Shown: positions 1 to 42,651 of the stretch, piece by piece | Layout of the letters: each line of letters opens with the position of its first letter | Numbering within the stretch: the stretch's first letter is position 1 | IMG/VR virus record: IMGVR_UViG_2700989535_000001 | Span: 1 to 42,651 of that record | Strand: one strand, 5' to 3' | From: a virus | Lineage: Duplodnaviria > Heunggongvirae > Uroviricota > Caudoviricetes | DNA length: 42,651 nt | Translations under genes and position numbers: made by a program | Notes under the pieces: model-generated | What the model was told of the DNA's origin: nothing | Seen by the model: the letters and a program-made list of their open reading frames with translations, nothing else | Databases searched by the model: none

Positions 1-1248
1 ATGGCACTGAATATTCCATTCAGAAATGCGTACTATCGTTTTGCATCCAGTTACTCATTTCTCTTTTTTATTTCCTGGTCGCTGTGGTGGTCGTTATACG
101 CTATTTGGCTGAAAGGACATCTAGGGTTGACAGGGACGGAATTAGGTACACTTTATTCGGTCAACCAGTTTACCAGCATTCTATTTATGATGTTCTACGG
201 CATCGTTCAGGATAAACTCGGTCTGAAGAAACCGCTCATCTGGTGTATGAGTTTCATCCTGGTCTTGACCGGACCGTTTATGATTTACGTTTATGAACCG
301 TTACTGCAAAGCAATTTTTCTGTAGGTCTAATTCTGGGGGCGCTATTTTTTGGCTTGGGGTATCTGGCGGGATGCGGTTTGCTTGATAGCTTCACCGAAA
401 AAATGGCGCGAAATTTTCATTTCGAATATGGAACAGCGCGCGCCTGGGGATCTTTTGGCTATGCTATTGGCGCGTTCTTTGCCGGCATATTTTTTAGTAT
501 CAGTCCCCATATCAACTTCTGGTTGGTCTCGCTATTTGGCGCTGTATTTATGATGATCAACATGCGTTTTAAAGATAAGGATCACCAGTGCGTAGCGGCA
601 GATGCGGGAGGGGTAAAAAAAGAGGATTTTATCGCAGTTTTCAAGGATCGAAACTTCTGGGTTTTCGTCATATTTATTGTGGGGACGTGGTCTTTCTATA
701 ACATTTTTGATCAACAACTTTTTCCTGTCTTTTATGCAGGTTTATTCGAATCACACGATGTAGGAACGCGCCTGTATGGTTATCTCAACTCATTCCAGGT
801 GGTACTCGAAGCGCTGTGCATGGCGATTATTCCTTTCTTTGTGAATCGGGTAGGGCCAAAAAATGCATTACTTATCGGAGTTGTGATTATGGCGTTGCGT
901 ATCCTTTCCTGCGCGCTGTTCGTTAACCCCTGGATTATTTCATTAGTGAAGTTGTTACATGCCATTGAGGTTCCACTTTGTGTCATATCCGTCTTCAAAT
1001 ACAGCGTGGCAAACTTTGATAAGCGCCTGTCGTCGACGATCTTTCTGATTGGTTTTCAAATTGCCAGTTCGCTTGGGATTGTGCTGCTTTCAACGCCGAC
1101 TGGGATACTCTTTGACCACGCAGGCTACCAGACAGTTTTCTTCGCAATTTCGGGTATTGTCTGCCTGATGTTGCTATTTGGCATTTTCTTCTTGAGTAAA
1201 AAACGCGAGCAAATAGTTATGGAAACGCCTGTACCTTCAGCAATATAG
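1..1248 (+). CDS. cscB: LacY-family oligosaccharide:H+ symporter, sucrose permease-like (host gene)
   Basis: 415-aa ORF with about 12 hydrophobic segments; recalled near-identity to E. coli CscB and clear LacY-family blocks. The csc cluster is known to lie next to argW. Confidence 0.7.
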   Translation: MALNIPFRNAYYRFASSYSFLFFISWSLWWSLYAIWLKGHLGLTGTELGTLYSVNQFTSILFMMFYGIVQDKLGLKKPLIWCMSFILVLTGPFMIYVYEPLLQSNFSVGLILGALFFGLGYLAGCGLLDSFTEKMARNFHFEYGTARAWGSFGYAIGAFFAGIFFSISPHINFWLVSLFGAVFMMINMRFKDKDHQCVAADAGGVKKEDFIAVFKDRNFWVFVIFIVGTWSFYNIFDQQLFPVFYAGLFESHDVGTRLYGYLNSFQVVLEALCMAIIPFFVNRVGPKNALLIGVVIMALRILSCALFVNPWIISLVKLLHAIEVPLCVISVFKYSVANFDKRLSSTIFLIGFQIASSLGIVLLSTPTGILFDHAGYQTVFFAISGIVCLMLLFGIFFLSKKREQIVMETPVPSAI

Positions 1249-1689
1249 ACGTAAACTTTTTCCGGTTGTTGTCGATAGCTCTATATCCCTCAACCGGAAA
1301 ATAATAATAGTAAAATGCTTAGCCCTGCTAATAATCGCCTAATCCAAACGCCTCATTCATGTTCTGGTACAGTCGCTCAAATGTACTTCAGATGCGCGGT
1401 TCGCTGATTTCCAGGACATTGTCGTCATTCAGTGACCTGTCCCGTGTATCACGGTCCTGCGAATTCATCAAGGAATGCATTGCGGAGTGAAGTATCGAGT
1501 CACGCCATATTTCGCTATCAGGATTCTGTGTGATGGTTACATCGCCCGGCCCAGGGCTGTTTAGTCATCAGCGCTTTCTGACAGTGCTGAGATTTCAACC
1601 TGTTGCAGTAAAAATGAGTAGATATAAGGCAAGTGTGCTGCCAAACCCATCTTTTACGGGGTGAAGGTAGATTTCGTTTGAAGGGTATC

Positions 1690-1704
1690 TGGTGTCCCCT
1701 GCAG
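1690..1704. repeat. att core copy (TGGTGTCCCCTGCAG), excisionase-proximal prophage boundary
   Basis: Exact 15-bp direct repeat of the tRNA-Arg 3' end at 41569..41583. Confidence 0.8.
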
Positions 1705-1777
1705 ACATCTACTTGAGGCGGCAGGGGGTTGATTAGAATGGTGTTTTTTAGATGTGAGAAATATTTTACCCGCTATT

Positions 1778-1978
1778 TTACCCATTGGCGCGGCTTAAGA
1801 GCTTATTTTTGAATTCACAATGGTCACGATATAACCATCTTGCTCGCCCGTGGATAACTTTGGCTTTAGGCAGGTCTCCGGACTTAATCCGGTCATAGAT
1901 GAAGGTTTTACCGAAGCCAGTATCGGCCATGATGAATTTCAAATCAACCAGGGAATCAGGCTGTAGTTCGTGTTGCAT
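1778..1978 (-). CDS. torI: Excisionase / recombination directionality factor, TorI-like (AlpA-type winged helix)
   Basis: 66-aa ORF; recalled near-identity to KplE1 TorI (MQHELQPDSLVDLKFIMADTGFGKTFIYDRIKSGDLPKAKV...); sits at the prophage end opposite int, as in K-12 KplE1. Confidence 0.75.
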   Translation of the reverse strand: MQHELQPDSLVDLKFIMADTGFGKTFIYDRIKSGDLPKAKVIHGRARWLYRDHCEFKNKLLSRANG

Positions 1979-1997
1979 GAGTGCTATCTCCGAATAG

Positions 1998-2013
1998 GGA
2001 ATCGAACCTGCAA
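1998..2013. other. tRNA-Arg T-arm-like fragment (GGAATCGAACCTGCAA), 16/16 match to 41584..41599
   Basis: Direct sequence identity to the argW segment immediately adjacent to the att core; flanks diverge. Confidence 0.5.
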
Positions 2014-2033
2014 ATCAGGTAATAAAAAAACCG

Positions 2034-2054
2034 CATTGATGCGGCGATGGTAGG
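2034..2054 (-). terminator. Intrinsic terminator for the leftward early transcript, upstream of torI
   Basis: Minus-strand hairpin CCGCATcaATGCGG followed by a T7 run. Confidence 0.5.
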
Positions 2055-2122
2055 TCTGGATATCTTGATAAATGAAAATGCCTCATCGAGTGTGAGGCGG
2101 TGTGATTTCTTTATTTCCACTC

Positions 2123-2338
2123 TTAATGTTTGTCAGTGAATGGTTTCTCCATCTCCATTAATGCCTTATTCATCTCATTTCGTAGCTCTATAGCCATCCT
2201 GACGGCTTCAACTTGTGCAGGATGTCGGTTAATTGCTGGAGAATATCGTCGGGAGCGAAGGATTGAGAAAACAAAGATAATGCAAGCAACTATCTGAATT
2301 GCATTGCATATTATTGATACAATGTGGATTGCAGCCAT
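2123..2338 (-). CDS. Hypothetical small protein with hydrophobic N-terminus
   Basis: 71-aa ORF with an N-terminal hydrophobic stretch (about 25 aa); lies between two terminator-like hairpins, so expression is doubtful. Confidence 0.25.
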   Translation of the reverse strand: MAAIHIVSIICNAIQIVACIIFVFSILRSRRYSPAINRHPAQVEAVRMAIELRNEMNKALMEMEKPFTDKH

Positions 2339-2352
2339 CTACTACCCCAAAT

Positions 2353-2371
2353 AAAAAACCGCCATCAGGCG
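2353..2371 (-). terminator. Intrinsic terminator-like hairpin at the end of the 55-aa ORF
   Basis: Minus-strand CGCCtgatGGCG hairpin followed by a T6 run. Confidence 0.4.
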
Positions 2372-2532
2372 TCTTGGTGTTCTTTCAGTTCTTCAATTCG
2401 AATATTGGTTACGTCTGCATGTGCTATCTGCGCCCATATCATCCAGTGGTTATAGCAGTCGTTGATGTCCTCTGCTTCGATAACTCTGTTGAATGGTTCT
2501 CCATTCCATTCACCTGTGACTCGGAAGTGCAT
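2365..2532 (-). CDS. Hypothetical small phage protein (55 aa)
   Basis: ATG-initiated ORF MHFRVTGEWNGEPF..., below the track's 60-aa cutoff; ends in the terminator hairpin. Confidence 0.35.
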   Translation of the reverse strand: MHFRVTGEWNGEPFNRVIEAEDINDCYNHWMIWAQIAHADVTNIRIEELKEHQDA

Positions 2533-2604
2533 TTATCATCTCCATAAAATAAAACCCGCCGTAGCGAGTTCAGATAAAAGAAATCCCCGCGAGTGCGAGG
2601 ATTG

Positions 2605-2889
2605 TTATTCGGTGCCGATATTTACCTTTATCGCGAACACCTTTACCGGTTTATCGCCGAAGTGCGGATGTGTGATTGTCTTGATTTCATACCCTTCATA
2701 CGGGACGTCAATTCTGCGACTGAAGTCGTCGCGCTTCGGATATCCCTTTGTGATAATCAGACGGTCATACTCACGGAGCATAATTCGCTTATTCCAGTAG
2801 TCATTACACAGGCGATACTCTTCTGTTTTCTCTCCGCGAATCATGGCATCGAAGTATTCACCTTTGACGGCAAGTTGTAGGTTAGCCAC
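2605..2889 (-). CDS. ASCH/DUF3850-like (PUA-fold) small protein
   Basis: 94-aa ORF; pattern GEYFDAMIRGEKTEEYR...LREYD...GY resembles the ASCH-like family seen in phage early regions (recalled). Confidence 0.5.
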   Translation of the reverse strand: MANLQLAVKGEYFDAMIRGEKTEEYRLCNDYWNKRIMLREYDRLIITKGYPKRDDFSRRIDVPYEGYEIKTITHPHFGDKPVKVFAIKVNIGTE

Positions 2890-3184
2890 GGTTAACCTCC
2901 TGCGGAGTAGCCTTTACAAGCACTGGTGTAAATCCATCTTCATTAAGGTTATGAATATAGACTTCCGTTCTCCTGCGCTCTTCAACGTTTAATATTGTTT
3001 CTGGATCATAAACCCATACTTTCATTCGACTATTCCATGAAGAAATCGCTTCAGATTTAGTTCGTTTTTCTGGTCCTTGGGCACCACATTTGCATGACAC
3101 ATAGCGCATTTTCCCTCTGATACTGAATGAGTATCCGATGTTAAGCACAGTGGAACCACAGAATGGGCAGCGATATAGATTCAT
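2882..3184 (-). CDS. Lar-family restriction alleviation protein (zinc-ribbon N-domain) with C-terminal extension
   Basis: CPFCGS...CKCG cysteine motif typical of Lar-family proteins; overlaps neighbours by a few nt (operon packing). Confidence 0.6.
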   Translation of the reverse strand: MNLYRCPFCGSTVLNIGYSFSIRGKMRYVSCKCGAQGPEKRTKSEAISSWNSRMKVWVYDPETILNVEERRRTEVYIHNLNEDGFTPVLVKATPQEVNRG

Positions 3185-3666
3185 AAATCATCCACCTTAG
3201 GCGCAGCTGAGACAGCAACATTCCAGAACTCAGAAAACATATTGTATGCACCAGATAGATTGGAAGTGGCATACCCTCCAAGCTCACTTCTAATCTGAAC
3301 GGCTCTCATCATTTCCGGGGTTAACTCCTTCGGCACCATAACCCAACCATCCGGAGTTACCGGCACTGGCTTGGCGGTATAAAGCGGTGTTATATCTGCC
3401 CGAAAATTACATGCTTTATGCAGACGTACCCACCGTTCGACTTCTGCTTTGTCAGAATACATACCAGTGAACGTGTTATATTCACGATCAATTTGCGTGA
3501 ATGTTACCTTCCACGCCACCGGTTCTGCTTCCAGCGATGCCAGCGCCAACTTGAACGCCTGAAGCCAAATGGCACTGTTGGTATCCAGTCCAAACGGTAA
3601 TTCATCACGATTGGCTTCGTATTCAGCGATAGTTTGCTTCAGCCATTCTTTGGTTAGTTCAGCCAT
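3181..3666 (-). CDS. Hypothetical early-region protein
   Basis: ORF taken from the internal Met (MAELTKEW...), which starts 5 nt after the upstream gene's stop; the longer version would overlap the upstream gene. Confidence 0.5.
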   Translation of the reverse strand: MAELTKEWLKQTIAEYEANRDELPFGLDTNSAIWLQAFKLALASLEAEPVAWKVTFTQIDREYNTFTGMYSDKAEVERWVRLHKACNFRADITPLYTAKPVPVTPDGWVMVPKELTPEMMRAVQIRSELGGYATSNLSGAYNMFSEFWNVAVSAAPKVDDL

Positions 3667-3670
3667 ATCC

Positions 3671-4123
3671 CTAATTCCCCTTGATGCTGACTTTGACGCC
3701 AACCTTGCGAATCTCATCGGCGCATCTGTTCACGATACTCCGGTGAAACTCACAAAAAATTTTCGCCGACTGCGGCCCTAATGGGTGAACATCGTGCGCA
3801 CGCGGCAGTACAACCTCCCGCGCCTCCATGTCAGCAATCCGCTTGTCTTTGGCTTCCAGTTCATCCAGCAGTGCCAGCACAGTAGCCGGATTGGCTGCAG
3901 CGATGAATTCAGCATTGGCCTGCTGTTCCATTTGGAAATCTTCATCGAAACCGCTTTCAGGATGCGCTCCTTCAATTCTGCAAATAGGAATATATCCAGC
4001 AACTTCACGATGAATTAGTGCATCATCACCATCAAATCGGCCCTTTCCATATTCGAGCGACCACTCACCACACGTTGCTTTTTCTGCCGCCTCACGCAGT
4101 GCCTGATAGTCAATCTTGCTCAT
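3671..4123 (-). CDS. Ead/Ea22-like protein
   Basis: 150-aa ORF; N-terminus MSKIDYQALREAAEKAT.GEWS is the recalled signature of Ead/Ea22-like lambdoid proteins. Confidence 0.6.
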   Translation of the reverse strand: MSKIDYQALREAAEKATCGEWSLEYGKGRFDGDDALIHREVAGYIPICRIEGAHPESGFDEDFQMEQQANAEFIAAANPATVLALLDELEAKDKRIADMEAREVVLPRAHDVHPLGPQSAKIFCEFHRSIVNRCADEIRKVGVKVSIKGN

Positions 4124-4364
4124 TGGATGACTCCTGCTTTTCTGCCTTCAACACCATGCGAGAACCATCATCCAGCTCCCACACTATCTCACCACCTTCA
4201 GCCATGACCAGTTGCCACACCAATTGAGCAGCCTCATTGGTAACATCACGACCTGGATCATTGCCAACGCGCATACGTCCACCTTCAACATCGCGCATTT
4301 TTGCCAGCATGATAGTTTTTGATAGCGGTGAAAAACCAAGCTGTAGTCGTGCTGAATTACTCAC
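4110..4364 (-). CDS. Hypothetical early-region protein
   Basis: 84-aa ORF; start overlaps the upstream stop (ATGA). Confidence 0.45.
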   Translation of the reverse strand: MSNSARLQLGFSPLSKTIMLAKMRDVEGGRMRVGNDPGRDVTNEAAQLVWQLVMAEGGEIVWELDDGSRMVLKAEKQESSNEQD

Positions 4365-4951
4365 TGGTTGCCTCCTTTGCGAAGCTGGTCGGCGAACAAA
4401 CGTACACTAGACGCTTCACTGCGTAGAAACTTAACGGCATAATCAAAACCACCTCGTTCTGCGTCGTCTGCTCCGTTGTCGAGGTTATCTGCGTACATCT
4501 CTACCCCCTGCGCCCGCACTTCAGCCAGGAAAGCATCGGTGGCTGGGGTTTCTGGAATGGCGTCTGGAATAACCTCTGAGTAGACGCGTTCCATTGCCGA
4601 CTCCCATCCGTAGTAACAAGCCGAATAGCCGTCGCGCTGGTAGCCGTGGTCTTCAACTCCACATCCCATGCCCTGGTCATGGTATTCAGGCTGATTGTCG
4701 GGATTAATGCAGTATTCAATGACCGACTTCATCCCCGCATTCTCCGCTGCCAGCGCAGTGCACTTGGCCTCAAGGTTATCAATCGTGATTCCAGCAGAAC
4801 GACACTCCCGCAACGCCGTTTCCAGTTTTGATTCAAGTTCACCGAACTTACGGACAAGGTATTCAGCGTTTGTTTCGTTAACCTTTAAATCTCGTGGGAT
4901 GCATTTACCTTTCAGAAAACCATCCATCTCAATTAGTGACATTTGTTTCAT
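4361..4951 (-). CDS. Hypothetical early-region protein (acidic, coiled-coil-like N-terminus)
   Basis: 196-aa ORF tightly coupled to its neighbours. Confidence 0.55.
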
Positions 4952-5130
4952 TTTTTCCCACTCCGAAACATCGCATTCAGATATTTGTTTTGATTCACTG
5001 AAGGAAAAGAATTTCTCTTAAGCAATTCCTCTCTCGATGGCATTGGCTTTACGCGTTGGCGAATAATCATTTCTGCCGGAAGAATGCCGGGATTGTATGC
5101 AAGTCCTCTCATGGTAAATTCCTCAGTCAT
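4948..5130 (-). CDS. Hypothetical small protein
   Basis: ATG at 5130 overlaps the stop of the upstream ORF (AATGACTGA); about 60 aa. Confidence 0.35.
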
Positions 5131-5416
5131 TACTGATAGCGCCATAGCGTGAGCGGTAATTACGCAGGCGCGGGTCAATTTCAGGGAAGTGGGTATATGT
5201 GGCTTTGCGGAATGGTCGGATTGATGTCTGGTAAATTCGCTCGAGTTCTTCTTTCTCTGCAAGCCATATACAATGGCGAAATTCCTTTTCCTCTTTCGTT
5301 TCCTGCGGTAGAGACATTATTCGATCGTAGTTTTTTCTGAATTTATCCAGCACCTCCGATACGGAATTGCCGGAACAGCGGCGCGGGTCATCCGCACCAT
5401 ACAGAGGCGCTGGCAT
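5123..5416 (-). CDS. Hypothetical early-region protein
   Basis: 97-aa ORF with an AGGAG RBS 6-10 nt upstream. Confidence 0.5.
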
Positions 5417-5432
5417 GTTTTTCTCCTGTTGA

Positions 5433-5981
5433 TTATTTAGCTAATTTTTTCCAGATTGCTGAAACGTATTTGGCTTGGTGAATGGCATCATCAAGCGCGT
5501 TGTGGCGAGTTCCTTTGAATGGCATATCTCGCTTAGGGTCGAATCCTATTACCTTCCCAAGTTCGACGATTGTTCTTACGTCGCGGTCATTCCACCACTG
5601 CCACGGAACTGGCTGCCCTGTCAGCGAATAACTGTTTCGGAGAATAACGCAGTCAAATGATGCTCCATTCCCCCAAACCTGAACGAATTTGTGGTTAGCG
5701 TTCTTTATGATGAATTCAGATAACCATGAAAGAGCCGTTGAAAGCTCCTGAGTGTTGCTGGTTAGCGATTTTCTGGCTTCTTCACTCTGTTCCAGCCACC
5801 ATAAAATCGTTGAAGCGTCAGGACGCGCTCGATATCGCATTGATGACTCAAGCGAGATATTTACCGAGAACTCTTCTCCTGTTTCTCCGGTATTCGGGTC
5901 AAAGAATACCGCCCCAATAGAAATAACTGGCGCGTATGGCCCGTTGCCCATTGTTTCAAGGTCAACCATCAAGTGATTCAT
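5433..5981 (-). CDS. DnaQ-like 3'-5' exonuclease (DEDD family)
   Basis: N-terminal Exo I motif (MVDLETMG) and later H..DA motif (HNALDDA) typical of DEDDh exonucleases. Confidence 0.7.
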   Translation of the reverse strand: MNHLMVDLETMGNGPYAPVISIGAVFFDPNTGETGEEFSVNISLESSMRYRARPDASTILWWLEQSEEARKSLTSNTQELSTALSWLSEFIIKNANHKFVQVWGNGASFDCVILRNSYSLTGQPVPWQWWNDRDVRTIVELGKVIGFDPKRDMPFKGTRHNALDDAIHQAKYVSAIWKKLAK

Positions 5982-5989
5982 GTAAGTCC

Positions 5990-6505
5990 TTAAATTGCGT
6001 GAATAGCGTGACGAGGGAAGGGGAGAGTTACTGGTGCAAAGGGGATATCGTCGTCAAAATCCATAGGTGGTTCGCTGTGATTTCCCTGCTGCTGAGGTTG
6101 CTGTCTTTGTTGCTGACCATTATTTCGCTGAGGTGAAGACTGTTCATTGCCTCCTTGCTTGCCACCAAGCATTTGCATGGTTCCACCAACGCCCACGATG
6201 ACTTCGGTAGTGAACCGATCCTGTCCGCTTTGATCCTGCCATTTTCTTGTCCGCAATTTGCCTTCAAGATAAACCTCAGAGCCTTTTCGCAGATATTCGC
6301 TGGCAATTTCTGCCAGTTTCCCGCTCATTACCACGCGGTGCCACTCCGTCTGCTCCTTTTGCTCTCCAGTTTGCTTATCACGCCATTGTTCTGACGTAGC
6401 AACGGTAAGGTTTGCAAATGCCGTTCCTGATGGTGAATATCTGATTTCTGGATCATGCCCAAGGCGACCAATAATGATCACCTTATTTACGCCTCTGCTT
6501 GCCAT
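5990..6505 (-). CDS. ssb: Single-stranded DNA-binding protein with a 15-aa extension after the DDDIPF tip
   Basis: Strong recalled similarity to E. coli SSB over the OB fold ([10 protein letters not shown]...TEWHRVV...[13 protein letters not shown]), Gly/Gln-rich linker and MDFDDDIPF motif, then [15 protein letters not shown] before the stop. Confidence 0.9.
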
Positions 6506-7213
6506 TTATGCCGCCTGTTTTAGCTCGTTAACTCTGATGTTCATTACCTGAACGCATTTAGCCTGCGCCTCCTCGTTTCCAGCCATTAATTGCCAGTCAC
6601 GCTGATAACGCTCGATGAGTTTTTTCTTGTCAGTTTCTGTTGACGCATAATCGCTGAAGTCTTTCAGGATTTGTTCGCAGTCAACCGATGGAGATTTCTG
6701 GTTGGTATTTTCTGGTGATGGTTTGTTATCTGATGCTGGGATTGCCCACCCCGGCAGTGATGGAGGGAGCCAGTAAAATCCTGTTCCATCCTTCAGTTTT
6801 GCCCTGTGCCACCCCTGCTTTTTATCGAGAGATGTTTGTGCGAAACCTTCCTCAAGGTTATACAGATACCGACCGATTCCCCACTGAACGGCAGCGCGCT
6901 TCATTGCACCGGAACGACCACCTTTGACGGCTTCTACCTGCGTGTTTTCAGCAGCATCCCATTTGGTTACCCATTCGGAATCAATCTTTATTGATATGCC
7001 GCATTCAACGCCGCCGTTGTTGGGAATATCGCGGTATTCATTGCGCCATCCTGCTTTGCCGCAAACATCGTCCAGGCGTTTCATTATTGCCCGGTTCGTG
7101 ACATAAGCCAGCACCATAGCCCACACTTTGCCATCGCGTGTTTTACCGCTTTGCTGTATTCGCCATTCGATATCTTCAGGGCTGAATGGCTCATCGAATT
7201 TATTCAAATCCAT
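6506..7213 (-). CDS. Single-strand annealing recombinase (Erf-like C-terminus; N-domain with GIGRYLY motif)
   Basis: C-terminal about 45 aa recalled as P22 Erf-like (ATETDKKKLIERYQ.DWQL...KCVQVMNIR.NELKQ); sits in the erf/bet position beside ssb. Confidence 0.65.
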   Translation of the reverse strand: MDLNKFDEPFSPEDIEWRIQQSGKTRDGKVWAMVLAYVTNRAIMKRLDDVCGKAGWRNEYRDIPNNGGVECGISIKIDSEWVTKWDAAENTQVEAVKGGRSGAMKRAAVQWGIGRYLYNLEEGFAQTSLDKKQGWHRAKLKDGTGFYWLPPSLPGWAIPASDNKPSPENTNQKSPSVDCEQILKDFSDYASTETDKKKLIERYQRDWQLMAGNEEAQAKCVQVMNIRVNELKQAA

Positions 7214-7312
7214 AATTCACCTCAGAATGGACACGGCCCAAGGAAATAACGCTGATTTAATACTTCGACTCGGGACAAATTAAGGCATACCCGCATTCCT
7301 TCGCGGTCACCA

Positions 7313-7471
7313 TTATGGCGATACCAGAGAGCTTTCTGCGTGTACATGCGTCTCTGTAACTTGCTCTCCTTCACTGTGGTTGCAAGTGACATGAATATCT
7401 CCTTCGTTACCGATTAATTCTTTCATCTGACGAATGAATTCTTCGTCTGACCAGTTATCTGTAAAACTCAT
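7313..7471 (-). CDS. Hypothetical small acidic protein (52 aa)
   Basis: ATG overlaps the kil-like stop (ATGA). An alternative overlapping 45-aa ORF (7255..7392) has a stronger AAGGAG RBS; which one is real is unresolved. Confidence 0.3.
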   Translation of the reverse strand: MSFTDNWSDEEFIRQMKELIGNEGDIHVTCNHSEGEQVTETHVHAESSLVSP

Positions 7472-7620
7472 TTCCTGCGATACCACGGAAGGTTGATAGC
7501 TGATTTCATCGCTTTATTTGCTTCAAGCCACATTTTTGAATCACCAATAAATCTGGCTATTACTGCTTTGTTTTGTGCAGCACGAAGCATCTGGTGATTG
7601 ATGGCTATTTCATTGCGCAT
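7468..7620 (-). CDS. Kil-like small protein (host division inhibitor candidate)
   Basis: 50-aa ORF; motif ARFIGDSKMW resembles my recollection of lambda Kil (ATFIGDEKMF); lies immediately downstream of the cIII-like gene. Confidence 0.4.
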   Translation of the reverse strand: MRNEIAINHQMLRAAQNKAVIARFIGDSKMWLEANKAMKSAINLPWYRRK

Positions 7621-7739
7621 AACGCCTCCAGTTGTTTCTTTGCTGCTCTGATTAATTGTTTAACTCGGCGTGATAATTCAGATTCGTGCGGGTAGAAAGC
7701 GGACATGACGCCGCTACCCGCGAGCTGAAAGTGCATCAT
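7605..7739 (-). CDS. CIII-like protein (FtsH inhibitor family)
   Basis: 44-aa ORF from an internal Met with AAGGAG RBS; ...PHESELSRRVKQL... resembles the lambda CIII core (recalled). Confidence 0.5.
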   Translation of the reverse strand: MMHFQLAGSGVMSAFYPHESELSRRVKQLIRAAKKQLEALCAMK

Positions 7740-7804
7740 GGGTAACTCCTTATATTTGATTGCATAACGAAAACGCCTCGAGTGAAGCGTTATTGGTATG
7801 CATA

Positions 7805-7829
7805 TAAAAAAGCCCTCACACTGGAGGGC
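7805..7829 (-). terminator. tL-like intrinsic terminator between the N-proximal accessory genes and cIII
   Basis: Minus-strand GCCCTC-cagtgt-GAGGGC hairpin followed by a T7 run. Confidence 0.6.
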
Positions 7830-7922
7830 AAAGAAGATTTCCAATAATCAGAACAAGTCGGCTCCTGTTTAGTTACGAGCGACATTGCTCACATAGCAGA
7901 CTCGCAAATCTGCTATAGGTGC

Positions 7923-8084
7923 TTATTCGCATCGCATGACAACATCAAATTTTTCGAGATTACTTTGTCGCAACAATCCTTCTTCTACGCGGTCAGCTTT
8001 TCTATAATTATCAAATTCGAAATGTTTGATTACTTCTTTCGTTTCTCGCTCTATAACTTCAACAATGTATTTCTTATTCATCAT
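7923..8084 (-). CDS. Hypothetical small protein (53 aa)
   Basis: ORF MMNKKYIVEVIERETKEV...; AT-rich; no recognisable family. Confidence 0.35.
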   Translation of the reverse strand: MMNKKYIVEVIERETKEVIKHFEFDNYRKADRVEEGLLRQSNLEKFDVVMRCE

Positions 8085-8144
8085 TCTTCCCCAAGATCTT
8101 TGCTAATTGCTGACTGTGCTTTCGATACTTCATCAGGATAATGG

Positions 8145-8537
8145 TCACTCCAGCTTTGCTTGTATGCCTTGTTTAGCATCGCTCAGGGGGATATCTCCTT
8201 CAGTTCTGACCATTCGCCTTAATACTTTCCTTAAGTCGATGTAAAGTTGAAGGTCTCCATTTGCTGCGGCATCAGCCATTTTTTGCCTGACAAGCAGTAA
8301 TGTTTCATACGGCTCAATAAGAATATCGTCATGAGTAATTAGGTGAAGCGTTGCCGCATCAACTATTCCTAGAGCTGCGCCAAGTATCAAAAATTCCCTG
8401 CTATTTTTGTCGCATGAGGAGATAAGCGTATTTAGCGCATATCTAATATTCTTTATAGCTGTTGTTAATGCTGCAATTTCTTCTATGGCGTCTTCTCCAA
8501 TGAGCTTTTTAAGCTCATATTTTTCTTCCTGACCCAT
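8145..8537 (-). CDS. Hypothetical protein directly downstream of N (130 aa)
   Basis: Start (MGQEEKYELKK...) 3 nt after the N stop; predicted soluble and helical; AT-rich; no recognisable family. Confidence 0.55.
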   Translation of the reverse strand: MGQEEKYELKKLIGEDAIEEIAALTTAIKNIRYALNTLISSCDKNSREFLILGAALGIVDAATLHLITHDDILIEPYETLLLVRQKMADAAANGDLQLYIDLRKVLRRMVRTEGDIPLSDAKQGIQAKLE

Positions 8538-8539
8538 AA

Positions 8540-8812
8540 TTACCTCGCCGTCAGTTGTTTTGATTTCCGGTAGCCTGCCGCGTAAAGAGCTACGTTTGGC
8601 AGGCAAATACTTCCACTGCGTTCATCTTCTTCCTTACAGCGAAGGCTTCCGAGTGATGCTGCTTTATCTGCTCTGACGCAACCAGAGAGCTTTAGCGCAA
8701 TTTTTCGCGCCAGTCGCTGTTCTTGCATTGCCTGCTCACGTTGAGCCTGTCTGCGTGCTCTGCGGCGATTTCTGGCGTTATCGTCAGCCAGATATGTAAT
8801 GACTACTGTCAT
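8540..8812 (-). CDS. N-like antitermination protein
   Basis: Arginine-rich motif near the N-terminus (NARNRRRARRQAQREQ) like the lambda N ARM; first gene of the leftward operon from the operator region. Start chosen at the internal Met MTVVITY. Confidence 0.6.
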   Translation of the reverse strand: MTVVITYLADDNARNRRRARRQAQREQAMQEQRLARKIALKLSGCVRADKAASLGSLRCKEEDERSGSICLPNVALYAAGYRKSKQLTAR

Positions 8813-9014
8813 GTTGACCTCCGATGATTGACTTTGGCGGTGACGTGACGGGGGGAGGGAGGTTAACTCCCTGATGCTGTCGCGCTGCTGCACTTCACAT
8901 CACCCCAAAGCCAACTACTCTTTGGTTCCCGCATTTCGGCGGGACAATCCCATCAATGTTAAAGAGCCTGCCAATCTGTTCCGTTTGGCTACCAGCGTCC
9001 TGCTGATGGCTAAA

Positions 9015-9056
9015 GAATACTGTAGGTATTTTATTGTGTAAATACCCAAGGTATTT
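9015..9056 (-). promoter_or_regulatory. PL/OL region: two operator dyads (AATACTGTAGGTATT, AATACCCAAGGTATT) overlapping a leftward promoter
   Basis: Dyads of the AATAC-N5-GTATT type spaced 25 bp apart, same motif as upstream of cro; minus-strand -35 TTTACA and -10 TATTCT with a 17-bp spacer. Confidence 0.6.
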
Positions 9057-9186
9057 ATTTTTGGTGAAATAATGATAAGCAAATGAATACAAAGGATATT
9101 TATTTTTTCGGTGTCTGCTTGTTCAGTGTTTTTTATGCGGGATATGTGAAGTGGATCCCGATAGCTATTGCTGCCGGGATTATGGT

Positions 9187-9555
9187 TTAGTCAGCGAAGG
9201 TTAAGACGAGAATTACCTTAATGATGTCTGCTACAACAGACACGGCCATAGATAAACCAAAGACAATCCAAGCCATAGAGATGTCTTCACTACCATCGTA
9301 TAGAGTTCCGTAATCACTGGTGTAAGGCGTAAATGTCGCGCCTTGATACAATAGGTATAAGCTTGATCCATAGAGGATAAATGCAGATATCCCTTGTATT
9401 GCTATGATCACCAGAATCATGAAACGAGCTGATCTATGCGCCCAAGCCTGGCTTATTTTTTCTGATAGAGATTTCGCAATAAAAGCATGCGCTAAGCCGT
9501 AAATTGTCGAGATTGCCAACATCCCAAAAAAGCTTGCTATAGCGGTTCCAACCAT
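9187..9555 (-). CDS. Small integral membrane protein (3 predicted TM helices) coupled to cI
   Basis: ATG at 9555 with AAGGGG SD, 18 nt after the cI stop (track ORF uses a TTG overlapping the cI stop); three hydrophobic segments of about 25 aa. Confidence 0.6.
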   Translation of the reverse strand: MVGTAIASFFGMLAISTIYGLAHAFIAKSLSEKISQAWAHRSARFMILVIIAIQGISAFILYGSSLYLLYQGATFTPYTSDYGTLYDGSEDISMAWIVFGLSMAVSVVADIIKVILVLTFAD

Positions 9556-9572
9556 AAGCGCCCCTTGCGTGA

Positions 9573-10289
9573 TCAAACCAGCCTTAGTTTTGTCTCAATT
9601 GCAACGCCTATAATCTTGCAGTTTCCATTGATAGGCACGAGAGGCCATGCAGGATTAAGTCCCTTGAGGTATTTATTTCCGCCGTCGATTATCAGCTTCT
9701 TGAATGTTGCTTCGTTAGAGTCAGAAAGTTTTGCTATGACCAAGCTGCCGTTGATCGCCTCCCTTCCGGTATCGAAAAGAACGAATGTTCCTTCTGGAAT
9801 GCTTAACCCAACCGGTGCCGTCATTGAATCACCTTCCACTTTAAGCCAGAACGCATTACCTTGAATATGCGCGTCAGACTCAAGCCAAACATCTATGTCT
9901 TTAATGGTGTATGGTTCGCATGCTTCACACCACGAGCCAGCCTGGATACTGCTTAACACCGGATACCTCTTTCCTGCTCTGTATTCCCCTGCATACCTTA
10001 CGTTGGCATCGCTCTTAAGGCTTTCTGCCTGTTCTGCAACCTTGGCAGCAATTGACTGGCTAAAATCAGCAATTGAGACTTGCAACAATCGTGCAAAACC
10101 AGATGCAACCTCAACGTTTAGCGCGTTTCTGCCATTAAGATAATGCCCTACCGCTCCTTGGGTGATACCCAGTTCATCAGCGATTGAGTATTGGGTTATT
10201 CCCAATTCTTTCTTTTTTGACTCATACAAAGCCTTAAGCCGCTTAGCGTCTTCGAGCTGTTCTGTCGTCAGTGATTTTTTATTTTCCAT
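9573..10289 (-). CDS. cI: CI-type prophage repressor (HTH plus LexA-like S24 peptidase domain)
   Basis: Recalled similarity to lambda CI throughout (TQEQLEDA.RLKA.YE.KK.ELG; FWL.VEG.SMTAP; FKKLI.D); divergent to cro across the operators. Confidence 0.9.
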   Translation of the reverse strand: MENKKSLTTEQLEDAKRLKALYESKKKELGITQYSIADELGITQGAVGHYLNGRNALNVEVASGFARLLQVSIADFSQSIAAKVAEQAESLKSDANVRYAGEYRAGKRYPVLSSIQAGSWCEACEPYTIKDIDVWLESDAHIQGNAFWLKVEGDSMTAPVGLSIPEGTFVLFDTGREAINGSLVIAKLSDSNEATFKKLIIDGGNKYLKGLNPAWPLVPINGNCKIIGVAIETKLRLV

Positions 10290-10324
10290 AGCTTAATTCT
10301 AATAGCTAAGGTACTTAAACTAAA

Positions 10325-10366
10325 AATACCCTGAGTATTGATTGCTTTGAATACCTGTAGTATTCT
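10325..10366 (+). promoter_or_regulatory. OR/PR region: two operator dyads (AATACCCTGAGTATT, AATACCTGTAGTATT) overlapping the rightward promoter
   Basis: Same dyad family as at OL; -35 TTGATT and -10 TATTCT with a 17-bp spacer, followed by GGAGAG SD and cro. Confidence 0.6.
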
Positions 10367-10395
10367 TTGTTCATGGTTAATAACGGAGAGTGCAT

Positions 10396-10590
10396 ATGAT
10401 TCGAATGACACTTGCCGATTACGCCAAAATCCATGGACAGGCTAAAGCAGCCAGTGACTTTGGTGTAATCCAGTGCGCTATCAGCAAGGCCATTCTGGCA
10501 GGCCGTAACATCATGGTTACGGTAAAGCCTGATGGCAGTGTGATTGGAGAGGAAGTTCGTCCTTTCCCAAGCAACAAGAAAAACAAATAG
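10396..10590 (+). CDS. cro: Cro repressor
   Basis: Recalled similarity to lambda Cro (TL.DYA...GQ.K.A.D.GV.Q.AI.KAI.AGR.I...DGSV..EEV.PFPSNKK); first ATG 5 nt after the SD. Confidence 0.85.
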
Positions 10591-10698
10591 TAACACCGCT
10601 CTTTAACAGTCATGGCCCTCATTCCCGCCGAAATGCGGGAATACAACGCGCATAAGTTGATGCGCATAACTTCTTATTTGTTAAGGAAATACTTACAT

Positions 10699-10977
10699 AT
10701 GGAACTTACAAGTACTCGCAAGAAAGCGAATGCAATTACAAGCAACATCCTGAATCGAATTGCTGTACGTGGTCAGCGAAAGGTTGCCGACGCGTTAGGG
10801 ATTAATGAATCGCAAATTTCGCGATGGAAAGACAGCTTCATCCCAAAAATGGGAATGCTTCTGGCTGTTCTTGAATGGGGTGTTGAAGACGAGGAGTTGG
10901 CGGAACTGGCTAAGAAAGTAGCCAGAATGCTGACAAAAGAAAAAGCCCCGAAGAACGGCGAATTCTTCGAGGCCTGA
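10699..10977 (+). CDS. cII: CII transcriptional activator
   Basis: Recalled similarity to lambda CII (SQISRWK...IPK..MLLAVLEWGV); start at an internal ATG with an upstream AAGGAA. Confidence 0.8.
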   Translation: MELTSTRKKANAITSNILNRIAVRGQRKVADALGINESQISRWKDSFIPKMGMLLAVLEWGVEDEELAELAKKVARMLTKEKAPKNGEFFEA

Positions 10978-11011
10978 TGTAGAAAGACTGGATCAATCCA
11001 CAGGAGTAATT

Positions 11012-11173
11012 ATGACAAAACGTCGTAAGAAATACCAGGAAAAAGAAGAGATTCGACACCCTGATTCACCTGAGGGATTAGTGGTAGCCGCAGCAAATAA
11101 CAGGGCGTTCGCAGAGCGCCTTGTTGGTGTTTACAGACTAGCCAAAGCAGGAGTGAAACATGGGCGTCGTTAA
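11012..11173 (+). CDS. Hypothetical small basic protein (53 aa)
   Basis: ATG with CAGGAG RBS; below the track cutoff; overlaps the start of the O-like ORF. Confidence 0.35.
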   Translation: MTKRRKKYQEKEEIRHPDSPEGLVVAAANNRAFAERLVGVYRLAKAGVKHGRR

Positions 11174-12050
11174 GTTAGCTGATTACAGGCATAACCCTGT
11201 ACAACATCAGGAGGCATCCAGTATGGGGTATGTCTCTATACACCGCCAGTTTATGGACAGCAGGCTCTATAAGGACTCTCAGGCAGTACATCTTTGGCTT
11301 CACTTAATCCTCAAGGCTAATCACGAATCTACTGTCGTCAATACGGATATCGGTCCGATAACTGTTGATCGCGGTCAGATGATAACTGGACGCCCGTCTC
11401 TGGTCAGAGAAACATTCATCCCCGACAACAAAGTTCGGAGCTTATTACGGACTTTTGAGTCGAAAGGGATGCTTAATATTTGCTCGATGGGGAAGAAATT
11501 TAGCCTGTTTACAATCGTTAAATATGACGATTTTCAGGCAAAAAATTGTCCAACGGTTGTCCAACGGTTGTCCAACGCAAACACCAGTAATGGCGCGGCT
11601 CTCAGCGGAGATTGTCCAACGGTTGTCCAACGGTTGTCCATAAACAATAATATAAATAATATCTCTAATACTGACGTATTAGAGAGTGCCACAGCAGACA
11701 AAAAGTCTGACAAGAAAAAACCTTCAGTTAGCTGTCAGGATGTTGTCGATGCTTACCACGAAATCCTTCCTGAAGCGCCAAGAATCCGCGCACTGAATGA
11801 CAAGCGTAAAAACCAGATCCGAACGTTCTGGCGCAAAGCCGGAGTGATAACCCGCCAGCTTGACGGGCATGGGTTCACGATGCAGGACTGGAGAAATTAT
11901 TTGAGCTACGTAGGCGAAAATTGTCGATGGATGTTCGAAGAGCGTCCAAACCATCAACGCGGAACTGTCTGGCACAAAAAGGGATTTGATTTCCTGCTTA
12001 ACGATAATACCTACCTGAAAGTTCGTGAGGGTGAACACGATGACCGATAA
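11160..12050 (+). CDS. Replication initiator (lambda O / P22 gene 18 type) containing the origin iterons
   Basis: Positioned between cII and the helicase; contains six 11-bp iterons that encode the repeated peptide CPTVVQRLS; start may be the downstream Met at 11223. Confidence 0.7.
   Translation: MGVVKLADYRHNPVQHQEASSMGYVSIHRQFMDSRLYKDSQAVHLWLHLILKANHESTVVNTDIGPITVDRGQMITGRPSLVRETFIPDNKVRSLLRTFESKGMLNICSMGKKFSLFTIVKYDDFQAKNCPTVVQRLSNANTSNGAALSGDCPTVVQRLSINNNINNISNTDVLESATADKKSDKKKPSVSCQDVVDAYHEILPEAPRIRALNDKRKNQIRTFWRKAGVITRQLDGHGFTMQDWRNYLSYVGENCRWMFEERPNHQRGTVWHKKGFDFLLNDNTYLKVREGEHDDR
11546..11641. repeat. Origin iterons: two blocks of 3 x TTGTCCAACGG plus adjacent AT-rich tract
   Basis: Perfect 11-bp direct repeats at 11546..11578 and 11611..11641, followed by an AT-rich stretch (about 11641..11690), inside the initiator gene as in lambda ori. 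Confidence 0.75.
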
Positions 12051-13476
12051 TTTTTATGCGCCGCCCCATAGCATCGAGGCAGAGCAGGCGGTGATTGGTG
12101 GATTGCTTCTGGATGATGACAGCAGTGAGCGCGTCCAGAAAGTTCTGGCGATGCTGAAGCCTGATTCATTTTACAGCCGACCACACAAAATCATTTTCGA
12201 AGAAATAACCAGAATGCACCGTGAGCAAAAGCCAGTAGATGGCCTGACGCTTTTCGATGAACTGGGGCGTAAATCGTTAACGGCGTCTGTTGGCGGTTTT
12301 GCTTATATCGCTGAGATCGCAAAGAACACGCCAAGCGCAGCAAACATCGTTGCTTATGCAATGCAGGTTCGCGAAACCGCAATGGAACGCTACGCCATCA
12401 ACCGCATGACTGAAGCGACGGAATTGCTCTATTCCCGCAATGGAATGACTGCAACGCAGAAGTACGAAGCTATTCAGGCGATTTTCACGCAACTGACAGA
12501 CCATGCAAAAACCGGATCGCGTCGCGGCCTTCGCTCATTTGGTGAGGTCATGGAAGACTGGGTTAGCGACCTTGAGAAGCGATTTGATCCATCAGGCGAA
12601 CAACGGGGAATGAGCACAGGGATCCCATCGCTGGACAGGATGCTGTCACCGAAAGGTCTGGTGAAAGGCTCTCTGTTTGTCATTGGCGCTCGCCCTAAGA
12701 TGGGGAAAACGACGCTATACAGCCAGATGGCAATCAACTGCGCAGTGCATGAGAAAAAGCCTGCTCTGATGTTCAGCCTTGAAATGCCAGGTGATCAGAT
12801 ACTGGAAAAACTGGTAGGACAGAAGTCAGGTGTTAACCCGAATATTTTTTACCTTCCGGCGACAAATGACGCTGATGACGGCTATCAGGGTGATTACGAT
12901 GGTGACTTCAACAGGGCGATCGAAACAGCAAATCGCTTGAGTGAAATCGACCTGCTTTACATCGACGACACTCCGGGATTATCTCTGGCTCAAATCGTCA
13001 GCGAAAGCCGTCGAATCAAGCGAGAAAAAGGATGTGTTGGCATGATTCTGGTCGATTACCTGACACTAATGACCGCTGAGAAGGCCGATCGCAACGACCT
13101 TGCTTACGGCATGATCACCAAAGGACTGAAGAACCTTGCCAAAGAGCTTGATTGCGTTGTTGTGCTTCTGACGCAGCTTAACCGCGCACTGGAAAGCCGA
13201 ACCAATAAACGCCCATTACCAAGTGACTCACGAGATACAGGGCAGATTGAACAGGATTGCGATTATTGGGTGGGGATCCATCGTGAAGGTGCTTTTGATG
13301 ACAGTGTTCCACCTGGTGAAACCGAACTAATCCTTCGTCTCAATCGTCATGGCAATACCGGCACGGTGTATTGCATTCAGGCAAATGGCGCTATTTATGA
13401 CACAGACCAACAGTCTGCTGAAATGCGCCGACGTGAACGCGAGGAACCGCAGTCCAAGAAGAAAGGAGGCTTCTGA
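12040..13476 (+). CDS. DnaB-family replicative helicase (P22 gene 12 type)
   Basis: DnaB-like N-terminus (SIEAEQAVIGGLLLD), Walker A GARPKMGKT; ATG overlaps the end of the initiator gene. Confidence 0.85.
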   Translation: MTDNFYAPPHSIEAEQAVIGGLLLDDDSSERVQKVLAMLKPDSFYSRPHKIIFEEITRMHREQKPVDGLTLFDELGRKSLTASVGGFAYIAEIAKNTPSAANIVAYAMQVRETAMERYAINRMTEATELLYSRNGMTATQKYEAIQAIFTQLTDHAKTGSRRGLRSFGEVMEDWVSDLEKRFDPSGEQRGMSTGIPSLDRMLSPKGLVKGSLFVIGARPKMGKTTLYSQMAINCAVHEKKPALMFSLEMPGDQILEKLVGQKSGVNPNIFYLPATNDADDGYQGDYDGDFNRAIETANRLSEIDLLYIDDTPGLSLAQIVSESRRIKREKGCVGMILVDYLTLMTAEKADRNDLAYGMITKGLKNLAKELDCVVVLLTQLNRALESRTNKRPLPSDSRDTGQIEQDCDYWVGIHREGAFDDSVPPGETELILRLNRHGNTGTVYCIQANGAIYDTDQQSAEMRRREREEPQSKKKGGF

Positions 13477-13552
13477 TGACCATCTACATCACTGAGCTAA
13501 TAACAGGCCTGCTGGTAATCGCAGGCCTTTTTATTTGGGGGAGAGGGAAGTC

Positions 13553-13993
13553 ATGAAAAAACTAACCTTTGAAATTCGATCTCCAGCACATCAGCAAAAC
13601 GCTATTCACGCAGTACAGCAAATCCTTCCAGACCCAACCAAACCAATCGTAGTAACCATTCAGGAACGCAACCGCAGCTTAGACCAAAACAGGAAGCTAT
13701 GGGCCTGCTTAGGTGACGTCTCTCGTCAGGTTGAATGGCATGGTCGCTGGCTGGATGCAGAAAGCTGGAAATGTGTGTTTACCGCAGCATTAAAGCAGCA
13801 GGATGTTGTTCCTAACCTTGCCGGGAATGGCTTTGTGGTAATAGGCCAGTCAACCAGCAGGATGCGTGTAGGCGAATTTGCGGAGCTATTAGAGCTTATA
13901 CAGGCATTCGGTACAGAGCGTGGCGTTAAGTGGTCAGACGAAGCGCGACTGGCTCTGGAGTGGAAAGCGAGATGGGGAGATCGGGCTGCATGA
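13553..13993 (+). CDS. ninB: NinB (Orf-family recombination mediator)
   Basis: Recalled near-identity to lambda NinB from MKKLTFEIRSPAHQQNAIHAV. Confidence 0.8.
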   Translation: MKKLTFEIRSPAHQQNAIHAVQQILPDPTKPIVVTIQERNRSLDQNRKLWACLGDVSRQVEWHGRWLDAESWKCVFTAALKQQDVVPNLAGNGFVVIGQSTSRMRVGEFAELLELIQAFGTERGVKWSDEARLALEWKARWGDRAA

Positions 13994-14517
13994 CTATCAA
14001 ATCAAATACGCCAGCACACGACAAGGACTGCTGGCAAACGCCGCTTTGGCTTTTTGATGCACTGGATATTGAGTTTGGATTCTGGCTGGATTCGGCAGCG
14101 AGCGACAAAAATGCTCTGTGTGCTCACTGGCTAACTGAGGCCGACGACGCGCTCAATTCTGAGTGGGTAAGCCACGGTGCAATCTGGAATAACCCACCGT
14201 ACAGCAATATCAGGCCGTGGGTGGAAAAAGCTGCTGAGCAGTGCATACAACAGCGACAGACGGTAGTTATGCTTGTGCCAGAGGATATGTCAGTCGGATG
14301 GTTCAGCAAGGCTCTGGAGAGTGTCGACGAAGTTCGCATTATCACTGATGGACGGATTAATTTTATCGAACCATCGACAGGGCTGGAGAAGAAGGGAAAC
14401 AGCAAAGGCTCCATGCTGCTGATTTGGCGACCGTTCATCAGTCCTCGACGGATGTTTACTACCGTATCCAAAGCGGCATTGATGGCGATCGGGCAGGGCG
14501 TCAGGAGGGCGGCATGA
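13990..14517 (+). CDS. Phage N6-adenine DNA methyltransferase (Dam-type, orphan)
   Basis: Catalytic NPPY motif ([10 protein letters not shown]); start ATG overlaps the ninB stop (ATGA); no adjacent restriction endonuclease gene. Confidence 0.75.
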
Positions 14518-14690
14518 GGCGACAGCGACGAAGTTTCACCGACATCATCTGCGAAAACTGCAAATACCTTCCAACGAAACGCTCCAGAAATAAACGCAAG
14601 CCAATCCCAAAAGAATCTGACGTAAAAACCTTCAATTACACAGCTCACCTGTGGGATATCCGGTGGCTAAGATATCGTGCGAGGAAATGA
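14514..14690 (+). CDS. ninE: NinE
   Basis: About 58 aa from [20 protein letters not shown]...; recalled similarity to lambda NinE; start overlaps the methyltransferase stop. Confidence 0.65.
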
Positions 14691-15034
14691 CAATGGATTA
14701 TTCACAGTTAAGTGATTTTGAAATTAACAGAATGGTAGGAGACATAATTTTTAAAGGCCTTTGGGCAAGTAAACCGGAAACATCAGGGAATAACACCAAC
14801 AAATGGTATTACGGAAATGCTGATACAACTTTTGAGCCATTAAATCATTTGCCTGACTACTGCAATGATCCGAGCGCTTCATGGCCGATTATTGAGAAAT
14901 ACAGGATTTCTATCTTAGACCAGTTAACTGAATGGTGTGTGGATGCAAAAGGCGTAAGCCCAATATTTGATACCAGACCTCTCCGCGCCGCCATGATTGT
15001 CTTTCTCCTGATGCAGGAGGCCAATAATGCTTAG
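14687..15034 (+). CDS. Hypothetical nin-region protein (about 115 aa)
   Basis: ORF from [14 protein letters not shown]...; inserted between ninE and ninF; not part of the canonical lambda nin set as I recall it. Confidence 0.5.
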
Positions 15035-15203
15035 CCCATCCCAATCCCTTCAATACCAGAAAGAAAGCGTCGAGCGGGCTTTAACGTGCGCTAACTGCGG
15101 TCAGAAGCTGCATGTGCTGGAAGTTCACGTGTGTGAGCACTGCTGCGCAGAACTGATGAGCGATCCGAATAGCTCAATGTACGAGGAAGAGGACGATGGC
15201 TAA
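15027..15203 (+). CDS. ninF: NinF
   Basis: 58-aa Cys-rich [32 protein letters not shown]..., recalled as lambda NinF-like; below the track cutoff. Confidence 0.6.
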
Positions 15204-15807
15204 ACCAGTGCGAAGACGATGTAAAAACGAAGAATGTCGGGAATGGTTTCACCCTGCATTCGCTAATCAGTGGTGGTGCTCTCCAGAGTGTGGAACAAAG
15301 ATAGCACTTGAACGACGAAGCAAAGAACGCGAAAAAGCGGAAAAAGCAGCAGAGAAGAAACGACGACGAGAGGAGCAGAAACAGAAAGATAAACTGAAGA
15401 TTCGAAAACTCGCCTTAAAGCCCCGCAGTTACTGGATTAAACAAGCCCAACAAGCCGTAAACGCCTTCATCAGAGAAAGAGACCGCGACTTACCATGTAT
15501 CTCGTGCGGAACGCTCACGTCTGCTCAGTGGGATGCCGGACATTACCGGACAACTGCTGCGGCACCTCAACTCCGATTTGATGAACGCAATATTCACAAG
15601 CAATGCGTAGTGTGCAACCAGCACAAAAGCGGAAATCTCATTCCGTATCGCGTCGAACTGATTAGCCGCATCGGGCAGGAAGCAGTAGACGAAATCGAAT
15701 CAAACCATAGCCGCCATCGTTGGACTGTCGAAGAGTGCAGGGCCATCAAGGCGGAGTATCAGCAGAAACTCAAAGACCTGCGAAATAGCAGAAGTGAGGC
15801 CGCATGA
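15196..15807 (+). CDS. ninG: NinG (Rap-like recombination endonuclease)
   Basis: 203-aa ORF with Cys clusters; recalled similarity to lambda NinG; conserved position. Confidence 0.75.
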
Positions 15808-16010
15808 CGTTCTCAGTAAAAACCATTCCAGACATGCTTGTTGAAGCATACGTAAACCAGACAGAAGTAGCACGCAGACTGAAATGTAGTCGCGGTACGG
15901 TCAGAAAATACGTTGATGATAAAGACGGGAAAATGCACGCCATCGTCAACGACGTTCTCATGGTTCATCGCGGATGGAGTGAAAGAGATGCGCTATTACG
16001 AAAGAATTGA
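15804..16010 (+). CDS. ninH: NinH
   Basis: 68-aa ORF, recalled lambda NinH-like; conserved position. Confidence 0.65.
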
Positions 16011-16653
16011 TGGCAGCAAATACCGGAATATTTGGGTAGTTGGCGATCTGCACGGATGCTACACGAACCTGATGAAAAAACTGGAGACGATAGGATTCGA
16101 CACCAAAAAAGACCTGCTTATCTCGGTTGGCGATTTGGTCGATCGAGGCGCAGAGAACGTCGAATGCCTGGAATTAATCACATTCCCCTGGTTCAGAGCT
16201 GTACGTGGAAACCATGAGCAAATGATGATTGATGGCTTATCAGAGCGTGGAAACGTCAATCACTGGCTGCTTAATGGTGGGGGCTGGTTCTTTAATCTCG
16301 ATTACGACAAAGAAATTCTGGCTAAAGCTCTTGCCCATAAAGCAGATGAACTTCCGTTAATCATCGAACTGGTGAGCAAAGGTAAAAAATACGTCATCTG
16401 CCACGCCGATTATCCCTGTGACGAATACGAGTTTGGAAAGCCAGTTGATCATCAGCAGGTAATCTGGAACCGCGAACGAATCAGCAACTCACAAGACGGG
16501 ATCGTGAAAGAAATCAAAGGCGCGGACACGTTCATCTTTGGTCATACGCCAGCAGTGAAACCACTTAAATTTGCCAACCAAATGTATATCGATACCGGCG
16601 CAGTGTTCTGCGGAAACCTCACATTGATTCAGGTACAGGGAGAAGGCGCATGA
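15988..16653 (+). CDS. ninI: Ser/Thr protein phosphatase (lambda NinI / PP-lambda type)
   Basis: Metallophosphatase motifs GDLHG, GDLVDRG, GNHE; recalled near-identity to lambda phosphatase. Confidence 0.85.
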
Positions 16654-17273
16654 GACTCGAAAGCGTAGCTAAATTTCATTCGCCAAAAAGCCCGATGATG
16701 AGCGACTCACCACGGGCCACGGCTTCTGACTCTCTTTCCGGTACTGATGTGATGGCTGCTATGGGGATGGCGCAATCACAAGCCGGATTCGGAATGGCTG
16801 CATTCTGTGGTAAGCACGAACTCAGCCAGAACGACAAACAAAAGGCTATCAACTATCTGATGCAATTTGCACACAAGGTATCGGGGAAATACCGTGGTGT
16901 GGCAAAGCTTGAAGGAAATACTAAGGCAAAGGTGCTGCAAGTGCTCGCAACATTCGCTTATGCGGATTATTGCCGTAGTGCCGCGACGCCGGGCGCAAGA
17001 TGCAGAGATTGCCACGGTACAGGTCGTGCGGTTGATATAGCAAAAACAGAGCAGTGGGGGAGAGTTGTTGAGAAAGAGTGCGGAAGATGCAAAGGCGTCG
17101 GCTATTCAAGAATGCCTGCAAGCGCCGCATATCGCGCTGTAACGATGCTAATTCCCAACCTTACTCAACCCACCTGGTCACGCACTGTTAAGCCGCTGTA
17201 TGACGCTCTGGTGGTGCAATGCCACAAAGAAGAGTCAATCGCAGACAACATTTTGAATGCGGTCACACGTTAG
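16650..17273 (+). CDS. Q: Q late-gene antiterminator
   Basis: 207-aa ORF recalled as near-identical to lambda Q (Cys4 zinc-binding region CRDCHGTG...CGRCKG); followed by a PR'-like promoter. Confidence 0.85.
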
Positions 17274-17315
17274 CAGCATGATTGCCACGGATGGCAACAT
17301 ATTAACGGCATGATA

Positions 17316-17344
17316 TTGACTTATTGAATAAAATTGGGTAAATT
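17316..17344 (+). promoter_or_regulatory. Late promoter PR' (-35 TTGACT, 17-bp spacer, -10 TAAATT) preceding the qut region
   Basis: Sequence matches my recollection of lambda PR' (TTGACTTATTGAATAAAATTGGGTAAATT). Confidence 0.65.
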
Positions 17345-17485
17345 TGACCCAACGATGGGTTAATTCGCTCGTTGTGGTAGTGAGATGAAAAGAGGCGGCG
17401 CTTACTACCGATTCCGCCTAGTTGGTCACTTCGACGTATCGTCTGGAACTCCAACCATCGCAGGCAGAGAGGTCTGCAAAATGCA

Positions 17486-17544
17486 ATCCCGAAACAGTTC
17501 GCAGGTAATAGTTAGAGCCTGCATAACGGTTTCGGGATTTTTTA
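17486..17544 (+). terminator. tR'-like terminator (end of the 6S-type leader transcript)
   Basis: CCCGAAAC...GTTTCGGG stem followed by ATTTTTTAT, as recalled for lambda tR'. Confidence 0.55.
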
Positions 17545-18095
17545 TATCTGCACAACAGGTAAGAGCATTAAAGAACTGGCAAAGAGCTTAACGGTCTGCG
17601 AAAGCATTTCTTAGTGGCACAACTGGCCGGTACAACTGAGTGCTCTTTCCGGTGTGGTGAATGCGCAGGCTGATGCGCGCAGGAGAGCTTCGGAAGAACA
17701 AGGTGCCTGTATACAAGCCGGAGATCAGCGCCGGCCACCACAGCCAAATCCACCCAGAGCAAAACCGTTGTTCATCCTTACCATTCCCTCAGTATTTTGG
17801 GATACAACCCTCAGCCCATTTTTTAAAGCGTACTTCCACCAAGAACTAGACCTAACCAACTCATTGCTGACACTCTGTGGATACGGTTGTCTAGTGCGCT
17901 TTAAAAAAGAAAACCCAGCATCAATGGCTGGGCTTCGTGATATGAGCGGCATGTATTGTTGGCGCAATCCACGCCTGATTTGCTCATGAATGCGGTCACG
18001 AACAAGCCCGTTACAAATCAACCGTAACCCGGATTTGTTCAAGCGACCATATCCATAATTCCTAATTTGAACAGATCCCCTTCTGGGGGTAAGAC

Positions 18096-18419
18096 ATGAA
18101 GATGCCAGAAAAACATGACCTGTTAGCTGCCATTCTCGCGGCAAAGGAACAAGGCATCGGGGCAATCCTTGCGTTTGCAATGGCGTACCTTCGCGGCAGA
18201 TATAATGGCGGTGCGTTTACAAAAACAGTAATCGACGCAACGATGTGCGCCATTATCGCCTGGTTCATTCGTGACCTTCTCGACTTCGCCGGACTAAGTA
18301 GCAATCTCGCTTATATAACGAGCGTGTTCATCGGCTACATCGGTACTGACTCGATTGGTTCGCTTATCAAACGCTTCGCTGCTAAAAAAGCCGGAGTAGA
18401 AGATGGTGGAAATCAATAA
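18096..18419 (+). CDS. S: Holin S (dual-start S107/S105)
   Basis: [22 protein letters not shown]...; recalled near-identity to lambda S, including the Met-Lys-Met dual-start motif. Confidence 0.9.
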
Positions 18420-18879
18420 TCAACGTAAGGCGTTCCTCGATATGCTGGCGTGGTCAGAGGGAACTGATAACGGACGTCAGAAAACCAGAAATCATGGTTA
18501 TGACGTCATTGTTGGCGGAGAGCTATTCACTGATTACTCCGATCACCCTCGCAAACTTGTCACGCTAAACCCAAAACTCAAATCAACAGCCGCCGGACGT
18601 TACCAGCTTCTTTCCCGTTGGTGGGATGCCTATCGTAAGCAGCTTGGCCTGAAAGACTTCTCTCCGAAAAGCCAGGACGCTGTGGCATTGCAGCAGATTA
18701 AGGAGCGTGGCGCTTTGCCGATGATTGATCGTGGTGATATTCGTCAGGCAATTGACCGTTGCAGCAATATCTGGGCTTCACTGCCGGGCGCTGGTTATGG
18801 TCAGTTCGAGCATAAGGCTGACAGCCTGATTGCAAAATTCAAAGAGGCTGGCGGAACGGTCAGAGAGATTGAGGTATGA
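18403..18879 (+). CDS. R: Endolysin R (lytic transglycosylase)
   Basis: 158-aa ORF recalled as near-identical to lambda R; overlaps the S stop. Confidence 0.9.
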
Positions 18880-19343
18880 GCAGAGTAACCGCGATTATCT
18901 CCGCTCTGATTATCTGCATCGTCGTCTGTCTGTCGTGGGCGGTTAATCATTACCGTGATAACGCCATCGCCTACAAAGAGCAGCGCGATAAAAAAGTCAG
19001 TGAGCTGAAGCAGGCGACCGCCACCATTACTGACATGCAGCAACGCCAGCGTGCTGCTGATGCACTCGATGCTAAATACACGAAGGAGTTAGCTGATGCG
19101 AAAGCTGAAAATGATGCTCTTCGGCGCAAGCTTGATAATGGTGGCAGGGTGCTCGTCAAAGGAAAATGCCCTGTGCCATCCTCAGCCGAAACCTCCGGCG
19201 CCTCCGGCATGGGCAATGATGCCACCGTCGAACTCTCTCCAGTTGCTGGACGAAACGTTCTCGGTATCCGGGACGGAATTATCCGCGACCAAACATCACT
19301 GAGAACGCTTCAGGAATACATCAGGACGCAATGCCTTCGATGA
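18876..19343 (+). CDS. Rz: Spanin, inner-membrane subunit Rz
   Basis: N-terminal TM helix ([18 protein letters not shown]), coiled-coil body; lambda Rz-like. Confidence 0.85.
19096..19302 (+). CDS. Rz1: Spanin, outer-membrane lipoprotein subunit Rz1 (embedded in Rz, +1 frame)
   Basis: Embedded ORF with lipobox (LIMVAGCSS) and Pro-rich tract, as for lambda Rz1. Confidence 0.7.
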
Positions 19344-19517
19344 TAGCGATAATTTTACTCATCATCCTTCACATCTGGCTCTGTAGACAGGGTGGTGCTC
19401 ACTTCTGGAGTGAATCCAGATTAAACATCTCATTGCTGATGCTTGATATTGAGCATTTTGCGCGCGGTAAGGGGCTGCGTTGAGATAAGAGCCAGTCATT
19501 ACAAATACCAGGATTTA

Positions 19518-19541
19518 GCCTCGCATTCGCGGGGCTTTTTA
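19518..19541 (+). terminator. Intrinsic terminator downstream of the lysis cassette
   Basis: GCCTCGC-attc-GCGGGGC hairpin followed by TTTTTA. Confidence 0.55.
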
Positions 19542-19561
19542 TTGCAACAAAGGTAAAGACG

Positions 19562-19849
19562 ATGGATGAAGAATATCGTAAAGACCTGCAACTGTGGTTT
19601 GGTCTTACGCATGCGGCGTTCTGCGTGATGCCGCGAGTATTCATGGAGGCTATGCCGCCAGAATGGCAAGAGAAGATGGCTCAGTTGCTTTTTGAGTATA
19701 GCGACACAATCAAAACGGATGTCTGCGGAGTTCACAGCTGTTTTGTTACTGCCAAAGACGGAAACAACCGCTTTATGAGGATGCCAGAAGATATTCTGAA
19801 CTATCGTCATCCCCGACGTGAATTCATCGAATCAGTTCTGAAGAAGTAG
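19562..19849 (+). CDS. Hypothetical protein (95 aa), post-lysis accessory gene
   Basis: ORF with own RBS after the terminator; followed by a conserved hairpin element. Confidence 0.5.
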   Translation: MDEEYRKDLQLWFGLTHAAFCVMPRVFMEAMPPEWQEKMAQLLFEYSDTIKTDVCGVHSCFVTAKDGNNRFMRMPEDILNYRHPRREFIESVLKK

Positions 19850-20076
19850 CCATTACAAAGCCCATCTACGGGTGGGCTTGATAATGAAACCGGAGTTAAT
19901 TTCTGGTCACTAATTAACGACAGTACCGTGAAACAACCCAAGCCAGAAAGTGGGGAAATAACACTGGCAGCCACTGAAAGATGAACCTCCTGCCTTATGG
20001 CAAAAAAAGATTCTTTGTGGTGGCGGACTGATGGAAAGACATCCTAATCAAGCAACCACTCCACAGGGTCATAATT

Positions 20077-20457
20077 ATGAACGACCAGCAAATCGAAAAA
20101 GAAATCGTTGAGAAAGGCAAAACCGCTCCGAGAATCACTCCGCAGCACATCGAAGACGTGATTAAAAGCGAGCATTACTTTACTGCTTATGATGGACGTA
20201 ATGGTGCCATTTCCAGCAACGAATATTGTGGCAGGGAAAAACCAGAAGAAGGCGATCGTGATTTATCACCATTGAAGTTGCTCACTTTCTGCGTACTGGT
20301 GCTGAAGAATGGCTTCACCGTCACCGGAGAGAGTGCCTGTGCAAGCCCGGAAAACTTTGATGCAGAAATTGGTCGGAAGATTGCCCGGCAAAATGCTGTA
20401 AACAAAATCTGGATGCTCGAAGGTTACTTGCTGAAGCAGAAGCTAAGCGAACAGTAG
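20077..20457 (+). CDS. Hypothetical protein (126 aa), post-lysis accessory gene
   Basis: ORF followed by a second copy of the hairpin element; family not confidently recalled. Confidence 0.5.
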   Translation: MNDQQIEKEIVEKGKTAPRITPQHIEDVIKSEHYFTAYDGRNGAISSNEYCGREKPEEGDRDLSPLKLLTFCVLVLKNGFTVTGESACASPENFDAEIGRKIARQNAVNKIWMLEGYLLKQKLSEQ

Positions 20458-20560
20458 TTATTACAAAAGCCATTCCCTACAGAGTGGCTTTGATAATGGC
20501 TTATACCCTACACGGGATAACTTAACTGATATCCCTTTTAACGGATAAACGGAGCCAACA

Positions 20561-20803
20561 ATGGCAGAGATTATTCCCATGACTGAAGAACAGAAATTCC
20601 AGTTAGAGATTTACAAACTGGTCATGAACCAGAACGCAGCCGCAGAAGAAGCATTTCAATTCATTGGCACTGACGAACTGAAGCTTGAGCTATTCAAAAT
20701 TCACTTCCAGTCAGGCGGCGCTAATTCGGATATCACGATCCGCACACTTGAAGCGGTGCGTAAATCGAAGGAAGCGTTAGACCTGTTCACTACCGGAGCA
20801 TGA
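20561..20803 (+). CDS. Hypothetical protein (80 aa) upstream of small terminase
   Basis: ORF in the position of P22 orf80 (position-based only). Confidence 0.45.
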   Translation: MAEIIPMTEEQKFQLEIYKLVMNQNAAAEEAFQFIGTDELKLELFKIHFQSGGANSDITIRTLEAVRKSKEALDLFTTGA

Positions 20804-20838
20804 TGCTCAACCTGAAATAACAATTAAGTGAGATGAAT

Positions 20839-21327
20839 ATGGCAGCACCAAAGGGCAACCGATTTTGGGAGGCCCGCAGTAGTCATGGGCGAAATCCTAA
20901 ATTCGAATCGCCTGAGGCGCTGTGGGCTGCTTGTTGTGAATACTTCGAGTGGGTAGAAGCTAACCCGCTATGGGAGATGAAGGCGTTCTCGTATCAGGGT
21001 GAAGTGATACAAGAGCCTATCGCCAAGATGCGAGCGATGACTATTACAGGCCTCACTCTGTTCATTGATGTGACGCTTGAAACATGGCGCACATATCGCC
21101 TGAGAGAAGATTTATCTGAAGTCGTTACGCGAGCAGAGCAGGTCATCTACGACCAGAAATTCTCTGGCGCAGCCGCTGACCTTCTCAACGCTAACATCAT
21201 CGCCCGTGATTTGGGCCTCAAAGAGCAGTCGCAAGTTGAAGACGTGACACCTGATAAGGGAGATCGCGACAAGCGGCGCTCTCGTATCAAGGAGCTATTC
21301 AACCGTGGAACTGGACGCGATTCTTGA
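20839..21327 (+). CDS. Terminase small subunit (P22 gp3-like)
   Basis: Recalled near-identity to P22 gp3 from [22 protein letters not shown]; 162 aa from the second ATG. Confidence 0.85.
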
Positions 21328-22804
21328 TAACCTGAGCGACGAAGAGCAAATCGAATTGCTCGAGCTACTCGAAGAAGAAGAGAACTACCGGAACACACAC
21401 CTGCTATATGAATTTACGCCATACAGCAAACAGCGTGAGTTCATCGACGCCGGGCATGACTATCCAGAGCGCTGTTTTATGGCTGGTAACCAGCTTGGTA
21501 AGTCATTTACTGGTGCTGCTGAAGTCGCATTTCACCTTACCGGGCGTTATCCGGGCACAAAAGGATATCCTGCTGATGGTAAATATGGTGGGGAGTGGAA
21601 AGGTAAGCGTTTCTATGAGCCTGTTGTCTTCTGGATTGGTGGCGAGACAAACGAGACTGTAACCAAAACGACTCAACGCATCCTGTGCGGTCGTATCGAA
21701 GAGAATGATGAGCCTGGCTACGGTTCAATACCGAAAGAGGACATCATTAGCTGGAAGAAGTCTCCTTTCTTTCCGAACCTTGTTGATCATCTTCTGGTTA
21801 AGCATCACACGGCTGATGGCGTTGAAGATGGCATTTCAATCTGCTACTTCAAACCATACTCGCAAGGCCGTGCTCGCTGGCAGGGTGACACAATCCACGG
21901 CGTGTGGTTTGACGAAGAACCACCATACAGCATTTATGGCGAAGGTCTTACCCGTACCAACAAATACGGTCAATTCTCAATTCTGACGTTTACCCCGCTG
22001 ATGGGGATGTCTGACGTTGTTACCAAGTTCCTGAAGAATCCCAGCAAGTCTCAGAAAGTGGTCAACATGACCATCTATGACGCTAAGCACTACACCGACG
22101 AGCAGAAAGAGCAAATCATCGCATCCTATCCTGAGCATGAGAGAGAAGCGCGTGCTCGCGGTATTCCTACGATGGGTAGTGGTCGAATCTTCCAGATACC
22201 GGAAGAGACGATTAAGTGTCAGCCGTTCGAGTGTCCGGATCACTTCTACGTAATTGGCGGGATGGATTTCGGATGGGATCACCCACAGGCGCAGGTTCAG
22301 CTTTGGTGGGATAAGGACGCAGACACAATCTACGTTTCACGCGTGTGGAAGGCGAAAGAAAAAACAGCTGTTCAGGCATGGGGAGCTGTTAAATCATGGG
22401 CGCATAAAGTGCCAACCGCATGGCCTCATGACGGAAACCAGCATGAGAAGGGCGGAGGTGAGCAGCTCAAAGGGCAGTATGCAGACGCTGGTTTTATGAT
22501 GTTGCAGGAGCATGCGACATGGCCTGATGGCGGTAATGCTGTGGAGCCTGGCATCACTGAATTGCGCGACATGATGCTCGATGGTCGCTTCAAAGTATTC
22601 AACACCTGTGAGCCATTCTTTGAGGAGTTCCGCCTCTATCACCGTGATGAAAACGGGAAGATCGTCAAGCTTAACGACGACGTTCTCTCAGCCGTTCGCT
22701 ATGCATACATGATGCGCCGCTTCGCCAAAATGATGCGCGACATCAAAAAACCAAAAGAGAAAAAGATACCAGCCCCAATCAGGCCCATCGCACGGAGAAC
22801 TTAA
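21305..22804 (+). CDS. Terminase large subunit (P22 gp2-like)
   Basis: 499-aa ORF with GTG start overlapping the small-subunit gene; length and sequence as recalled for P22 gp2. Confidence 0.85.
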
Positions 22805-24970
22805 ATGGCCGACGAAAACAGACTCAATTCCATTCTGTGTAAGTTTGACGCGGACTGGATGGCGAGCGATGAAGCCAGAACCGAGGCGACAAATGACCTG
22901 TATTTTAGCCGAGTGTCGCAATGGGATGACTGGCTATCAAACTACACTACCCTGCAATATCGCGGACAATTCGATGTTGTTCGCCCGGTGGTCAGGAAAC
23001 TGGTCGCAGAGATGCGCAGGAACCCTATCGACGTTCTCTTCCGACCCAAAGAAGGCGCTAATCCTGATGCTGCCGATGTGCTGATGGGGATGTATCGTAC
23101 TGATATGCGCCATAACACGGCAAAAATTGCCGTTAACGTTGGCGTTCGTGAGCAGATAGAGTCTGGCGTTGGTGCATGGCGTCTGGTCACGCAGTACGAA
23201 GACAACGACCCAACAAGCAACAATCAGGTAATCCGACGCCTGCCAATCCATGAAGCCTGCTCACACGTCATATGGGACGCCAACAGCAAGCAGATGGATA
23301 AGAGCGACGCTAAGCACTGCACGGTGATTAACGCCTTGTCGCGCAATGGCTGGAAAGAGTTCGCAGAGGATTACGGTATTGATCCTGACACCTTGCCATC
23401 CTTCCAGAATCCGAACGATACATGGCTGTTTCCGTGGGTATCGAATGATGTCGTCTACGTCGCTGAGTATTACGAGGTCGAAGAGAAGAAAGAGAAAGTC
23501 TTCATCTACCGCGACCCGCTGACAGGTGAGCCGGTCAGCTATTACCAGCAGGATATCAAAGACGTCATCGACGACCTGGCTAATCGTGGATTCATTAAGG
23601 TAGCAGAGCGCAAGGTGAAGCGTCGGCGTGTGTATAAGTCGATCATCACCTGCACGCAGATACTGAAAGACCGCGAGAAGATAGCCGGAGAGCATATTCC
23701 AATCGTTCCAGTGTATGGCGAATGGTCATTCGCTGGTGACAAGGAGTGCTACGAAGGAGTGGTAAGGCTGACGAAAGACGGTCAACGCCTTCGTAACATG
23801 ATCATGTCGTTCAACGCCGATATTGTTGCTCGTTCACCGAAGAAGAAACCTACCTTCTTCCCTGAGCAAATCGAAGGCTACGAATACATGTACGGTGGAA
23901 ATGATGACTATCCGTACTATCTGCAGAACAGGACCGATGAAAACGGTAACGACCTGCCGATTGGTCCAATCTCCTACATGGAAAACCCTGAAGTGCCGCA
24001 AGCCAACGCTTACATGCTTGAGGCTGCCACCAACGCAGTGAAAGAGGTGGCTAGTCTTGGTGTGGATGCGCAGGCAGCAAACTCTCAGGTCGCTTTCGAT
24101 ACCGTCAATCAACTGAACATGCGGGCAGATCTTGAGACATACGTGTTTCAGGATAACCTGGCTACTGCAATGCGACGTGATGGCGAGATTTATGCCTCAA
24201 TGGTCAACGATATTTATGACGTTCCTCGTCATGTAACGCTGACACTTGAAGATGGAAGCGAGAAAGACGTTCAACTCTATGCGCAAGTTGTCGATTATCA
24301 GTCCGGCAATGTGGTCACACTCAACGACATTCGTGGTCGCTATGAGTGCTATACGGACGTTGGGCCATCCTTCCAGAGCATGAAGGAACAGAACCGCGCA
24401 GAGATTCAGGAGTTACTAACCAAGGTTCCGCAAGGTACTCCAGAGTTCCAGATGCTGATGCTGCAATACTTCACGCTGCTTGACGGTAAAGGCGTCGAGA
24501 TGATGCGAGAGTACGCGAACAAGCAACTGGTGATGATGGGGCTGAAGAAACCAGAAACACCTGAAGAGATGGAGATGGTGCAGCAGGCACAACAACAGCC
24601 GCAGCAGCCATCAGCAGAGCAAATTCAGGCGCAGGGCATCCTTCTGCAAGGTCAGGCTGAATTGCTCAAGGCAGAGAACCAACAGGCGCAGATTCAGGTT
24701 GAAGCTGCCAAGGTTGAAGCCCAGAACCAACTCAACGCCGCGAAGATTGCAGAAATCTTCAACAATATGGACCTCGACAAGCAGGCAGAACTGCGTGAGT
24801 ACCTCAAGCTCGTAGGTCAATTCCAGCAACAGCGCAGCAAAGATGCTCGTGCTAACGCTGAGCTGCTTCTTAAAGATGCAGACCAGACTCATTCACAACG
24901 CATGGATTTCGCGAATCTTATGCGTCAAGTTCAAATCCCCTCCGGCGGAGTAGCCGAGACACCTCAATAA
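22805..24970 (+). CDS. Portal protein (P22 gp1-like)
   Basis: 721-aa ORF; recalled strong similarity to P22 portal ([32 protein letters not shown]). Confidence 0.9.
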
Positions 24971-24983
24971 GAGAGAGTTAATC

Positions 24984-25895
24984 ATGGACCAAACCACCGA
25001 CATTCAGGCTTCTGAAGAATTAACCCTGCCTGGCAATCATGCAGCGGCATCTGCTGATGGCTTAGTTGTCGATAATGCCAACGACAACGCAGGTCAGGAA
25101 GAAGGCTTCGAGATTGTCCTGAAAGACGATGAGAAACCAAAACAAGACCCGGCAACTAATGCTGAATTTGCCCGTCGCCGCATCGAACGCAAACGCCAGC
25201 GTGAGCTTGAGCAGCAGATGGAAGCGGTTAAGCGTGGAGAGTTGCCGGAGCACCTGCGGGTGAATCCTGAGTTACCAAAACAACCAGACCCTAACGATTA
25301 TCTTTCCGAAGATGCACTGGCTAAGTACGACTATGACCAGAGCCGTGCACTGGCTGCCTTCCAGCAGGCAAACAGTGAATGGCAGATCAAGGCTATGGAC
25401 GCACGAAGCCAGGCTGTCGCCGAGCAGGGTCGCAAAACTCAGGAGTTCACCCAGCAATCAGCGCAATACGTCGAGGCAGCCCGTAAGCACTACGACGCAG
25501 CGGAAAAGCTCAATATCCCTGACTATCAGGAGAAAGAGGATGCATTCATGCAACTGGTGCCGCCAGCAGTCGGTGCCGACATCATGCGCCTCTTCCCGGA
25601 GAAATCCGCCGCTCTCATGTATCACCTTGGTGCTAATCCTGAGAAAACACGCCAGTTGCTGGCGATGGACGGTCAATCCGCGCTGATTGAACTCACTCGA
25701 CTGTCAGAACGTTTAACTCTCAAGCCTCGAGCCAAGCCTGTTTCAGAAGCCCCGTTACCTGATGAACCCATTCAGGGACACGCTGTTGCTGCAAATATAT
25801 CTGCGATTGAAAAGCAGATGGAAGCGGCAGCAAACAAAGGGGATGTAGAGACATACCGCAAGCTCAAGGCGCAACTGAATAAAGGAATTCGATAA
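24984..25895 (+). CDS. Scaffolding protein (P22 gp8-like)
   Basis: 303-aa acidic, helical ORF between portal and coat. Confidence 0.8.
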
Positions 25896-27190
25896 TGGCA
25901 TTAAATGAAGGTCAACTGGTCACGTATGCTCTGGATGAAATCATCGAAACCGTCCAGAACCTGACGCCAATGGCGTCCAAAGTGACAAAATACACCCCTC
26001 CGGCAGAATCCATGCAGCGCTCAAGCAACACCGTGTGGATGCCTGTTGAGCAGGAAGCGCCAACCCAGACTGGCTGGGATTTAACTGGCAACGCAACCGG
26101 GATTCTGGAACTCTCCGTGAAATGCAACATGGGCGATCCGGATAACGATTTCTTCGAGCTTCGTGCAGATGACCTGCGTGATGAGCGTTCTTACCGTCGC
26201 CGCATCCAGGCATCTGCCAAAAAACTGGCGAATAACATTGAGTCAGCGATTGCCAAACAGGCAACTGAAATGGGCTCACTTGTTGTTCACGATACCCGCG
26301 CAATTGGTCCATCTACTGGCCTGTCTGGCTGGGATTTTGTGTCTGATGCAGAGCGCCTGATGTTCTCCCGCGAACTCAACCGCGACATGGGCATCAGTTA
26401 CTTCCTGAACCCTGACGATTACCGCAAAGCAGGCCGCAACTTGGTAGATGGTGACATCTTCGGTCGCGTTCCTGAAGAAGCGTATCGCAACGGTACTATT
26501 CAGCGTCAGATTGCTGGCTTTGATGAAATTCTTCGCTCACCGAAACTTCCGGCAGTTACCAAGTCAACCGCTACTGGTGTAACTGTTTCTGGTGCGCAGA
26601 AGTTTAAGCCGCAGGCGTACACCCTTGATACCGATGGTAACAAAGAGAACGTCGACAACCGTGTTGCAACGGTGACCGTATCCTCCACCACCGGATTTAA
26701 GCGCGGCGACAAAATCAGTTTCACTGGTGTGAAATTCCTGTCTCAGATGGCGAAGAACGTGCTGACTGATGATGCAACTTTCTCAATCACCCGTGTGATC
26801 GATAGTACTCACATCGAAATCACGCCGAAGCCGATTGCACTTGATGACGCGTCACTGACAAAAGAAGAGAAGGCTTACGCTAACGTAAACACCTCTCTTG
26901 CTGATACCACTCCGGTAAACGTTCTGAACGTGGCAACAACCACCGCTAACGTGTTCTGGGCTGATGACTCAATCCGCCTGCTGTCTCAGCCGATCCCGGT
27001 AACCCATGAACTGTTTGCTGGTATGAAAACGTCTTCCTTCAGCATTCCTGGCATTGGTGTTAACGGCATCTTCGCAACGCATGGCGATATCAACACTCTG
27101 TCTGGTAAGTGCCGTATTGCTGTGTGGTATTCAGCATGTGCTGTACGACCAGAGGCAATTGGTGTTGGTCTGCCTAACCAGACTGCGTGA
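25895..27190 (+). CDS. Major coat protein (P22 gp5-like)
   Basis: 431-aa ORF; recalled similarity to P22 coat along its length (MALNEGQ.VT...[14 protein letters not shown]). Confidence 0.9.
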
Positions 27191-27234
27191 TAACCAGAGG
27201 GAGCTTCGGCTCCCTTTTTTATCTGGAGACAAGC

Positions 27235-27484
<250 letters not shown>

Positions 27485-27507
<23 letters not shown>

Positions 27508-27985
27508 TTTAGTTCTTGCGGCATTACGTAAGCTCGGTGTGGCATCAAATGCCACGTTAACCGATGTCGAACCTCAGTCCATGGAAGACGGCGTCAACGA
27601 CCTTGAAATGATGATGGCTGAATGGCTTGGCGGTGATGCGTCACCTGGTATCAACGTTGGCTACATTTTTGCTGATGCAGATGTCGCTCCGGATCCGGGC
27701 GATGAGCACGGTTTATCAAATAACGCTATCAATGCCGTCATTTTCAACCTTGCCTGCCGAATTGCTCCAGATTATGCGCTTGAAGCGTCTGCAAAACTTA
27801 TAACCACTGCCAGATACGGGAAAGAGCGACTCGTCAAACTGTCTGCAATGGACAGAGCAAAAGCCGCAAAATGTAAGTCCGGTTATCCAAATCGTATGCC
27901 TGTTGGCAGTGGAAACCAGTTGGCGAAGTGGAACGGTTGGAATTACTTCCACCGAAAGGAACCTTGCGATAACGGGAGCGAATAA
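27485..27985 (+). CDS. Head completion / tail adaptor protein (P22 gp4-like)
   Basis: Matches recalled P22 gp4 from [27 protein letters not shown]; the track's longer ORF adds an (SQ)n extension that is probably not translated. Confidence 0.8.
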
Positions 27986-29403
27986 TGCCGATTCAGCAAC
28001 TTCCGCTTATGAAAGGTGTCGGCAAAGACTTTCGAAACGCCGACTATATCGACTATCTGCCAGTGAATATGTTGGCTACACCAAAAGAAATCCTGAACAG
28101 CAGCGGATATCTTCGCTCATTCCCGGGCATTGCCAAACGTTCTGATGTAAACGGCGTATCGCGCGGAGTCGAGTACAACATGGCGCAGAATGCTGTCTAT
28201 CGTGTGTGTGGTGGCAAGCTGTACAAAGGAGAAAATGCAGTCGGTGATGTTGCCGGAAGTGGTCGCGTATCAATGGCGCATGGTCGGACATCACAGGCGG
28301 TAGGTGTTAATGGTCAACTGGTCGAGTATCGCTATGATGGCACGGTTAAAACCGTCTCAAACTGGCCTACAGACAGCGGATTCACGCAGTATGAGTTAGG
28401 CTCAGTCCGCGACATTACACGCTTACGTGGGCGTTATGCGTGGTCAAAAGACGGCACTGATTCATGGTTTATCACTGATCTTGAAGACGAATCGCATCCT
28501 GACCGTTACAGCGCACAATATCGTGCCGAGTCTCAGCCGGACGGCATCATCGGTATCGGGACATGGCGAGACTTCATCGTCTGCTTTGGTTCATCGACTA
28601 TTGAATATTTCTCCCTGACTGGCGCAACCACCGTTGGTGCTGCTTTGTATGTCGCACAGCCATCACTGATGGTGCAAAAAGGCATTGCCGGGACTTACTG
28701 CAAAACGCCATTCGCTGATTCTTATGCGTTCATCAGCAATCCGGCAACAGGTGCTCCGTCTGTGTATATCATCGGCTCCGGTCAGGTATCACCAATCGCC
28801 AGCGCGAGCATTGAGAAAATTCTCCGCTCCTACACTGCTGATGAACTGGCTGATGGTGTGATGGAGTCTCTGCGATTTGATGCGCATGAGTTGCTGATTA
28901 TCCACCTTCCGCGCCATGTTCTGGTGTACGACGCATCTTCAAGCGCCAATGGTCCGCAATGGTGTGTGCTGAAAACAGGCCTGTATGACGATGTGTACCG
29001 CGCTATCGACTTCATTTACGAAGGCAATCAGATAACGTGCGGCGATAAGCTGGAGTCCGTGACCGGGAAATTGCAATTCGACATCAGCAGCCAGTACGAC
29101 AAGCAACAGGAACACCTGCTGTTTACTCCACTGTTCAAAGCGGATAACGCCAGAGTTTTCGACCTTGAGGTTGAATCGTCAACTGGCGTTGCGCAGTATG
29201 CTGACCGCCTTTTTCTCTCTGCAACCACTGACGGCATCAATTACGGGCGTGAGCAGATGATTGAGCAGAATGAACCGTTCGTTTACGACAAACGCGTTTT
29301 GTGGAAGCGAGTAGGGCGCATCAGGAAAAATGTCGGCTTCAAATTGCGCGTTATCACGAAGTCACCTGTCACTCTGTCTGGCTGCCAGATAAGGATTGAG
29401 TAA
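27985..29403 (+). CDS. Tail hub protein (P22 gp10-like)
   Basis: 472-aa ORF, same length and position as P22 gp10; TAATG start overlap. Confidence 0.8.
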
Positions 29404-30251
29404 TGGCGGATTCGAATCTCAATGTGCCGGTAATCATCCAGGCTACGCGGCTCGACACATCAGTCCTTCCACGCAATATCTTCTCGCAGTCATATCTGCT
29501 GTACGTTATCGCACAGGGTACTGATGTTGGTAACGTGGCGAACAAGGCCAACGAGGCCGGACAGGGCGCTTATGATGCACAGGTCAGAAACGATGAGCAG
29601 GATGTGATTCTCGCTGACCATGAGCAGCGAATTTCTGCTGCGGAAGCAACGCTTGTTAATCATGAGGAGCGAATCAGCCAGGCAGAATCAACTCTTCAGG
29701 AACATGAAACACGAATAGCTCAGAATGAAAGCGATATTGCGTCGCTTGATACCAGAGTTCAGTCGCTGGAATCGCAGGTTTCAGACCATGAAACGCGCAT
29801 CGATGCTCTGAAGTATGCCACTACTCGCAAGAAGTCAGAGGTTGTTTACTCTGGCGTATCTGTAACCATCCCGACAGCGCCGACCAACCTTGTTAGCCTA
29901 CTGAAAACGCTCACGCCGTCATCCGGCACGTTGGCACCATTCTTCGACACCGTTAACAACAAGATGGTTGTGTTCAACGAGAACAAAACCTTGTTCTTCA
30001 AGCTGTCGATCGTCGGGACGTGGCCCAGCGGAACCGCAAACAGGTCAATGCAGCTAACATTTTCCGGTTCTGTTCCTGACACACTGGTAAGCAGTCGCAA
30101 CTCGGCGACAACAACCGACAACATCCTGTTAGCTACGTTCTTCAGCGTGGATAAAGACGGCTTTCTTGCCACAAATGGCAGTACGTTAACCATTCAGTCA
30201 AATGGGGCGGCGTTTACTGCCACAACCATCAAAATCATTGCGGAGCAGTGA
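29403..30251 (+). CDS. Tail needle (P22 gp26-like N-terminus, Sf6-type C-terminal knob)
   Basis: N-terminal 70 aa match recalled gp26 ([29 protein letters not shown]); heptad-like coiled coil; 282 aa with a non-P22 C-terminal domain. Confidence 0.75.
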
Positions 30252-30706
30252 TGATTCAGTTCAAACCAACGCGAAACATCGACCTGATCGAAGCGGTAGG
30301 AAATCACCCTGACATTATCGCCGGGAGCAACAACGGTGATGGATACGACTACAAACCTGATTGCCGTTACTTTGAGGTGAACGTGCACAGGCAGTTCGGC
30401 GGCATTGTTTACTATCAGGAGATTCAGCCGCTGACATTCGATTGCCACGCCATGTACCTGCCAGAGATTCGCGGCTTCAGCAAGGAAATCGGGCTGGCGT
30501 TCTGGCGATACATTCTGACTAACACCACCGTTCAGTGCGTCACATCGTTCGCCGCACGCAAATTCCGCCACGGGCAGATTTACTGCGCAATGATTGGCCT
30601 TAAGCGTGTAGGAACCATCAAGAAATACTTTAAAGGCGTGGATGACGTGACTTTTTACAGCGCCACACGCGAAGAACTAATCGACTTCCTGAATCACGGG
30701 AGATAG
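30248..30706 (+). CDS. Head assembly / ejection-associated protein (P22 gp14 position)
   Basis: 152-aa ORF, ATGA-coupled to the needle gene; assignment by position. Confidence 0.55.
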
Positions 30707-30708
30707 CC

Positions 30709-31401
30709 ATGTTATATGCATTTAAGCTGGGCAGAAAACTGCGCGGAGAGGAACCTTATTGCCCTGAAAAGGGTGGAAAAGGTGGCAGTTCTGATAAAAG
30801 CGCAAAGTATGCCGCAGAAGCTCAGAAGTATGCAGCAGACCTGCAAAATCAGCAGTGGCAGACGATCATGAAAAACCTTGCTCCGTTCACGCCTCTTGCG
30901 GAGCAGTATGTTAACCAGTTGCAGAATCTTTCCAGTTTAGAAGGTCAGGGGCAGGCACTTAATCAGTATTACAACTCTCAGCAGTATAAAGACCTTGCAG
31001 GTCAGGCGCGTTACCAGAGTCTTGCTGCTGCGGAGGCGACGGGTGGACTTGGTTCGACAGCCACAAGCAATCAACTGGCTACGATCGCGCCGACACTCGG
31101 TCAGTCTTGGTTATCAAACCAGATGAGCAATTACAACAATCTGGCAAACGTTGGGCTTGGTGCGCTGCAAGGTCAGGCAAACGCCGGGCAGACGTACGCC
31201 AACAACATGAGCAGCATTGCACAGCAAAGCGCAGCACTTGCCGCTGCTAATGCCAATAAACCATCAAGTCTTCAGACTGCAATTAGCGGTGGCACGTCTG
31301 GTGCGATTGCCGGTGCAGGTCTTGCCAGCCTTTTGGAAACATCAACGCCTTGGGGCGCTGGCATTGGTGCTGGTATCGGATTGCTTGACTCGTTGTTTTA
31401 A
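30709..31401 (+). CDS. Ejection protein (P22 gp7-like)
   Basis: 230-aa ORF; N-terminus MLYAF.LGRKLRGEEP..PEKGGKGGSSDKSAKY as recalled for gp7. Confidence 0.75.
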   Translation: MLYAFKLGRKLRGEEPYCPEKGGKGGSSDKSAKYAAEAQKYAADLQNQQWQTIMKNLAPFTPLAEQYVNQLQNLSSLEGQGQALNQYYNSQQYKDLAGQARYQSLAAAEATGGLGSTATSNQLATIAPTLGQSWLSNQMSNYNNLANVGLGALQGQANAGQTYANNMSSIAQQSAALAAANANKPSSLQTAISGGTSGAIAGAGLASLLETSTPWGAGIGAGIGLLDSLF

Positions 31402-31410
31402 GGGGTAATC

Positions 31411-32799
31411 ATGGCTACTTGGCAAGGAACAAACGGCGGATTGTTGGCTGGTATCGGCGGCGTCAACTCAAACGCTCCGAGCGTAAATGACATCGGCAAT
31501 ACGCTTCAGCTTATCAGGCAGAACAATGATATTGAGCGTTCAGGCGCTAACAATGTTGGGCTGACTGCTTTGCAAGGCCTTTCAGGTATTGCGGGGGTGT
31601 TTCAGCAGGAAAAGCAGGCTCAGCGGCAGAAAGAATTTCAGCAGGCATACGCTAATGCTTATGCGTCTGGTGATCGCGGTGCTTTGCGTCAGTTGGCTAC
31701 TCAATATCCAGAACAGATTGAATCCGTTCGTAAAGGCATGGGATTCATTGATGAAGACCAGCGTAATTCTATCGGCACCTTAGCGGCTGGCGCACGCCTT
31801 GCGTCATCGTCTCCAGAAGCAATGCAATCATGGCTGCAAAACAACGCCAAGGAACTGACTCGCGTCGGTGTTGACCCTAACAGCGTTGCTCAGATGTATC
31901 AGCAGAACCCTTCAGGATTTGGTGAGTTTGTTGATCACCTTGGAATGGCTGCTCTTGGTCCAATTGATTACTTCAATGTTCAGGACAAGATGGCTGGTCG
32001 TGAGATTGATCGCGGGAAACTTGCAGAGACAATCCGCAGCAATCAGGCTGGCGAGGCGCTAACAGCACGAGGCCAGAACATCACGATGCGCGGTCAGGAC
32101 TTATCTGCTTCTACTGCGCGACGAGGTCAGGATTTGGCAATGCAGCGAGCGTCAACAAGAGGAATCGCTGGGAATGATGAGCGTACAGTTCAGTTATCAG
32201 ATGGCAGAACTGTAACGGTAGGCGGGAAGCTTCATGGCGCTGGGGCTAATGCGTTCTACGAAGGCATCGACAACGATGGGAATATGGTTCGCGTCCCTGC
32301 CAGTTCAATCGCTGCGCCTGCAACATCGTCTGCATCAGCACAAAACTATGCCATGAAGAAGGATATCGACGCGATCGCAAATGCAGACGCTTCTGCTCTC
32401 GATTTCATGACAGGAATGACAGGTGGTGCAGGTAATCCAGCAATTGGTGCTGATGTTCGCAGCCGATTAACGGGAAAAGAGCAGCGCCAGTTATATAACT
32501 CAGCACAACGTATTCAGGGCAGAATGCAGAATCAGGGTGTGGCGGCAGCAAGGGACATGGGTGCCAGTGGTATTAACACCGTTGCAGAAGCGAAGATGTA
32601 TTTTCAGGGGATGCCGCAGGTTGACTATTCAAGCCCGGAGGCTATGCAGCAGTCGATTCGTGAGATTCAGGAATACACCAACAATTACAACCAACAATAT
32701 AACGTTAATGTTGGTAAATCTCAGCGGCAGCAATCTCAACCTGCACAGGTATCACAGCCAGCAGCCAGCAGTAACTTTTCTTCACTATGGGGTGATTAA
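31411..32799 (+). CDS. Ejection protein (P22 gp20-like)
   Basis: 462-aa ORF in the conserved position; length matches gp20. Confidence 0.7.
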
Positions 32800-34796
32800 T
32801 GGCTAAAGCATGGAAAGATGTTATCGCCTCTCCACAGTATCAGGCGTTAGCACCAGAACAAAAAGCGCAGGCTCAGGAGCAATACTTCAATGAAGTCGTG
32901 GCCCCGCAAGCCGGAGAAAATGCAGAGCAGGCTAAGCAAGCTTTCTATGCTGCCTATCCATTGCCATCTGTGCAGCCAGTGGAGACACAACAACCAGTAG
33001 CACAGCAACAACCACAGCAAAGCGGATTTATGTCTGATCTTGGTGAAGCAGTAAAAGAGACTGGTCGCGGACTGGTGCAGGCTGGCGTGAACGTGGCAAA
33101 CATACCTGCATCAGTTGCCGATGCTGTAACAAGCGCGGCGGCTTGGGCTGGCGGTAAACTCGGCATTGGCGATGGTACATATCAACCAGCGCCACGAGTA
33201 ACAACGCAGGGATTAGAGCAGGACTTTGGCCTTCAGCAAGGCGCGCTGACTCCACAAACGACAGAGGGAAGGGTATTTGCTGAAGCATTGCCTTACCTCA
33301 CTCCTGCTGGCGTTGAGAGAGCGGCGGTACAGGCACCAACACTTGCTGGTCGAATTGCTCAGGGGGCAACTCGCCTTCTCGCAGAAAACGCAGTTGGATC
33401 ACTTGCTGCAAACAGTATGAAAGATGATGCGGAAGCACTCGCCACCGATTTAGGCGTTGGTGTACTTGCTGGCGGTGCTATTAACGCTGCCGGACGTGGA
33501 TTAGGTGCTGCTTATCGTGGCGTTCGTGGTGCTATCGCGCCAGAAGCGCAGCAGGCTATCAGATTTGCAGAGCGTGAAGGAATTCCTCTGCACACCACAG
33601 ACCTGTTACAACCCACTTCCCGCGTCGGAAAAATGGCGCAGACTACAGCAGAAAATATCCCTCTGGCTGGCACAAGCGGAATGAGAGCAACGCAACAGGA
33701 AGCGAGAAGCCAGTTGGTGCAGAGATTTGCTGATAAATTCGGTGAGTATGATCCAGCGGTTGTTATTGACAGCCTTAAAGCGAAAACATCAGGAATTCGT
33801 CGTGCCGCCGGTAATCGACTGGAGCAGGTTCAGAATGCTATGGCTGGAGTAAACATTCAGCCTGCGCGAGCAATTCAGCAGATTGATACAGAAATATCTA
33901 ATCTGCAGAAGCTTGGTAAGGTCGCCGATAACGAGACTATTTCAAAACTTCAGTCCTATCGTGATGAGCTTGTTCGCAATGCTGGGCCTGATGGTCCGGT
34001 AAATCTGGATTTGAAGCAATTAAGCGATCTGCGCAGCCAGTTCAGAATGGACGTGAAGGGTGAGAGACCAGTGTTACCAAACCGTTCCGATGCTGCCATT
34101 CAGCGCGTTTACAAGGCAATGACCGACGATATCAATGGTGCCATTGGTCAGAATCTTGGCAACGATACTCTCCGTAAATATCAGCAGGCCAATGCAGTCT
34201 ACGCTGACGAAGCAGCGAAACTAAAGAATACCAGGCTGAAGAATGTTCTCATGAAAGGCGACCTGACGCCGGAAGTTGTGAATAACATGCTATTCAGCAA
34301 GAACAAATCGGAAATCAAGACGCTGTATAACTCAGTTGGTCGCGTTGGAAGAGCGCAAATGCGCAATGGCATCATTGGAAAGGCGATGGAGAAATCTGGC
34401 GGATCCCCTGACCAGTTCCTTCGGCAGCTTAATATCCTGCAAAACCAGACTGGCATCACATTTAAAGGTCAGGAAGCCGCTTATCTGAAAGGATTGAAAA
34501 ACTACCTGCAATCCACGCAGCAGGCTGCAAAAGCAGCAGTAACAACACCAACAGGGCAGCAAACCATACCGTTCATTATCGGATATGGGACGGCAATGAA
34601 CCCTGCAACAACTGGAGCAGCAGTAAGCTACGGACTTCTTGCTCGCGCCTATGAGAGTGAGCCATTCAGAAATGCAATGCTACGAATGGCAAATACCCAA
34701 CGCGGATCAACAGCGTTTGAGAAAGCCATGCAGCAGGCACAAAAGGCCATTAACGCCCTGACTCAGGGGGCTAAGTCTGATGCGCTGTCAGAATAG
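32799..34796 (+). CDS. Ejection protein (P22 gp16-like)
   Basis: 665-aa ORF in the conserved position, overlapping the gp20-like stop. Confidence 0.7.
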   Translation: MAKAWKDVIASPQYQALAPEQKAQAQEQYFNEVVAPQAGENAEQAKQAFYAAYPLPSVQPVETQQPVAQQQPQQSGFMSDLGEAVKETGRGLVQAGVNVANIPASVADAVTSAAAWAGGKLGIGDGTYQPAPRVTTQGLEQDFGLQQGALTPQTTEGRVFAEALPYLTPAGVERAAVQAPTLAGRIAQGATRLLAENAVGSLAANSMKDDAEALATDLGVGVLAGGAINAAGRGLGAAYRGVRGAIAPEAQQAIRFAEREGIPLHTTDLLQPTSRVGKMAQTTAENIPLAGTSGMRATQQEARSQLVQRFADKFGEYDPAVVIDSLKAKTSGIRRAAGNRLEQVQNAMAGVNIQPARAIQQIDTEISNLQKLGKVADNETISKLQSYRDELVRNAGPDGPVNLDLKQLSDLRSQFRMDVKGERPVLPNRSDAAIQRVYKAMTDDINGAIGQNLGNDTLRKYQQANAVYADEAAKLKNTRLKNVLMKGDLTPEVVNNMLFSKNKSEIKTLYNSVGRVGRAQMRNGIIGKAMEKSGGSPDQFLRQLNILQNQTGITFKGQEAAYLKGLKNYLQSTQQAAKAAVTTPTGQQTIPFIIGYGTAMNPATTGAAVSYGLLARAYESEPFRNAMLRMANTQRGSTAFEKAMQQAQKAINALTQGAKSDALSE

Positions 34797-34885
34797 CTTC
34801 GCAAACACCAGGAACGTGCAAAAGCCAAATATGTAGAATGCAATATTCAGCATATCTCTTTGCATAAATCCTCCGTAACTGATGG

Positions 34886-35146
34886 TTAACTGCTGTCTTT
34901 TTTATATAGCTCTTTGAGAGTATCAAAGACAATTTTCTTAACCATATCAGATTGTTGTTCTGCCATACGCTCTGCATCGTCAATGTAAACTGATGCAGAG
35001 CTTTGTTTAGCCAATGATTCTTCAATCGCTGCAATTATCTCTGAGTTCAGCGACCTGTTATTCATCTTCGCACGCTGCTTAATTTTCGCGTGGAGTTCAT
35101 GCGGAAGTCTCAAGTGAAACTGCGCCTCGTCGTATTTGCTGTACAT
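34886..35146 (-). CDS. mnt: Mnt-like ribbon-helix-helix repressor (orphan; no arc/ant)
   Basis: Recalled similarity to P22 Mnt (F.RMP.E...K.RA..N.RS.NSE...NDAERLA.EQS.LVKK.VFDTLK.LYKK); divergent to the tailspike gene. Confidence 0.7.
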   Translation of the reverse strand: MYSKYDEAQFHLRLPHELHAKIKQRAKMNNRSLNSEIIAAIEESLAKQSSASVYIDDAERMAEQQSDMVKKIVFDTLKELYKKDSS

Positions 35147-35267
35147 GCTTGATGCCTCACCAGTTGGGTGGAATGGCATCGTAACCTACTGGATAAATAC
35201 TCAATAGTACCATTTCGGTATGCAATCACATCATGGTTGCATCATATCATTCGTCTGGAGCAATGAA

Positions 35268-37331
35268 ATGTCAGATATCACCGCAAATGTTGTGGTAAGC
35301 ATGCCTTCGCAACTCTTCACTATGGCGCGTTCTTTTAAAGCCGTAGCCAATGGCGAAATTTATATCGGGAAAATTGACACTGACCCGGTAAATCCTGAAA
35401 ACCGGATTCAGGTTTATGTAGAGAATGAAGACGGTTCTCACGTTCCTGTTTCTCAACCAATCATCATTAACGCCGCCGGTTATCCGGTATATAACGGACA
35501 GATTGCCAAATTCGTTACCGTGCAAGGCCATTCTATGGCTGTTTATGATGCATATGGTGCTAAGCAGTTCTATTTTCCGAATGTGCTGAAGTATGACCCT
35601 GATCAGTTAAGGGGGGAGTTAAGTAATAAACTTATATATGTTGCTATTAATATAGAGCAAGAGGATGTCCCAGAGATATTTAATCATGTAATGATTCATG
35701 GTAGATATGTTTATGAATCATCCACCCTCACGCTCACCCCAGATGGGATATTAATTATCAGGAGCAGAAACGGTAGGATATTTGAATTAAAGAAAACCAG
35801 ATCTATTTATGCTTCTGATTTTTGCAATGACGCACAAACACTACAAAAGGCGTATGAATCCGCAGCGTCTATTGGTGCAGAATTCATTATAGATAAATCA
35901 TTTGAAGGCTTGATGGCTGTGAATGAAGACCCTTTTTCCCCTGGAAATGATGCTTTTAAATCTGTGTTAAGATGCGTAGATAATAGCACTATAAGATTTG
36001 AAAAGGATGGGGCATTAAAACTAGCAAATCAAAACAGGCCACAAAGCCATATCATTTACATAGCAAACGGTGTTAAAAATGTAAATATTTATAATCCTGT
36101 ACTGGAAGGTGATCGGTTAACAAACACATCCGAAGGAGAACATGGGTGGGGGCTTACAATACTTCAATCATCTAACATTCGTATTATTGGTGGACTGTAT
36201 ACCAACATGTTTGGCGACGGAATATACATAGGAATGAAGTGGGGGACTAACGATGGAACGGTTCCAGAAAATATCTATATAGAAAAACCGATCATCAAAC
36301 AATGCAGGCGTAACGGTATAAGCCTAACGTCAGGTGAAAACATAATAATAGTTAATCCTGAGATTTATAATATTGGTGACTACGGAGGTGTTACAGGTGC
36401 TATGCCGAAATCTGGAATAGATATTGAACCAGAGGCAGACGAAAGTGTGCCTGGACACACTGTCCCTCGGCTGATTAATTGTGAAATCTCAAACCCATAC
36501 ATCAATGGTGCGTATACTGGTTTGGAACTTAATATTTTCCCTGACGGTCTTGTAGCTGATGTAATCATCTCTGGGAATACAACACTAACTAATGTGACTA
36601 ACAGAGGTGTGACAGCTACTAGAGTTAATGGAAATGGTATAGGAAAGATCTTAATTGATAGAGTAGTATTTAAAACGTCTCCTTTAGACTTTTGTGTTTT
36701 TGAAATGCTGGGGGATGACCGCCTTTTTGTGGAAATAGGTGAAATTGTTGATGAAACTACTATAGCAGGTGGGGATAAAATAATCAGGTTATTACCTAGA
36801 ACTATTGATCCAATAAGCATCGGGGTATCTCGAAATTTTAAGAATCTGGTTATTAAAAAATGTACATCTACTATATCAACATTTTTAGTTTTGGCTGGCA
36901 TTAGTTTAAAAGAGTACTTTATTGATATACATATAGGAAAGGAGGAAGATAATATAACCACATCATTAGCCTATGATAGTGTAGATACTGGCCCTGCCCA
37001 GATAAGAGGATTTATTGGAGGGATTGCCACAATAACATCTTTTCAAAATACAAAGCTGTTAAATAATACCATTATATTTAACCATAGCACTAATGATATT
37101 GATATAATCGCAAGCAGCGCTGGTGATTTCAGAGAGTTAAAAATAATAAGAGCTATGACAACCTCATCACCAGGCAGAGCAATAGGCGTAGCAAATATAA
37201 GATTTGTAAGTAACTCTTCAGAAGTAACGCAAGTAGCCACCACGGAATTCGGCTCTTGGATTAAAATAAAAAACAAAGAAGGCATGTATAGTGAAATAAC
37301 TGGGGCGTATGGTAATTGGATTTTCTCTTAG
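35268..37331 (+). CDS. Tailspike (P22-like head-binding N-domain; divergent receptor-binding domain)
   Basis: N-terminal about 120 aa match recalled P22 gp9 (DITANVVVS...[20 protein letters not shown]...VLKYDPDQ); the remainder is AT-rich and unlike P22 gp9 as I recall it. Start at the internal ATG with GGAG SD. Confidence 0.8.
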
Positions 37332-37389
37332 TTAGCTTTGATTTTTTGTAGATAGCATCCCCCATCAATCATATTAATGGGGGATGTGT

Positions 37390-38820
37390 TTATTTTAACT
37401 TTATTACAATAATGTCTTTGGTTGCATGAATGCTATATATATTATTGTCAGAAATTAGATTCCCATTATCTGATATTGATACAGCTTTGTCTGCAGCTGA
37501 TGGCTCAGCGCTAACAACATCTTTTAGTCCATTTCTCATCAATGTAAAAACTCCGCCATCATATCTATTTGTAAATATAGGTGGCAATATATCAGATATT
37601 ACTGGAAATATTTTCTTGTTTATGCTTGCGACAGATGAGTTCTTCGCGTAGCCGTCAATAACAATAAAATCGAGATATTTGGCTTTACTATTATTAATAT
37701 CATTGATCATTTGAAGTGATAAATTATTTTGGAATTTAAATTCTTCTCGTGAAGCATTAATTGTCGCAAAGAATATGGACAGCATGGGAATTGCAATGAA
37801 TAATGACAGCAAGTAATTAATTCTCCAATTAAGGATCACTGAGCCAATCAAAGGAAGCGCCATTATAAAGACACCAAATCCGATAAATATCCTTGATACA
37901 AATACTGGTGATTTGCCAAACACAGACACACCAAAAGAGGAAAAGAAGCAACCAAATATAGATATTGCAATAAAAAATAGTAATTGAAATTTCTTTCGTT
38001 TAATAGCGAAAAACACAGATGATATGGCTATTATTGATAGAAATATATAAAGAGGTATTCCAATACCACTATGAAGAGCAACATCAATTTTTCTAACTGC
38101 GTTAATTATATTCTCATAAACATTGATGACTCCACCTTTATTTAATTCAACTATTTGAGCATATTTCGAGAAGTTATTGTTTAAAGATAATGATTCAAGT
38201 ATTAATTTTGAGTATATAATATATGAAGAGACTACACATGTGACAGATAATAGCACTCTGCTGGCTATTGATGTAAACTTTTCCCCTTTCAATGCTTCCA
38301 TTGCAACCACTACTGATGCAAGCCCAATGTACACATTTATTGAGGCCTGATACAATCCAAGCGATATTGTTAGGCACAGTAGTGATGATATGGCGAATGT
38401 TCTACTTTTTGTAAAAATGAATGGAATAGCAGAAAGTGCAATAGATAAAATCATAAATGCACCATCATATCTAAATAGCATATTAGACAAAAGAAAAGGG
38501 TTAAGCATAAATATTGCAAAAGTTATATTAACTATAACCCCATCTTTTGATAGTATATTTTGCAATGCCTTTGTTAGTGATATAACAAGAAGCACAGACG
38601 TTAAAACTAGTGGTAGTGGGTAAATATCTGGTATGCTTTCAGATCTAAAGAAAATAAATGATTTATAGAATAAATCTGCAAAAGGCCTTCCATCTTCAGA
38701 CCAACCATAATATCCCCAATACGATCTAAATACATCATCATAGTAGTAAATATTACATGTTATAATAAAAAACAAAATAACAAATAGTATGAAGTAGTTG
38801 ATTTTAATTGTTTTATTCAT
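37390..38820 (-). CDS. Serotype-specific O-antigen glucosyltransferase (GtrC-type polytopic membrane protein)
   Basis: 476-aa ORF with many TM segments, immediately downstream of gtrB in an operon; very AT-rich. Confidence 0.65.
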
Positions 38821-39737
38821 TTTTTCTTTCTCTTAACAATGAATCTAGGTCTATCTTTGCACTCTATGTAAATTCTTCCTATATATTCACCAAGCACGCC
38901 AATTCCAATGAGTTGAATCCCTCCTAAGAAAAGAATGGACACAATAAGTGATGGGTATCCCCTAACCGGATTGCCAAAAACCAAAGTGTCGATAATCATC
39001 CATGTGCCATATAAAAGAGCCATTCCTGCGACGAATAGCCCAATATAAGTCCACATACGCAGAGGGAAAGTGGAAAAGCTTGTTATACCTTCAAGTGCTA
39101 GGTTCCATAATTTCCACCCATTGAATTTCGTGCTGCCAGCTACACGCTCAGCACGGACATACTCAACAACATCTGTATCCCCACCAACCCAACTAAGAAT
39201 ACCTTTCATGAAAAGATTGCGTTCTGGCAGGAGCTTAATATTCTCCACTACCTCGCGAGACATCAGCCTGAAATCTCCAACATTTTCCTCTATCTGCGGA
39301 TTGCTTATTTTATTGTGGAGCTTATAGAACCACTCAGCCGTTTTTCGCTTCAGTCTGCCATCCGTTGAGCGGTCAGATCGTTTAGCAAGCACCATATCAG
39401 CGCCTGCCTGCCATTTTTCAATCAGTTGAGGTATTACCTCAATCGGGTCTTGCAGGTCAACATCAATAGGAATAACAGCATCGCCTGTTGCATGGTCTAA
39501 CCCTGCAAACAATGCTGGTTCTTTACCAAAGTTGCGCGTAAATGACAGCGGAACAACTAGCGGATCAGAAACAGCCAGAGCGTTAATTATTGACTCTGTA
39601 GAGTCTTTGCTGCCGTCATTTATGAAAACAATTTCCACCTCATATGGCTTCAACTCTTCGAATTCACGTACCGTTTTATAAAAAATTGGTATCGCTTCTT
39701 CTTCATTGAAGACAGGAACTACAAGAGATATCTTCAT
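38817..39737 (-). CDS. gtrB: Bactoprenol glucosyltransferase GtrB (GT2 family)
   Basis: Recalled near-identity to E. coli YfdH/GtrB ([17 protein letters not shown]...); two C-terminal TM helices. Confidence 0.9.
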
Positions 39738-40096
39738 TTCGCATCCCTAAAGACAATGAACTTTGAATATACGAAACCGCACACCAGGCTGATGGCGGAG
39801 AAAGTGATAAGGGTTAGCATCGGGGGAAGTGCGCATCTATCAGCAGCCCATCCAACAGTTGCACTCAGTGTTCCCATGAACCCGACATATAACATGTAGC
39901 GCATCGTTGTAGTCGATGCTTTGAATGTGAATTTTGCATTCGCGAAGAAGCTAAAACTCACAGCCACAACGAAACCTGCGAAGTTTGCCAGAGCCTGATT
40001 TGTATGCGCGGCATAGATACATACACCAAAAACCACCCAGTGTATAAGTGTGTTCAGCACACCAATCGAGGTGTACTTTGCAAATAGCTTTAACAT
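39734..40096 (-). CDS. gtrA: GtrA flippase (bactoprenol-linked glucose translocase)
   Basis: 120-aa 4-TM protein; recalled near-identity to E. coli YfdG/GtrA. Confidence 0.9.
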
Positions 40097-40249
40097 TTCT
40101 TCTGTCAGCTAATAATCAAAGGCATGAAGTCTATCATCCAAGTCTCAATCGATCGATGACTTGCTGTGGTTGATAAGACAAAACTGAGACAAACAAAGCT
40201 TTATACTGGATTGCAAGGCTTTGTGCTCTTCGATAGTGGTTAAGGTGGA

Positions 40250-41407
40250 TCACTCCACATTTTCATCAATCCAGTCCGCCCACCATTGCATCATTTCTCT
40301 GCGTTTATCGAGATACTGAGCATGGTTGTAAATCCCGCGCACAGATCCGCCGTTGGCATGTGCCAGTTGCACTTCAATAGCATCAGCAGGCCATTCGTGC
40401 TCGTTCATAATCGTGCTGAATTCATGCCTGAATCCGTGACCGCTTTCCAGACCCTCATAGCCGATTTGTTTGATCACAAGCAATACCGCGTTCTCGCAGA
40501 TTGGCTTCTTCTTATCGTTGCGCCCGGCAAAAACAAACTCTGATACTGGTTTGGTGATTGAGCTTAGCGTAGTGAGAAGTTCAACTACCTGGTCTGACAT
40601 AGGAACCACATGAATTTTGCGTCCCTTCATCACATTGGCGTCGATGGTGATAATCCTGTTTTCAAAATCGACGTTCTTCCATTGCATGGAACGAAGCTCT
40701 TTCGTTCTTAGGGCTGTGTAGCGTAAAACTTTGGTCGCAATGAGCGATACGATACTTCCTGAAAATGTTGCCAGTGCTTTGTTGAATGCAGGGATCTGGT
40801 CTGCAGGAAGAAACGGGAAGTTCTTCTTGCGGTATCCCTTCATGGCGTCAGCAAGGTCAGGTGCCGGGTTATATTTAGCCCTGCCGGTGACAATAGCGTA
40901 ACGGAAAACCTCGCCGCATCTTCTGCGGGCTTTGTTGGCTCTCTCCATTGCGCCGCGATCTTCAAATCTGCGGATTACTTCCAGCAGTTGCATCGGCTCA
41001 ATATCTTGAATTTCAAGGCCGCCGATGATAGGTAAAATGTCGTCATCAAACATTTTTGCAAGTTCAGTCGCATACCCTACTGACCATACTTGCTTCTTGT
41101 GCTCGTACCATTCTTTGTAAATCGCACTAAAGGAATTGTTGTTAGACGAAGCCTTTTTCGCTTTTACCGGATCGATGCCAACCGAGATGTCTTTCCTCGC
41201 AGTCCATGCTTTATCCCTTGCCTCCTGCAAAGTCATAAGCGGATATTTTCCTACGGTCAGTATTTTTTCCTTACCGTCAATCTTGTAGCGAAGCTGCCAT
41301 ACCTTTTTCCCGGATACAGGGACATAAAGGTACAGGCCATTACCATCGAGAAGGCGGTATGGTTTTTCTTTCGGCTTTGCTGCTTCAATCTGCTTAACGG
41401 TGAGCAT
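40250..41407 (-). CDS. intS: Tyrosine integrase (P4-type, IntS-like)
   Basis: Recalled similarity to K-12 IntS from MLTVKQIEAAKPKEKPYRL; catalytic HGFRHEF and RGIYNHAQY motifs; adjacent to the tRNA and att core. Confidence 0.85.
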   Translation of the reverse strand: MLTVKQIEAAKPKEKPYRLLDGNGLYLYVPVSGKKVWQLRYKIDGKEKILTVGKYPLMTLQEARDKAWTARKDISVGIDPVKAKKASSNNNSFSAIYKEWYEHKKQVWSVGYATELAKMFDDDILPIIGGLEIQDIEPMQLLEVIRRFEDRGAMERANKARRRCGEVFRYAIVTGRAKYNPAPDLADAMKGYRKKNFPFLPADQIPAFNKALATFSGSIVSLIATKVLRYTALRTKELRSMQWKNVDFENRIITIDANVMKGRKIHVVPMSDQVVELLTTLSSITKPVSEFVFAGRNDKKKPICENAVLLVIKQIGYEGLESGHGFRHEFSTIMNEHEWPADAIEVQLAHANGGSVRGIYNHAQYLDKRREMMQWWADWIDENVE

Positions 41408-41568
41408 GGGTAAAAATCCGGTGGGTAAAATTATTTTATCCACTTTTTACCCGTCATGGAGTGCGGCTGTCAACGATCTGACGCGAACCATTACGAACTG
41501 TGAATCTACGGAAGGCTTGATATTCAGGGGATTTTGCGGACTGGTACGGATGGGAGCGAACTGATAAA

Positions 41569-41583
41569 TGGTGTCCCCTGCAG
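41569..41583. repeat. att core copy (TGGTGTCCCCTGCAG) overlapping the tRNA-Arg 3' end
   Basis: Exact direct repeat of 1690..1704. Confidence 0.8.
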
Positions 41584-41643
41584 GAATCGAACCTGCAATT
41601 AGCCCTTAGGAGGGGCTCGTTATATCCATTTAACTAAGAGGAC
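41569..41643 (-). tRNA. argW: tRNA-Arg (anticodon CCU)
   Basis: 75-nt sequence whose reverse complement reads GTCCTCTTAGTTAAATGGATATAACGAGCCCCTCCTAAGGGCTAATTGCAGGTTCGATTCCTGCAGGGGACACCA with CCA end; cloverleaf-compatible. Confidence 0.9.
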
Positions 41644-41718
41644 AATGCGGCATGAGTATACCCGCTAATGGACTGCGGGGTAAGTACGCTGCCGCTCGAT
41701 TGCTTAAACCCTCGCCAT

Positions 41719-42651
41719 TTATGCTGGGTTTTTATCATTTTTCTTAATGTTTTCCGCACGTTCTGCTTTTTGGCGTGCTTCTGCTTTACGCTTGTTGCTC
41801 ATGTCGTTACGAATCTGTGCATGACTCATTAACGCGAAGATAAAGGTGCCGCCGCAGATGTTCCCCGCTAAAGTAGGTAGTGCGAAGGGCCAGATGAAAT
41901 CGCTCCAGTGCAGCGTGCCGTTAAACACCAGATAGAGGATTTCAACAGAACCGACAACGATGTGGGTGGTGTCACCCAGTGCAATAAGCCAGGTCATCAA
42001 TATAATCACCACAATCTTTGCCGCACCCGCAGCAGGAAACATCCAAACCATAGTGGCGATCAGCCAGCCGGAAATGATCGCGTTGGCAAACATCTCGCTG
42101 GGGGTGTTCTTCATCACATCCATGCCGATTTTGACAAATGCATCGCGAGTTTCTTCATTGAAGATAGGCATATATTCAAATGCCCATGCAGCAATACCTG
42201 TCCCGAGAATATTACCCAGCAGCACGACGCCCCATAATCGCATAAGTAAGCCGACGTTGCTCATTGTCGGTTTTTGCATGACGGGTAGTACCGCAGTCAC
42301 GGTGTTTTCGGTAAATAATTGCTGGCGGGCCATAATGACGATAATAAAACCAAAGGTATAACCGAGATTCTCCAGTAAGAAGCTGCCTGGCACTCCTTCC
42401 AGTTCGACATGAAATATCCCTTTTGCCAGTAGCGAAGCGCCCATCGACAGACCCGCCGCAATGGCTGACCACAGTAGCGCCATTGCGTCGCGTTCCAGCT
42501 CTTTTTCACCATCCTGGCGGATATGCTCATGAATTGCCATCGCCCGGGAGGGGAGTCGGTCTTCATCTATTTCTATTTTTTTGCCGCGCTCTTTTTCTTC
42601 GCTCTCAACTTCAATTTCGTCGCTGTGTTGATCAATTTTGTCGTTGTCCAT
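41719..42651 (-). CDS. yfdC: Formate/nitrite-transporter-family inner membrane protein YfdC (host gene)
   Basis: 310-aa ORF recalled as E. coli YfdC; it is the known neighbour of argW. Confidence 0.8.
   Translation of the reverse strand: MDNDKIDQHSDEIEVESEEKERGKKIEIDEDRLPSRAMAIHEHIRQDGEKELERDAMALLWSAIAAGLSMGASLLAKGIFHVELEGVPGSFLLENLGYTFGFIIVIMARQQLFTENTVTAVLPVMQKPTMSNVGLLMRLWGVVLLGNILGTGIAAWAFEYMPIFNEETRDAFVKIGMDVMKNTPSEMFANAIISGWLIATMVWMFPAAGAAKIVVIILMTWLIALGDTTHIVVGSVEILYLVFNGTLHWSDFIWPFALPTLAGNICGGTFIFALMSHAQIRNDMSNKRKAEARQKAERAENIKKNDKNPA

Follow-up and report, generated by a model that had tools for sequence, protein, structure and literature searches.

The segment at positions 2123-5416 (minus strand) of the window, by which we mean the whole 42,651-nucleotide stretch of DNA that was analysed, very probably belongs to a complete 39.9-kb Sf6/HK620-like prophage (Lederbergvirus, P22-like), as the distal accessory part of its leftward early (PL-type) operon. 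It is an ordinary, already annotated accessory block, in which one anti-RecBCD gene is well characterised and one anti-restriction gene is predicted, and not an array of a new kind. Such segments are known elsewhere as the "ea" region (P22) or the "exo-xis" region (lambda). The prophage sits at the argW tRNA beside cscB in E. coli; a 15-bp att core repeat is present at 1690-1704 and again at 41569-41583, where it forms the 3' end of tRNA-Arg(CCT), and integrase, gtrABC and tailspike genes were all found in the prophage. The initial annotation had described a leftward-operon array between the exonuclease gene and torI, and this holds with its coordinates exact, since the dense same-strand run of short genes is bounded by the exonuclease gene (5433-5981) and torI (1778-1978), with an N-like antiterminator, cIII, kil, erf, ssb and the Rv2179c-like exonuclease upstream on the same strand. 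Minus-strand open reading frames (ORFs) of at least 54 aa occupy 97% of the segment (500 shuffles: mean 22%, maximum 52%).

Public records already contain this region in the same gene order, with almost all of its proteins under the same family names, and descriptions of its equivalents in Sf6, HK620, P22 and lambda date back two decades. In an exact-sequence lookup of seven proteins (g3-g8 and g10, numbering the ORFs from the exonuclease side), all seven were identical to NCBI records, and five of these records carry the family names assigned in this analysis.

Gene order, junctions and hairpins

The segment had been described as a nine-gene translationally coupled operon; it holds ten ORFs, and coupling would be possible only for the eight that run from abc2 to the ASCH gene (g1-g8, 5416-2605), which overlap or are separated by at most 10 nt, while g9 and g10 are set apart by terminator-like hairpins. 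After a gap of 16 nt between the exonuclease gene and g1, the successive junctions are a gap of 10 nt (g1/g2), an ATGA overlap (g2/g3), a GTGA overlap (g3/g4), an overlap of 14 nt (g4/g5), a gap of 4 nt (g5/g6), a second ATGA overlap (g6/g7) and an overlap of 8 nt (g7/g8), followed by gaps of 72 nt (g8/g9) and 26 nt (g9/g10). ATGA junctions had thus been noted correctly, but the TAATG stop/start that was reported with them occurs at none of the junctions, the sole TAATG close to one lying within the abc2 frame (AGT AAT GAC TGA). Each of g1-g8 has a Shine-Dalgarno motif within the end of the preceding gene, and to judge by the geometry of the junctions, these eight genes are probably co-translated as one block. 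The start codon of g8 overlaps the end of the Lar-like gene g7.

A scan of the minus strand at 2605-5433 found no terminator-like or promoter-like sites. The g8/g9 gap, by contrast with the tight spacing before it, contains two strong tandem hairpins resembling intrinsic terminators, each followed by a U run (2540-2604, minus strand; scan matches at 2603-2582 and 2571-2552; fold energy -25.4 kcal/mol, z -6.6), and these belong to a module at 2350-2608 that is 96% identical to lambda. Further terminator-like hairpins lie between the 3' end of g10 and the torI promoter region (2030-2098, minus strand; scan matches at 2098-2080 and 2045-2030; fold z-score -3.8).

Proteins of the array

The first gene, g1 (5123-5416, 97 aa), is abc2, encoding anti-RecBCD protein 2. 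It matches PF11043 over all 97 positions (7.6e-63, 209 bits) and phrog_656 ("abc2 anti-RecBCD"), and is about 89% identical to P22 Abc2 (PDB 8B1T) across 97/97 residues (2.2e-57), with Pro68, the residue engaged by PpiB, retained; the mechanism of Abc2 on RecBCD has been described (PMC9836394). The P22 protein has been shown to act by binding RecC, redirecting RecBCD so that it spares phage DNA ends, which are then passed to Erf, and by its identity to the protein of the solved complex g1 would be expected to bind RecC and modify RecBCD in the same way. An AGGAG Shine-Dalgarno motif lies 5' of g1. The abc1 gene that normally accompanies abc2 in P22 is missing, and the Rv2179c-like exonuclease gene stands in its place. 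The next gene, g2 (4948-5112, 54 aa), encodes a DUF2737 protein of the HK620 HkaI/Sf6 gp23 type (PF10930, 8.6e-31; phrog_1117, 1.7e-36; each aligned from the ATG at 5112 onwards), 94-98% identical to the copies in Sf6, HK620 and Bas106. It had been said that, apart from Lar-, ASCH- and Ea22-like proteins, the array has no recognisable families, which is not so, as g1 is Abc2, g2 and g4 belong to DUF2737 and DUF7446, respectively, and g9 has 95% identity to lambda orf55.

The third protein, g3 (4361-4951, 196 aa), is of the HK620 HkaH/HF4s "EaE" type (phrog_614, 8.2e-57), with 69% identity to HkaH and 42% to EaE, and has no match in Pfam, NCBIfam or PDB; its source name, "hNH endonuclease", was not adopted, as Pfam gives it no support even at E 10. 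It is followed by g4 (4110-4364, 84 aa, GTG start, with an AGGAGG motif 6 nt 5' of the start), a DUF7446 protein (PF24233, 9.2e-19; phrog_1578, 1.7e-33) identical to an NCBI record of that family name. The Ea22-like member announced for the array is g5 (3671-4123, 150 aa), which clearly passes the Ead_Ea22 profile PF13935 (1.3e-24; 87.8 bits against a gathering threshold of 27), with the match confined to the N-terminal part (residues 2-101, positions 1-88 of the 139-position profile). Its similarity to lambda Ea22 by BLASTP is confined to residues 1-24, no C-terminal domain like the one in the NMR structure of lambda Ea22 was found, and there is no PDB sequence match at E<=1. The adjacent g6 (3181-3666, 161 aa) is of the "EaA"/DUF551-neighbour type (phrog_5117, phrog_60, phrog_660) and 34% identical to HF4s EaA; it gives zero Pfam matches even at E 10, and the name "DUF551 domain-containing protein" carried by its relatives, equally unsupported by Pfam at E 10, was set aside. 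These two genes correspond to a single gene in Sf6, where gp21 joins the g5 N-terminus (123 aa, 80% identity) to the g6 C-terminus (96 aa, 67% identity). Sequence searches of the PDB with g3, g5, g6, g7 and g8 gave nothing meaningful.

The Lar-family zinc-ribbon protein g7 (2882-3184, 100 aa), the Sf6 gp20 equivalent, bears out what had been claimed for it, including the C-terminal extension: it scores above the curated cut-offs of TIGR03655 (59.5 bits, cut-off 39.6) and PF14354 (36.0 bits, cut-off 28.6), is 97% identical to Sf6 gp20, and has a conserved extension of 46 aa. It carries the four-cysteine zinc ribbon and the EA..WN.R helix, and C6, C9, C31, C33, E45-A46-I47 and W50-N51-x-R53 are invariant or nearly so across 12 relatives. 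These residues align with CPFCG...EALERWNKR of Rac RalR, to which g7 is 34% identical over 53 aa, except that the second cysteine pair is CxC in g7, not CxxC. Rac Lar has been shown to dampen type I restriction, and by its family membership g7 probably does the same. For RalR, the Lar prototype, there is also a report of non-specific DNase activity as the toxin in a type I toxin-antitoxin pair (PMC4041452), so that alleviating restriction may be neither its sole nor its main activity. An Rfam search of 1250-6000 at E<=1 matched no RNA family, so no RalA-like antitoxin was detected.

The ASCH (PUA-like) assignment of g8 (2605-2889, 94 aa, GTG start) is also borne out, by fold and motif, although its Pfam score is below threshold: against PF04266 it reaches 14.3 bits (threshold 21.2; E 0.068; residues 6-28 only), and only 7 of 68 family members match that profile at E<=0.01. 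A shallow alignment (sequences at least 72% identical) yielded an unusable model (pLDDT 51.5), and a deeper alignment from an exhaustive profile search was used instead, giving a model (pLDDT 92) with a beta-barrel fold whose top PDB matches are ASCH proteins. The GxKxxExR motif (PMC6803910) is intact as G19-E-K21-T-E-E24-Y-R26, between H10-18 and E23-27 of the model, and among the 68 sequences K21 never varies and G19, E24 and R26 each show at least 90% conservation. The solved ASCH proteins 3IUW (E. faecalis), 2Z0T (PH0355), 9KYF (E. coli YqfB) and 5GUS (Z. mobilis ZmASCH) have the same small beta-barrel PUA-like fold and the motif in the same alpha1-beta2 region, with only 12-18% identity to g8, and a profile of the g8 family found nothing meaningful in the PDB; unlike them, g8 forms a large family of its own (1231 clusters at 50% identity). 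Fold and motif suggest that g8 binds or acts on nucleic acid or a modified nucleoside. A plus-strand ORF at 2593-2880 (phrog_20945, 3e-54) was rejected as a gene because the opposite strand encodes this well-folded protein with its 1231-cluster family. A Lar-ASCH fusion was also sought among the long ASCH homologues, where the N-terminal zinc ribbon of P0164 does not match Lar.

Mosaicism among related phages

The array is a mosaic of exchangeable modules common to Sf6, HK620, HF4s and lambda, as seen from gene-by-gene presence and absence across Sf6, HK620, HF4s, Bas106, 683R2 and lambda. Coverage is partial even by the top matches, at just 44% of 1250-6000 for phages and 77% of 1-6000 for complete E. 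coli genomes. Sf6 genes 19-25 and HK620 hkaD-hkaJ share position, strand and order (abc2, DUF2737, Ead/Ea22-type, Lar-like, torI), and g1, g2 and g7 are 94-98% identical to the Sf6 or HK620 copies. Sf6, however, lacks DUF7446, g10 and 244 bp of the ASCH gene, and retains only a remnant of orf55, and HK620 lacks the Lar and ASCH genes. The lambda exo-xis region (orf60a, orf63, orf61, ea22, ea8.5, orf55) occupies the same place in the leftward operon, from the recombination genes to xis, and shares orf55 with its upstream hairpin region (95-96% identity) as well as the Ead/Ea22 N-terminal domain of g5, whereas orf60a, orf61, orf63 and ea8.5 have no counterparts here and g5 and lambda Ea22 are unrelated in their C-terminal parts. 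In P22, abc2 is likewise downstream of an Erf-type recombinase, and abc1 takes the position of the Rv2179c-like 3'-5' exonuclease gene that precedes abc2 in the prophage. Similarly, ralR (lar) of Rac, the prototype restriction-alleviation gene, lies in the same position between recombination genes and xis (recE-recT-ralR-rcbA-xisR-intR, matching the prophage order), with the differences that RalR lacks the 46-aa extension and that no RalA-like small RNA was detected in the prophage.

Function of the array and alternative readings

By homology to P22, lambda and HK620, transcription after infection or induction would start at PL, become terminator-resistant through the N-like protein, and pass erf, ssb and the exonuclease gene and then the array towards torI/xis; read-through of the hairpins at 2603-2552 and 2098-2030 would require such antitermination. 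In HK620, the corresponding region is annotated with tL terminators and a cII-activated PI promoter. On these analogies the array would function as a mixed bag of exchangeable modules, with g3, g5 and g6 as modular Ead/Ea22-type proteins whose lambda relative biases the lysis-lysogeny decision.

That relative leads to a tentative alternative, which we consider less likely than not, namely that the array mainly tunes phage development (lysis-lysogeny, induction timing) through host or phage transcription, as proposed for lambda exo-xis. The Ead/Ea22 N-terminal domain of g5 is relevant here as lambda Ea22 favours lysogeny (PMC7093339), and the cII-dependent PI promoter and xis region lie at the end of the array. 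Furthermore, g9 (2365-2532, 55 aa; phrog_676, 9.3e-39; found in 86 phage records) is 95% identical to the lambda orf55 product (lambdap35/NP_597778.1), which has been modelled, speculatively, as a T7 Gp2-like RNA polymerase binder (PMC8614690). However, the resemblance of g5 to lambda Ea22 ends after 24 N-terminal residues, the C-terminal domains being different, four of the lambda exo-xis genes (orf60a, orf61, orf63, ea8.5) are missing, and the targets of Abc2 and Lar are host nucleases, not development.

Those two proteins raise another possibility, that the whole array is a dedicated anti-defence island in which all ten proteins, or most of them, individually counteract host immune systems, and this we consider unlikely. 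Abc2 and Lar do belong to counter-defence families, the array is hypervariable among close relatives as arms-race genes would be, and Silas et al. took accessory regions beside abc2 to be counter-defence hotspots; yet the other eight ORFs match no family with a known counter-defence role, and in experiments on the equivalent regions of lambda and Phi24B the effects were on lysogenisation and induction, not defence (PMC7093339, PMC3824215). The view that early-region arrays are a typical home for anti-defence genes, put forward in the initial annotation, is reasonable in general (Abc2 and Lar here, and the Silas et al. screens); for this array it stands for Abc2, where the role is established for the P22 protein, and is plausible for the Lar-like g7. 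PADLOC matched none of the ORFs to a defence system, and the array is therefore not itself a defence system.

Returning to the mixed bag of modules, its distal end invites a separate and rather improbable reading of g9 and g10 as morons, expressed from the resident prophage outside the early operon for the benefit of the lysogen, for instance as a membrane protein excluding superinfecting phage. Terminator-like hairpins bracket both genes, g9 being placed after the paired hairpins. A candidate single-pass membrane protein, g10 (2123-2338, 71 aa; phrog_15342), with strongly hydrophobic residues 1-28 followed by RSRR, lies on a discrete insertion of ~329 bp (about 2030-2358, relative to 683R2, HF4s and lambda) that is flanked by copies of GCGGTTTTTT(T)ATT and ends in its own hairpin (2045-2030) and T run. 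Against this, a crude consensus scan of 2030-2420 found no sigma-70-like minus-strand site, no promoter of this type was found upstream of either gene on that strand, and the coding status of g10 is uncertain: PGAP does not annotate it in complete genomes, and as its relatives are all at least 96% identical, there are no diverged homologues by which conservation could be checked. A PHROG match alone is weak evidence of coding, and an antisense shadow ORF in this same array matches a PHROG family at 3e-54.

Least probable of all is a joint proposal that g8 is a new kind of phage counter-defence effector, which might bind or hydrolyse a modified nucleoside, nucleic-acid mark or nucleotide signal of a host immune system, that the Ead/Ea22 N-terminal domain is a general carrier for interchangeable effector domains, and, separately, that g10 is a prophage membrane protein excluding other phages; literature searches on phage ASCH proteins in anti-defence gave nothing relevant.

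In practice, the segment offers a clean, compact mosaic accessory array suited to anti-defence and lysogeny assays, and if any of its genes proved to counter defence, the catalogue of counter-defence families would gain a new entry. The ASCH family is a large one (1231 clusters at 50% identity), and its homologues include P0138, an Ead/Ea22-ASCH fusion in other prophages.

Composition and setting of the array

The stretch at 2123-5416 (-) is the hypervariable accessory block standard in P22-like prophages. Every part of it that was checked can already be found in public databases, mostly under matching family names. The initial annotation recognized it as an array, which it is, and named three of its families (Lar, ASCH and Ea22) correctly. 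Its emphasis on anti-defence holds for one gene, abc2, where close homology points to such a function, and is plausible for only one other, the Lar-like gene; published work on the lambda equivalent supports a developmental role at least as well. In lambda, Ea22 tips the outcome toward lysogeny and other genes of exo-xis tip it toward lysis (PMC7093339). A PADLOC scan of the array detected no component of a defence system.

The window contains a complete prophage of 39.9 kb, whose ends are marked by a 15-bp direct repeat, the att core TGGTGTCCCCTGCAG, at 1690-1704 and 41569-41583, the latter copy being the 3' end of the tRNA-Arg(CCT) gene argW; cscB (sucrose permease) adjoins the prophage on the left. 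Between the repeats are encoded a tyrosine integrase (40250-41443), a P22-type tailspike with its head-binding domain and, adjoining the integrase, a gtrA/gtrB/GtrII-type glucosyltransferase cluster for O-antigen modification (37390-40096 (-)), from which the prophage is probably O-antigen-converting, and by DNA searches the element groups with the Sf6/HK620-like Lederbergviruses. Its leftward genes encode a CI-like repressor and an N-like antiterminator, then cIII, kil, an Erf-like annealing protein, SSB and an Rv2179c-like 3'-5' exonuclease, and the array, bounded by the exonuclease gene (5433-5981) and a TorI-type excisionase gene (1778-1978), is the distal end of this early operon. Homology to lambda, P22 and HK620 predicts that it is transcribed from PL once the repressor is lost. 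Antitermination by an N-like protein through hairpins toward xis is established for lambda, and we infer a comparable read-through here; in the HK620 record, tL terminators and a cII-dependent PI promoter are annotated in the equivalent stretch. The "exonuclease" upstream of abc2 (5433-5981 (-)) is itself an Rv2179c-like 3'-5' exoribonuclease-fold protein (PF16473, 2.9e-73), in the place where P22 has abc1.

Packing of the reading frames

ORFs of at least 54 aa cover 97% of the minus strand in 2123-5416, against an average of 22% and no more than 52% in 500 shuffles of the same bases, and the array, dense as described, comprises ten ORFs rather than nine (g1 to g10, numbered from abc2 leftward toward torI). 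Seven gene models, those of g3-g8 and g10, are identical to NCBI protein records when looked up by exact sequence. A 16-nt gap separates the exonuclease gene from g1 (5416-5123) and a 10-nt gap separates g1 from g2 (5112-4948); g2 then overlaps g3 (4951-4361) at ATGA, g3 overlaps g4 (4364-4110) at GTGA, g4 and g5 (4123-3671) share 14 nt, g5 and g6 (3666-3181) are 4 nt apart, g6 overlaps g7 (3184-2882) at ATGA, and g7 and g8 (2889-2605) share 8 nt. A clear GGAG/GAGG/AGGAGG motif precedes seven of the ten starts, with weaker G-rich motifs at the other three, and a sequence scan found no minus-strand terminator-like or promoter-like site within 2605-5433. Because of these junctions, motifs and uninterrupted course, g1-g8 can be taken as a single tightly packed block in which putative translational coupling is a reasonable inference from junction geometry.

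The proposal of coupling across the whole array overstated its uniformity, as g9 (2532-2365) and g10 (2338-2123) are set apart: two strong hairpins, both with a U run behind them, occupy the 72-nt spacer between g8 and g9 (-25.4 kcal/mol, z -6.6), g9 and g10 are separated by 26 nt, and two further hairpins (z -3.8) lie between g10 and torI. The TAATG junction that had also been described does not occur as a stop/start overlap in the sequence.

Gene families and their relatives

The best phage record covers at most 44% of window 1250-6000 and the best complete E. coli genome at most 77% of window 1-6000, and the presence of each gene among relatives was compared one by one using tblastn. The first gene, g1, is Abc2, matching PF11043 over its full length (7.6e-63) as well as the PHROG "abc2 anti-RecBCD" family; all 97 of its residues align with P22 Abc2 in PDB 8B1T at about 89% identity, and it keeps Pro68, which cryo-EM of P22 Abc2 places inside the active site of the host protein PpiB (PMC9836394). 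Abc2 contacts RecC close to the Chi-recognition domains and, on the proposed model, redirects RecBCD toward Erf-mediated recombination (PMC9836394). Close copies occur in Sf6, HK620, HF4s, Bas106 and E. coli MB06231, not in 683R2. Together with three other recognisable families, abc2 was missed when the remaining ORFs were described as having none.

The Lar-like g7 (100 aa) scores above both curated Lar models, has its close copy in Sf6 (gp20, 97% identity) and carries a 46-residue C-terminal extension kept among E. coli and Enterobacter relatives, bearing out the zinc ribbon with C-terminal extension first suggested. It shares 34% identity across the zinc-ribbon domain with the prototype RalR/Lar of Rac, where ralR sits in the matching position, between recT and xis. 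King and Murray reportedly showed in 1995 that Rac Lar alleviates EcoKI-type restriction. Another study describes the same protein as a DNase toxin under RalA sRNA control (PMC4041452); no RalA-like RNA was detected here.

For g8, the ASCH call fails on sequence alone (14.3 bits with the Pfam ASCH model against a cut-off of 21.2), although its relatives carry the NCBI name "ASCH domain-containing protein". An exhaustive profile search returned 1231 clusters at 50% identity, and an AlphaFold model based on a 68-sequence alignment drawn from them reached a mean pLDDT of 92.2 (51.5 with a shallower alignment); the first 13 PDB matches in Foldseek were all ASCH proteins, at weak E-values (0.04-0.5) and TM-scores of about 0.5. 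Between the first helix and second strand lies G19-x-K21-x-x-E24-x-R26, in which, across the 68 sequences, K21 is invariant and G19, E24 and R26 are each conserved in at least 90%, and GxKxxExR is the ASCH-specific motif described for EOLA1, ASC-1 and ZmASCH (PMC6803910). Because of the fold matches and this motif we accept g8 as a predicted ASCH/PUA-like protein, albeit one below the Pfam threshold. Close copies are found in HF4s and 683R2, and Sf6 (L002 ~2270-2274) lacks 244 bp of the gene (window 2611-2854); the 35 nt at its start and the 6 nt at its end persist, so that what follows the Lar-like gene 20 of Sf6 is a deletion remnant. Antisense to g8, a 95-aa ORF (2593-2880 (+)) matches phrog_20945 at 3e-54 and is almost certainly just a shadow ORF, though called as a gene in some phage annotations, so a strong PHROG match alone is no evidence of coding.

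Among the other genes, g2 (ATG start at 5112) encodes a 54-aa DUF2737 protein with close copies in all six Lederbergvirus-type relatives compared, and g4, which starts at GTG, a DUF7446 protein with a close copy in 683R2. The 196-aa g3 protein matched no Pfam family; it is close to HkaH of HK620 (69% identity) and to its MB06231 counterpart (59%), and more distant from those of Bas106 (48%) and HF4s ("EaE", 42%). Some public records name it "hNH endonuclease" (4361-4951 (-)), and relatives of the 161-aa g6, which has PHROG matches only, "DUF551 domain-containing protein" (3181-3666 (-)); both names are without Pfam support even at E 10. The Ea22-like call fits the N-terminal part of g5 (150 aa), where the Pfam Ead_Ea22 match is confined to the first 100 residues; this domain is close in MB06231, Sf6 and HK620 and distant in Bas106, 683R2, HF4s and lambda, whose Ea22 has only 24 N-terminal residues in common with g5. 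Domains are shuffled among Ead/Ea22-type genes: Sf6 gp21 (L002 2596-3276) combines the N-terminal 123 residues of g5 with the C-terminal 96 of g6, PHROG families 368 and 60 have the g5 N-terminus fused to C-termini resembling those of g3 or g6, and P0138 (201 aa), an ASCH homologue from the profile search, joins an Ead/Ea22 N-terminal domain to an ASCH domain via an in-frame Shine-Dalgarno region (RRLTV).

The orf55 module and the g10 insertion

The g9 protein is 95% identical to that of lambda orf55, and in lambda the module with its two upstream hairpins is 96% identical (window 2350-2608); HF4s, 683R2, Bas106 and MB06231 also have close copies, and Sf6 and HK620 remnants. Lambda Orf55 has been modelled, speculatively, as a Gp2-like binder of RNA polymerase (PMC8614690).

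Compared with 683R2, HF4s and lambda, the prophage has an insertion of about 329 bp after g9 (about 2030-2358 (-)), falling precisely on the U run of the small orf55 terminator hairpin; GCGGTTTTTT(T)ATT bounds the insertion at both sides, and a hairpin and U run of its own stand at its end. Within it lies g10, a 71-aa ORF whose N-terminal segment is strongly hydrophobic and which has a close copy in MB06231. None of its protein relatives is less than 96% identical, too little divergence for conservation to show whether g10 codes, and its PHROG match is weak evidence because the ASCH antisense shadow ORF also matches a PHROG family; we lean modestly toward g10 being a real gene. Of 5426 complete E. 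coli genomes, 69 carry the module, and PGAP annotates nothing there; within the phage collection it occurs in IME10 and Sf101 only, unannotated in both.

Follow-up and report, generated by a model that had tools for sequence, protein, structure and literature searches.

The free C-terminal phenylalanine of SSB, the bacterial single-stranded DNA-binding protein, counts as the universal docking site for the SSB interactome of bacteria, and the canonical pockets for this C-terminal tip (SSB-Ct) in ExoI, chi, PriA, RecQ and RecO require both the Phe side chain and a free alpha-carboxylate. Free-standing homing endonuclease genes are known to split or truncate the genes that host them, as mobE does in nrdA of Aeromonas phage Aeh1. 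Among phage SSBs, the NDYPPF tail of the HK620 protein binds Sak4 as its cognate partner (PMC5928155), and the lambdoid SSB-1 proteins have so far been the subject of no experimental study (PMC12315714). The window analysed here, the 42,651 nucleotides of IMG/VR virus record IMGVR_UViG_2700989535_000001, contains an ssb gene whose product retains the host tip and then continues. We propose, with a probability of roughly 0.5 for the explanation as a whole, that this extension is real and selected, that the gene is the empty-site allele of a mobile-element SSB family, and that the added residues form a motif that caps the tip.

The ssb gene (5990..6505, minus strand) comprises 171 codons followed by a TAA stop codon that is read on the reverse strand (5990..5992), and its product matches PF00436 (E=2e-38) and TIGR00621 (184.7 bits, the cutoff being 53.95). 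An OB-fold ssDNA-binding domain (residues 6–105, 6191..6490, the PF00436 span) is followed by a linker (residues 106–145, 6071..6190) that is rich in Gln, Gly and Pro and assigned as disordered from its composition and from AF2 pLDDT values below 50 over residues 114–171. The acidic tip (residues 146–156, 6038..6070), the same 11 residues that end E. coli SSB, is internal here, and the post-tip extension (residues 157–171, 5993..6037) adds 15 more. In an end-to-end alignment with E. coli SSB, identity is 62% and Phe156 pairs with the terminal Phe178, so the 15 residues of the extension lie beyond the host terminus. All curated SSB models found in the model search also end at residue 156: residues 1–156 match positions 1–177 of the 177 in NF006533, and residues 4–156 run to the end of TIGR00621 (165/165). 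The OB fold, the disordered linker and the acidic tip DFDDDIPF thus fit the bacterial-type homotetrameric SSB class, but the Phe of the tip is not the last residue with a free alpha-carboxylate, as 15 residues follow it. The preliminary description of a canonical SSB with an internalised tip and 15 extra residues is therefore borne out by both the translation and the alignment, and the interval it gave, 5990–6055, corresponds exactly to DDDIPF (codons 6055..6038, read on the minus strand), the extension and the stop codon.

The ATG of ssb abuts the stop codon of the upstream gene (taaATG), which encodes a single-strand annealing protein of the Rad52/Rad22 family (Erf-like; 6506..7213, minus strand; PF04098 E=5e-26, in agreement with annotations in related phages). 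Downstream, 8 nt after the ssb TAA, is the ATG of a gene for a DnaQ-like 3'-5' exonuclease (Rv2179c-like; 5433..5981, minus strand; PF16473 E=3e-73). The three genes together form a P22-like prophage's recombination module. Upstream of its ATG the exonuclease frame stays open for another ∼26 codons, reaching back across the extension as far as DFD (5981–6062). This is probably a coincidence, since loci with abc2 in place of the exonuclease do not keep the open frame. A −1 frameshift at CCC-TTT-G, by which SSB would be joined to the exonuclease frame, was considered and rejected, as the arrangement is not kept when abc2 comes after ssb (ECP1). At the right end of the prophage (37390–41643), minus-strand ORFs of 476, 306 and 120 amino acids putatively form a gtrCBA-like O-antigen glucosylation operon, judged by size and order only. 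The next ORF in line (397 amino acids) encodes a putative integrase and is adjoined by a tool-predicted tRNA-Arg(CCT) (41569–41643) that is probably the attachment site.

The extension is not private to this genome. The identical SSB protein is found on 934 contigs, its 90%-identity cluster has 1030 members, and a 621-bp region is present at ≥99% identity in 45 complete E. coli genomes. Of 5426 complete E. coli genomes, 299 have an unbroken junction between tip and extension, as followed by BLAST with a 101-nt probe. The 120 nearest 90%-identity clusters (75–98% identity), which span E. coli, Klebsiella, Citrobacter, Salmonella and Enterobacter, include 116 with the extension, and the same tail is carried by phages ECP1, mEp235, mEpX2, HK75, epsilon34, g341c and HZ41. 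The 90%-identity cluster of the window SSB also holds 98-residue proteins labelled "DUF2856 / anti-RecBCD", presumably a clustering artefact. After loss of a stop codon the chance of 15 open codons is about (61/64)^15=0.5; an open run of this length is therefore not unusual, and it is the conservation rather than the length that makes the feature real. The preliminary description had asked whether related phages share the extension and had named common carriage as grounds for refuting its reading; related phages do carry it commonly. The dominant-interfering SSB that it also offered is neither favoured nor disfavoured by these comparisons. This SSB sequence is common and is as a rule annotated as just "SSB".

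A motif profile was built from 103 distinct extensions (1533 positions). The extensions are 14–16 residues long, 65% being of exactly 15, with the consensus A-P-[IV]-[GT]-L-x-[YF]-P-R-H-x-[IL]-[HY]-x-[IL]-COOH. That of the window fits the broader pattern [AS]-P-[IV]-[GT]-L-x-[YFH]...[IL]-[HYN]-x-[IML]-COOH as well as a tail HMM, and its subtype carries Thr at +4 in place of Gly. Counting from the tip, position +1 is Ala in 81 extensions, +2 is Pro in 86 or Gly in 9, +4 is Gly in 74 or Thr in 26, +5 is Leu in 85, and +7 is Tyr, Phe or His. Towards the C-terminus, Arg or Lys occupies −7, Ile or Leu −4, and Ile, Met or Leu −1 (in 83 of the 91 extensions of 14–15 residues). Charged residues are predominantly basic (87 versus 15 acidic), and the last five residues are nonpolar (mean Kyte–Doolittle value +1.9). 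The acidic tip is invariant in the tail alignment of extension-bearing SSBs. A beta-clamp-binding motif was rejected as an interpretation of the extension, the near-invariant Gln of QL[SD]LF / QLxLxL being unmatched, with Gln at +6 in 44 of 103.

The breadth of the motif was examined by tblastn with the tip plus extension and then by searching 1.84 billion representative proteins with a tip-plus-extension profile. The profile search recovered ∼50 distinct 50%-identity clusters with the extension, in proteins of 46–480 residues, and IMG/VR contains 419 confirmed contigs with tip and extension. DDDIPF is followed by a 15-residue extension in Cronobacter JK004, by APIGLPYPRHAIYVI in Proteus V3, by APVGLQYGRNLLHVI in Vibrio V039C, by APIGLQYGMSNIYVL in the T1-like ACG-M12, by APIGLQYARHAIHAI in Acinetobacter ABPH49 (413 residues), by APIGLPYGRNFIHCI in Klebsiella Seu621 (406 residues) and by APIGLQYGRNFLHCF in Mt1B1_P17 (310 residues). 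The ABPH49, Seu621 and Mt1B1_P17 proteins are non-canonical and SSB-like, lacking an SSB-domain match and resembling SSB models at the tip alone; the motif-bearing proteins of rV5-like and Phapecoctavirus phages are of this non-canonical type. SSBs of the IncN conjugative plasmids pTR4 and pCVMN1543 end in the tip plus extension, so that carriers of the motif include lambdoid/P22-like, T1-like, rV5-like and Phapecoctavirus phages together with IncN plasmids, on differing SSB scaffolds. In pTR4 (1939–3287), a gene for a SprT-family zinc metalloprotease lies convergent with the extended ssb, 30 bp away in the anti-restriction leading region, a neighbour that might bear on processing of the tail. 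Searching genome contigs with the tip pattern alone gave, among the matches listed, mostly chromosomal ssb genes ending at the tip and a few extended prophage copies (Proteus, Sodalis, Trabulsiella, Scandinavium and Chimaeribacter). A profile search of the PDB found the extension in no chain. The motif is not mentioned in PMC5928155, PMC10061031, PMC13490951, PMC2629481, PMC12315714 or the Retron-Eco8 preprint, nor elsewhere in the searchable literature, where coverage of subscription journals is patchy and an earlier description is possible. Both the motif, as a conserved feature beyond the tip, and its connection with homing endonucleases appear to be new to the literature.

Selection on the extension was assessed with 17 DNA haplotypes of the window's subtype, comparing the three reading frames. 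In the SSB frame pS is 0.41 and pN 0.043 (pN/pS 0.10), versus 0.082 and 0.184 in the second frame (pN/pS 2.25) and 0.018 and 0.200 in the third (pN/pS 11). Distant phages encode the same extension residues with other codons. The low in-frame ratio, together with codon change under retained residues, argues that the peptide is translated and constrained, and the comparison of haplotypes indicates that strong purifying selection acts on the extension in the SSB frame. The gene after the extended ssb is an exonuclease in 39 loci, abc2 in ∼28 and others elsewhere, and in some extension-bearing loci the next gene is on the opposite strand. A translational coupling element is ruled out by this variation.

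Between near-identical phages, the boundary between tip and extension is also where endonuclease genes are found. The putative insertion point is Phe156|Ala157 (6038|6037), as given by the DNA junctions of Sf6, CurroJimenez, Huey and phiKp_30, and among E. coli genomes the BLAST matches to the junction probe are interrupted there, at its positions 38 and 41. In Sf6, IME10, N7 and CurroJimenez_Bas106 the SSB ends in PPMNFDDSDIPF and a stop codon, and a 160-codon HNH ORF comes next in the same frame. This Sf6-type ORF ends in the 14 extension codons, the in-frame insertion having given the endonuclease the last 14 codons of SSB; a GenBank note for Sf6 had already flagged 14 residues in common. 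CurroJimenez_Bas106 has a 480-bp HNH ORF inserted between flanks that are both 98.5% identical to the window, Huey has a 48%-identical HNH protein with the same end as the Sf6 type, and phiKp_30 retains a decayed HNH copy at the ssb tip. At the same Phe|Ala boundary ES18 carries an unrelated endonuclease (gp47, HNH_3, PF13392), its SSB ending in MNFDDEIPF and a stop. A 156-residue Salmonella SSB allele, which occurs on at least 1000 contigs, has that ending and an HNH_3 endonuclease gene after it. By sequence comparison, therefore, two unrelated HNH types, Sf6 gp26 and ES18 gp47, insert at Phe|Ala and leave an SSB with a free tip.

In the HNH-bearing alleles, window-homologous DNA extends to CCACCTATG and restarts at CCAGTAACT, and the tip itself is recoded, GATTTTGACGACGATATCCCCTTT becoming AACTTCGACGATTCGGATATTCCGTTC-TAG in Sf6, CurroJimenez and phiKp_30. 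Recoding of the tip where the gene is present is the pattern expected if the cassette protects its own target. The codons for DFDDDIPF/APVT (6026..6061, minus strand), which are recoded or interrupted in HNH-bearing alleles, are the putative empty homing site of the window. Sf6 gp26 has no Pfam match; it matches phrog_2340 "endonuclease" (2.6e-47) and shows homology to I-KsaII, a named intron endonuclease from a Staphylococcus phage (E=1e-20). The phrog_2340 profile stops at gp26 residue 143, the HNH homologue of Pectobacterium DU_PP_IV ends without the tail, and in Mt1B1_P17, ACG-M12 and ABPH49 the HNH homologues lie beyond the stop of an SSB that is intact and extended. The reverse history, in which the tail is the native HNH C-terminus and the extended SSB is a deletion scar, is rejected given the end of phrog_2340, DU_PP_IV and the in-frame selection. 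Since the tail is foreign to the HNH family and gp26 is akin to I-KsaII, the window has the uninterrupted, empty-site allele. We consider that the Phe|Ala boundary is probably a homing site and the window its empty form, cleavage and inheritance being putative.

Several features of these loci may be added. At the Sf6 (1516–2478) and Huey (1516–2460) loci, SSB, HNH and the 14 extension codons lie in one frame with one stop codon and 3–5 codons between SSB and HNH, such that read-through of the stop would yield an SSB–HNH–extension fusion. In Vibrio phage D460 (∼1690–1720) the tip is broken (DFDDDRS-stop-DIPF-stop) directly upstream of a gp26-type HNH gene, which is either a real disruption or a sequencing problem. 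Six or more unrelated groups of phages (Certrevirus, Phapecoctavirus, Guelphvirus, Vequintavirinae and two types of Vibrio phage) have genes of the gp26 type (phrog_2340) right beside an SSB gene, which suggests that this family is specialised on the 3' ends of ssb.

As the canonical pockets bind a free carboxylate, capping the tip should abolish or change docking, and retention of the host-identical tip implies that the tip still matters. We propose that the extension works as a short linear motif, one that would cap the tip: a peptide bond takes the place of the free alpha-carboxylate of Phe, and the chain ends in a new terminus that is hydrophobic. Tip and extension together could act as a composite motif that filters or retargets partners. 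The factors engaged by single-stranded DNA under a coat of mobile-element SSB would then be a filtered set, or a different one. Blocking of host partners as the sole purpose would leave the strict conservation of a host-identical tip unexplained. Altered partner binding, as a trait of the whole family, is a plausible and, on present comparisons, the most reasonable functional reading; the specific capping or retargeting mechanism is put forward tentatively, at somewhat less than even odds. As the carriers have no other gene in common and their SSB cores differ, whatever reads the motif is likely a host factor; it is most likely that either a host factor reads it or the tail acts alone. Sf6, CurroJimenez_Bas106 and ES18 are viable phages whose SSB stops at IPF. 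Together with the 156-residue Salmonella allele they indicate that growth does not require the extension on SSB, and its role therefore looks accessory or regulatory.

Structure prediction is neutral on how such a motif might dock and on whether it could form a hairpin. AF2 modelling of full-length SSB from a shallow alignment gave a beta-barrel-type strand pattern over residues 21–113 with modest confidence and pLDDT below 35 for the tail. The tail alone, modelled from a diverse 39-sequence alignment, reached pLDDT 61 with neither secondary structure nor a hairpin. The extension is thus predicted to be disordered and accessible, and the low-confidence tail models lend no structural support to any docking mode.

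The main rival to the capping proposal is a C-terminal degron or processing signal, in which a host AAA+ protease (ClpXP, ClpAP, FtsH or Lon) would read the nonpolar C-terminus. The SSB would then be short-lived, or would be trimmed either to a free IPF tip or with loss of the whole tail. Cytoplasmic proteins of E. coli become unstable when their last five residues are nonpolar, and the ClpX signal at the C-terminus of MuA has a basic residue before Ala-Ile. The extensions have nonpolar ends (AIHAI, AIYVI, LLNCM, FLHCF), often after Arg or Lys, which are common at −7. The strongly nonpolar last five residues (+1.9), the predominance of Ile, Met or Leu at −1 (83/91) and the fixed length of 14–16 residues, as if the terminus itself were read, all favour this interpretation, as does the predicted accessibility of the disordered tail. 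That the extension can be dispensed with in endonuclease-bearing phages also fits a regulatory role. As a candidate proteolysis tag of the ssrA or MuA kind, the extension has a nonpolar C-terminus that is predicted to be accessible, and instability itself is putative. However, it is the N-terminal half next to the tip that is best conserved (Ala 81, Pro 86, Gly 74 and Leu 85 of 103), which a simple degron would not need, and type-2 variants (YPALLNCM) contain no basic residue. We regard a degron, or its trimming variant, as unlikely, with a probability of perhaps a fifth.

Less probable still is an intramolecular cap, in which a turn at Pro(+2)/Gly(+4) would fold 11 residues of the extension back onto the acidic tip and keep it auto-inhibited until ssDNA or a partner releases it. 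Turn-compatible residues are kept at +2 (Pro 86 or Gly 9) and at +4 (Gly 74), the ∼11 residues past the turn equal the length of the acidic tip, and the excess of basic residues (87 versus 15 acidic) is complementary to its charge. Against such folding, the tail model from the 39-sequence alignment shows no predicted hairpin or secondary structure, the subtype of the window has Thr at +4, and the tip is nearly invariant, which leaves no covariation to weigh.

It is highly improbable that the extension is a non-functional by-product, whether a scar of endonuclease excision or read-through into intergenic DNA maintained just as a mosaic boundary or as the ribosome-binding region for the following gene. 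A comparison with mEp235 (window 5975–6037) gives some substance to this view, as the extension, the start of the exonuclease gene and the downstream DNA are 100% identical and the ssb bodies just 78%. Identical extensions on divergent bodies imply a recombination (mosaic) boundary at or near the tip, and the Sf6 HNH ORF ends in the same 14 codons. A by-product would, however, scarcely show a pN/pS of 0.10 in the SSB frame only, nor would distant phages keep its residues through different codons. The motif is also retained at loci with another gene downstream or with one on the opposite strand, and the HNH family profile and distant HNH homologues are without the tail. Finally, the sequencing or assembly error, or the recent stop-codon loss confined to this genome, that the preliminary description had allowed for is favoured only by the odd appearance of the tail and is refuted: hundreds of complete genomes, each assembled independently, share the identical junction, as do phage isolates (for error, the 934 contigs and the 299 intact E. 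coli junctions; for recent loss, the 116 of 120 clusters and the purifying selection). That the extension is functional and conserved as a peptide, as opposed to an error, is thus very likely.

In its broadest form, the proposal is of a portable "capped SSB-Ct" module in the mobile elements of Gammaproteobacteria (temperate and lytic phages and IncN plasmids) that may reprogramme which of the host's genome-maintenance or proteolytic factors come to mobile-element ssDNA coated with SSB, with HNH genes toggling between capped and free tips, a generalisation we offer as possible rather than probable. If it is true, the DNA encoding the capped SSB-Ct is conserved enough for two or more families of HNH endonuclease to share it as a homing site, and homing endonucleases aimed at the DNA that encodes the SSB tip would be of interest in their own right. 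The SSB tip interface is a drug target, and here is a large, selected class of SSBs that retains the tip letter for letter yet buries it. A capped tip would point to an overlooked control by phages and plasmids over what is recruited to their own single-stranded DNA. The result matters for recombineering as well, given that Erf/Rad52 modules are where these SSBs are encoded. Near-isogenic pairs with capped and free tips exist naturally, the window or mEp235 on one side and CurroJimenez or Sf6 on the other.

Compared with known systems, the window SSB resembles E. coli chromosomal SSB in its OB fold, its disordered Gln/Gly/Pro linker and the identity of its tip to the last 11 host residues, and differs from it in that E. 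coli SSB ends at Phe whereas the window adds 15 conserved residues beyond every curated model. Sf6 gp27, ES18 gp48 and the 156-residue Salmonella allele are closer, with bodies >95% identical and the same Erf–SSB module. Unlike the window, they end in a tip that has been recoded (to MNFDDSDIPF or to MNFDDEIPF before the stop codon) because an HNH gene sits right after the Phe codon. The relationship between these alleles is like that of mobE and nrdA, with an ORF in a highly conserved coding stretch, adjacent recoding, and presence or absence between near-identical genomes. It is unlike mobE/nrdA in that the window holds the uninterrupted target alone, homing being read from comparison of alleles. 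Finally, the HK620 SSB that binds Sak4 (PMC5928155) and T7 gp2.5, with its terminal Phe, are also phage SSBs with a short linear motif at the C-terminus, which in their case recruits a cognate partner. In both, the aromatic residue is still C-terminal, whereas in the window SSB a conserved peptide follows a tip identical to that of the host.

Follow-up and report, generated by a model that had tools for sequence, protein, structure and literature searches.

Two conserved small early genes and one dead gene fragment make up the interval between the antiterminator gene N and cIII, at positions 7,805 to 8,537 of the window, by which we mean the whole 42,651-nt stretch of DNA analysed (IMG/VR record IMGVR_UViG_2700989535_000001). 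The window is a P22-like/HK620-like E. coli prophage with HK620 immunity, and the interval is an ordinary mosaic accessory segment of its pL operon. The two genes are hkaQ and a 53-residue gene that we call orf53. A first-pass annotation had taken the interval for a coherent gene cluster, which we reject because two unrelated modules meet at a recombination joint at 8182-8184, with HK620-type N and hkaQ on one side and the tail end of an XkdD/Y8K6-plus-orf53 module on the other. Our best overall explanation, to which we assign a probability of about 55%, is that this promoter-proximal segment was put together by recombination from two such modules, N plus hkaQ and the 3' part of an XkdD/Y8K6-orf53 unit joined by an ATGA overlap, and that its genes would be expressed together early and encode small proteins serving conflict or host takeover.

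All elements named in the first-pass annotation were found, every one of them on the minus strand, which had not been stated. Their order is N (8540-8812), a 130-aa ORF (8145-8537), a 32-aa ORF (8081-8179), the 53-aa ORF (7923-8084), a terminator, and cIII (7605-7739; Pfam cIII, 2.2e-30), which is the downstream limit of the interval. The 32-aa ORF overlaps the 3' end of the 130-aa ORF and, by 4 nt (ATGA), the start of the 53-aa ORF. The block is indeed AT-rich, with a GC content of 0.355-0.44 over 7900-8500, whereas N has 0.515-0.545 and the recombination genes 0.50-0.515. As noted earlier, the ORFs fall where other phages have ral/sieB-type genes; lambda, Sf101, and phage L carry ral in this interval, and lambda also sieB. 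The immunity region is that of HK620, with cI 100% and hkaS 98% identical. Upstream, the early-left promoter pL was placed on the minus strand at 9007-9042 by a 96% alignment with the HK620 region annotated as pL, within which lies a promoter-like site (TTTACA-17-TATTCT, 9042..9014), and nutL, the N-utilisation site, was mapped to 8927-8968 (minus strand) through alignment to the HK620 annotation. Transcription of the entire block presumably starts at pL. N itself is a 90-aa antiterminator of the HK620/phage 21 type (Pfam N_peptide, 3.2e-16; phrog_271), 93% identical to HK620 N. The complete arrangement is present in 10 complete E. coli genomes.

In a four-way DNA alignment, the window tracks HK620 up to CCCCTGA and then Sf101 from GCGATGCTAAAC, which places the joint between HK620-like and Sf101-like sequence at 8182-8184. 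Only 1-4 nt are common to both sides at this point, and the match of the window to an Stx1a phage stops at 8183. This near-homology-free joint fused codon 118 of hkaQ to the middle of an XkdD/Y8K6 gene, swapping the last two HkaQ residues for a 12-residue out-of-frame tail and leaving a dead 32-codon fragment, with orf53 intact. The two modules, the joint, the tail, and the fragment can all be read directly from the data. The tail, SDAKQGIQAKLE followed by a stop codon (8145-8183, minus strand), results from reading the adjacent gene fragment out of frame. Canonical HkaQ is 120 aa long and ends in GDIPLTK, as it does at 31 of 41 IMG/VR loci, while the 130-aa form with the chimeric tail occurs at 7 of the 41; the protein in the window is of the latter kind. 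A stop codon shortens the tail in one locus (L023), and residues 112-130 of the 130-aa protein have pLDDT values below 50 in the AF2 model.

The 32-aa ORF, earlier considered a possible gene, is a gene fragment that is frameshifted in a related contig (L016). It represents the last 32-33 codons (8081-8182, minus strand) of a gene of the XkdD/Y8K6 family, as this parent family is named by RefSeq. At its C-terminus (33 residues), the 83-aa Sf101 gp34 shares 85% identity with the ORF, whose ATG corresponds to an internal Met of the parent protein, and the ORF matches phrog_1273 only over profile positions 69-101 of 103 (E = 0.011). The family (phrog_1273), which includes Sf101 gp34 (orf123 of a published screen discussed below) and mEp213 gp49, is characterized by proteins of ~90-100 aa with an N-terminal FKGTxGxW motif and a central LIAAAPDLLEAL motif. 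The remnant lacks the N-terminal two thirds, including both motifs, and is thus a fragment rather than a member. What it retains, within the part that aligns with Sf101 gp34, is the ...AISKxLGEE end overlapping the start of orf53.

The 130-aa ORF is an allele of hkaQ. Its core, residues 1-118 (8184-8537, minus strand), is HK620-like: the ORF is 98% identical to HK620 HkaQ (AAK28865) over 119 aa and covers positions 1-120 of the 120-position phrog_7374 profile (3e-79). It shares with HK620 hkaQ the position 2 nt past N, the upstream Shine-Dalgarno/ATG context, and the immunity region, but the HK620 protein ends in TK rather than in the 12-residue chimeric tail, and the HK620 gene is neighboured by a convergent hkaP and tL1 rather than by a gene fragment and orf53. 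HkaQ is also carried by HK630, HK629, and Stx1a-converting phages. What lies downstream of hkaQ differs among loci and may be hkaP, ral, orf53, or another gene. In the homologues P0003 and P0021, the start is at a position equivalent to 8537; upstream-extended versions of hkaQ (153 aa from a TTG, or a 148-aa RefSeq-style form) were discarded, the frame across the 3' end of N being open by chance. A word-indexed search of 5.8 billion proteins yielded no more than 5 clusters for HkaQ and 13 for orf53. When 1.8 billion representatives were searched with a profile HMM, 7 matches resulted, with P0021 as the sole new true relative; a second profile search gained only P0025 and P0026. Two repeat proteins, the eukaryote-like P0020 and P0023 with its 'IIPHDDHLVE' motif, were dismissed as repeat-summed chance matches.

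Both hkaQ and orf53 are under purifying selection and conserved as coding sequence. For hkaQ, dN/dS is ~0.20 against a homologue (P0003) that is 59-64% identical, and the motif IVDAATLHLIxHDDxLxEP (residues 58-76 in the window) is invariant across three clades, with an invariant cluster formed by D60/H65/H69/D70/D71/E75. In orf53, comparison with 75-87% identical relatives spanning Escherichia, Atlantibacter, and Cronobacter gave a pN of 0.08-0.17 and a pS of 0.66-0.95, the latter being saturated. These values bear on the alternative that the ORFs are decaying, nonfunctional leftovers of recombination. Such a description is true of the 32-aa ORF and the 12-residue tail, and broken orf53 alleles are occasionally seen (E23*, G36*, and a frameshift in L019), but for hkaQ and orf53 it is already refuted by the selection analysis. 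Furthermore, orf53 has a confidently predicted fold and its recent polymorphism is alike with or without its partner gene, so that as an account of the interval we consider decay highly improbable. Relaxed selection on orf53 after loss of the partner was likewise discarded, the synonymous to nonsynonymous ratios being similar in contexts with and without it (3:4 vs. 10:17). Lack of conservation as coding sequence, named in the first-pass annotation as grounds for refutation, is seen for the 32-aa ORF only.

Structure predictions differ in confidence. The AF2 model of the 130-aa protein is all-helical with a moderate mean pLDDT of 69, and Foldseek with this model found no match in the PDB at E < 0.79. 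The earlier description of a soluble helical protein therefore stands as regards the helices, while solubility has to be qualified because of a hydrophobic helix at residues 49-67 (FLILGAALGIVDAATLHLI), whose Kyte-Doolittle mean over 19 residues reaches 2.03. This helix contains the invariant Asp60 and His65, and its hydrophobicity is lower (1.49) in the short clade; it is more likely to be a buried helix than a membrane span. HkaQ is acidic (pI 5.1). The AF2 model of orf53 has a pLDDT of 93 and a beta-beta-alpha-beta fold. Neither hkaQ nor orf53 resembles a solved fold, and PDB searches with single sequences and profiles returned nothing informative.

hkaQ sits in a slot directly after N. The N stop codon (TAA, 8542-8540) and the hkaQ start codon (ATG, 8537-8535) are separated by 2 nt, and a GAGG Shine-Dalgarno sequence for hkaQ lies within the final codons of N, GCGAGGTAA. 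Of the 41 IMG/VR loci, nearly all those with a readable upstream N have the same 2-nt spacer, as do the P0003 loci; P0021 and P0025 sit behind N-like genes, and divergent HkaQ homologues (41-64% identity) are likewise directly behind N or an N-like gene. hkaQ follows at least five N alleles, across several cI immunity types, and these alleles have only the C-terminal CLPNVAxYAAGYRKSKQLTAR in common. In mEp213 (second N), L012, and L015, what follows this N 3' end is an unrelated gene. We propose that hkaQ occupies a swap slot right after N, which unrelated small genes fill in other phages, and that the conserved final codons of N would supply both a ribosome-binding site and a recombination linker.

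Such a constant, translationally coupled position might instead reflect a function shared with N, HkaQ for example stabilising N against Lon or modulating the antitermination complex. The distance of 2 nt, which holds with five or more N alleles and for three divergent clades of HkaQ, would fit this, as would the RefSeq product name 'antitermination N domain protein'. That name is not borne out, however: no N-family model (PF25694 N_peptide, PF26859 Phage_N_antitermin; Pfam and NCBIfam) matched the 130-aa protein or the 148-aa P0002, and HkaQ is acidic, without an arginine-rich motif. Moreover, HK620-type N exists without hkaQ, being followed by a phrog_5305 gene in the case of the second N of mEp213 and by ral in other phages. 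The GCGAGGTAA-ATG slot is also used by genes unrelated to hkaQ, so the conserved 3' end of N accounts for the linkage between N and hkaQ, and we regard a functional tie to N as unlikely.

Family searches left the function of these genes unexplained. Pfam and NCBIfam scans of all three ORFs were uninformative, with nothing relevant in Pfam at E ≤ 1, and none of them matched a PADLOC-DB family at E ≤ 1. The assignments to phrog_7374 and phrog_6949 give the proteins named families, but these families are themselves uncharacterised. We agree with the first-pass annotation that the ORFs do not resemble Ral or SieB, as there was no Pfam match at E ≤ 1 and BLASTP comparison with Ral and SieB proteins (three of each) gave E values of at least 3.5; the Ral proteins of lambda, Sf101, and L gave no match among the best twelve. 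The SieB model PF14163 matched none of the three ORFs, while the same model detects the SieB of another locus (L010) at 1.6e-14. Ral of lambda, P22, L, and Sf101 has in common with these proteins the N-to-cIII interval, a similarly small size, and early expression from pL, but it shares no sequence similarity; HkaQ is helical and twice as large, and orf53 belongs to another predicted fold class. ral and hkaQ occur together in some loci (L040, L041, and L043) and hence are no simple alternatives.

With SieB/Esc of lambda and P22, the likeness is one of position: lambda sieB adjoins the 3' end of N, and sieB is convergent with the genes of the short HkaQ clade. SieB differs in being encoded on the strand opposite to pL, from its own promoter, and in being a membrane protein of Pfam family PF14163, whereas the ORFs in the window are on the pL strand. 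HkaQ could nevertheless be an Esc-like antidote against SieB-type abortive exclusion, be it of its own phage or of resident prophages. Each of the three short-clade members (P0021, P0025, and P0026) faces a Pfam-SieB gene in convergent orientation, the two 3' ends either overlapping or lying ~30 nt apart. In HK620-type loci, hkaQ converges with hkaP, whose annotation is that of a putative exclusion protein, as is the case in ~16 of 41 loci, and the most hydrophobic HkaQ helix might touch a membrane protein. However, lambda sieB abuts N directly without hkaQ, so the adjacency may be merely positional, HkaP is not detectably a SieB homologue, and the window and many other loci have hkaQ without SieB or HkaP. 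We therefore find an antidote role quite unlikely. The idea of an ancient hkaQ-sieB pair was dropped for the same two reasons, HkaP being no SieB homologue and lambda placing sieB beside N anyway.

orf53 (7923-8084, minus strand) corresponds to mEp213 gp48, to APC_JM3.2 ATN92755, and to orf149/UDP0149 of Silas et al. It matches phrog_6949 at 3.4e-40, with residues 2-53 on positions 1-52 of the 52-position profile, and is 96-100% identical to the phage copies (mEp213 gp48 and ATN92755). In a comparison with 14 sequences, P22 gp17 gave E = 0.12, which is not significant, and a relationship with gp17 was not retained. A full-length XkdD/Y8K6-family gene of 89-102 aa, bearing the motifs FKGTxGxW...LIAAAPDLLEALQ...AISKALGEE, lies directly upstream of orf53 and shares ATGA with it in ~65 of 83 loci examined. 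Normally, then, orf53 is the second gene of a two-gene module. Like orf53 in the window, mEp213 gp48 and ATN92755 are encoded by the last gene before a conserved linker and the tL2 terminators in the N-cIII interval, but in mEp213 and most other loci this gene is translationally coupled to a full-length XkdD/Y8K6 gene, of which the window keeps only the last 32 codons.

Silas et al. (2023; bioRxiv 10.1101/2023.04.06.535777) regard this interval as an accessory region that contains ral. They screened 200 genes in ECOR strains, looking for conditional lethality and for sensitisation to phages. From such regions, their screen included orf149 (orf53), orf123 (Sf101 gp34), and orf184 (mEp213_045), the last of which triggers gop-beta-cII (bioRxiv 10.1101/2023.04.06.535777). 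HkaQ was absent from the 200 genes, and the main text is silent on orf149 and orf123, so that no strong single-gene phenotype is reported for either (bioRxiv 10.1101/2023.04.06.535777). An anti-restriction or exclusion role for orf53 thus gains no support from this published screen. Literature searches by name, accession number, or product name found no functional study of hkaQ; the sole paper to mention HkaQ made its insertion between hkaP and hkaQ (PMC4506075).

Between orf53 and cIII lie a noncoding linker and two terminator-like hairpins, all on the minus strand. The linker (7863-7922), which includes a hairpin of 11 bp at 7892-7917, keeps 92-97% identity in Salmonella phages of the P22-like type even though the flanking genes differ, and the surrounding 176 nt fold with a z score of -4.65; Rfam has no matching family and nothing real elsewhere in 7400-9300. 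The strong intrinsic terminator that had been reported upstream of cIII is present at 7803-7829 (stem 7829..7812, GCCCTC-CAGTGT-GAGGGC, then TTTTTTATAT), with a 6-bp stem containing 5 GC pairs, at the position of HK620 tL2A. A second, tL2B-like hairpin at 7765-7791 has an 8-bp stem (7791..7772) followed by TTCGTTATGC, and the HK620 annotation places tL2B just upstream of cIII. In a simple hairpin-plus-T scan, these two, at 7829 and 7791, were the only minus-strand terminators in 7400-9300. HK620 tL1 lies within hkaP, and the window is without hkaP and the tL1 region.

Because transcription from pL meets no intrinsic terminator before 7829 and the HK620 tL1 region is missing, N is probably made together with HkaQ and Orf53, all three without N antitermination. 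Judging from the hairpin-plus-T scan, this would take place in the first minutes after infection or induction, while in the repressed prophage all three would be silent; hkaQ and orf53 would then probably be immediate-early genes, expressed at the same time as N. Rho-dependent termination, or RNA processing at the conserved hairpin, may however replace simple early read-through. A different schedule is implied if hkaQ and orf53 are morons expressed from the prophage to protect the lysogen by exclusion or defence, like SieB or Rex. The AT-richness of the block, the sporadic distribution of the genes, and the frequency of exclusion genes in this region are what such morons would lead one to expect. 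Against this, both genes are on the pL-transcribed strand, downstream of N and coupled to upstream ORFs, promoter-like sites show no excess (3 found vs. 3.6 expected from shuffling), and there are no PADLOC matches, which makes a moron role very unlikely in our estimate.

As for function, HkaQ and Orf53 look nonenzymatic, and we infer that these small accessory proteins most likely bind a host or rival-phage protein. With low confidence, we suggest that they are nonessential conflict or host-takeover proteins. By analogy with their positional neighbours Ral, P22 gp17, and orf184, the most probable roles would be counter-defence, counter-exclusion, and host takeover. Two features of HkaQ argue against a simple soluble binder: the invariant D60/H65/H69/D70/D71/E75 cluster could be a metal site or belong to an enzyme, and helix 49-67 could place the protein in the membrane. 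A further joint reading, which we hold to be doubtful, is that HkaQ represents an unrecognised class of immediate-early lambdoid proteins, produced along with N, that disarm an immunity factor of the host or of a prophage, and that, separately, the XkdD/Y8K6 protein and Orf53 work only as a pair. Within that reading, D60/H65-x3-H69-D70-D71/E75 would be a metal or ligand site, and the target might be, e.g., a SieB-type exclusion protein. Action as a pair only would explain why orf123 and orf149, tested singly, go unmentioned in the main text of the screen.

Since hkaQ and orf53 are already catalogued, current concepts are unchanged, and the main value of our findings lies in annotation, where an apparent cluster is replaced by two independent modules and a pseudogene fragment. 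The units of interest are canonical hkaQ and the XkdD/Y8K6-plus-orf53 pair rather than the chimeric arrangement in the window. Marked by the conserved GCGAGGTAA end of N, the slot after N seems to be a place where small genes, all of them uncharacterised, are swapped, and because it is upstream of the first terminator, its genes would encode the earliest proteins that a lambdoid phage makes. Among 5426 complete E. coli genomes, hkaQ was found in 96 and orf53 in 90. Stx1a-converting phages carry hkaQ, and the gene occurs in O26:H11 EHEC genomes, for which HkaQ would be relevant if it acts in prophage induction or phage-phage competition.

The window is from a P22-like phage or prophage, nearest to IME10, Sf6 and mEpX2, with an immunity region of the HK620 type (cI 100% and hkaS 98% identical). 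On the minus strand, alignment with the annotated HK620 record places pL at 9007-9042 and nutL at 8927-8968. These are followed by N (8540-8812; Pfam N_peptide, 3.2e-16), a 130-aa ORF that starts after a 2-nt spacer (hkaQ, 8145-8537), a 32-aa ORF overlapping the 3' end of hkaQ (8081-8179), and a 53-aa ORF whose start forms an ATGA overlap with the stop of the 32-aa ORF (orf53, 7923-8084). Two terminators with a hairpin and a T-run, the first of them strong (stems 7829..7812 and 7791..7772), then lie upstream of cIII (7605-7739; Pfam cIII, 2.2e-30). GC content drops to 0.355-0.44 in the block, compared to 0.515-0.545 in N. The first-pass annotation had described this interval as N, two ORFs and a possible third, a terminator and cIII with an AT-rich block, and it was correct. 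What it took for a single cluster resolves into two modules plus a pseudogene fragment; the segment is a mosaic. Real as these features are, they are unremarkable: the genes have been catalogued before and belong to the dark matter of an accessory hotspot that is already recognised.

The 130-aa ORF encodes a form of HkaQ whose tail is recombinant. The product shares 98% identity with HK620 HkaQ across 119 residues and hits the function-unknown family phrog_7374 at 3e-79. The canonical HkaQ has 120 aa, ends in GDIPLTK and is found in 31 of 41 IMG/VR loci, while the 130-aa form of the window is found in seven. In a four-way DNA alignment, the window is HK620-like up to CCCCTGA (8183) and Sf101-like from GCGATGCTAAAC on, and the match to a Stx1a-converting phage likewise ends at 8183. 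Foreign DNA read out of frame thus accounts for the 12 extra residues, which are modeled with pLDDT <50 and, in one relative, are shortened by a premature stop. Stx1a-converting phages also carry hkaQ, which is found at 99% identity in many O26:H11 EHEC genomes (e.g., 11368). In a structural model of moderate quality, helix 49-67 has a Kyte-Doolittle score of 2.03 (19-residue window). This helix has an invariant Asp at its centre as well as a His, and in a clade of short homologues the score falls to 1.49; on these grounds we provisionally favour a buried helix over a membrane span.

The 32-aa ORF is a fragment of a longer gene, with 85% identity to the final 33 residues of Sf101 gp34 (83 aa). 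Its ATG corresponds to an internal methionine of that protein, and another copy (L016) is frameshifted. When we compared 83 orf53 loci (79 from IMG/VR, the window, mEp213 and three relatives), the gene immediately upstream was almost always full length (89-102 aa), with an ATGA overlap and the motifs FKGTxGxW, LIAAAPDLLEALQ and AISKALGEE. This partner family is phrog_1273, named "XkdD/Y8K6 family phage-associated protein" in RefSeq. In a prophage of E. coli USDA-ARS-USMARC-50748 (L136), where orf53 is unannotated in RefSeq, a gene for an "Nmad5 family putative nucleotide modification protein" (548-1171) lies upstream of cIII in the same interval, followed directly by the XkdD/Y8K6 gene and orf53.

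Could the ORFs simply be junk? This is true of the fragment, but selection analysis refutes it for the two long ORFs, which are real genes under selection. For hkaQ, dN/dS is 0.20 relative to a 59-64% identical homologue (P0003), and the three HkaQ clades share the core IVDAATLHLIxHDDxLxEP without variation. The family is very small, with five clusters in a word-indexed search of 5.8 billion proteins, beyond which only P0021 (Symbiopectobacterium), P0025 and P0026 came up in profile searches. Non-synonymous divergence in orf53 is 0.08-0.17, with synonymous sites saturated. All its relatives, which come from prophages of Escherichia, Atlantibacter and Cronobacter, lie within the N-to-cIII interval; a few alleles are broken (E23*, G36* and a frameshift in L019), and orf53 is therefore occasionally lost even when its partner is intact. 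The protein matches phrog_6949 (unknown) at 3.4e-40 and is confidently modeled by AlphaFold (pLDDT 93) as a beta-beta-alpha-beta mini-domain, with no significant structural neighbours in the PDB. It differs only in the first methionine from the phage APC_JM3.2 protein ATN92755, which corresponds to UDP0149 (orf149), one of 200 accessory genes expressed in ECOR strains by Silas et al. (bioRxiv 10.1101/2023.04.06.535777, Supplementary File 3). Sf101 gp34 is orf123 in the same file; neither orf149 nor orf123 is mentioned in the main text of that study.

An N or N-like gene directly precedes every HkaQ-family member, and this fixed position speaks for an N-linked regulator. The evidence for a swap slot argues against it. 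In E. coli-type loci, at least five N alleles precede hkaQ across several immunity types, and these otherwise unrelated alleles have in common only their last ~21 residues (CLPNVAxYAAGYRKSKQLTAR) and the DNA GCGAGGTAA at the 3' end of N (8540-8605 in the window, with equivalents in mEp213, L012 and L015). In the latter three loci, this DNA is followed after 2-4 nt by the ATG of unrelated function-unknown genes, and the downstream neighbour of hkaQ also differs by locus (hkaP, ral, orf53 or others). Our reading of these sequences is that the conserved 3' end of N defines a cassette slot, rather than HkaQ working with N; it looks like a recombination linker combined with a shared ribosome-binding site. 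RefSeq labels HkaQ "antitermination N domain protein", and in some records a start codon farther upstream, an ATG within N, extends it to 148 aa. Since no N-family model tested matches HkaQ, this name looks like an annotation artefact, which may propagate. Some lambdoid pL operons have two tandem N-type antiterminator genes with accessory genes between them, such as mEp213 (HK244-type and HK620-type N, L003 678-1010 and 2163-2435) and L005-L007 (PF25694 and PF26859 N). The latter three also encode a GhoS-like 94-aa protein (L005:4430-4714; PF11080, 29.3 bits for a cut-off of 21; phrog_8894), convergent with the gene for P0003, their 3' ends overlapping by 18 nt.

Both hkaQ and orf53 are co-oriented with pL, a terminator scan found no intrinsic terminator between pL and 7829, and HK620 tL1, located inside hkaP, is absent from the window. 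The two genes would thus be transcribed together with N, ahead of any need for antitermination, and would be silent in the lysogen. A lysogen-expressed defence gene is at odds with the strand, and neither a promoter nor a PADLOC match was found for it. Present in 96 (hkaQ) and 90 (orf53) of 5426 complete E. coli genomes, they are probably dispensable accessory genes whose products may bind some host or rival-phage factor. We give this overall explanation, chiefly the anatomy and expression logic, a probability of roughly 0.55. A function in conflict is suggested by neighbours that include ral, SieB, a P22 gp17-like gene and orf184 (mEp213_045), a trigger of gop-beta-cII (Silas et al., bioRxiv 10.1101/2023.04.06.535777); a specific role in counter-defence or counter-exclusion is a tentative proposal, somewhat less probable than its negation. 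In a rival, less likely reading, HkaQ would be an Esc-like antidote to SieB, as a Pfam-SieB gene is always convergent with the short-clade member, but sieB adjoins N in lambda anyway, HkaP has no detectable homology to SieB, and the window lacks SieB and HkaP alike.

Downstream, the window contains a non-coding, hairpin-rich linker (7863-7930, with an 11-bp stem at 7892-7917) kept at 92-97% identity in the P22-like Salmonella phages L, ST64T and ST160, where it sits after a pentapeptide-repeat gene instead. The surrounding 176 nt have a folding z of -4.65, with no match in Rfam, and the linker may serve as a site of RNA processing or for recombination. Between cI and pL, at the position of lambda rexAB, a gene on the minus strand (9187-9576) encodes a 129-aa protein without a Pfam family, 98% identical to HK620 HkaS and with strongly hydrophobic helices, which is a candidate for a lysogen-expressed function.

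Follow-up and report, generated by a model that had tools for sequence, protein, structure and literature searches.

HkaS, a predicted inner-membrane protein encoded in the repressor operon of HK620 and related prophages, is a candidate for protection of the lysogen

Occupants of the repressor-adjacent slot

The interval between the cI and N genes is a mosaic hotspot that carries rexAB and bstA, and its occupants share the highly active repressor promoter (PMC8585504). The bstA gene is a single gene located directly 3' of a prophage repressor, whose promoter it is presumed to share (PMC8585504), and its product in BTP1 and other prophages is a soluble protein of ~300 residues that acts at phage replication sites, is accompanied by the aba self-immunity element and has no similarity to HkaS. 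[quoted passage not shown] T4 Imm, SieB of lambda and P22, and the class I holins are likewise small phage membrane proteins that affect entry or cell fate, although their genomic positions and expression programmes differ from those of hkaS, the gene considered here.

The hkaS gene lies directly behind cI in the window, the whole 42,651-nucleotide stretch of viral DNA that was analysed, and it occupies the cI-to-OL position of the lambda rex genes, whose promoter (pRM/pRE) it presumably uses as well. Like RexB, its product would be a small polytopic inner-membrane protein of the lysogen. The two differ in that RexB has four TM helices and 144 residues whereas HkaS has three predicted helices and 122 residues, and RexB is partnered by RexA whereas hkaS stands alone and is followed only by non-coding DNA and operators. 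The spacing from cI is also different, at 17-20 nt for hkaS but 112 nt for rexA in a Siccibacter relative. No Pfam match of HkaS to RexB (PF15968) was found at E ≤ 1, and hhalign gave a probability of 0.2 % with a RexB sequence whose identity was verified (PF15968 at 9.7e-90). Similarly, neither SieB (PF14163) nor T4 Imm (PF14373) was matched at E ≤ 1, and the hhalign probability for P22 SieB is 0.1 %. The profile checks with Pfam and hhalign agree with an earlier note, made by reading the DNA, that HkaS could not be placed with RexB or SieB, and Pfam and PHROG give no match to a holin family either. By analogy, the best mechanistic counterpart of HkaS would appear to be P22 SieA, which is also prophage-encoded, has three predicted TM helices and lacks a soluble domain. 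The two are not recognizably related in sequence, as the hhalign probability is 0.3 % and the SieA motif FxRYPxEAxxFNK (PMC10883804) is absent from HkaS, and the sieA gene has its own promoter and adjoins immI and the tailspike gene whereas hkaS is in the repressor operon. The window prophage has no sieA-type gene beside its tailspike gene, where the interval (34796-35220) is too short.

That the slot which holds rexAB in lambda might hold a gene of similar purpose was the argument of the earlier note, and it was strengthened by a survey of 80 species-level relatives of the window cI, in which known systems are found at exactly the same place. RexA and RexB occupy the slot in the Siccibacter locus (L089), where the C-terminal domain of cI is 86 % identical to that of the window, and the slot holds BstA in two loci (L092 and L127), PDC-M03A in one (L134) and PDC-S42 in another (L096). 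Elsewhere among the cI relatives it is taken up by lipoproteins or proteins that are secreted, by a further small membrane protein, or by genes without a known defence role (DUF1275, NYN and ImmA-like), and in P22 it is empty. Most of the cargo that can be identified is defence-related, and we regard this location as circumstantial evidence for a defence role of HkaS.

The same survey bears on a second kind of defence, in which HkaS is an abortive-infection effector, a latent membrane-depolarising or lysis-promoting protein equivalent to RexB without RexA, that is triggered by an infection-related membrane event or by a phage membrane protein and kills or arrests the lysogen. In favour of this are the slot shared with rexAB, the relative in which a nearly identical cI C-terminal domain is followed by rexA-rexB, and the fact that the slot-mate BstA is an Abi protein, and the invariant charged or polar residues predicted within the membrane (see below) would suit a gated pore. 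However, HkaS is not homologous to RexB and has three rather than four TM helices, there is neither a sensor partner nor a cytoplasmic domain with which infection could be detected, and a pore-former made constantly with cI would need tight gating for which no candidate regulator is present. We consider abortive infection distinctly unlikely.

The cI-hkaS immunity operon

The hkaS coding sequence (9187..9555, minus strand) comprises 122 codons and a stop, and it is defined by the ORF, homology, hydropathy, the AlphaFold2 model and purifying selection. As read from the window, its ATG is at 9555-9553 and its TAA at 9189-9187. The gene upstream, the first of the immunity operon, encodes the cI repressor (9573..10289, minus strand; Pfam and HK620 annotation), with matches to HTH_3 (8e-10) and Peptidase_S24 (5e-24), and ends with TGA at 9575-9573, so that the gap to the hkaS ATG, TCACGCAAGGGGCGCTT, is 17 nt. 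The earlier note had given 18 nt, and it was otherwise accurate in placing the start at 9555 behind an AAGGGG Shine-Dalgarno sequence (9561..9566, minus strand, 5 nt 5' of the ATG) and in pointing out an in-frame TTG that overlaps the cI stop (9574..9576, minus strand). Reading of the homologous sequences indicates that the ATG at 9555 is the true start, because in two diverged homologues (L083 and L087) the corresponding ATG is preceded by an in-frame stop, at a distance of 0 and 5 codons. The seven-residue extension that would begin at the TTG (9576-9574) is not conserved, since such stops precede the ATG of the homologues, and this alternative start is probably not used. In all of the diverged homologues, which have 122 codons, the Shine-Dalgarno sequence reads AAGGA or GAGGG, and its position is kept although the rest of the spacer is unrelated.

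Strict translational coupling to cI, also proposed previously, is at most a possibility: hkaS has its own Shine-Dalgarno sequence, and a predicted junction hairpin in which the Shine-Dalgarno region pairs with the last cI codons was rejected as evidence of coupling, as it is no more stable than shuffled sequence (z = +0.41). It should be noted that the cI ATG has no preceding Shine-Dalgarno sequence in the upstream DNA. hkaS does, on the other hand, lie close behind cI, and its co-transcription with cI is almost certain. No promoter-like site was found in the cI-hkaS gap, and in every copy examined (Salmonella, metagenomic, Hafnia-type, Buttiauxella, HK620 and the window) the gap to the preceding S24 repressor gene is 17-20 nt. 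In addition, among 5426 complete E. coli genomes the number with a match is 146 for hkaS and also for cI, and both genes are found at 147 places. The cI-hkaS transcript of the lysogen presumably originates in the region of OR3 (10301-10315), OR2 (10325-10339) and OR1 (10350-10364) with pR/pRM (10301..10364, plus strand; operator scan and HK620 annotation).

The other end of the slot is formed by OL1 (9016-9030) and OL2 (9041-9055), which overlap pL (9016..9055, minus strand; operator scan and HK620 annotation) and match AATACCNNNGGTATT with 1 and 0 mismatches, respectively; a promoter-like site at 9042-9014 is further evidence for this OL/pL region. The terminator of the cI transcript that is annotated in HK620 as tIMM can be transferred from that record (AF335538) through a gap-free alignment to 9075..9105 (minus strand), and the operator scan finds an operator-like palindrome at 9086-9100 inside it. 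The HK620 record gives the order cI, hkaS, tIMM, OL3-1, pL, nutL and N and, together with the operator scan, bears out the position between cI and OL/PL. Only ~100 nt of non-coding DNA separate hkaS from the operators, which leaves the gene with no RexA-like partner, as had been noted. A 35-residue hydrophobic reading frame on the other strand (9083-9190) might have supplied a partner or a small toxin, but we rejected it, as it starts inside the operator-like palindrome and in diverged cassettes is reduced to ~10-12 codons or is absent.

Within this non-coding DNA, RNA folding shows a stem-loop, AUCCCGGCAGCAAUAGCUAUCGGGAU (9155..9180, minus strand), that lies 7 nt past the hkaS stop and has no U-tract. 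It is possibly a 3'-end or stabilising structure of the immunity transcript. Its stem is kept in the Hafnia-type copy (L171), and a hairpin is found at the equivalent place behind hkaS in each diverged homologue; that of L113 is a canonical terminator, with a GC-stem and U6 located after hkaS and before the operators. The constant spacing in all diverged copies, the lack of an intervening promoter-like site and this terminator support the earlier proposal that the protein is made together with the repressor, and we strongly infer that hkaS is expressed in the lysogen.

These features of the operon, and the survey of the slot, also bear on a reading in which HkaS has no part in defence but is a factor for lysogenic conversion or prophage housekeeping. 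Its target would be a membrane protein or protease of the host (for example a transporter, or FtsH/HflKC), and it would alter host physiology or tune the establishment, maintenance or induction of lysogeny, a role that has also been proposed for RexA/RexB. This would agree with the location of hkaS on the cI transcript, including the one made from pRE during establishment (HK620 annotation), and with its long linkage to the C-terminal half of cI, which is not that of a free cassette, as the two are always adjacent despite saturated synonymous sites and a differing DNA-binding domain. It would also agree with the lack of a positive-selection signal (see below), and we count for it that RexA and RexB are reported in a preprint to assist the lysogeny-to-lytic transition (10.1101/2021.04.19.439022). 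However, the Siccibacter locus pairs the same cI C-terminal domain with rexAB, so that the repressor does not need hkaS, we can point to no specific partner or target, and the identifiable cargo of the slot is mostly of the defence type. We consider a non-defence role unlikely, yet serious enough to be kept in view.

Family, selection and predicted topology

The window ORF is the hkaS gene ("unknown") of coliphage HK620 (AAK28867; RefSeq WP_000233125, 'hypothetical protein'). The protein is 97.5 % identical to that of HK620 and 97.5-99 % identical to the HkaS proteins of HK620 and relatives taken together, and the surrounding 1.5 kb are 98.9 % identical to HK620, whose hkaS differs from the window copy by only a few allelic substitutions and is in the same place between cI and tIMM/OL. 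The protein matches PHROG 6534 (E 2.9e-79) with residues 1-122 aligned to positions 1-122 of the 122-position profile. The ORF has therefore been catalogued since 2001, through HK620 hkaS and now PHROG 6534, and no member has a recorded function; the literature on hkaS and HK620 yielded no functional data for the gene. Members are few and restricted to prophages of Enterobacterales, which limits what comparison can reveal. The gene occurs in 16 phage records and ~2.7 % of the complete genomes of E. coli, its carriers include Stx-converting and P22-like prophages, and 20 protein alleles are found among 82 close copies.

By sequence, HkaS is a genuine orphan. The only Pfam matches at E ≤ 1 are two sub-threshold ones, to TssN and to Cation_ATPase_C (19.2 bits, where the cut-off is 27.3), both of which we treat as noise from hydrophobic composition. 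NCBIfam gave no match, PADLOC-DB v2 no defence family at E ≤ 1 and a PDB profile search no match at E ≤ 10. All 12 clusters found by a word-index search belong to the hkaS family, and when 1.84 billion cluster representatives were searched exhaustively with the profile, only hkaS itself and a 44-residue fragment were recovered. Hence no sequence or fold kinship to known exclusion proteins was seen with Pfam, PADLOC, PDB or direct profile comparisons.

All 122 codons are intact in all 86 other scanned loci (82 close copies, four Salmonella copies and L087), with only that of HF4s frameshifted, and the genes in L113 and L170-L172 are also of 122 codons; no disruption is seen in the two complete-genome copies that have diverged most. 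Homologues at 46-61 % identity keep the length, the Shine-Dalgarno sequence, the topology and three motifs while synonymous sites are saturated. Nonsynonymous changes account for 19 of 37 polymorphisms (p = 6.5e-4) and 21 of 49 fixed differences (p = 3.6e-7), where 76.7 % are expected. Omega is estimated at about 0.23-0.32, which is significantly less than under neutrality, compared with 0.05 for cI. hkaS is under purifying selection, and the ORF is more than a product of chance, as nonsynonymous changes are so strongly under-represented. A McDonald-Kreitman test gave neither an excess of adaptive change nor an arms-race signature (p = 0.51), and the faster evolution of hkaS than of cI may reflect relaxed constraint only. 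One copy follows a cI with a different DNA-binding domain, and a canonical terminator comes after that hkaS. An obligate tie of hkaS to one immunity specificity was rejected, as the cI in front of the Buttiauxella gene is 20 % identical in its N-terminal domain and is associated with P22-like operators.

Such constraint makes it very improbable that hkaS is a non-functional hydrophobic frame carried along with the 3' region of cI. That idea could draw on the narrowness of the family, the occasional frameshift alleles (phage HF4s and clusters P0005, P0007 and P0009) and the fact that no function has been recorded after 25 years in databases. It does not explain the nonsynonymous deficit or the features kept by the diverged homologues, nor does it explain an AlphaFold2 confidence of 92 obtained from only 7 sequences.

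The three hydrophobic helices that had been read from the sequence are borne out by hydropathy and by AlphaFold2. Kyte-Doolittle 19-residue windows exceed 1.6 at about residues 1-27, 42-68 and 91-122, and the AlphaFold2 model (mean pLDDT 92.3, pTM 0.79, from the same 7 sequences) has helices at 2-29, 41-73 and 89-121, a short amphipathic helix at 31-38 and a beta-hairpin within the loop 74-88. The predicted topology is N-out/C-in with a periplasmic N-terminus, based on the charges of loop 1 (K28, K33, R41 and R44) and loop 2 (D81, D87, E90 and D91). In this model the conserved basic loop, KISQAWxHRxARF, would be cytoplasmic and amphipathic, the acidic beta-hairpin loop, which varies among homologues, would be periplasmic, and an invariant polar set, Q54, D110 and K113, is predicted to lie within the membrane. 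The C-terminus (..ILVLTFAD) ends inside TM3 and has no charged tail. A cleavable signal peptide in TM1, with AHA at 22-24, was rejected, as the motif is not kept in homologues and the n-region has no positive charge.

The class I holin of lambda, S, has three TM helices in an N-out/C-in arrangement. The size of HkaS and its predicted topology resemble those of class I holins, and we considered whether it might be a holin, an antiholin or another lysis-timing protein. This is scarcely credible: no holin family of Pfam or PHROG is matched, HkaS lacks a charged C-terminal tail, and its gene is in the repressor operon, so that expression is expected in the lysogen. Moreover, the E. coli S87 copy of the immunity region is accompanied in the late region by a lambda-family holin, an endolysin and a lysis protein (RefSeq), and ORFs of lysis-cassette size lie at the corresponding place of the window (18403-19343).

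A proposed role at the cytoplasmic membrane

Based on the slot, the operon and the predicted protein, we now put forward a hypothetical role for HkaS. The gene, its predicted membrane architecture, its place in the operon and the selective constraint on it are shown by this analysis. We propose that hkaS is an accessory ('moron') gene, second after cI in the immunity operon. Both genes would be transcribed from pRM in the lysogen and from pRE while lysogeny is being established, and hkaS would be translated with the help of a strong Shine-Dalgarno sequence of its own. The 122-residue product would insert into the inner membrane by its three TM helices with the N-terminus in the periplasm and would act alone, without a partner. 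The best overall explanation is that HkaS shields the lysogen from superinfecting phages at the cytoplasmic membrane, to which we give a probability of roughly one in three. It would most plausibly do so by blocking the delivery of genomes across the inner membrane in the manner of P22 SieA or T4 Imm; action through a cytoplasmic sensor is less plausible. A passive membrane block is favoured over sensor-triggered abortive infection because there is neither a soluble domain nor a partner gene. We infer both the anti-phage role and the entry-block mechanism from context only, and by analogy with the known systems a candidate for lysogen protection at this place would be reasonable and unsurprising.

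A more specific form of this proposal, which we offer as a tentative and rather doubtful extension, is that HkaS is the founder of a new family of sensor-less inner-membrane anti-phage proteins. Such a protein might on its own plug or mis-assemble the conduit by which incoming phages pass DNA through the envelope, or gate a pore through its invariant intramembrane Gln, Asp and Lys residues, while the hypervariable periplasmic hairpin would set its specificity.

If HkaS turned out to have no anti-phage role, hkaS would be a case in which judging function by location misleads at the hotspot next to the repressor. If it does exclude phages, the few inner-membrane exclusion proteins would be joined by a sequence-orphan family that is very small and encoded by a single gene. 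HkaS would then also be relevant to the prediction of host range for phage therapy in E. coli, because it is not recognised by current defence-finder models, and it would provide a tractable model of how three helices without a soluble domain can stop the entry of a phage genome.

Identity of hkaS and its product

The ORF hkaS runs on the minus strand from an ATG at 9555 to a TAA at 9189-9187 (122 codons), close behind the prophage repressor gene cI (9573..10289, minus; HTH_3 and Peptidase_S24 in Pfam), whose TGA stop lies at 9575-9573. The spacer is 17 nt long (TCACGCAAGGGGCGCTT), the Shine-Dalgarno sequence AAGGGG stands 5 nt ahead of the ATG, and a TTG at 9576, in frame with hkaS, overlaps the cI stop, all much as an earlier note made from the sequence alone had described. 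The homologues are all exactly 122 codons long, with Shine-Dalgarno sequences AAGGA or GAGGG and spacers of 17-20 nt that are otherwise unrelated in sequence, and those 61 % and 52 % identical have an in-frame stop that either abuts the ATG on its 5' side or precedes it by 5 codons. Judged from these sequences, the true start is ATG 9555.

The immunity region (8900-10400) is 98.9-99.3 % identical to those of several coliphages (HK620, HF4s, mEpX2, HK140, HK630, HZ41, vB_EcoP-611R6, phi296, phi367, and two Stx2c phages). In the HK620 record (AF335538, 2001) the ORF is named hkaS, with the product "unknown", in the annotated order cI, hkaS, tIMM ("termination of cI transcript"), OL3-OL1/pL, nutL, and N. 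Its product matches PHROG 6534 ("unknown function") over the full length (E 2.9e-79) and has a RefSeq entry as a hypothetical protein (WP_000233125); the ORF has thus been catalogued for 25 years, and the literature searched yielded no functional work on it. Pfam returned two matches only, both below threshold and of composition type, NCBIfam and PADLOC returned none, and the HkaS profile matched nothing among all PDB sequences at E <= 10. A word search of 5.8 billion clusters gave 12 HkaS clusters forming a single family, from Escherichia, Salmonella, Hafnia, and metagenomes, and an HMM search run exhaustively over 1.84 billion representatives at 50 % identity gave no more than the family itself and a fragment. 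Profile comparison with verified RexB, P22 SieA, and P22 SieB yielded probabilities of 0.2 %, 0.3 %, and 0.1 %, respectively, and the profile searches contain no confident RexB or holin match, a match that would have spoken against the reading in the earlier note. On these searches HkaS is a genuine orphan family. A holin-like role, for which the membrane helices might be invoked, is the least probable of all the readings considered.

Hydropathy gives three hydrophobic segments (about 1-27, 42-68, and 91-122), and an AlphaFold2 model built from a 7-sequence alignment (mean pLDDT 92.3, pTM 0.79) has long helices at 2-29, 41-73, and 89-121, a short amphipathic helix at 31-38, and a beta-hairpin within the 74-88 loop; the three hydrophobic helices first read from the sequence are recovered by both. 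HkaS is predicted to be a three-helix membrane protein essentially without a soluble domain. Since loop 1 is basic (K28, K33, R41, R44) and loop 2 acidic (D81, D87, E90, D91), the positive-inside rule places the N-terminus in the periplasm and the C-terminus in the cytoplasm. The positions that are invariant across six lineages (46-83 % identical) fall in three clusters: the predicted cytoplasmic loop and the start of TM2 (K33, Q36, W38, H40, A43-R44-F45), the periplasmic end of TM2 (Y67-L-L-Y70, T74), and TM3 with the C-terminus (W96, F99, S106, D110, K113, V117-L-T-F-A-D122), plus Q54 in TM2. Conservation is lowest in the periplasmic loop, where 2 of 20 positions are invariant.

Probable expression with the repressor

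We infer that hkaS is made together with the repressor because the spacing to cI is tight and conserved, no promoter-like site is seen between the genes, a terminator or hairpin directly follows hkaS, the HK620 authors place tIMM after hkaS, and lambda provides the precedent of a pRM-cI-rexA-rexB-tIMM operon. Specifically, in the Buttiauxella cassette a classical intrinsic terminator (AACCCGGA...TCCGGGTTTTTT, fold z = -3.25) stands between hkaS, which it follows directly, and the operators, and every other lineage has a hairpin at the equivalent position (9155-9180 in the window). The proposal that the protein is produced in the lysogen is supported in this way. Of the proposed translational coupling the close spacing stands, and strict coupling is at most a possibility: the hairpin predicted at the junction, in which the Shine-Dalgarno region would base-pair with the end of the cI coding sequence, is no more stable than shuffled sequence (z = +0.41). 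The cI ATG lacks a Shine-Dalgarno sequence and has OR3 11 nt upstream, a start resembling that of the leaderless pRM transcript of lambda; given its own strong Shine-Dalgarno sequence, hkaS may equal or surpass cI in translation.

The stem-loop at 9155-9180 (minus), 7 nt behind the hkaS stop, is GC-rich and lacks a U-tract. The Hafnia-type cassette keeps this stem, the diverged cassettes each have a hairpin of their own at this position, and the canonical terminator occurs in Buttiauxella only; the structure could be a 3'-end stabiliser or a variant Rho-independent terminator. An operator scan of the window with the consensus AATACCNNNGGTATT located three right-hand sites (10301, 10325, and 10350) and three left-hand sites (9016, 9041, and 9086). 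The last of these (9086-9100) has been kept in diverged cassettes and lies inside the HK620-annotated tIMM terminator (9075-9105); OL3 as annotated in HK620 (9062-9078) matches the consensus poorly. The true third left operator may have been misplaced in the 2001 annotation, and CI bound at 9086-9100, close behind hkaS, could impede transcription reading through from pRM. A very hydrophobic 35-codon ORF (9083-9190, plus; MNTKDIYFFGVCLFSVFYAGYVKWIPIAIAAGIMV) converges on hkaS with a 4-nt overlap of its stop and is annotated as a gene in some phage records (e.g. HF4s_0039). It has no family match and is probably spurious, since its ATG lies within the operator-like palindrome and only some 10-12 codons of it remain in the Salmonella and Hafnia-type cassettes, with two others lacking it altogether.

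Constraint, linkage to cI, and cargo of the slot

All 122 codons are intact in 86 other scanned loci (82 close copies, four Salmonella copies, and the diverged copy L087), a set that favours intact copies, since loci were ranked by how well the protein matched, the sole exception being the frameshifted copy in phage HF4s. Copies fetched later likewise have 122 codons, among complete E. coli genomes the two copies with the greatest divergence are each annotated as an intact CDS of 369 nt, and frameshifted clusters have 1-2 members each versus 525, 53, and 45 in intact clusters. Polymorphic sites in the E. coli group comprise 19 nonsynonymous and 18 synonymous, and fixed differences from the Hafnia-type allele 21 and 28; with 76.7 % of sites nonsynonymous, the deficit is significant in both (p = 6.5e-4 and 3.6e-7; omega ~0.32 and 0.23). 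Hence hkaS is a real, constrained gene. The contrary reading, a non-functional ORF, has both the intact copies and this deficit against it and is very improbable. In the same genomes cI has an omega of ~0.05, and amino-acid polymorphism is higher in hkaS (17/15 versus 6/31 codons, p = 0.002); a McDonald-Kreitman test on hkaS found no adaptive excess (p = 0.51). HkaS thus evolves about five times faster than the repressor, which fits either an arms race or relaxed constraint.

The rare frameshift alleles (HF4s and protein clusters P0005, P0007, and P0009) map to about 9455-9535 and lose TM1 or read it in another frame. The break in HF4s, and that implied by P0007 and P0009, is in an A6 run near codon 33; P0005 is a compensated allele with indels in the Shine-Dalgarno G4 run and a T-rich stretch near codon 26. 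HF4s forms plaques despite its frameshift, so hkaS is dispensable for lytic growth.

In all homologues with readable context (from Salmonella, Hafnia-type contigs, one metagenome contig of no assigned origin, and the genome of an uncultured Buttiauxella), an S24 repressor precedes hkaS by 17-20 nt, and the operators and N come after hkaS. Probes for cI and hkaS each hit 146 of 5426 complete E. coli genomes, at 147 places; these equal totals, compared as totals and not as genome lists, fit constant linkage. Comparison of the cassettes from E. coli, Salmonella, and the metagenome shows cI 86-89 % and HkaS 52-61 % identical, with saturation at the synonymous sites of either gene (pS 0.75-0.88), so the pairing is old. 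In Buttiauxella (L113 3007-4100), hkaS (55 % identical) lies 20 nt behind a cI whose C-terminal domain is 88 % and N-terminal domain 20 % identical, with operators P22-like in appearance, which rules out a tie to one immunity specificity. A Siccibacter colletis prophage (L089 3001-5113) has the same type of cI C-terminal domain (86 %) followed by rexA and rexB, not hkaS. Across cassettes the repressor is a mosaic, the S24 half being 86-88 % and the DNA-binding half 84 %, 64 %, or 20 % identical. The simplest reading of these alignments is that hkaS is physically linked to the 3' half of cI, implying that recombination break-points lie both in the linker of cI and at the edges of the slot.

The interval between cI and OL/pL is, as first read, the slot of lambda rexAB. 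We surveyed the first same-strand downstream ORF in 80 species-level relatives of the window cI (40-76 % identical). Besides RexA and RexB in L089, the cargo includes BstA (L092 and L127; PADLOC 1e-115 and 1e-112), the HipA-like kinase PDC-M03A (L134, 5e-119), PDC-S42 (L096, 1e-84), an NYN nuclease-like protein, an HATPase_c_3 protein, DUF6414, and DUF1275; hkaS itself occurs in 1 of the 80 (L113; hmmsearch 4e-49), and the P22 slot is empty. The slot is enriched for defence genes, and its mixed cargo agrees with the published view of the cI-N interval as a mosaic hotspot that holds rexAB and bstA and profits from the highly active repressor promoter (PMC8585504). Three 135-aa proteins, read by eye as having signal-peptide-like N-termini and in one case a lipobox-like motif, and a zinc-ribbon membrane protein of 122 aa, unrelated to HkaS (together L140, L141, L150, and L158), have no significant family match and look like exclusion candidates too.

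Possible functions of HkaS

We consider HkaS very probably a real, lysogen-expressed inner-membrane protein. By position, hkaS is the second cistron of the immunity operon and has no partner gene. We propose that HkaS would guard the lysogen against other phages, and we put the probability of any anti-phage function at about 0.5. Among modes of defence we tentatively favour one in which HkaS would passively block delivery of the phage genome at the inner membrane, because so small a protein has nothing for sensing infection in the cytoplasm and because P22 SieA is a direct precedent; a specific block of phage entry is possible, on this analogy. SieA, which like HkaS is small with three predicted TM helices, although larger (~162 versus 122 aa), resides in the inner membrane, is alone sufficient to stop DNA delivery, and probably interferes with the ejection-protein conduit (PMC10883804). 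A surface in contact with proteins of incoming phages would suit the hypervariable hairpin in the periplasm, which is not evidence for such contact. An Abi-type membrane effector, in effect a RexB without RexA, would suit the slot, and with the profile comparison to RexB as it is we regard it as decidedly unlikely. A non-defence role, in host physiology or lysogeny control, is somewhat less doubtful, if still unlikely. The entry block remains our preferred mode.

The window carries a complete prophage, P22-like (Lederbergvirus-type) and inserted at tRNA-Arg(CCT), as read from the host flanks, right-end genes, and tRNA regions (1-1248, plus; 37390-40096, 40250-41443, 41569-41643, and 41719-42651, minus). 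The flanking host genes encode a LacY-family permease and a formate/nitrite-transporter-family protein. At the right end are an integrase and a GtrC-like gene; beside the latter lie two ORFs with the sizes of GtrB and GtrA, and the three look like a gtrABC-type cluster for O-antigen modification, which would be a second lysogen-expressed anti-superinfection function of the same element. N (8540-8893, minus; PHROG 271) is best read as a 90-aa form from an ATG at 8812. The ORF directly downstream (8145-8606, minus; ~130-153 aa; PHROG 7374, unknown function) occupies the place of sieB or ral-region genes in other lambdoid phages; it has no Pfam or PADLOC match and no obvious TM segment in its sequence. 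An HF4s CDS just downstream of N, which corresponds to it by position alone, is labelled "TM helix-containing protein".

It should be noted that the ORF is already known as a hypothetical (hkaS, PHROG 6534), as is its kind, the repressor-operon accessory membrane protein, and a gene of this kind at this place is no surprise to a specialist. The new part would be a function for HkaS, a family orphan in sequence and fold. HkaS is a cheap, well-defined candidate, carried by ~2.7 % of complete E. coli genomes and by P22-like, lambda-like, and Stx phages, and current defence finders do not recognize HkaS.

Follow-up and report, generated by a model that had tools for sequence, protein, structure and literature searches.

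A tailspike receptor-binding domain and an O-antigen glucosyltransferase linked to serogroup O128 as a putative exchangeable cassette in a P22-like prophage of Escherichia coli

Introduction

The coliphage Hf4s (Lederbergvirus, MT833387) is a temperate, experimentally seroconverting phage of E. coli 4s, and its lysogeny is reported to add a glycosyl branch onto the O-polysaccharide and to block O-antigen-dependent phages (PMC10743462). The target of Hf4s is an O22-like antigen, and the genes at its locus follow the order gp16, tailspike, third gtr gene, gtrB, gtrA, int and xis. The Salmonella phage P22 combines a PF09008 head-binding domain with a beta-helix tailspike and carries the gtr operon responsible for superinfection-related O-antigen glucosylation (gtrABC) beside tailspike and int. 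In the serotype-converting Shigella flexneri phages SfII, SfV, SfI, SfIV and SfX, gtrA and gtrB are conserved as well and form three-gene cassettes with a type-specific transferase, which is variable, AT-rich and polytopic; these phages possess other virion types with tail fibres instead of a P22-type tailspike.

With regard to recognition, Pas et al. 2023 reported that the anchor domain is conserved per phage genus, that the receptor-binding domain (RBD) is shared horizontally across genera and that it tracks the O-serogroup; the prediction of the host O-serogroup from the prophage RBD subtype is an established principle (PMC10408124). O128 is absent from the 14 serogroups assigned in that study, and the joint inheritance of an RBD with an adjacent modification gene was outside its analysis (PMC10408124). 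Here, a P22-like prophage of E. coli is described, in which such a pair of genes is tied to serogroup O128.

Results and discussion

Locus and composition

The analysed window is the whole stretch of 42,651 nucleotides. In its 3' region, a P22-like (Lederbergvirus-type) prophage ends at tRNA-Arg(CCU)/yfdC of E. coli, and the tailspike and gtr genes there are framed by the following features:

34886..35146, minus strand: Arc/Mnt-type repressor gene, next to the tailspike on its upstream side (Pfam Arc, Repressor_Mnt)
40250..41407, minus strand: IntS-type tyrosine integrase (Pfam Phage_integrase, Phage_int_M and Arm-DNA-bind_3; RefSeq name intS in the carriers described below)
41569..41643, minus strand: tRNA-Arg(CCU), argW, the integration site (ARAGORN)

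The att core GGAATCGAACCTGCAA at 41583-41598 is repeated exactly at 1998-2013, which results in a prophage extent of about 1998-41598; yfdC follows directly beyond argW. The Arc/Mnt-type repressor gene, with an Arc family protein annotated in RefSeq at the corresponding site of all carriers, is part of the conserved left flank and lies outside the exchangeable cassette.

The window without the module showed a GC content of 48.4%, and the background windows of 1.5 kb outside the module had a mean of 48.3% (sd 2.6) and a minimum of 42.2%. The GC content amounts to 43.8% for the N-domain of the tailspike, 36.6% for its body (GC3 0.29) and 30.6% for gtrS (GC3 0.24), and the minimum over the 42.6 kb (1.5-kb windows) was 30.9% at 37401. 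Based on the spread of the 1.5-kb background, the dip lies about 4.5 sd (tailspike body) to about 6.5 sd (gtrS) below the background. The GC step within the tailspike falls at the same place as the sharp homology break at 35608. An earlier note on this DNA had described a tailspike body that is AT-rich from about 35600 and an AT-rich glucosyltransferase gene at 37390..38820, and both statements, including genes and coordinates, agree with these values. Its description of gtrA and gtrB as near the genome average holds only in part, as both are intermediate at 42-45% (gtrB 42.2%, gtrA 45.5%).

Tailspike

35268-37331, plus strand: tailspike (Pfam Head_binding and RefSeq start in identical prophages)
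35268..35606, plus strand: head-binding (virion anchor) domain, residues 1-113 (Pfam PF09008, E=1.9e-65, full-length match)
35607..37331, plus strand: RBD, residues 114-687
36109..36408, plus strand: gene-conversion tract in the RBD, residues about 281-381, including D317

The open reading frame of the tailspike begins at 35220, the Pfam Head_binding match begins at its residue 17, and the RefSeq start is the equivalent of 35268. The head-binding domain ends in a conserved KYDPDQ hinge. While residues 1-122 are about 90% identical to the Sf6 tailspike, the PDB matches obtained with phmmer (tailspikes of P22, Sf6 and HK620) comprise residues 1-125 only. Since the matches to the P22 chain stop within this range, an assignment of the body to the gp9 endorhamnosidase family of P22 is not supported. 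The tailspike is chimeric as proposed before, with a P22-type head-binding domain fused to a body without sequence similarity to gp9.

The structure prediction suggested earlier for the C-terminal domain was performed on the monomer, and in this model the RBD is folded as a right-handed parallel beta-helix. Invariant acidic residues of the RBD are D317, D385 and E387, which are located in the motifs GDGIYIG and GIDIEPE. This suggests a putative active site formed by the three residues; the fold is compatible with a hydrolase, a lyase or a non-catalytic RBD. The RBD is presumed to be an O128 O-antigen depolymerase. A search of NCBIfam gave no model for either the tailspike or GtrS.

Within the gene-conversion tract, the carriers E41 and BUCT2930 differ by about 21% (63 differences in 300 bp), compared to 0-2 differences per 100 bp elsewhere. 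The version in E41 is 89% identical to the lytic Gamaleyavirus PW8, the version in the window 85% to the lytic siphophage L011.

gtr operon and intergenic hairpin

37348..37393, plus strand: hairpin between the convergent stop codons of tailspike and gtrS, followed by UGUGUUUAUUUU
37390..38820, minus strand: gtrS (gtrC-type), serotype-specific GT-C glucosyltransferase of 476 aa (Pfam Glucos_trans_II)
38817..39737, minus strand: gtrB, bactoprenol (Und-P) glucosyltransferase (Pfam GT2, PF00535)
39734..40096, minus strand: gtrA, Und-P-glucose flippase (Pfam PF04138, GtrA_DPMS_TM)

All components of the three-component Gtr system for O-antigen glucosylation, namely GtrA, GtrB and a polytopic type-specific transferase of the GT-C type, are present. 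The three genes adjoin each other in one operon with gtrS directly downstream, and their Pfam types are consistent with the gtrA/gtrB/gtrS operon recognised earlier. GtrS comprises about 10-11 transmembrane helices, a C-terminal soluble domain of 122 aa and an invariant DD (D28, D29) after the first transmembrane helix; a PDB search with GtrS gave no sequence relative. From these assignments, the addition of glucose to a defined residue of the O-unit and thereby serotype conversion is predicted for the operon.

The intergenic region of tailspike and gtrS measures 58 bp. The hairpin was spotted by eye and confirmed by folding, since its loop exceeds the limit of a simple terminator scan, which consequently missed it. 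In its core, CATCCCCCAT (37356-37365) pairs with ATGGGGGATG (37377-37386). With an RNA folding energy of -21.6 kcal/mol (z = -3.7) and a conservation of 100% in all six carriers, it probably represents the intrinsic terminator of the tailspike (late) transcript. Upstream of gtrA, no promoter was found in a consensus scan, and the promoter-like sites of the region amounted to 14 compared to 22.5 in shuffled sequence. Phase-variable gtr operons of the Salmonella Dam/OxyR type comprise four GATC sites in paired OxyR half-sites upstream of gtrA. Judged on the GATC sites, phase variation of this type is not supported, as only two of them are located nearby (40151 and 40248, about 97 bp apart).

Comparison with described phages

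The layout of the locus is identical to that of Hf4s, with amino-acid identities of 98.7% for int, 96.7% for GtrA and 92% for GtrB. In contrast, neither the RBD nor the third gtr gene of Hf4s shows detectable similarity, the head-binding domains share just 60% identity, and the GtrC of Hf4s is an epsilon34-like protein of 410 aa, not of the Glucos_trans_II type. P22 differs in the unrelated body of its tailspike and in its integration site, and its GtrC shares only 28% identity with GtrS, in the N-terminal half only. For gtrA/gtrB, the nucleotide identity to the Shigella flexneri phages is 84-86%, and for gtrB it is 84-87% to SfII, SfV, SfI and Hf4s; a tblastn comparison of GtrS with the type-specific Gtr proteins of Shigella flexneri phages gave no significant match.

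Among 50,697 phage records, no characterised phage with this RBD or gtrS was detected in near and protein-level searches, and the only fairly close RBD is encoded by an unannotated stretch of PW8 (67% amino-acid identity). Near-identity to a characterised serotype-converting phage, which had been named before as the refuting outcome, was thus not found in these records. With this RBD and gtrS, a new pair is added to a kind of system that is already well known. Lederbergvirus-type prophages, the Gamaleyavirus PW8, siphophages and a Proteus prophage all contain members of the RBD family, which is comparable to the horizontal sharing described by Pas et al. 2023.

Boundaries and linkage of the cassette

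35609..38822, no strand assigned: specificity cassette of about 3.2 kb, comprising RBD, terminator hairpin and gtrS

Compared to the backbone of strain L65, the identity is 96-97% as far as 35608 and resumes at 38798, while the sequence in between is unrelated. The same was observed for the ET665 backbone up to 35608 and from 38823. The right edge thus falls within 38797-38822, its exact position varying with the backbone compared. The cassette is bounded by the KYDPDQ hinge on the left and the gtrB stop/gtrS start on the right; the head-binding domain with its hinge and the 3' end of gtrB are the recombination anchors.

Searched separately, RBD and gtrS each matched the identical six genomes in a survey of 5,426 complete genomes of E. 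coli. In these carriers, to which 90-9281 and JB2 belong, the cassette core including the hairpin is 99-100% identical, and the flanks showed identities of 91-100% (head-binding domain), 95-100% (gtrA), 87-100% (region upstream of gtrA) and 96-98% (int). One carrier is a prophage remnant, in which the RBD gene and gtrS are still intact. For both genes a dN/dS of 0.09-0.20 was determined; they are under purifying selection. Among 14 cassettes sampled at the locus, each RBD type was combined with one gtrS type only, and each gtrS type with one RBD type only. Diverged pairs of RBD and GtrS adjoin each other in L008, L010, L004/L005 and Proteus L021, whereby the L004/L005 pair has another anchor domain and belongs to a prophage that is not P22-like, as it carries a tape-measure gene. 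The pairwise identities of RBD and GtrS decrease in parallel (100/100, 63/56, 56/53 and 35/34%; r=0.91), and GtrB meanwhile remains at 82-100%. Temperate Providencia and Pectobacterium prophages encode a homologous RBD, but lack gtr genes beside it.

Association with serogroup O128

All six carriers belong to the 23 genomes with an O128 wzx-wzy block among the 5,426 genomes, which corresponds to a hypergeometric P of 3e-15, or 7e-8 if three carriers are counted as independent, the six being not fully independent samples. Neither RBD nor gtrS was found in the 5,403 non-O128 genomes, and of the 23 O128 genomes no more than 6 carry the module. The carriers originate from a rabbit farm, human, cattle, civet, pig and one unrecorded source in five countries, and they comprise mosaic backbones, three head-gene sets and at least two host backgrounds, with one host flank 4.5% different. 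The rfb locus lies outside the window, and the tie to O128 comes from the carrier genomes. It holds for the RBD at >95% nucleotide identity (6/6 hosts O128); homologues with 56-70% identity occur in PW8, L011, L004, L008 and L010.

Since the carriers are all O128 with diverse backbones and hosts, O128 is the probable receptor of the tailspike and acceptor of GtrS. The recognised O-antigen, considered beyond inference in the earlier note, can hence be linked to a serogroup by comparative genomics. For the published O128 repeat unit, Fuc, Gal and GalNAc are the only sugars named, glucose not being among them (PMC10304059). A glucosylated O128 antigen is therefore predicted, not observed.

Alternative explanations

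The co-occurrence of RBD and gtrS could also result from a fixed neighbour layout and separate filtering by the O-antigen, with neither transfer as a unit nor functional coupling. This would fit the observation that both genes lie side by side in all P22-like prophages at the locus, that the gene-conversion tract affects the RBD alone, and that the linkage has an exception at depth, as GtrS of L004 and L008 is 88% identical, but the RBD only 62%. However, both junctions are common to the carriers, the nearly identical block is located on flanks differing by up to 9-13%, and the family pair recurs with three anchor/virion types and two unrelated integrases, so that this explanation is regarded as unlikely. 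The common junctions, the co-occurrence in 6 of 5,426 genomes and the diverged but still adjacent pairs argue for a common transfer of the recognition and modification specificities, in line with the earlier proposal. The proposed source, a low-GC donor, is not retained. A recent joint import that is not yet ameliorated could explain why the block lies 12-18 GC points under the backbone, and homologues in the low-GC genera Proteus and Providencia as well as the circulation of the RBD in lytic phages of 41-43% GC would point in the same direction. Nonetheless, all 14 cassettes at the locus, whatever their family, showed a gtrS of 30-37% GC and an RBD of 35-47%, under the background; homologous gtrS genes at pS 0.75-0.78 keep a GC3 of 0.24-0.28 in backbones of about 51% GC; the Proteus pair lies 12-16 points under its own 39% backbone; and O128 wzx and wzy, with 28-29% GC, are as AT-rich as the cassette. 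Since the offset is found in all sampled cassettes, at synonymous saturation, in Proteus and in wzx/wzy, the AT-richness is regarded as a maintained class property, and a single recent import from a low-GC donor is judged quite improbable.

The link to O128 itself could be a sampling or clonal artefact, with another surface glycan such as a capsule as target of the tailspike, or with O128 pre-modified by another element, comparable to phage epsilon34, which requires epsilon15. The carriers are only six, and distant relatives of the RBD are capsule depolymerases of Acinetobacter and Klebsiella. Against this, the carriers span six source types, five countries, three head-gene sets, one remnant and at least two host backgrounds, both genes are absent from the 5,403 non-O128 genomes, and the partner gene gtrS encodes an O-antigen-modifying enzyme; an artefact would thus be very surprising. 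A further reading is put forward tentatively, as possible but rather doubtful in its combination: judging from their parallel divergence and their spread as a unit through P22-like podoviruses, prophages carrying a tape-measure gene and prophages of Morganellaceae, the RBD and GtrS families may represent an ancient, jointly diverging pair of 'receptor reader plus receptor editor', the AT-richness of which would be actively maintained, not inherited from a donor, and which would generate an undescribed glucosylated O128.

Proposed mechanism

Altogether, we consider it likely that a matched O128 RBD and GtrS are swapped as one cassette and cause seroconversion of the lysogen. The beta-helix RBD would bind and probably cleave the O128 O-antigen, by which infection starts. 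In the lysogen, GtrB as a generic Und-P-glucose synthase and GtrA as a generic flippase would supply GtrS, which is predicted to act in the periplasm and to furnish the same O128 repeat unit with a glucose side-branch. The resulting serotype conversion may block adsorption to lysogens, both by the own phage and by other phages with the same receptor. As the cassette is located between two conserved sequences, one double crossover between the hinge and the 3' end of gtrB could exchange both specificities, leading to their inheritance as a unit.

Significance

Serogroup O128 includes enterotoxigenic, enteroaggregative and Shiga-toxin-producing strains. The candidate O128-specific tailspike could possibly be used for the detection, typing and targeting of O128 E. 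coli, and its RBD would add to the published catalogue of serogroup-specific RBDs, which has none for O128. If the model is true, a quarter of the sequenced O128 strains (6/23) display a prophage-glucosylated O-antigen. Such a modification would be invisible to serotyping based on gene clusters and could change phage susceptibility and antibody recognition; the chemically undescribed variant might explain some of the antigenic heterogeneity within O128. The AT-richness of such cassettes should be treated with caution and not be taken to indicate a recent foreign origin. For temperate phages, the locus would provide a natural example of receptor-reading and receptor-editing functions swapped as a 3.2-kb block between conserved anchors, and this joint exchange may help to engineer host range and superinfection exclusion at the same time.

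Gene layout and limits of the prophage

The gene content proposed from the sequence alone, a tailspike gene next to a gtrA/gtrB/gtrS operon, was confirmed by the ORF listing and Pfam:

35268-37331, plus strand, tailspike (full ORF from 35220)
37390-38820, minus strand, gtrS
38817-39737, minus strand, gtrB
39734-40096, minus strand, gtrA
41569-41643, tRNA-Arg(CCU)

The Head_binding domain starts at residue 17 of the tailspike ORF, and the RefSeq annotation of near-identical prophages places the tailspike start at the equivalent of 35268. The three gtr genes form a minus-strand operon convergent with the tailspike, and beyond gtrA follow an IntS-type integrase, the tRNA-Arg(CCU) and yfdC. Since the 3' end of the tRNA is repeated (16 bp) at 1998, representing the second att site, the prophage spans about 39.6 kb. 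The element is a P22-like prophage integrated into E. coli at argW/yfdC. In the left chromosomal flank (window 1-1248), a LacY-family sugar symporter gene, possibly that of the sucrose permease CscB from the argW-dsd island, runs off the window start. A Lar-type restriction-alleviation protein is encoded among the first prophage genes (2882-3184).

An exchangeable cassette on mosaic backbones

Compared to the prophage of strain L65, whose backbone is 96-97% identical, homology extends up to 35608, just past the codons of the KYDPDQ hinge, and resumes at 38798, at the gtrB stop/gtrS start. Between these positions L65 carries an unrelated tailspike receptor-binding domain (RBD) and an unrelated gtrS. 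For strain ET665 the breaks lie at 35608 and 38823, and characterised phages lose and regain homology with the window at these places as well.

Among the six complete E. coli genomes carrying both genes (carriers), the core of RBD, intergenic hairpin and gtrS is 99-100% identical, while the flanks diverge more, with 91-100% for the head-binding domain, 95-100% for gtrA, 87-100% for the region upstream of gtrA and 96-98% for int. A nearly identical core on diverged flanks is what would be expected if homologous recombination carried a young cassette into backbones that are older and have diverged. These backbones are mosaic: JB2 showed no megablast match to the window over the entire head-gene block, and in E41 the terminase genes differ and the chromosomal flank is 4.5% different from the other two carriers compared. 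A stretch of about 1 kb (31949-33015) found no megablast match in any of three carrier prophages compared, with 96-98% identity on both sides. It spans the junction of two DNA-ejection protein ORFs (31411-32799 and 32799-34796) and looks like a further small variable module.

RBD and gtrS are both under purifying selection (dN/dS of 0.09-0.20). WS4437A-1 (NZ_CP035822.1, 1-9144) has lost most of its prophage and retains a remnant with dsdX, a helicase fragment, a truncated gp16 and, all intact, tailspike, gtrS, gtrB, gtrA and int. Therefore, the specificity module can outlive the phage.

Linkage of RBD and gtrS

Searched separately in 5,426 complete E. coli genomes, RBD and gtrS matched exactly the same six genomes and no others. 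The 14 cassettes sampled at the locus comprise 12 distinct RBD/gtrS combinations with no mixed pair; the only set sharing an RBD, three cassettes, also shares an identical gtrS. In large protein and contig collections, diverged members of both families were still found as neighbours. Identities to the window amounted to 63% (RBD) and 56% (GtrS) for locus L008, 56% and 53% for L004, and 35% and 34% for a Proteus mirabilis prophage (L021). Over 10 pairwise comparisons the two identities correlated with r = 0.91, a descriptive value only, as the pairs are non-independent; GtrB was 82-100% identical throughout. L008 and L010 have P22-type tailspikes. The integrase of L010 (13126-14289) showed no significant similarity to the IntS of the window, so the cassette is not tied to the argW integration module. 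L004 and L005 combine a Tail_spike_N anchor with a tape-measure gene in a prophage that occupies the yfdC site in an enterobacterium other than E. coli, and carry an IS200/IS605-type Y1 transposase gene exactly between gtrS and tailspike (L004 11536-11994, L005 4320-4778). This gene occupies the position of the terminator hairpin in the window. Altogether, the idea that recognition and modification specificities travel jointly is supported by these data.

The linkage is not absolute. Between L004 and L008, GtrS is 88% identical and the RBD only 62%, and temperate prophages of Providencia and Pectobacterium carry a homologous RBD without adjacent gtr genes. The lytic Gamaleyavirus PW8 and the lytic siphophage L011 likewise have the RBD and lack gtr, as is to be expected of phages with no lysogenic cycle. 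Within the RBD, E41 and BUCT2930 have a 300-bp tract (36109-36408) with 89% identity to PW8 and only 79% to the window, which indicates that RBD segments are still exchanged between temperate and lytic phages. The window version of this tract is 85% identical to L011. The conserved motif GDGIYIG lies within the tract, where only a few amino acids change, most of them conservatively. The PW8 homologue (L001 5494-7628; vB_EcoP_PW8, PQ362703.1 1-2135; 67% amino-acid identity to the RBD) has no CDS in GenBank, only a misc_feature 'similar to hypothetical protein' at the end of the record, and would therefore be missed by annotation-based surveys.

Association with O128

One carrier is typed O128:H27, and its rfb cluster was located. 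With the O128-specific wzx-wzy block of this cluster as query, 23 of the 5,426 E. coli genomes were positive, including all six carriers (hypergeometric P = 3e-15; 7e-8 with only three carriers taken as independent). The carriers were isolated in five countries and differ in their source, which is a rabbit farm, human, cattle, civet or pig and in one case unrecorded. They include three or more variants of the rfb sequence, several different prophage backbones and no fewer than two host backgrounds. Pas et al. 2023 (PMC10408124) established the principle that, where a prophage has a single RBD, the specificity of this RBD can be read from the serogroup of the host; O128 is absent from the 14 serogroups assigned there, in text and supplements alike. 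Contrary to the earlier note, which held that the recognised O-antigen could not be inferred, the shared serogroup of the hosts thus points to O128 as the probable receptor.

Base composition

The GC content is 36.6% in the tailspike body and 30.6% in gtrS compared to 48.4% in the rest of the window, which confirms the AT-richness described before; the head-binding domain (43.8%), gtrB (42.2%) and gtrA (45.5%) lie in between. The 1.5-kb segment with the lowest GC content of the entire sequence falls within gtrS, about 6.5 standard deviations under the background distribution. The earlier note explained this by joint acquisition from a low-GC donor. This explanation is not supported, since AT-richness is not peculiar to this cassette: in all 14 cassettes sampled, gtrS shows 30-37% and the RBD 35-47% GC. 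In L004, L008 and L010, the homologous gtrS has reached synonymous saturation towards the window (pS 0.75-0.78) and still has a GC3 of 0.24-0.28 on backbones of about 51% GC. In the Proteus pair, RBD (27%) and gtrS (23%) lie 12-16 points under their own 39% backbone, and the O128 wzx and wzy, which build the receptor, also show only 28-29% GC. Accordingly, the GC offset is a maintained class property and not the fading trace of a single recent import.

Tailspike body, GtrS and operon control

The tailspike body is confidently predicted as a long right-handed parallel beta-helix (pLDDT 91, pTM 0.88). D317, D385 and E387, which lie in the motifs GDGIYIG and GIDIEPE, do not vary among homologues down to 20% identity and are candidate catalytic residues. 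An antisense ORF of 193 aa within the tailspike gene (36380-36961, minus strand), unannotated in every carrier, most likely results only from the AT-richness and the scarcity of stop codons on the opposite strand. For GtrS (model pLDDT 86), about 10-11 transmembrane segments and a 122-residue C-terminal soluble domain are predicted, with an invariant DD directly after TM1.

The convergent stop codons of tailspike and gtrS are separated by 58 bp containing a perfect 10-bp hairpin (-21.6 kcal/mol, z = -3.7), after which the tailspike strand has a U-rich tract. The hairpin is 100% conserved across all carriers and probably terminates the late transcript. Upstream of gtrA no consensus promoter was located, and the four-GATC Dam/OxyR arrangement of phase-variable Salmonella gtr operons was not found at this operon. 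Over the whole window GATC is strongly under-represented, with 101 sites where dinucleotide-preserving shuffles predict 191 +/- 13 (100 of 100 shuffles with at least the observed count). The gtrB genes of the window (38817-39737) and L008 (19-939) are at synonymous saturation (pS 0.82) and encode 86% identical proteins; therefore, these 'conserved' alleles of gtrB represent old, strongly constrained lineages and not recent copies.

Relation to known systems and proposed mechanism

The experimentally characterised O-seroconverting coliphage Hf4s has the same order of gp16, tailspike, third gtr gene, gtrB, gtrA, int and xis. Amino-acid identities to the window are 98.7% for the integrase, 96.7% for GtrA, 92% for GtrB and 60% for the head-binding domain, whereas tailspike body and third gtr gene show no detectable similarity. 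The pair does not match any characterised one.

What the data show are the folds, the arrangement of the operon and the relationship of GtrA and GtrB to characterised glucose-specific systems; the mechanism itself is proposed from the analogous cases of P22, Hf4s and the Shigella Sf phages (PMC7685785, PMC2629481, PMC10743462). GtrB would make Und-P-glucose, which GtrA would flip to the periplasm, where GtrS would move the glucose onto a specific residue of the O128 unit. The modified O-chain would no longer be a substrate of the phage's own tailspike, so that lysogens would be protected and released virions spared. The canonical O128 unit consists of a tetrasaccharide backbone with one side-branch, and its named components are only L-Fuc, D-Gal and D-GalNAc (PMC10304059), which would make a glucose branch a modification not yet described.

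The system is a new O128-associated specificity pair within a well-known kind of element. Its added value is modest and lies in the O128 assignment, in the sharply delimited cassette and in the finding of the RBD and GtrS families together across phage types and bacterial families.
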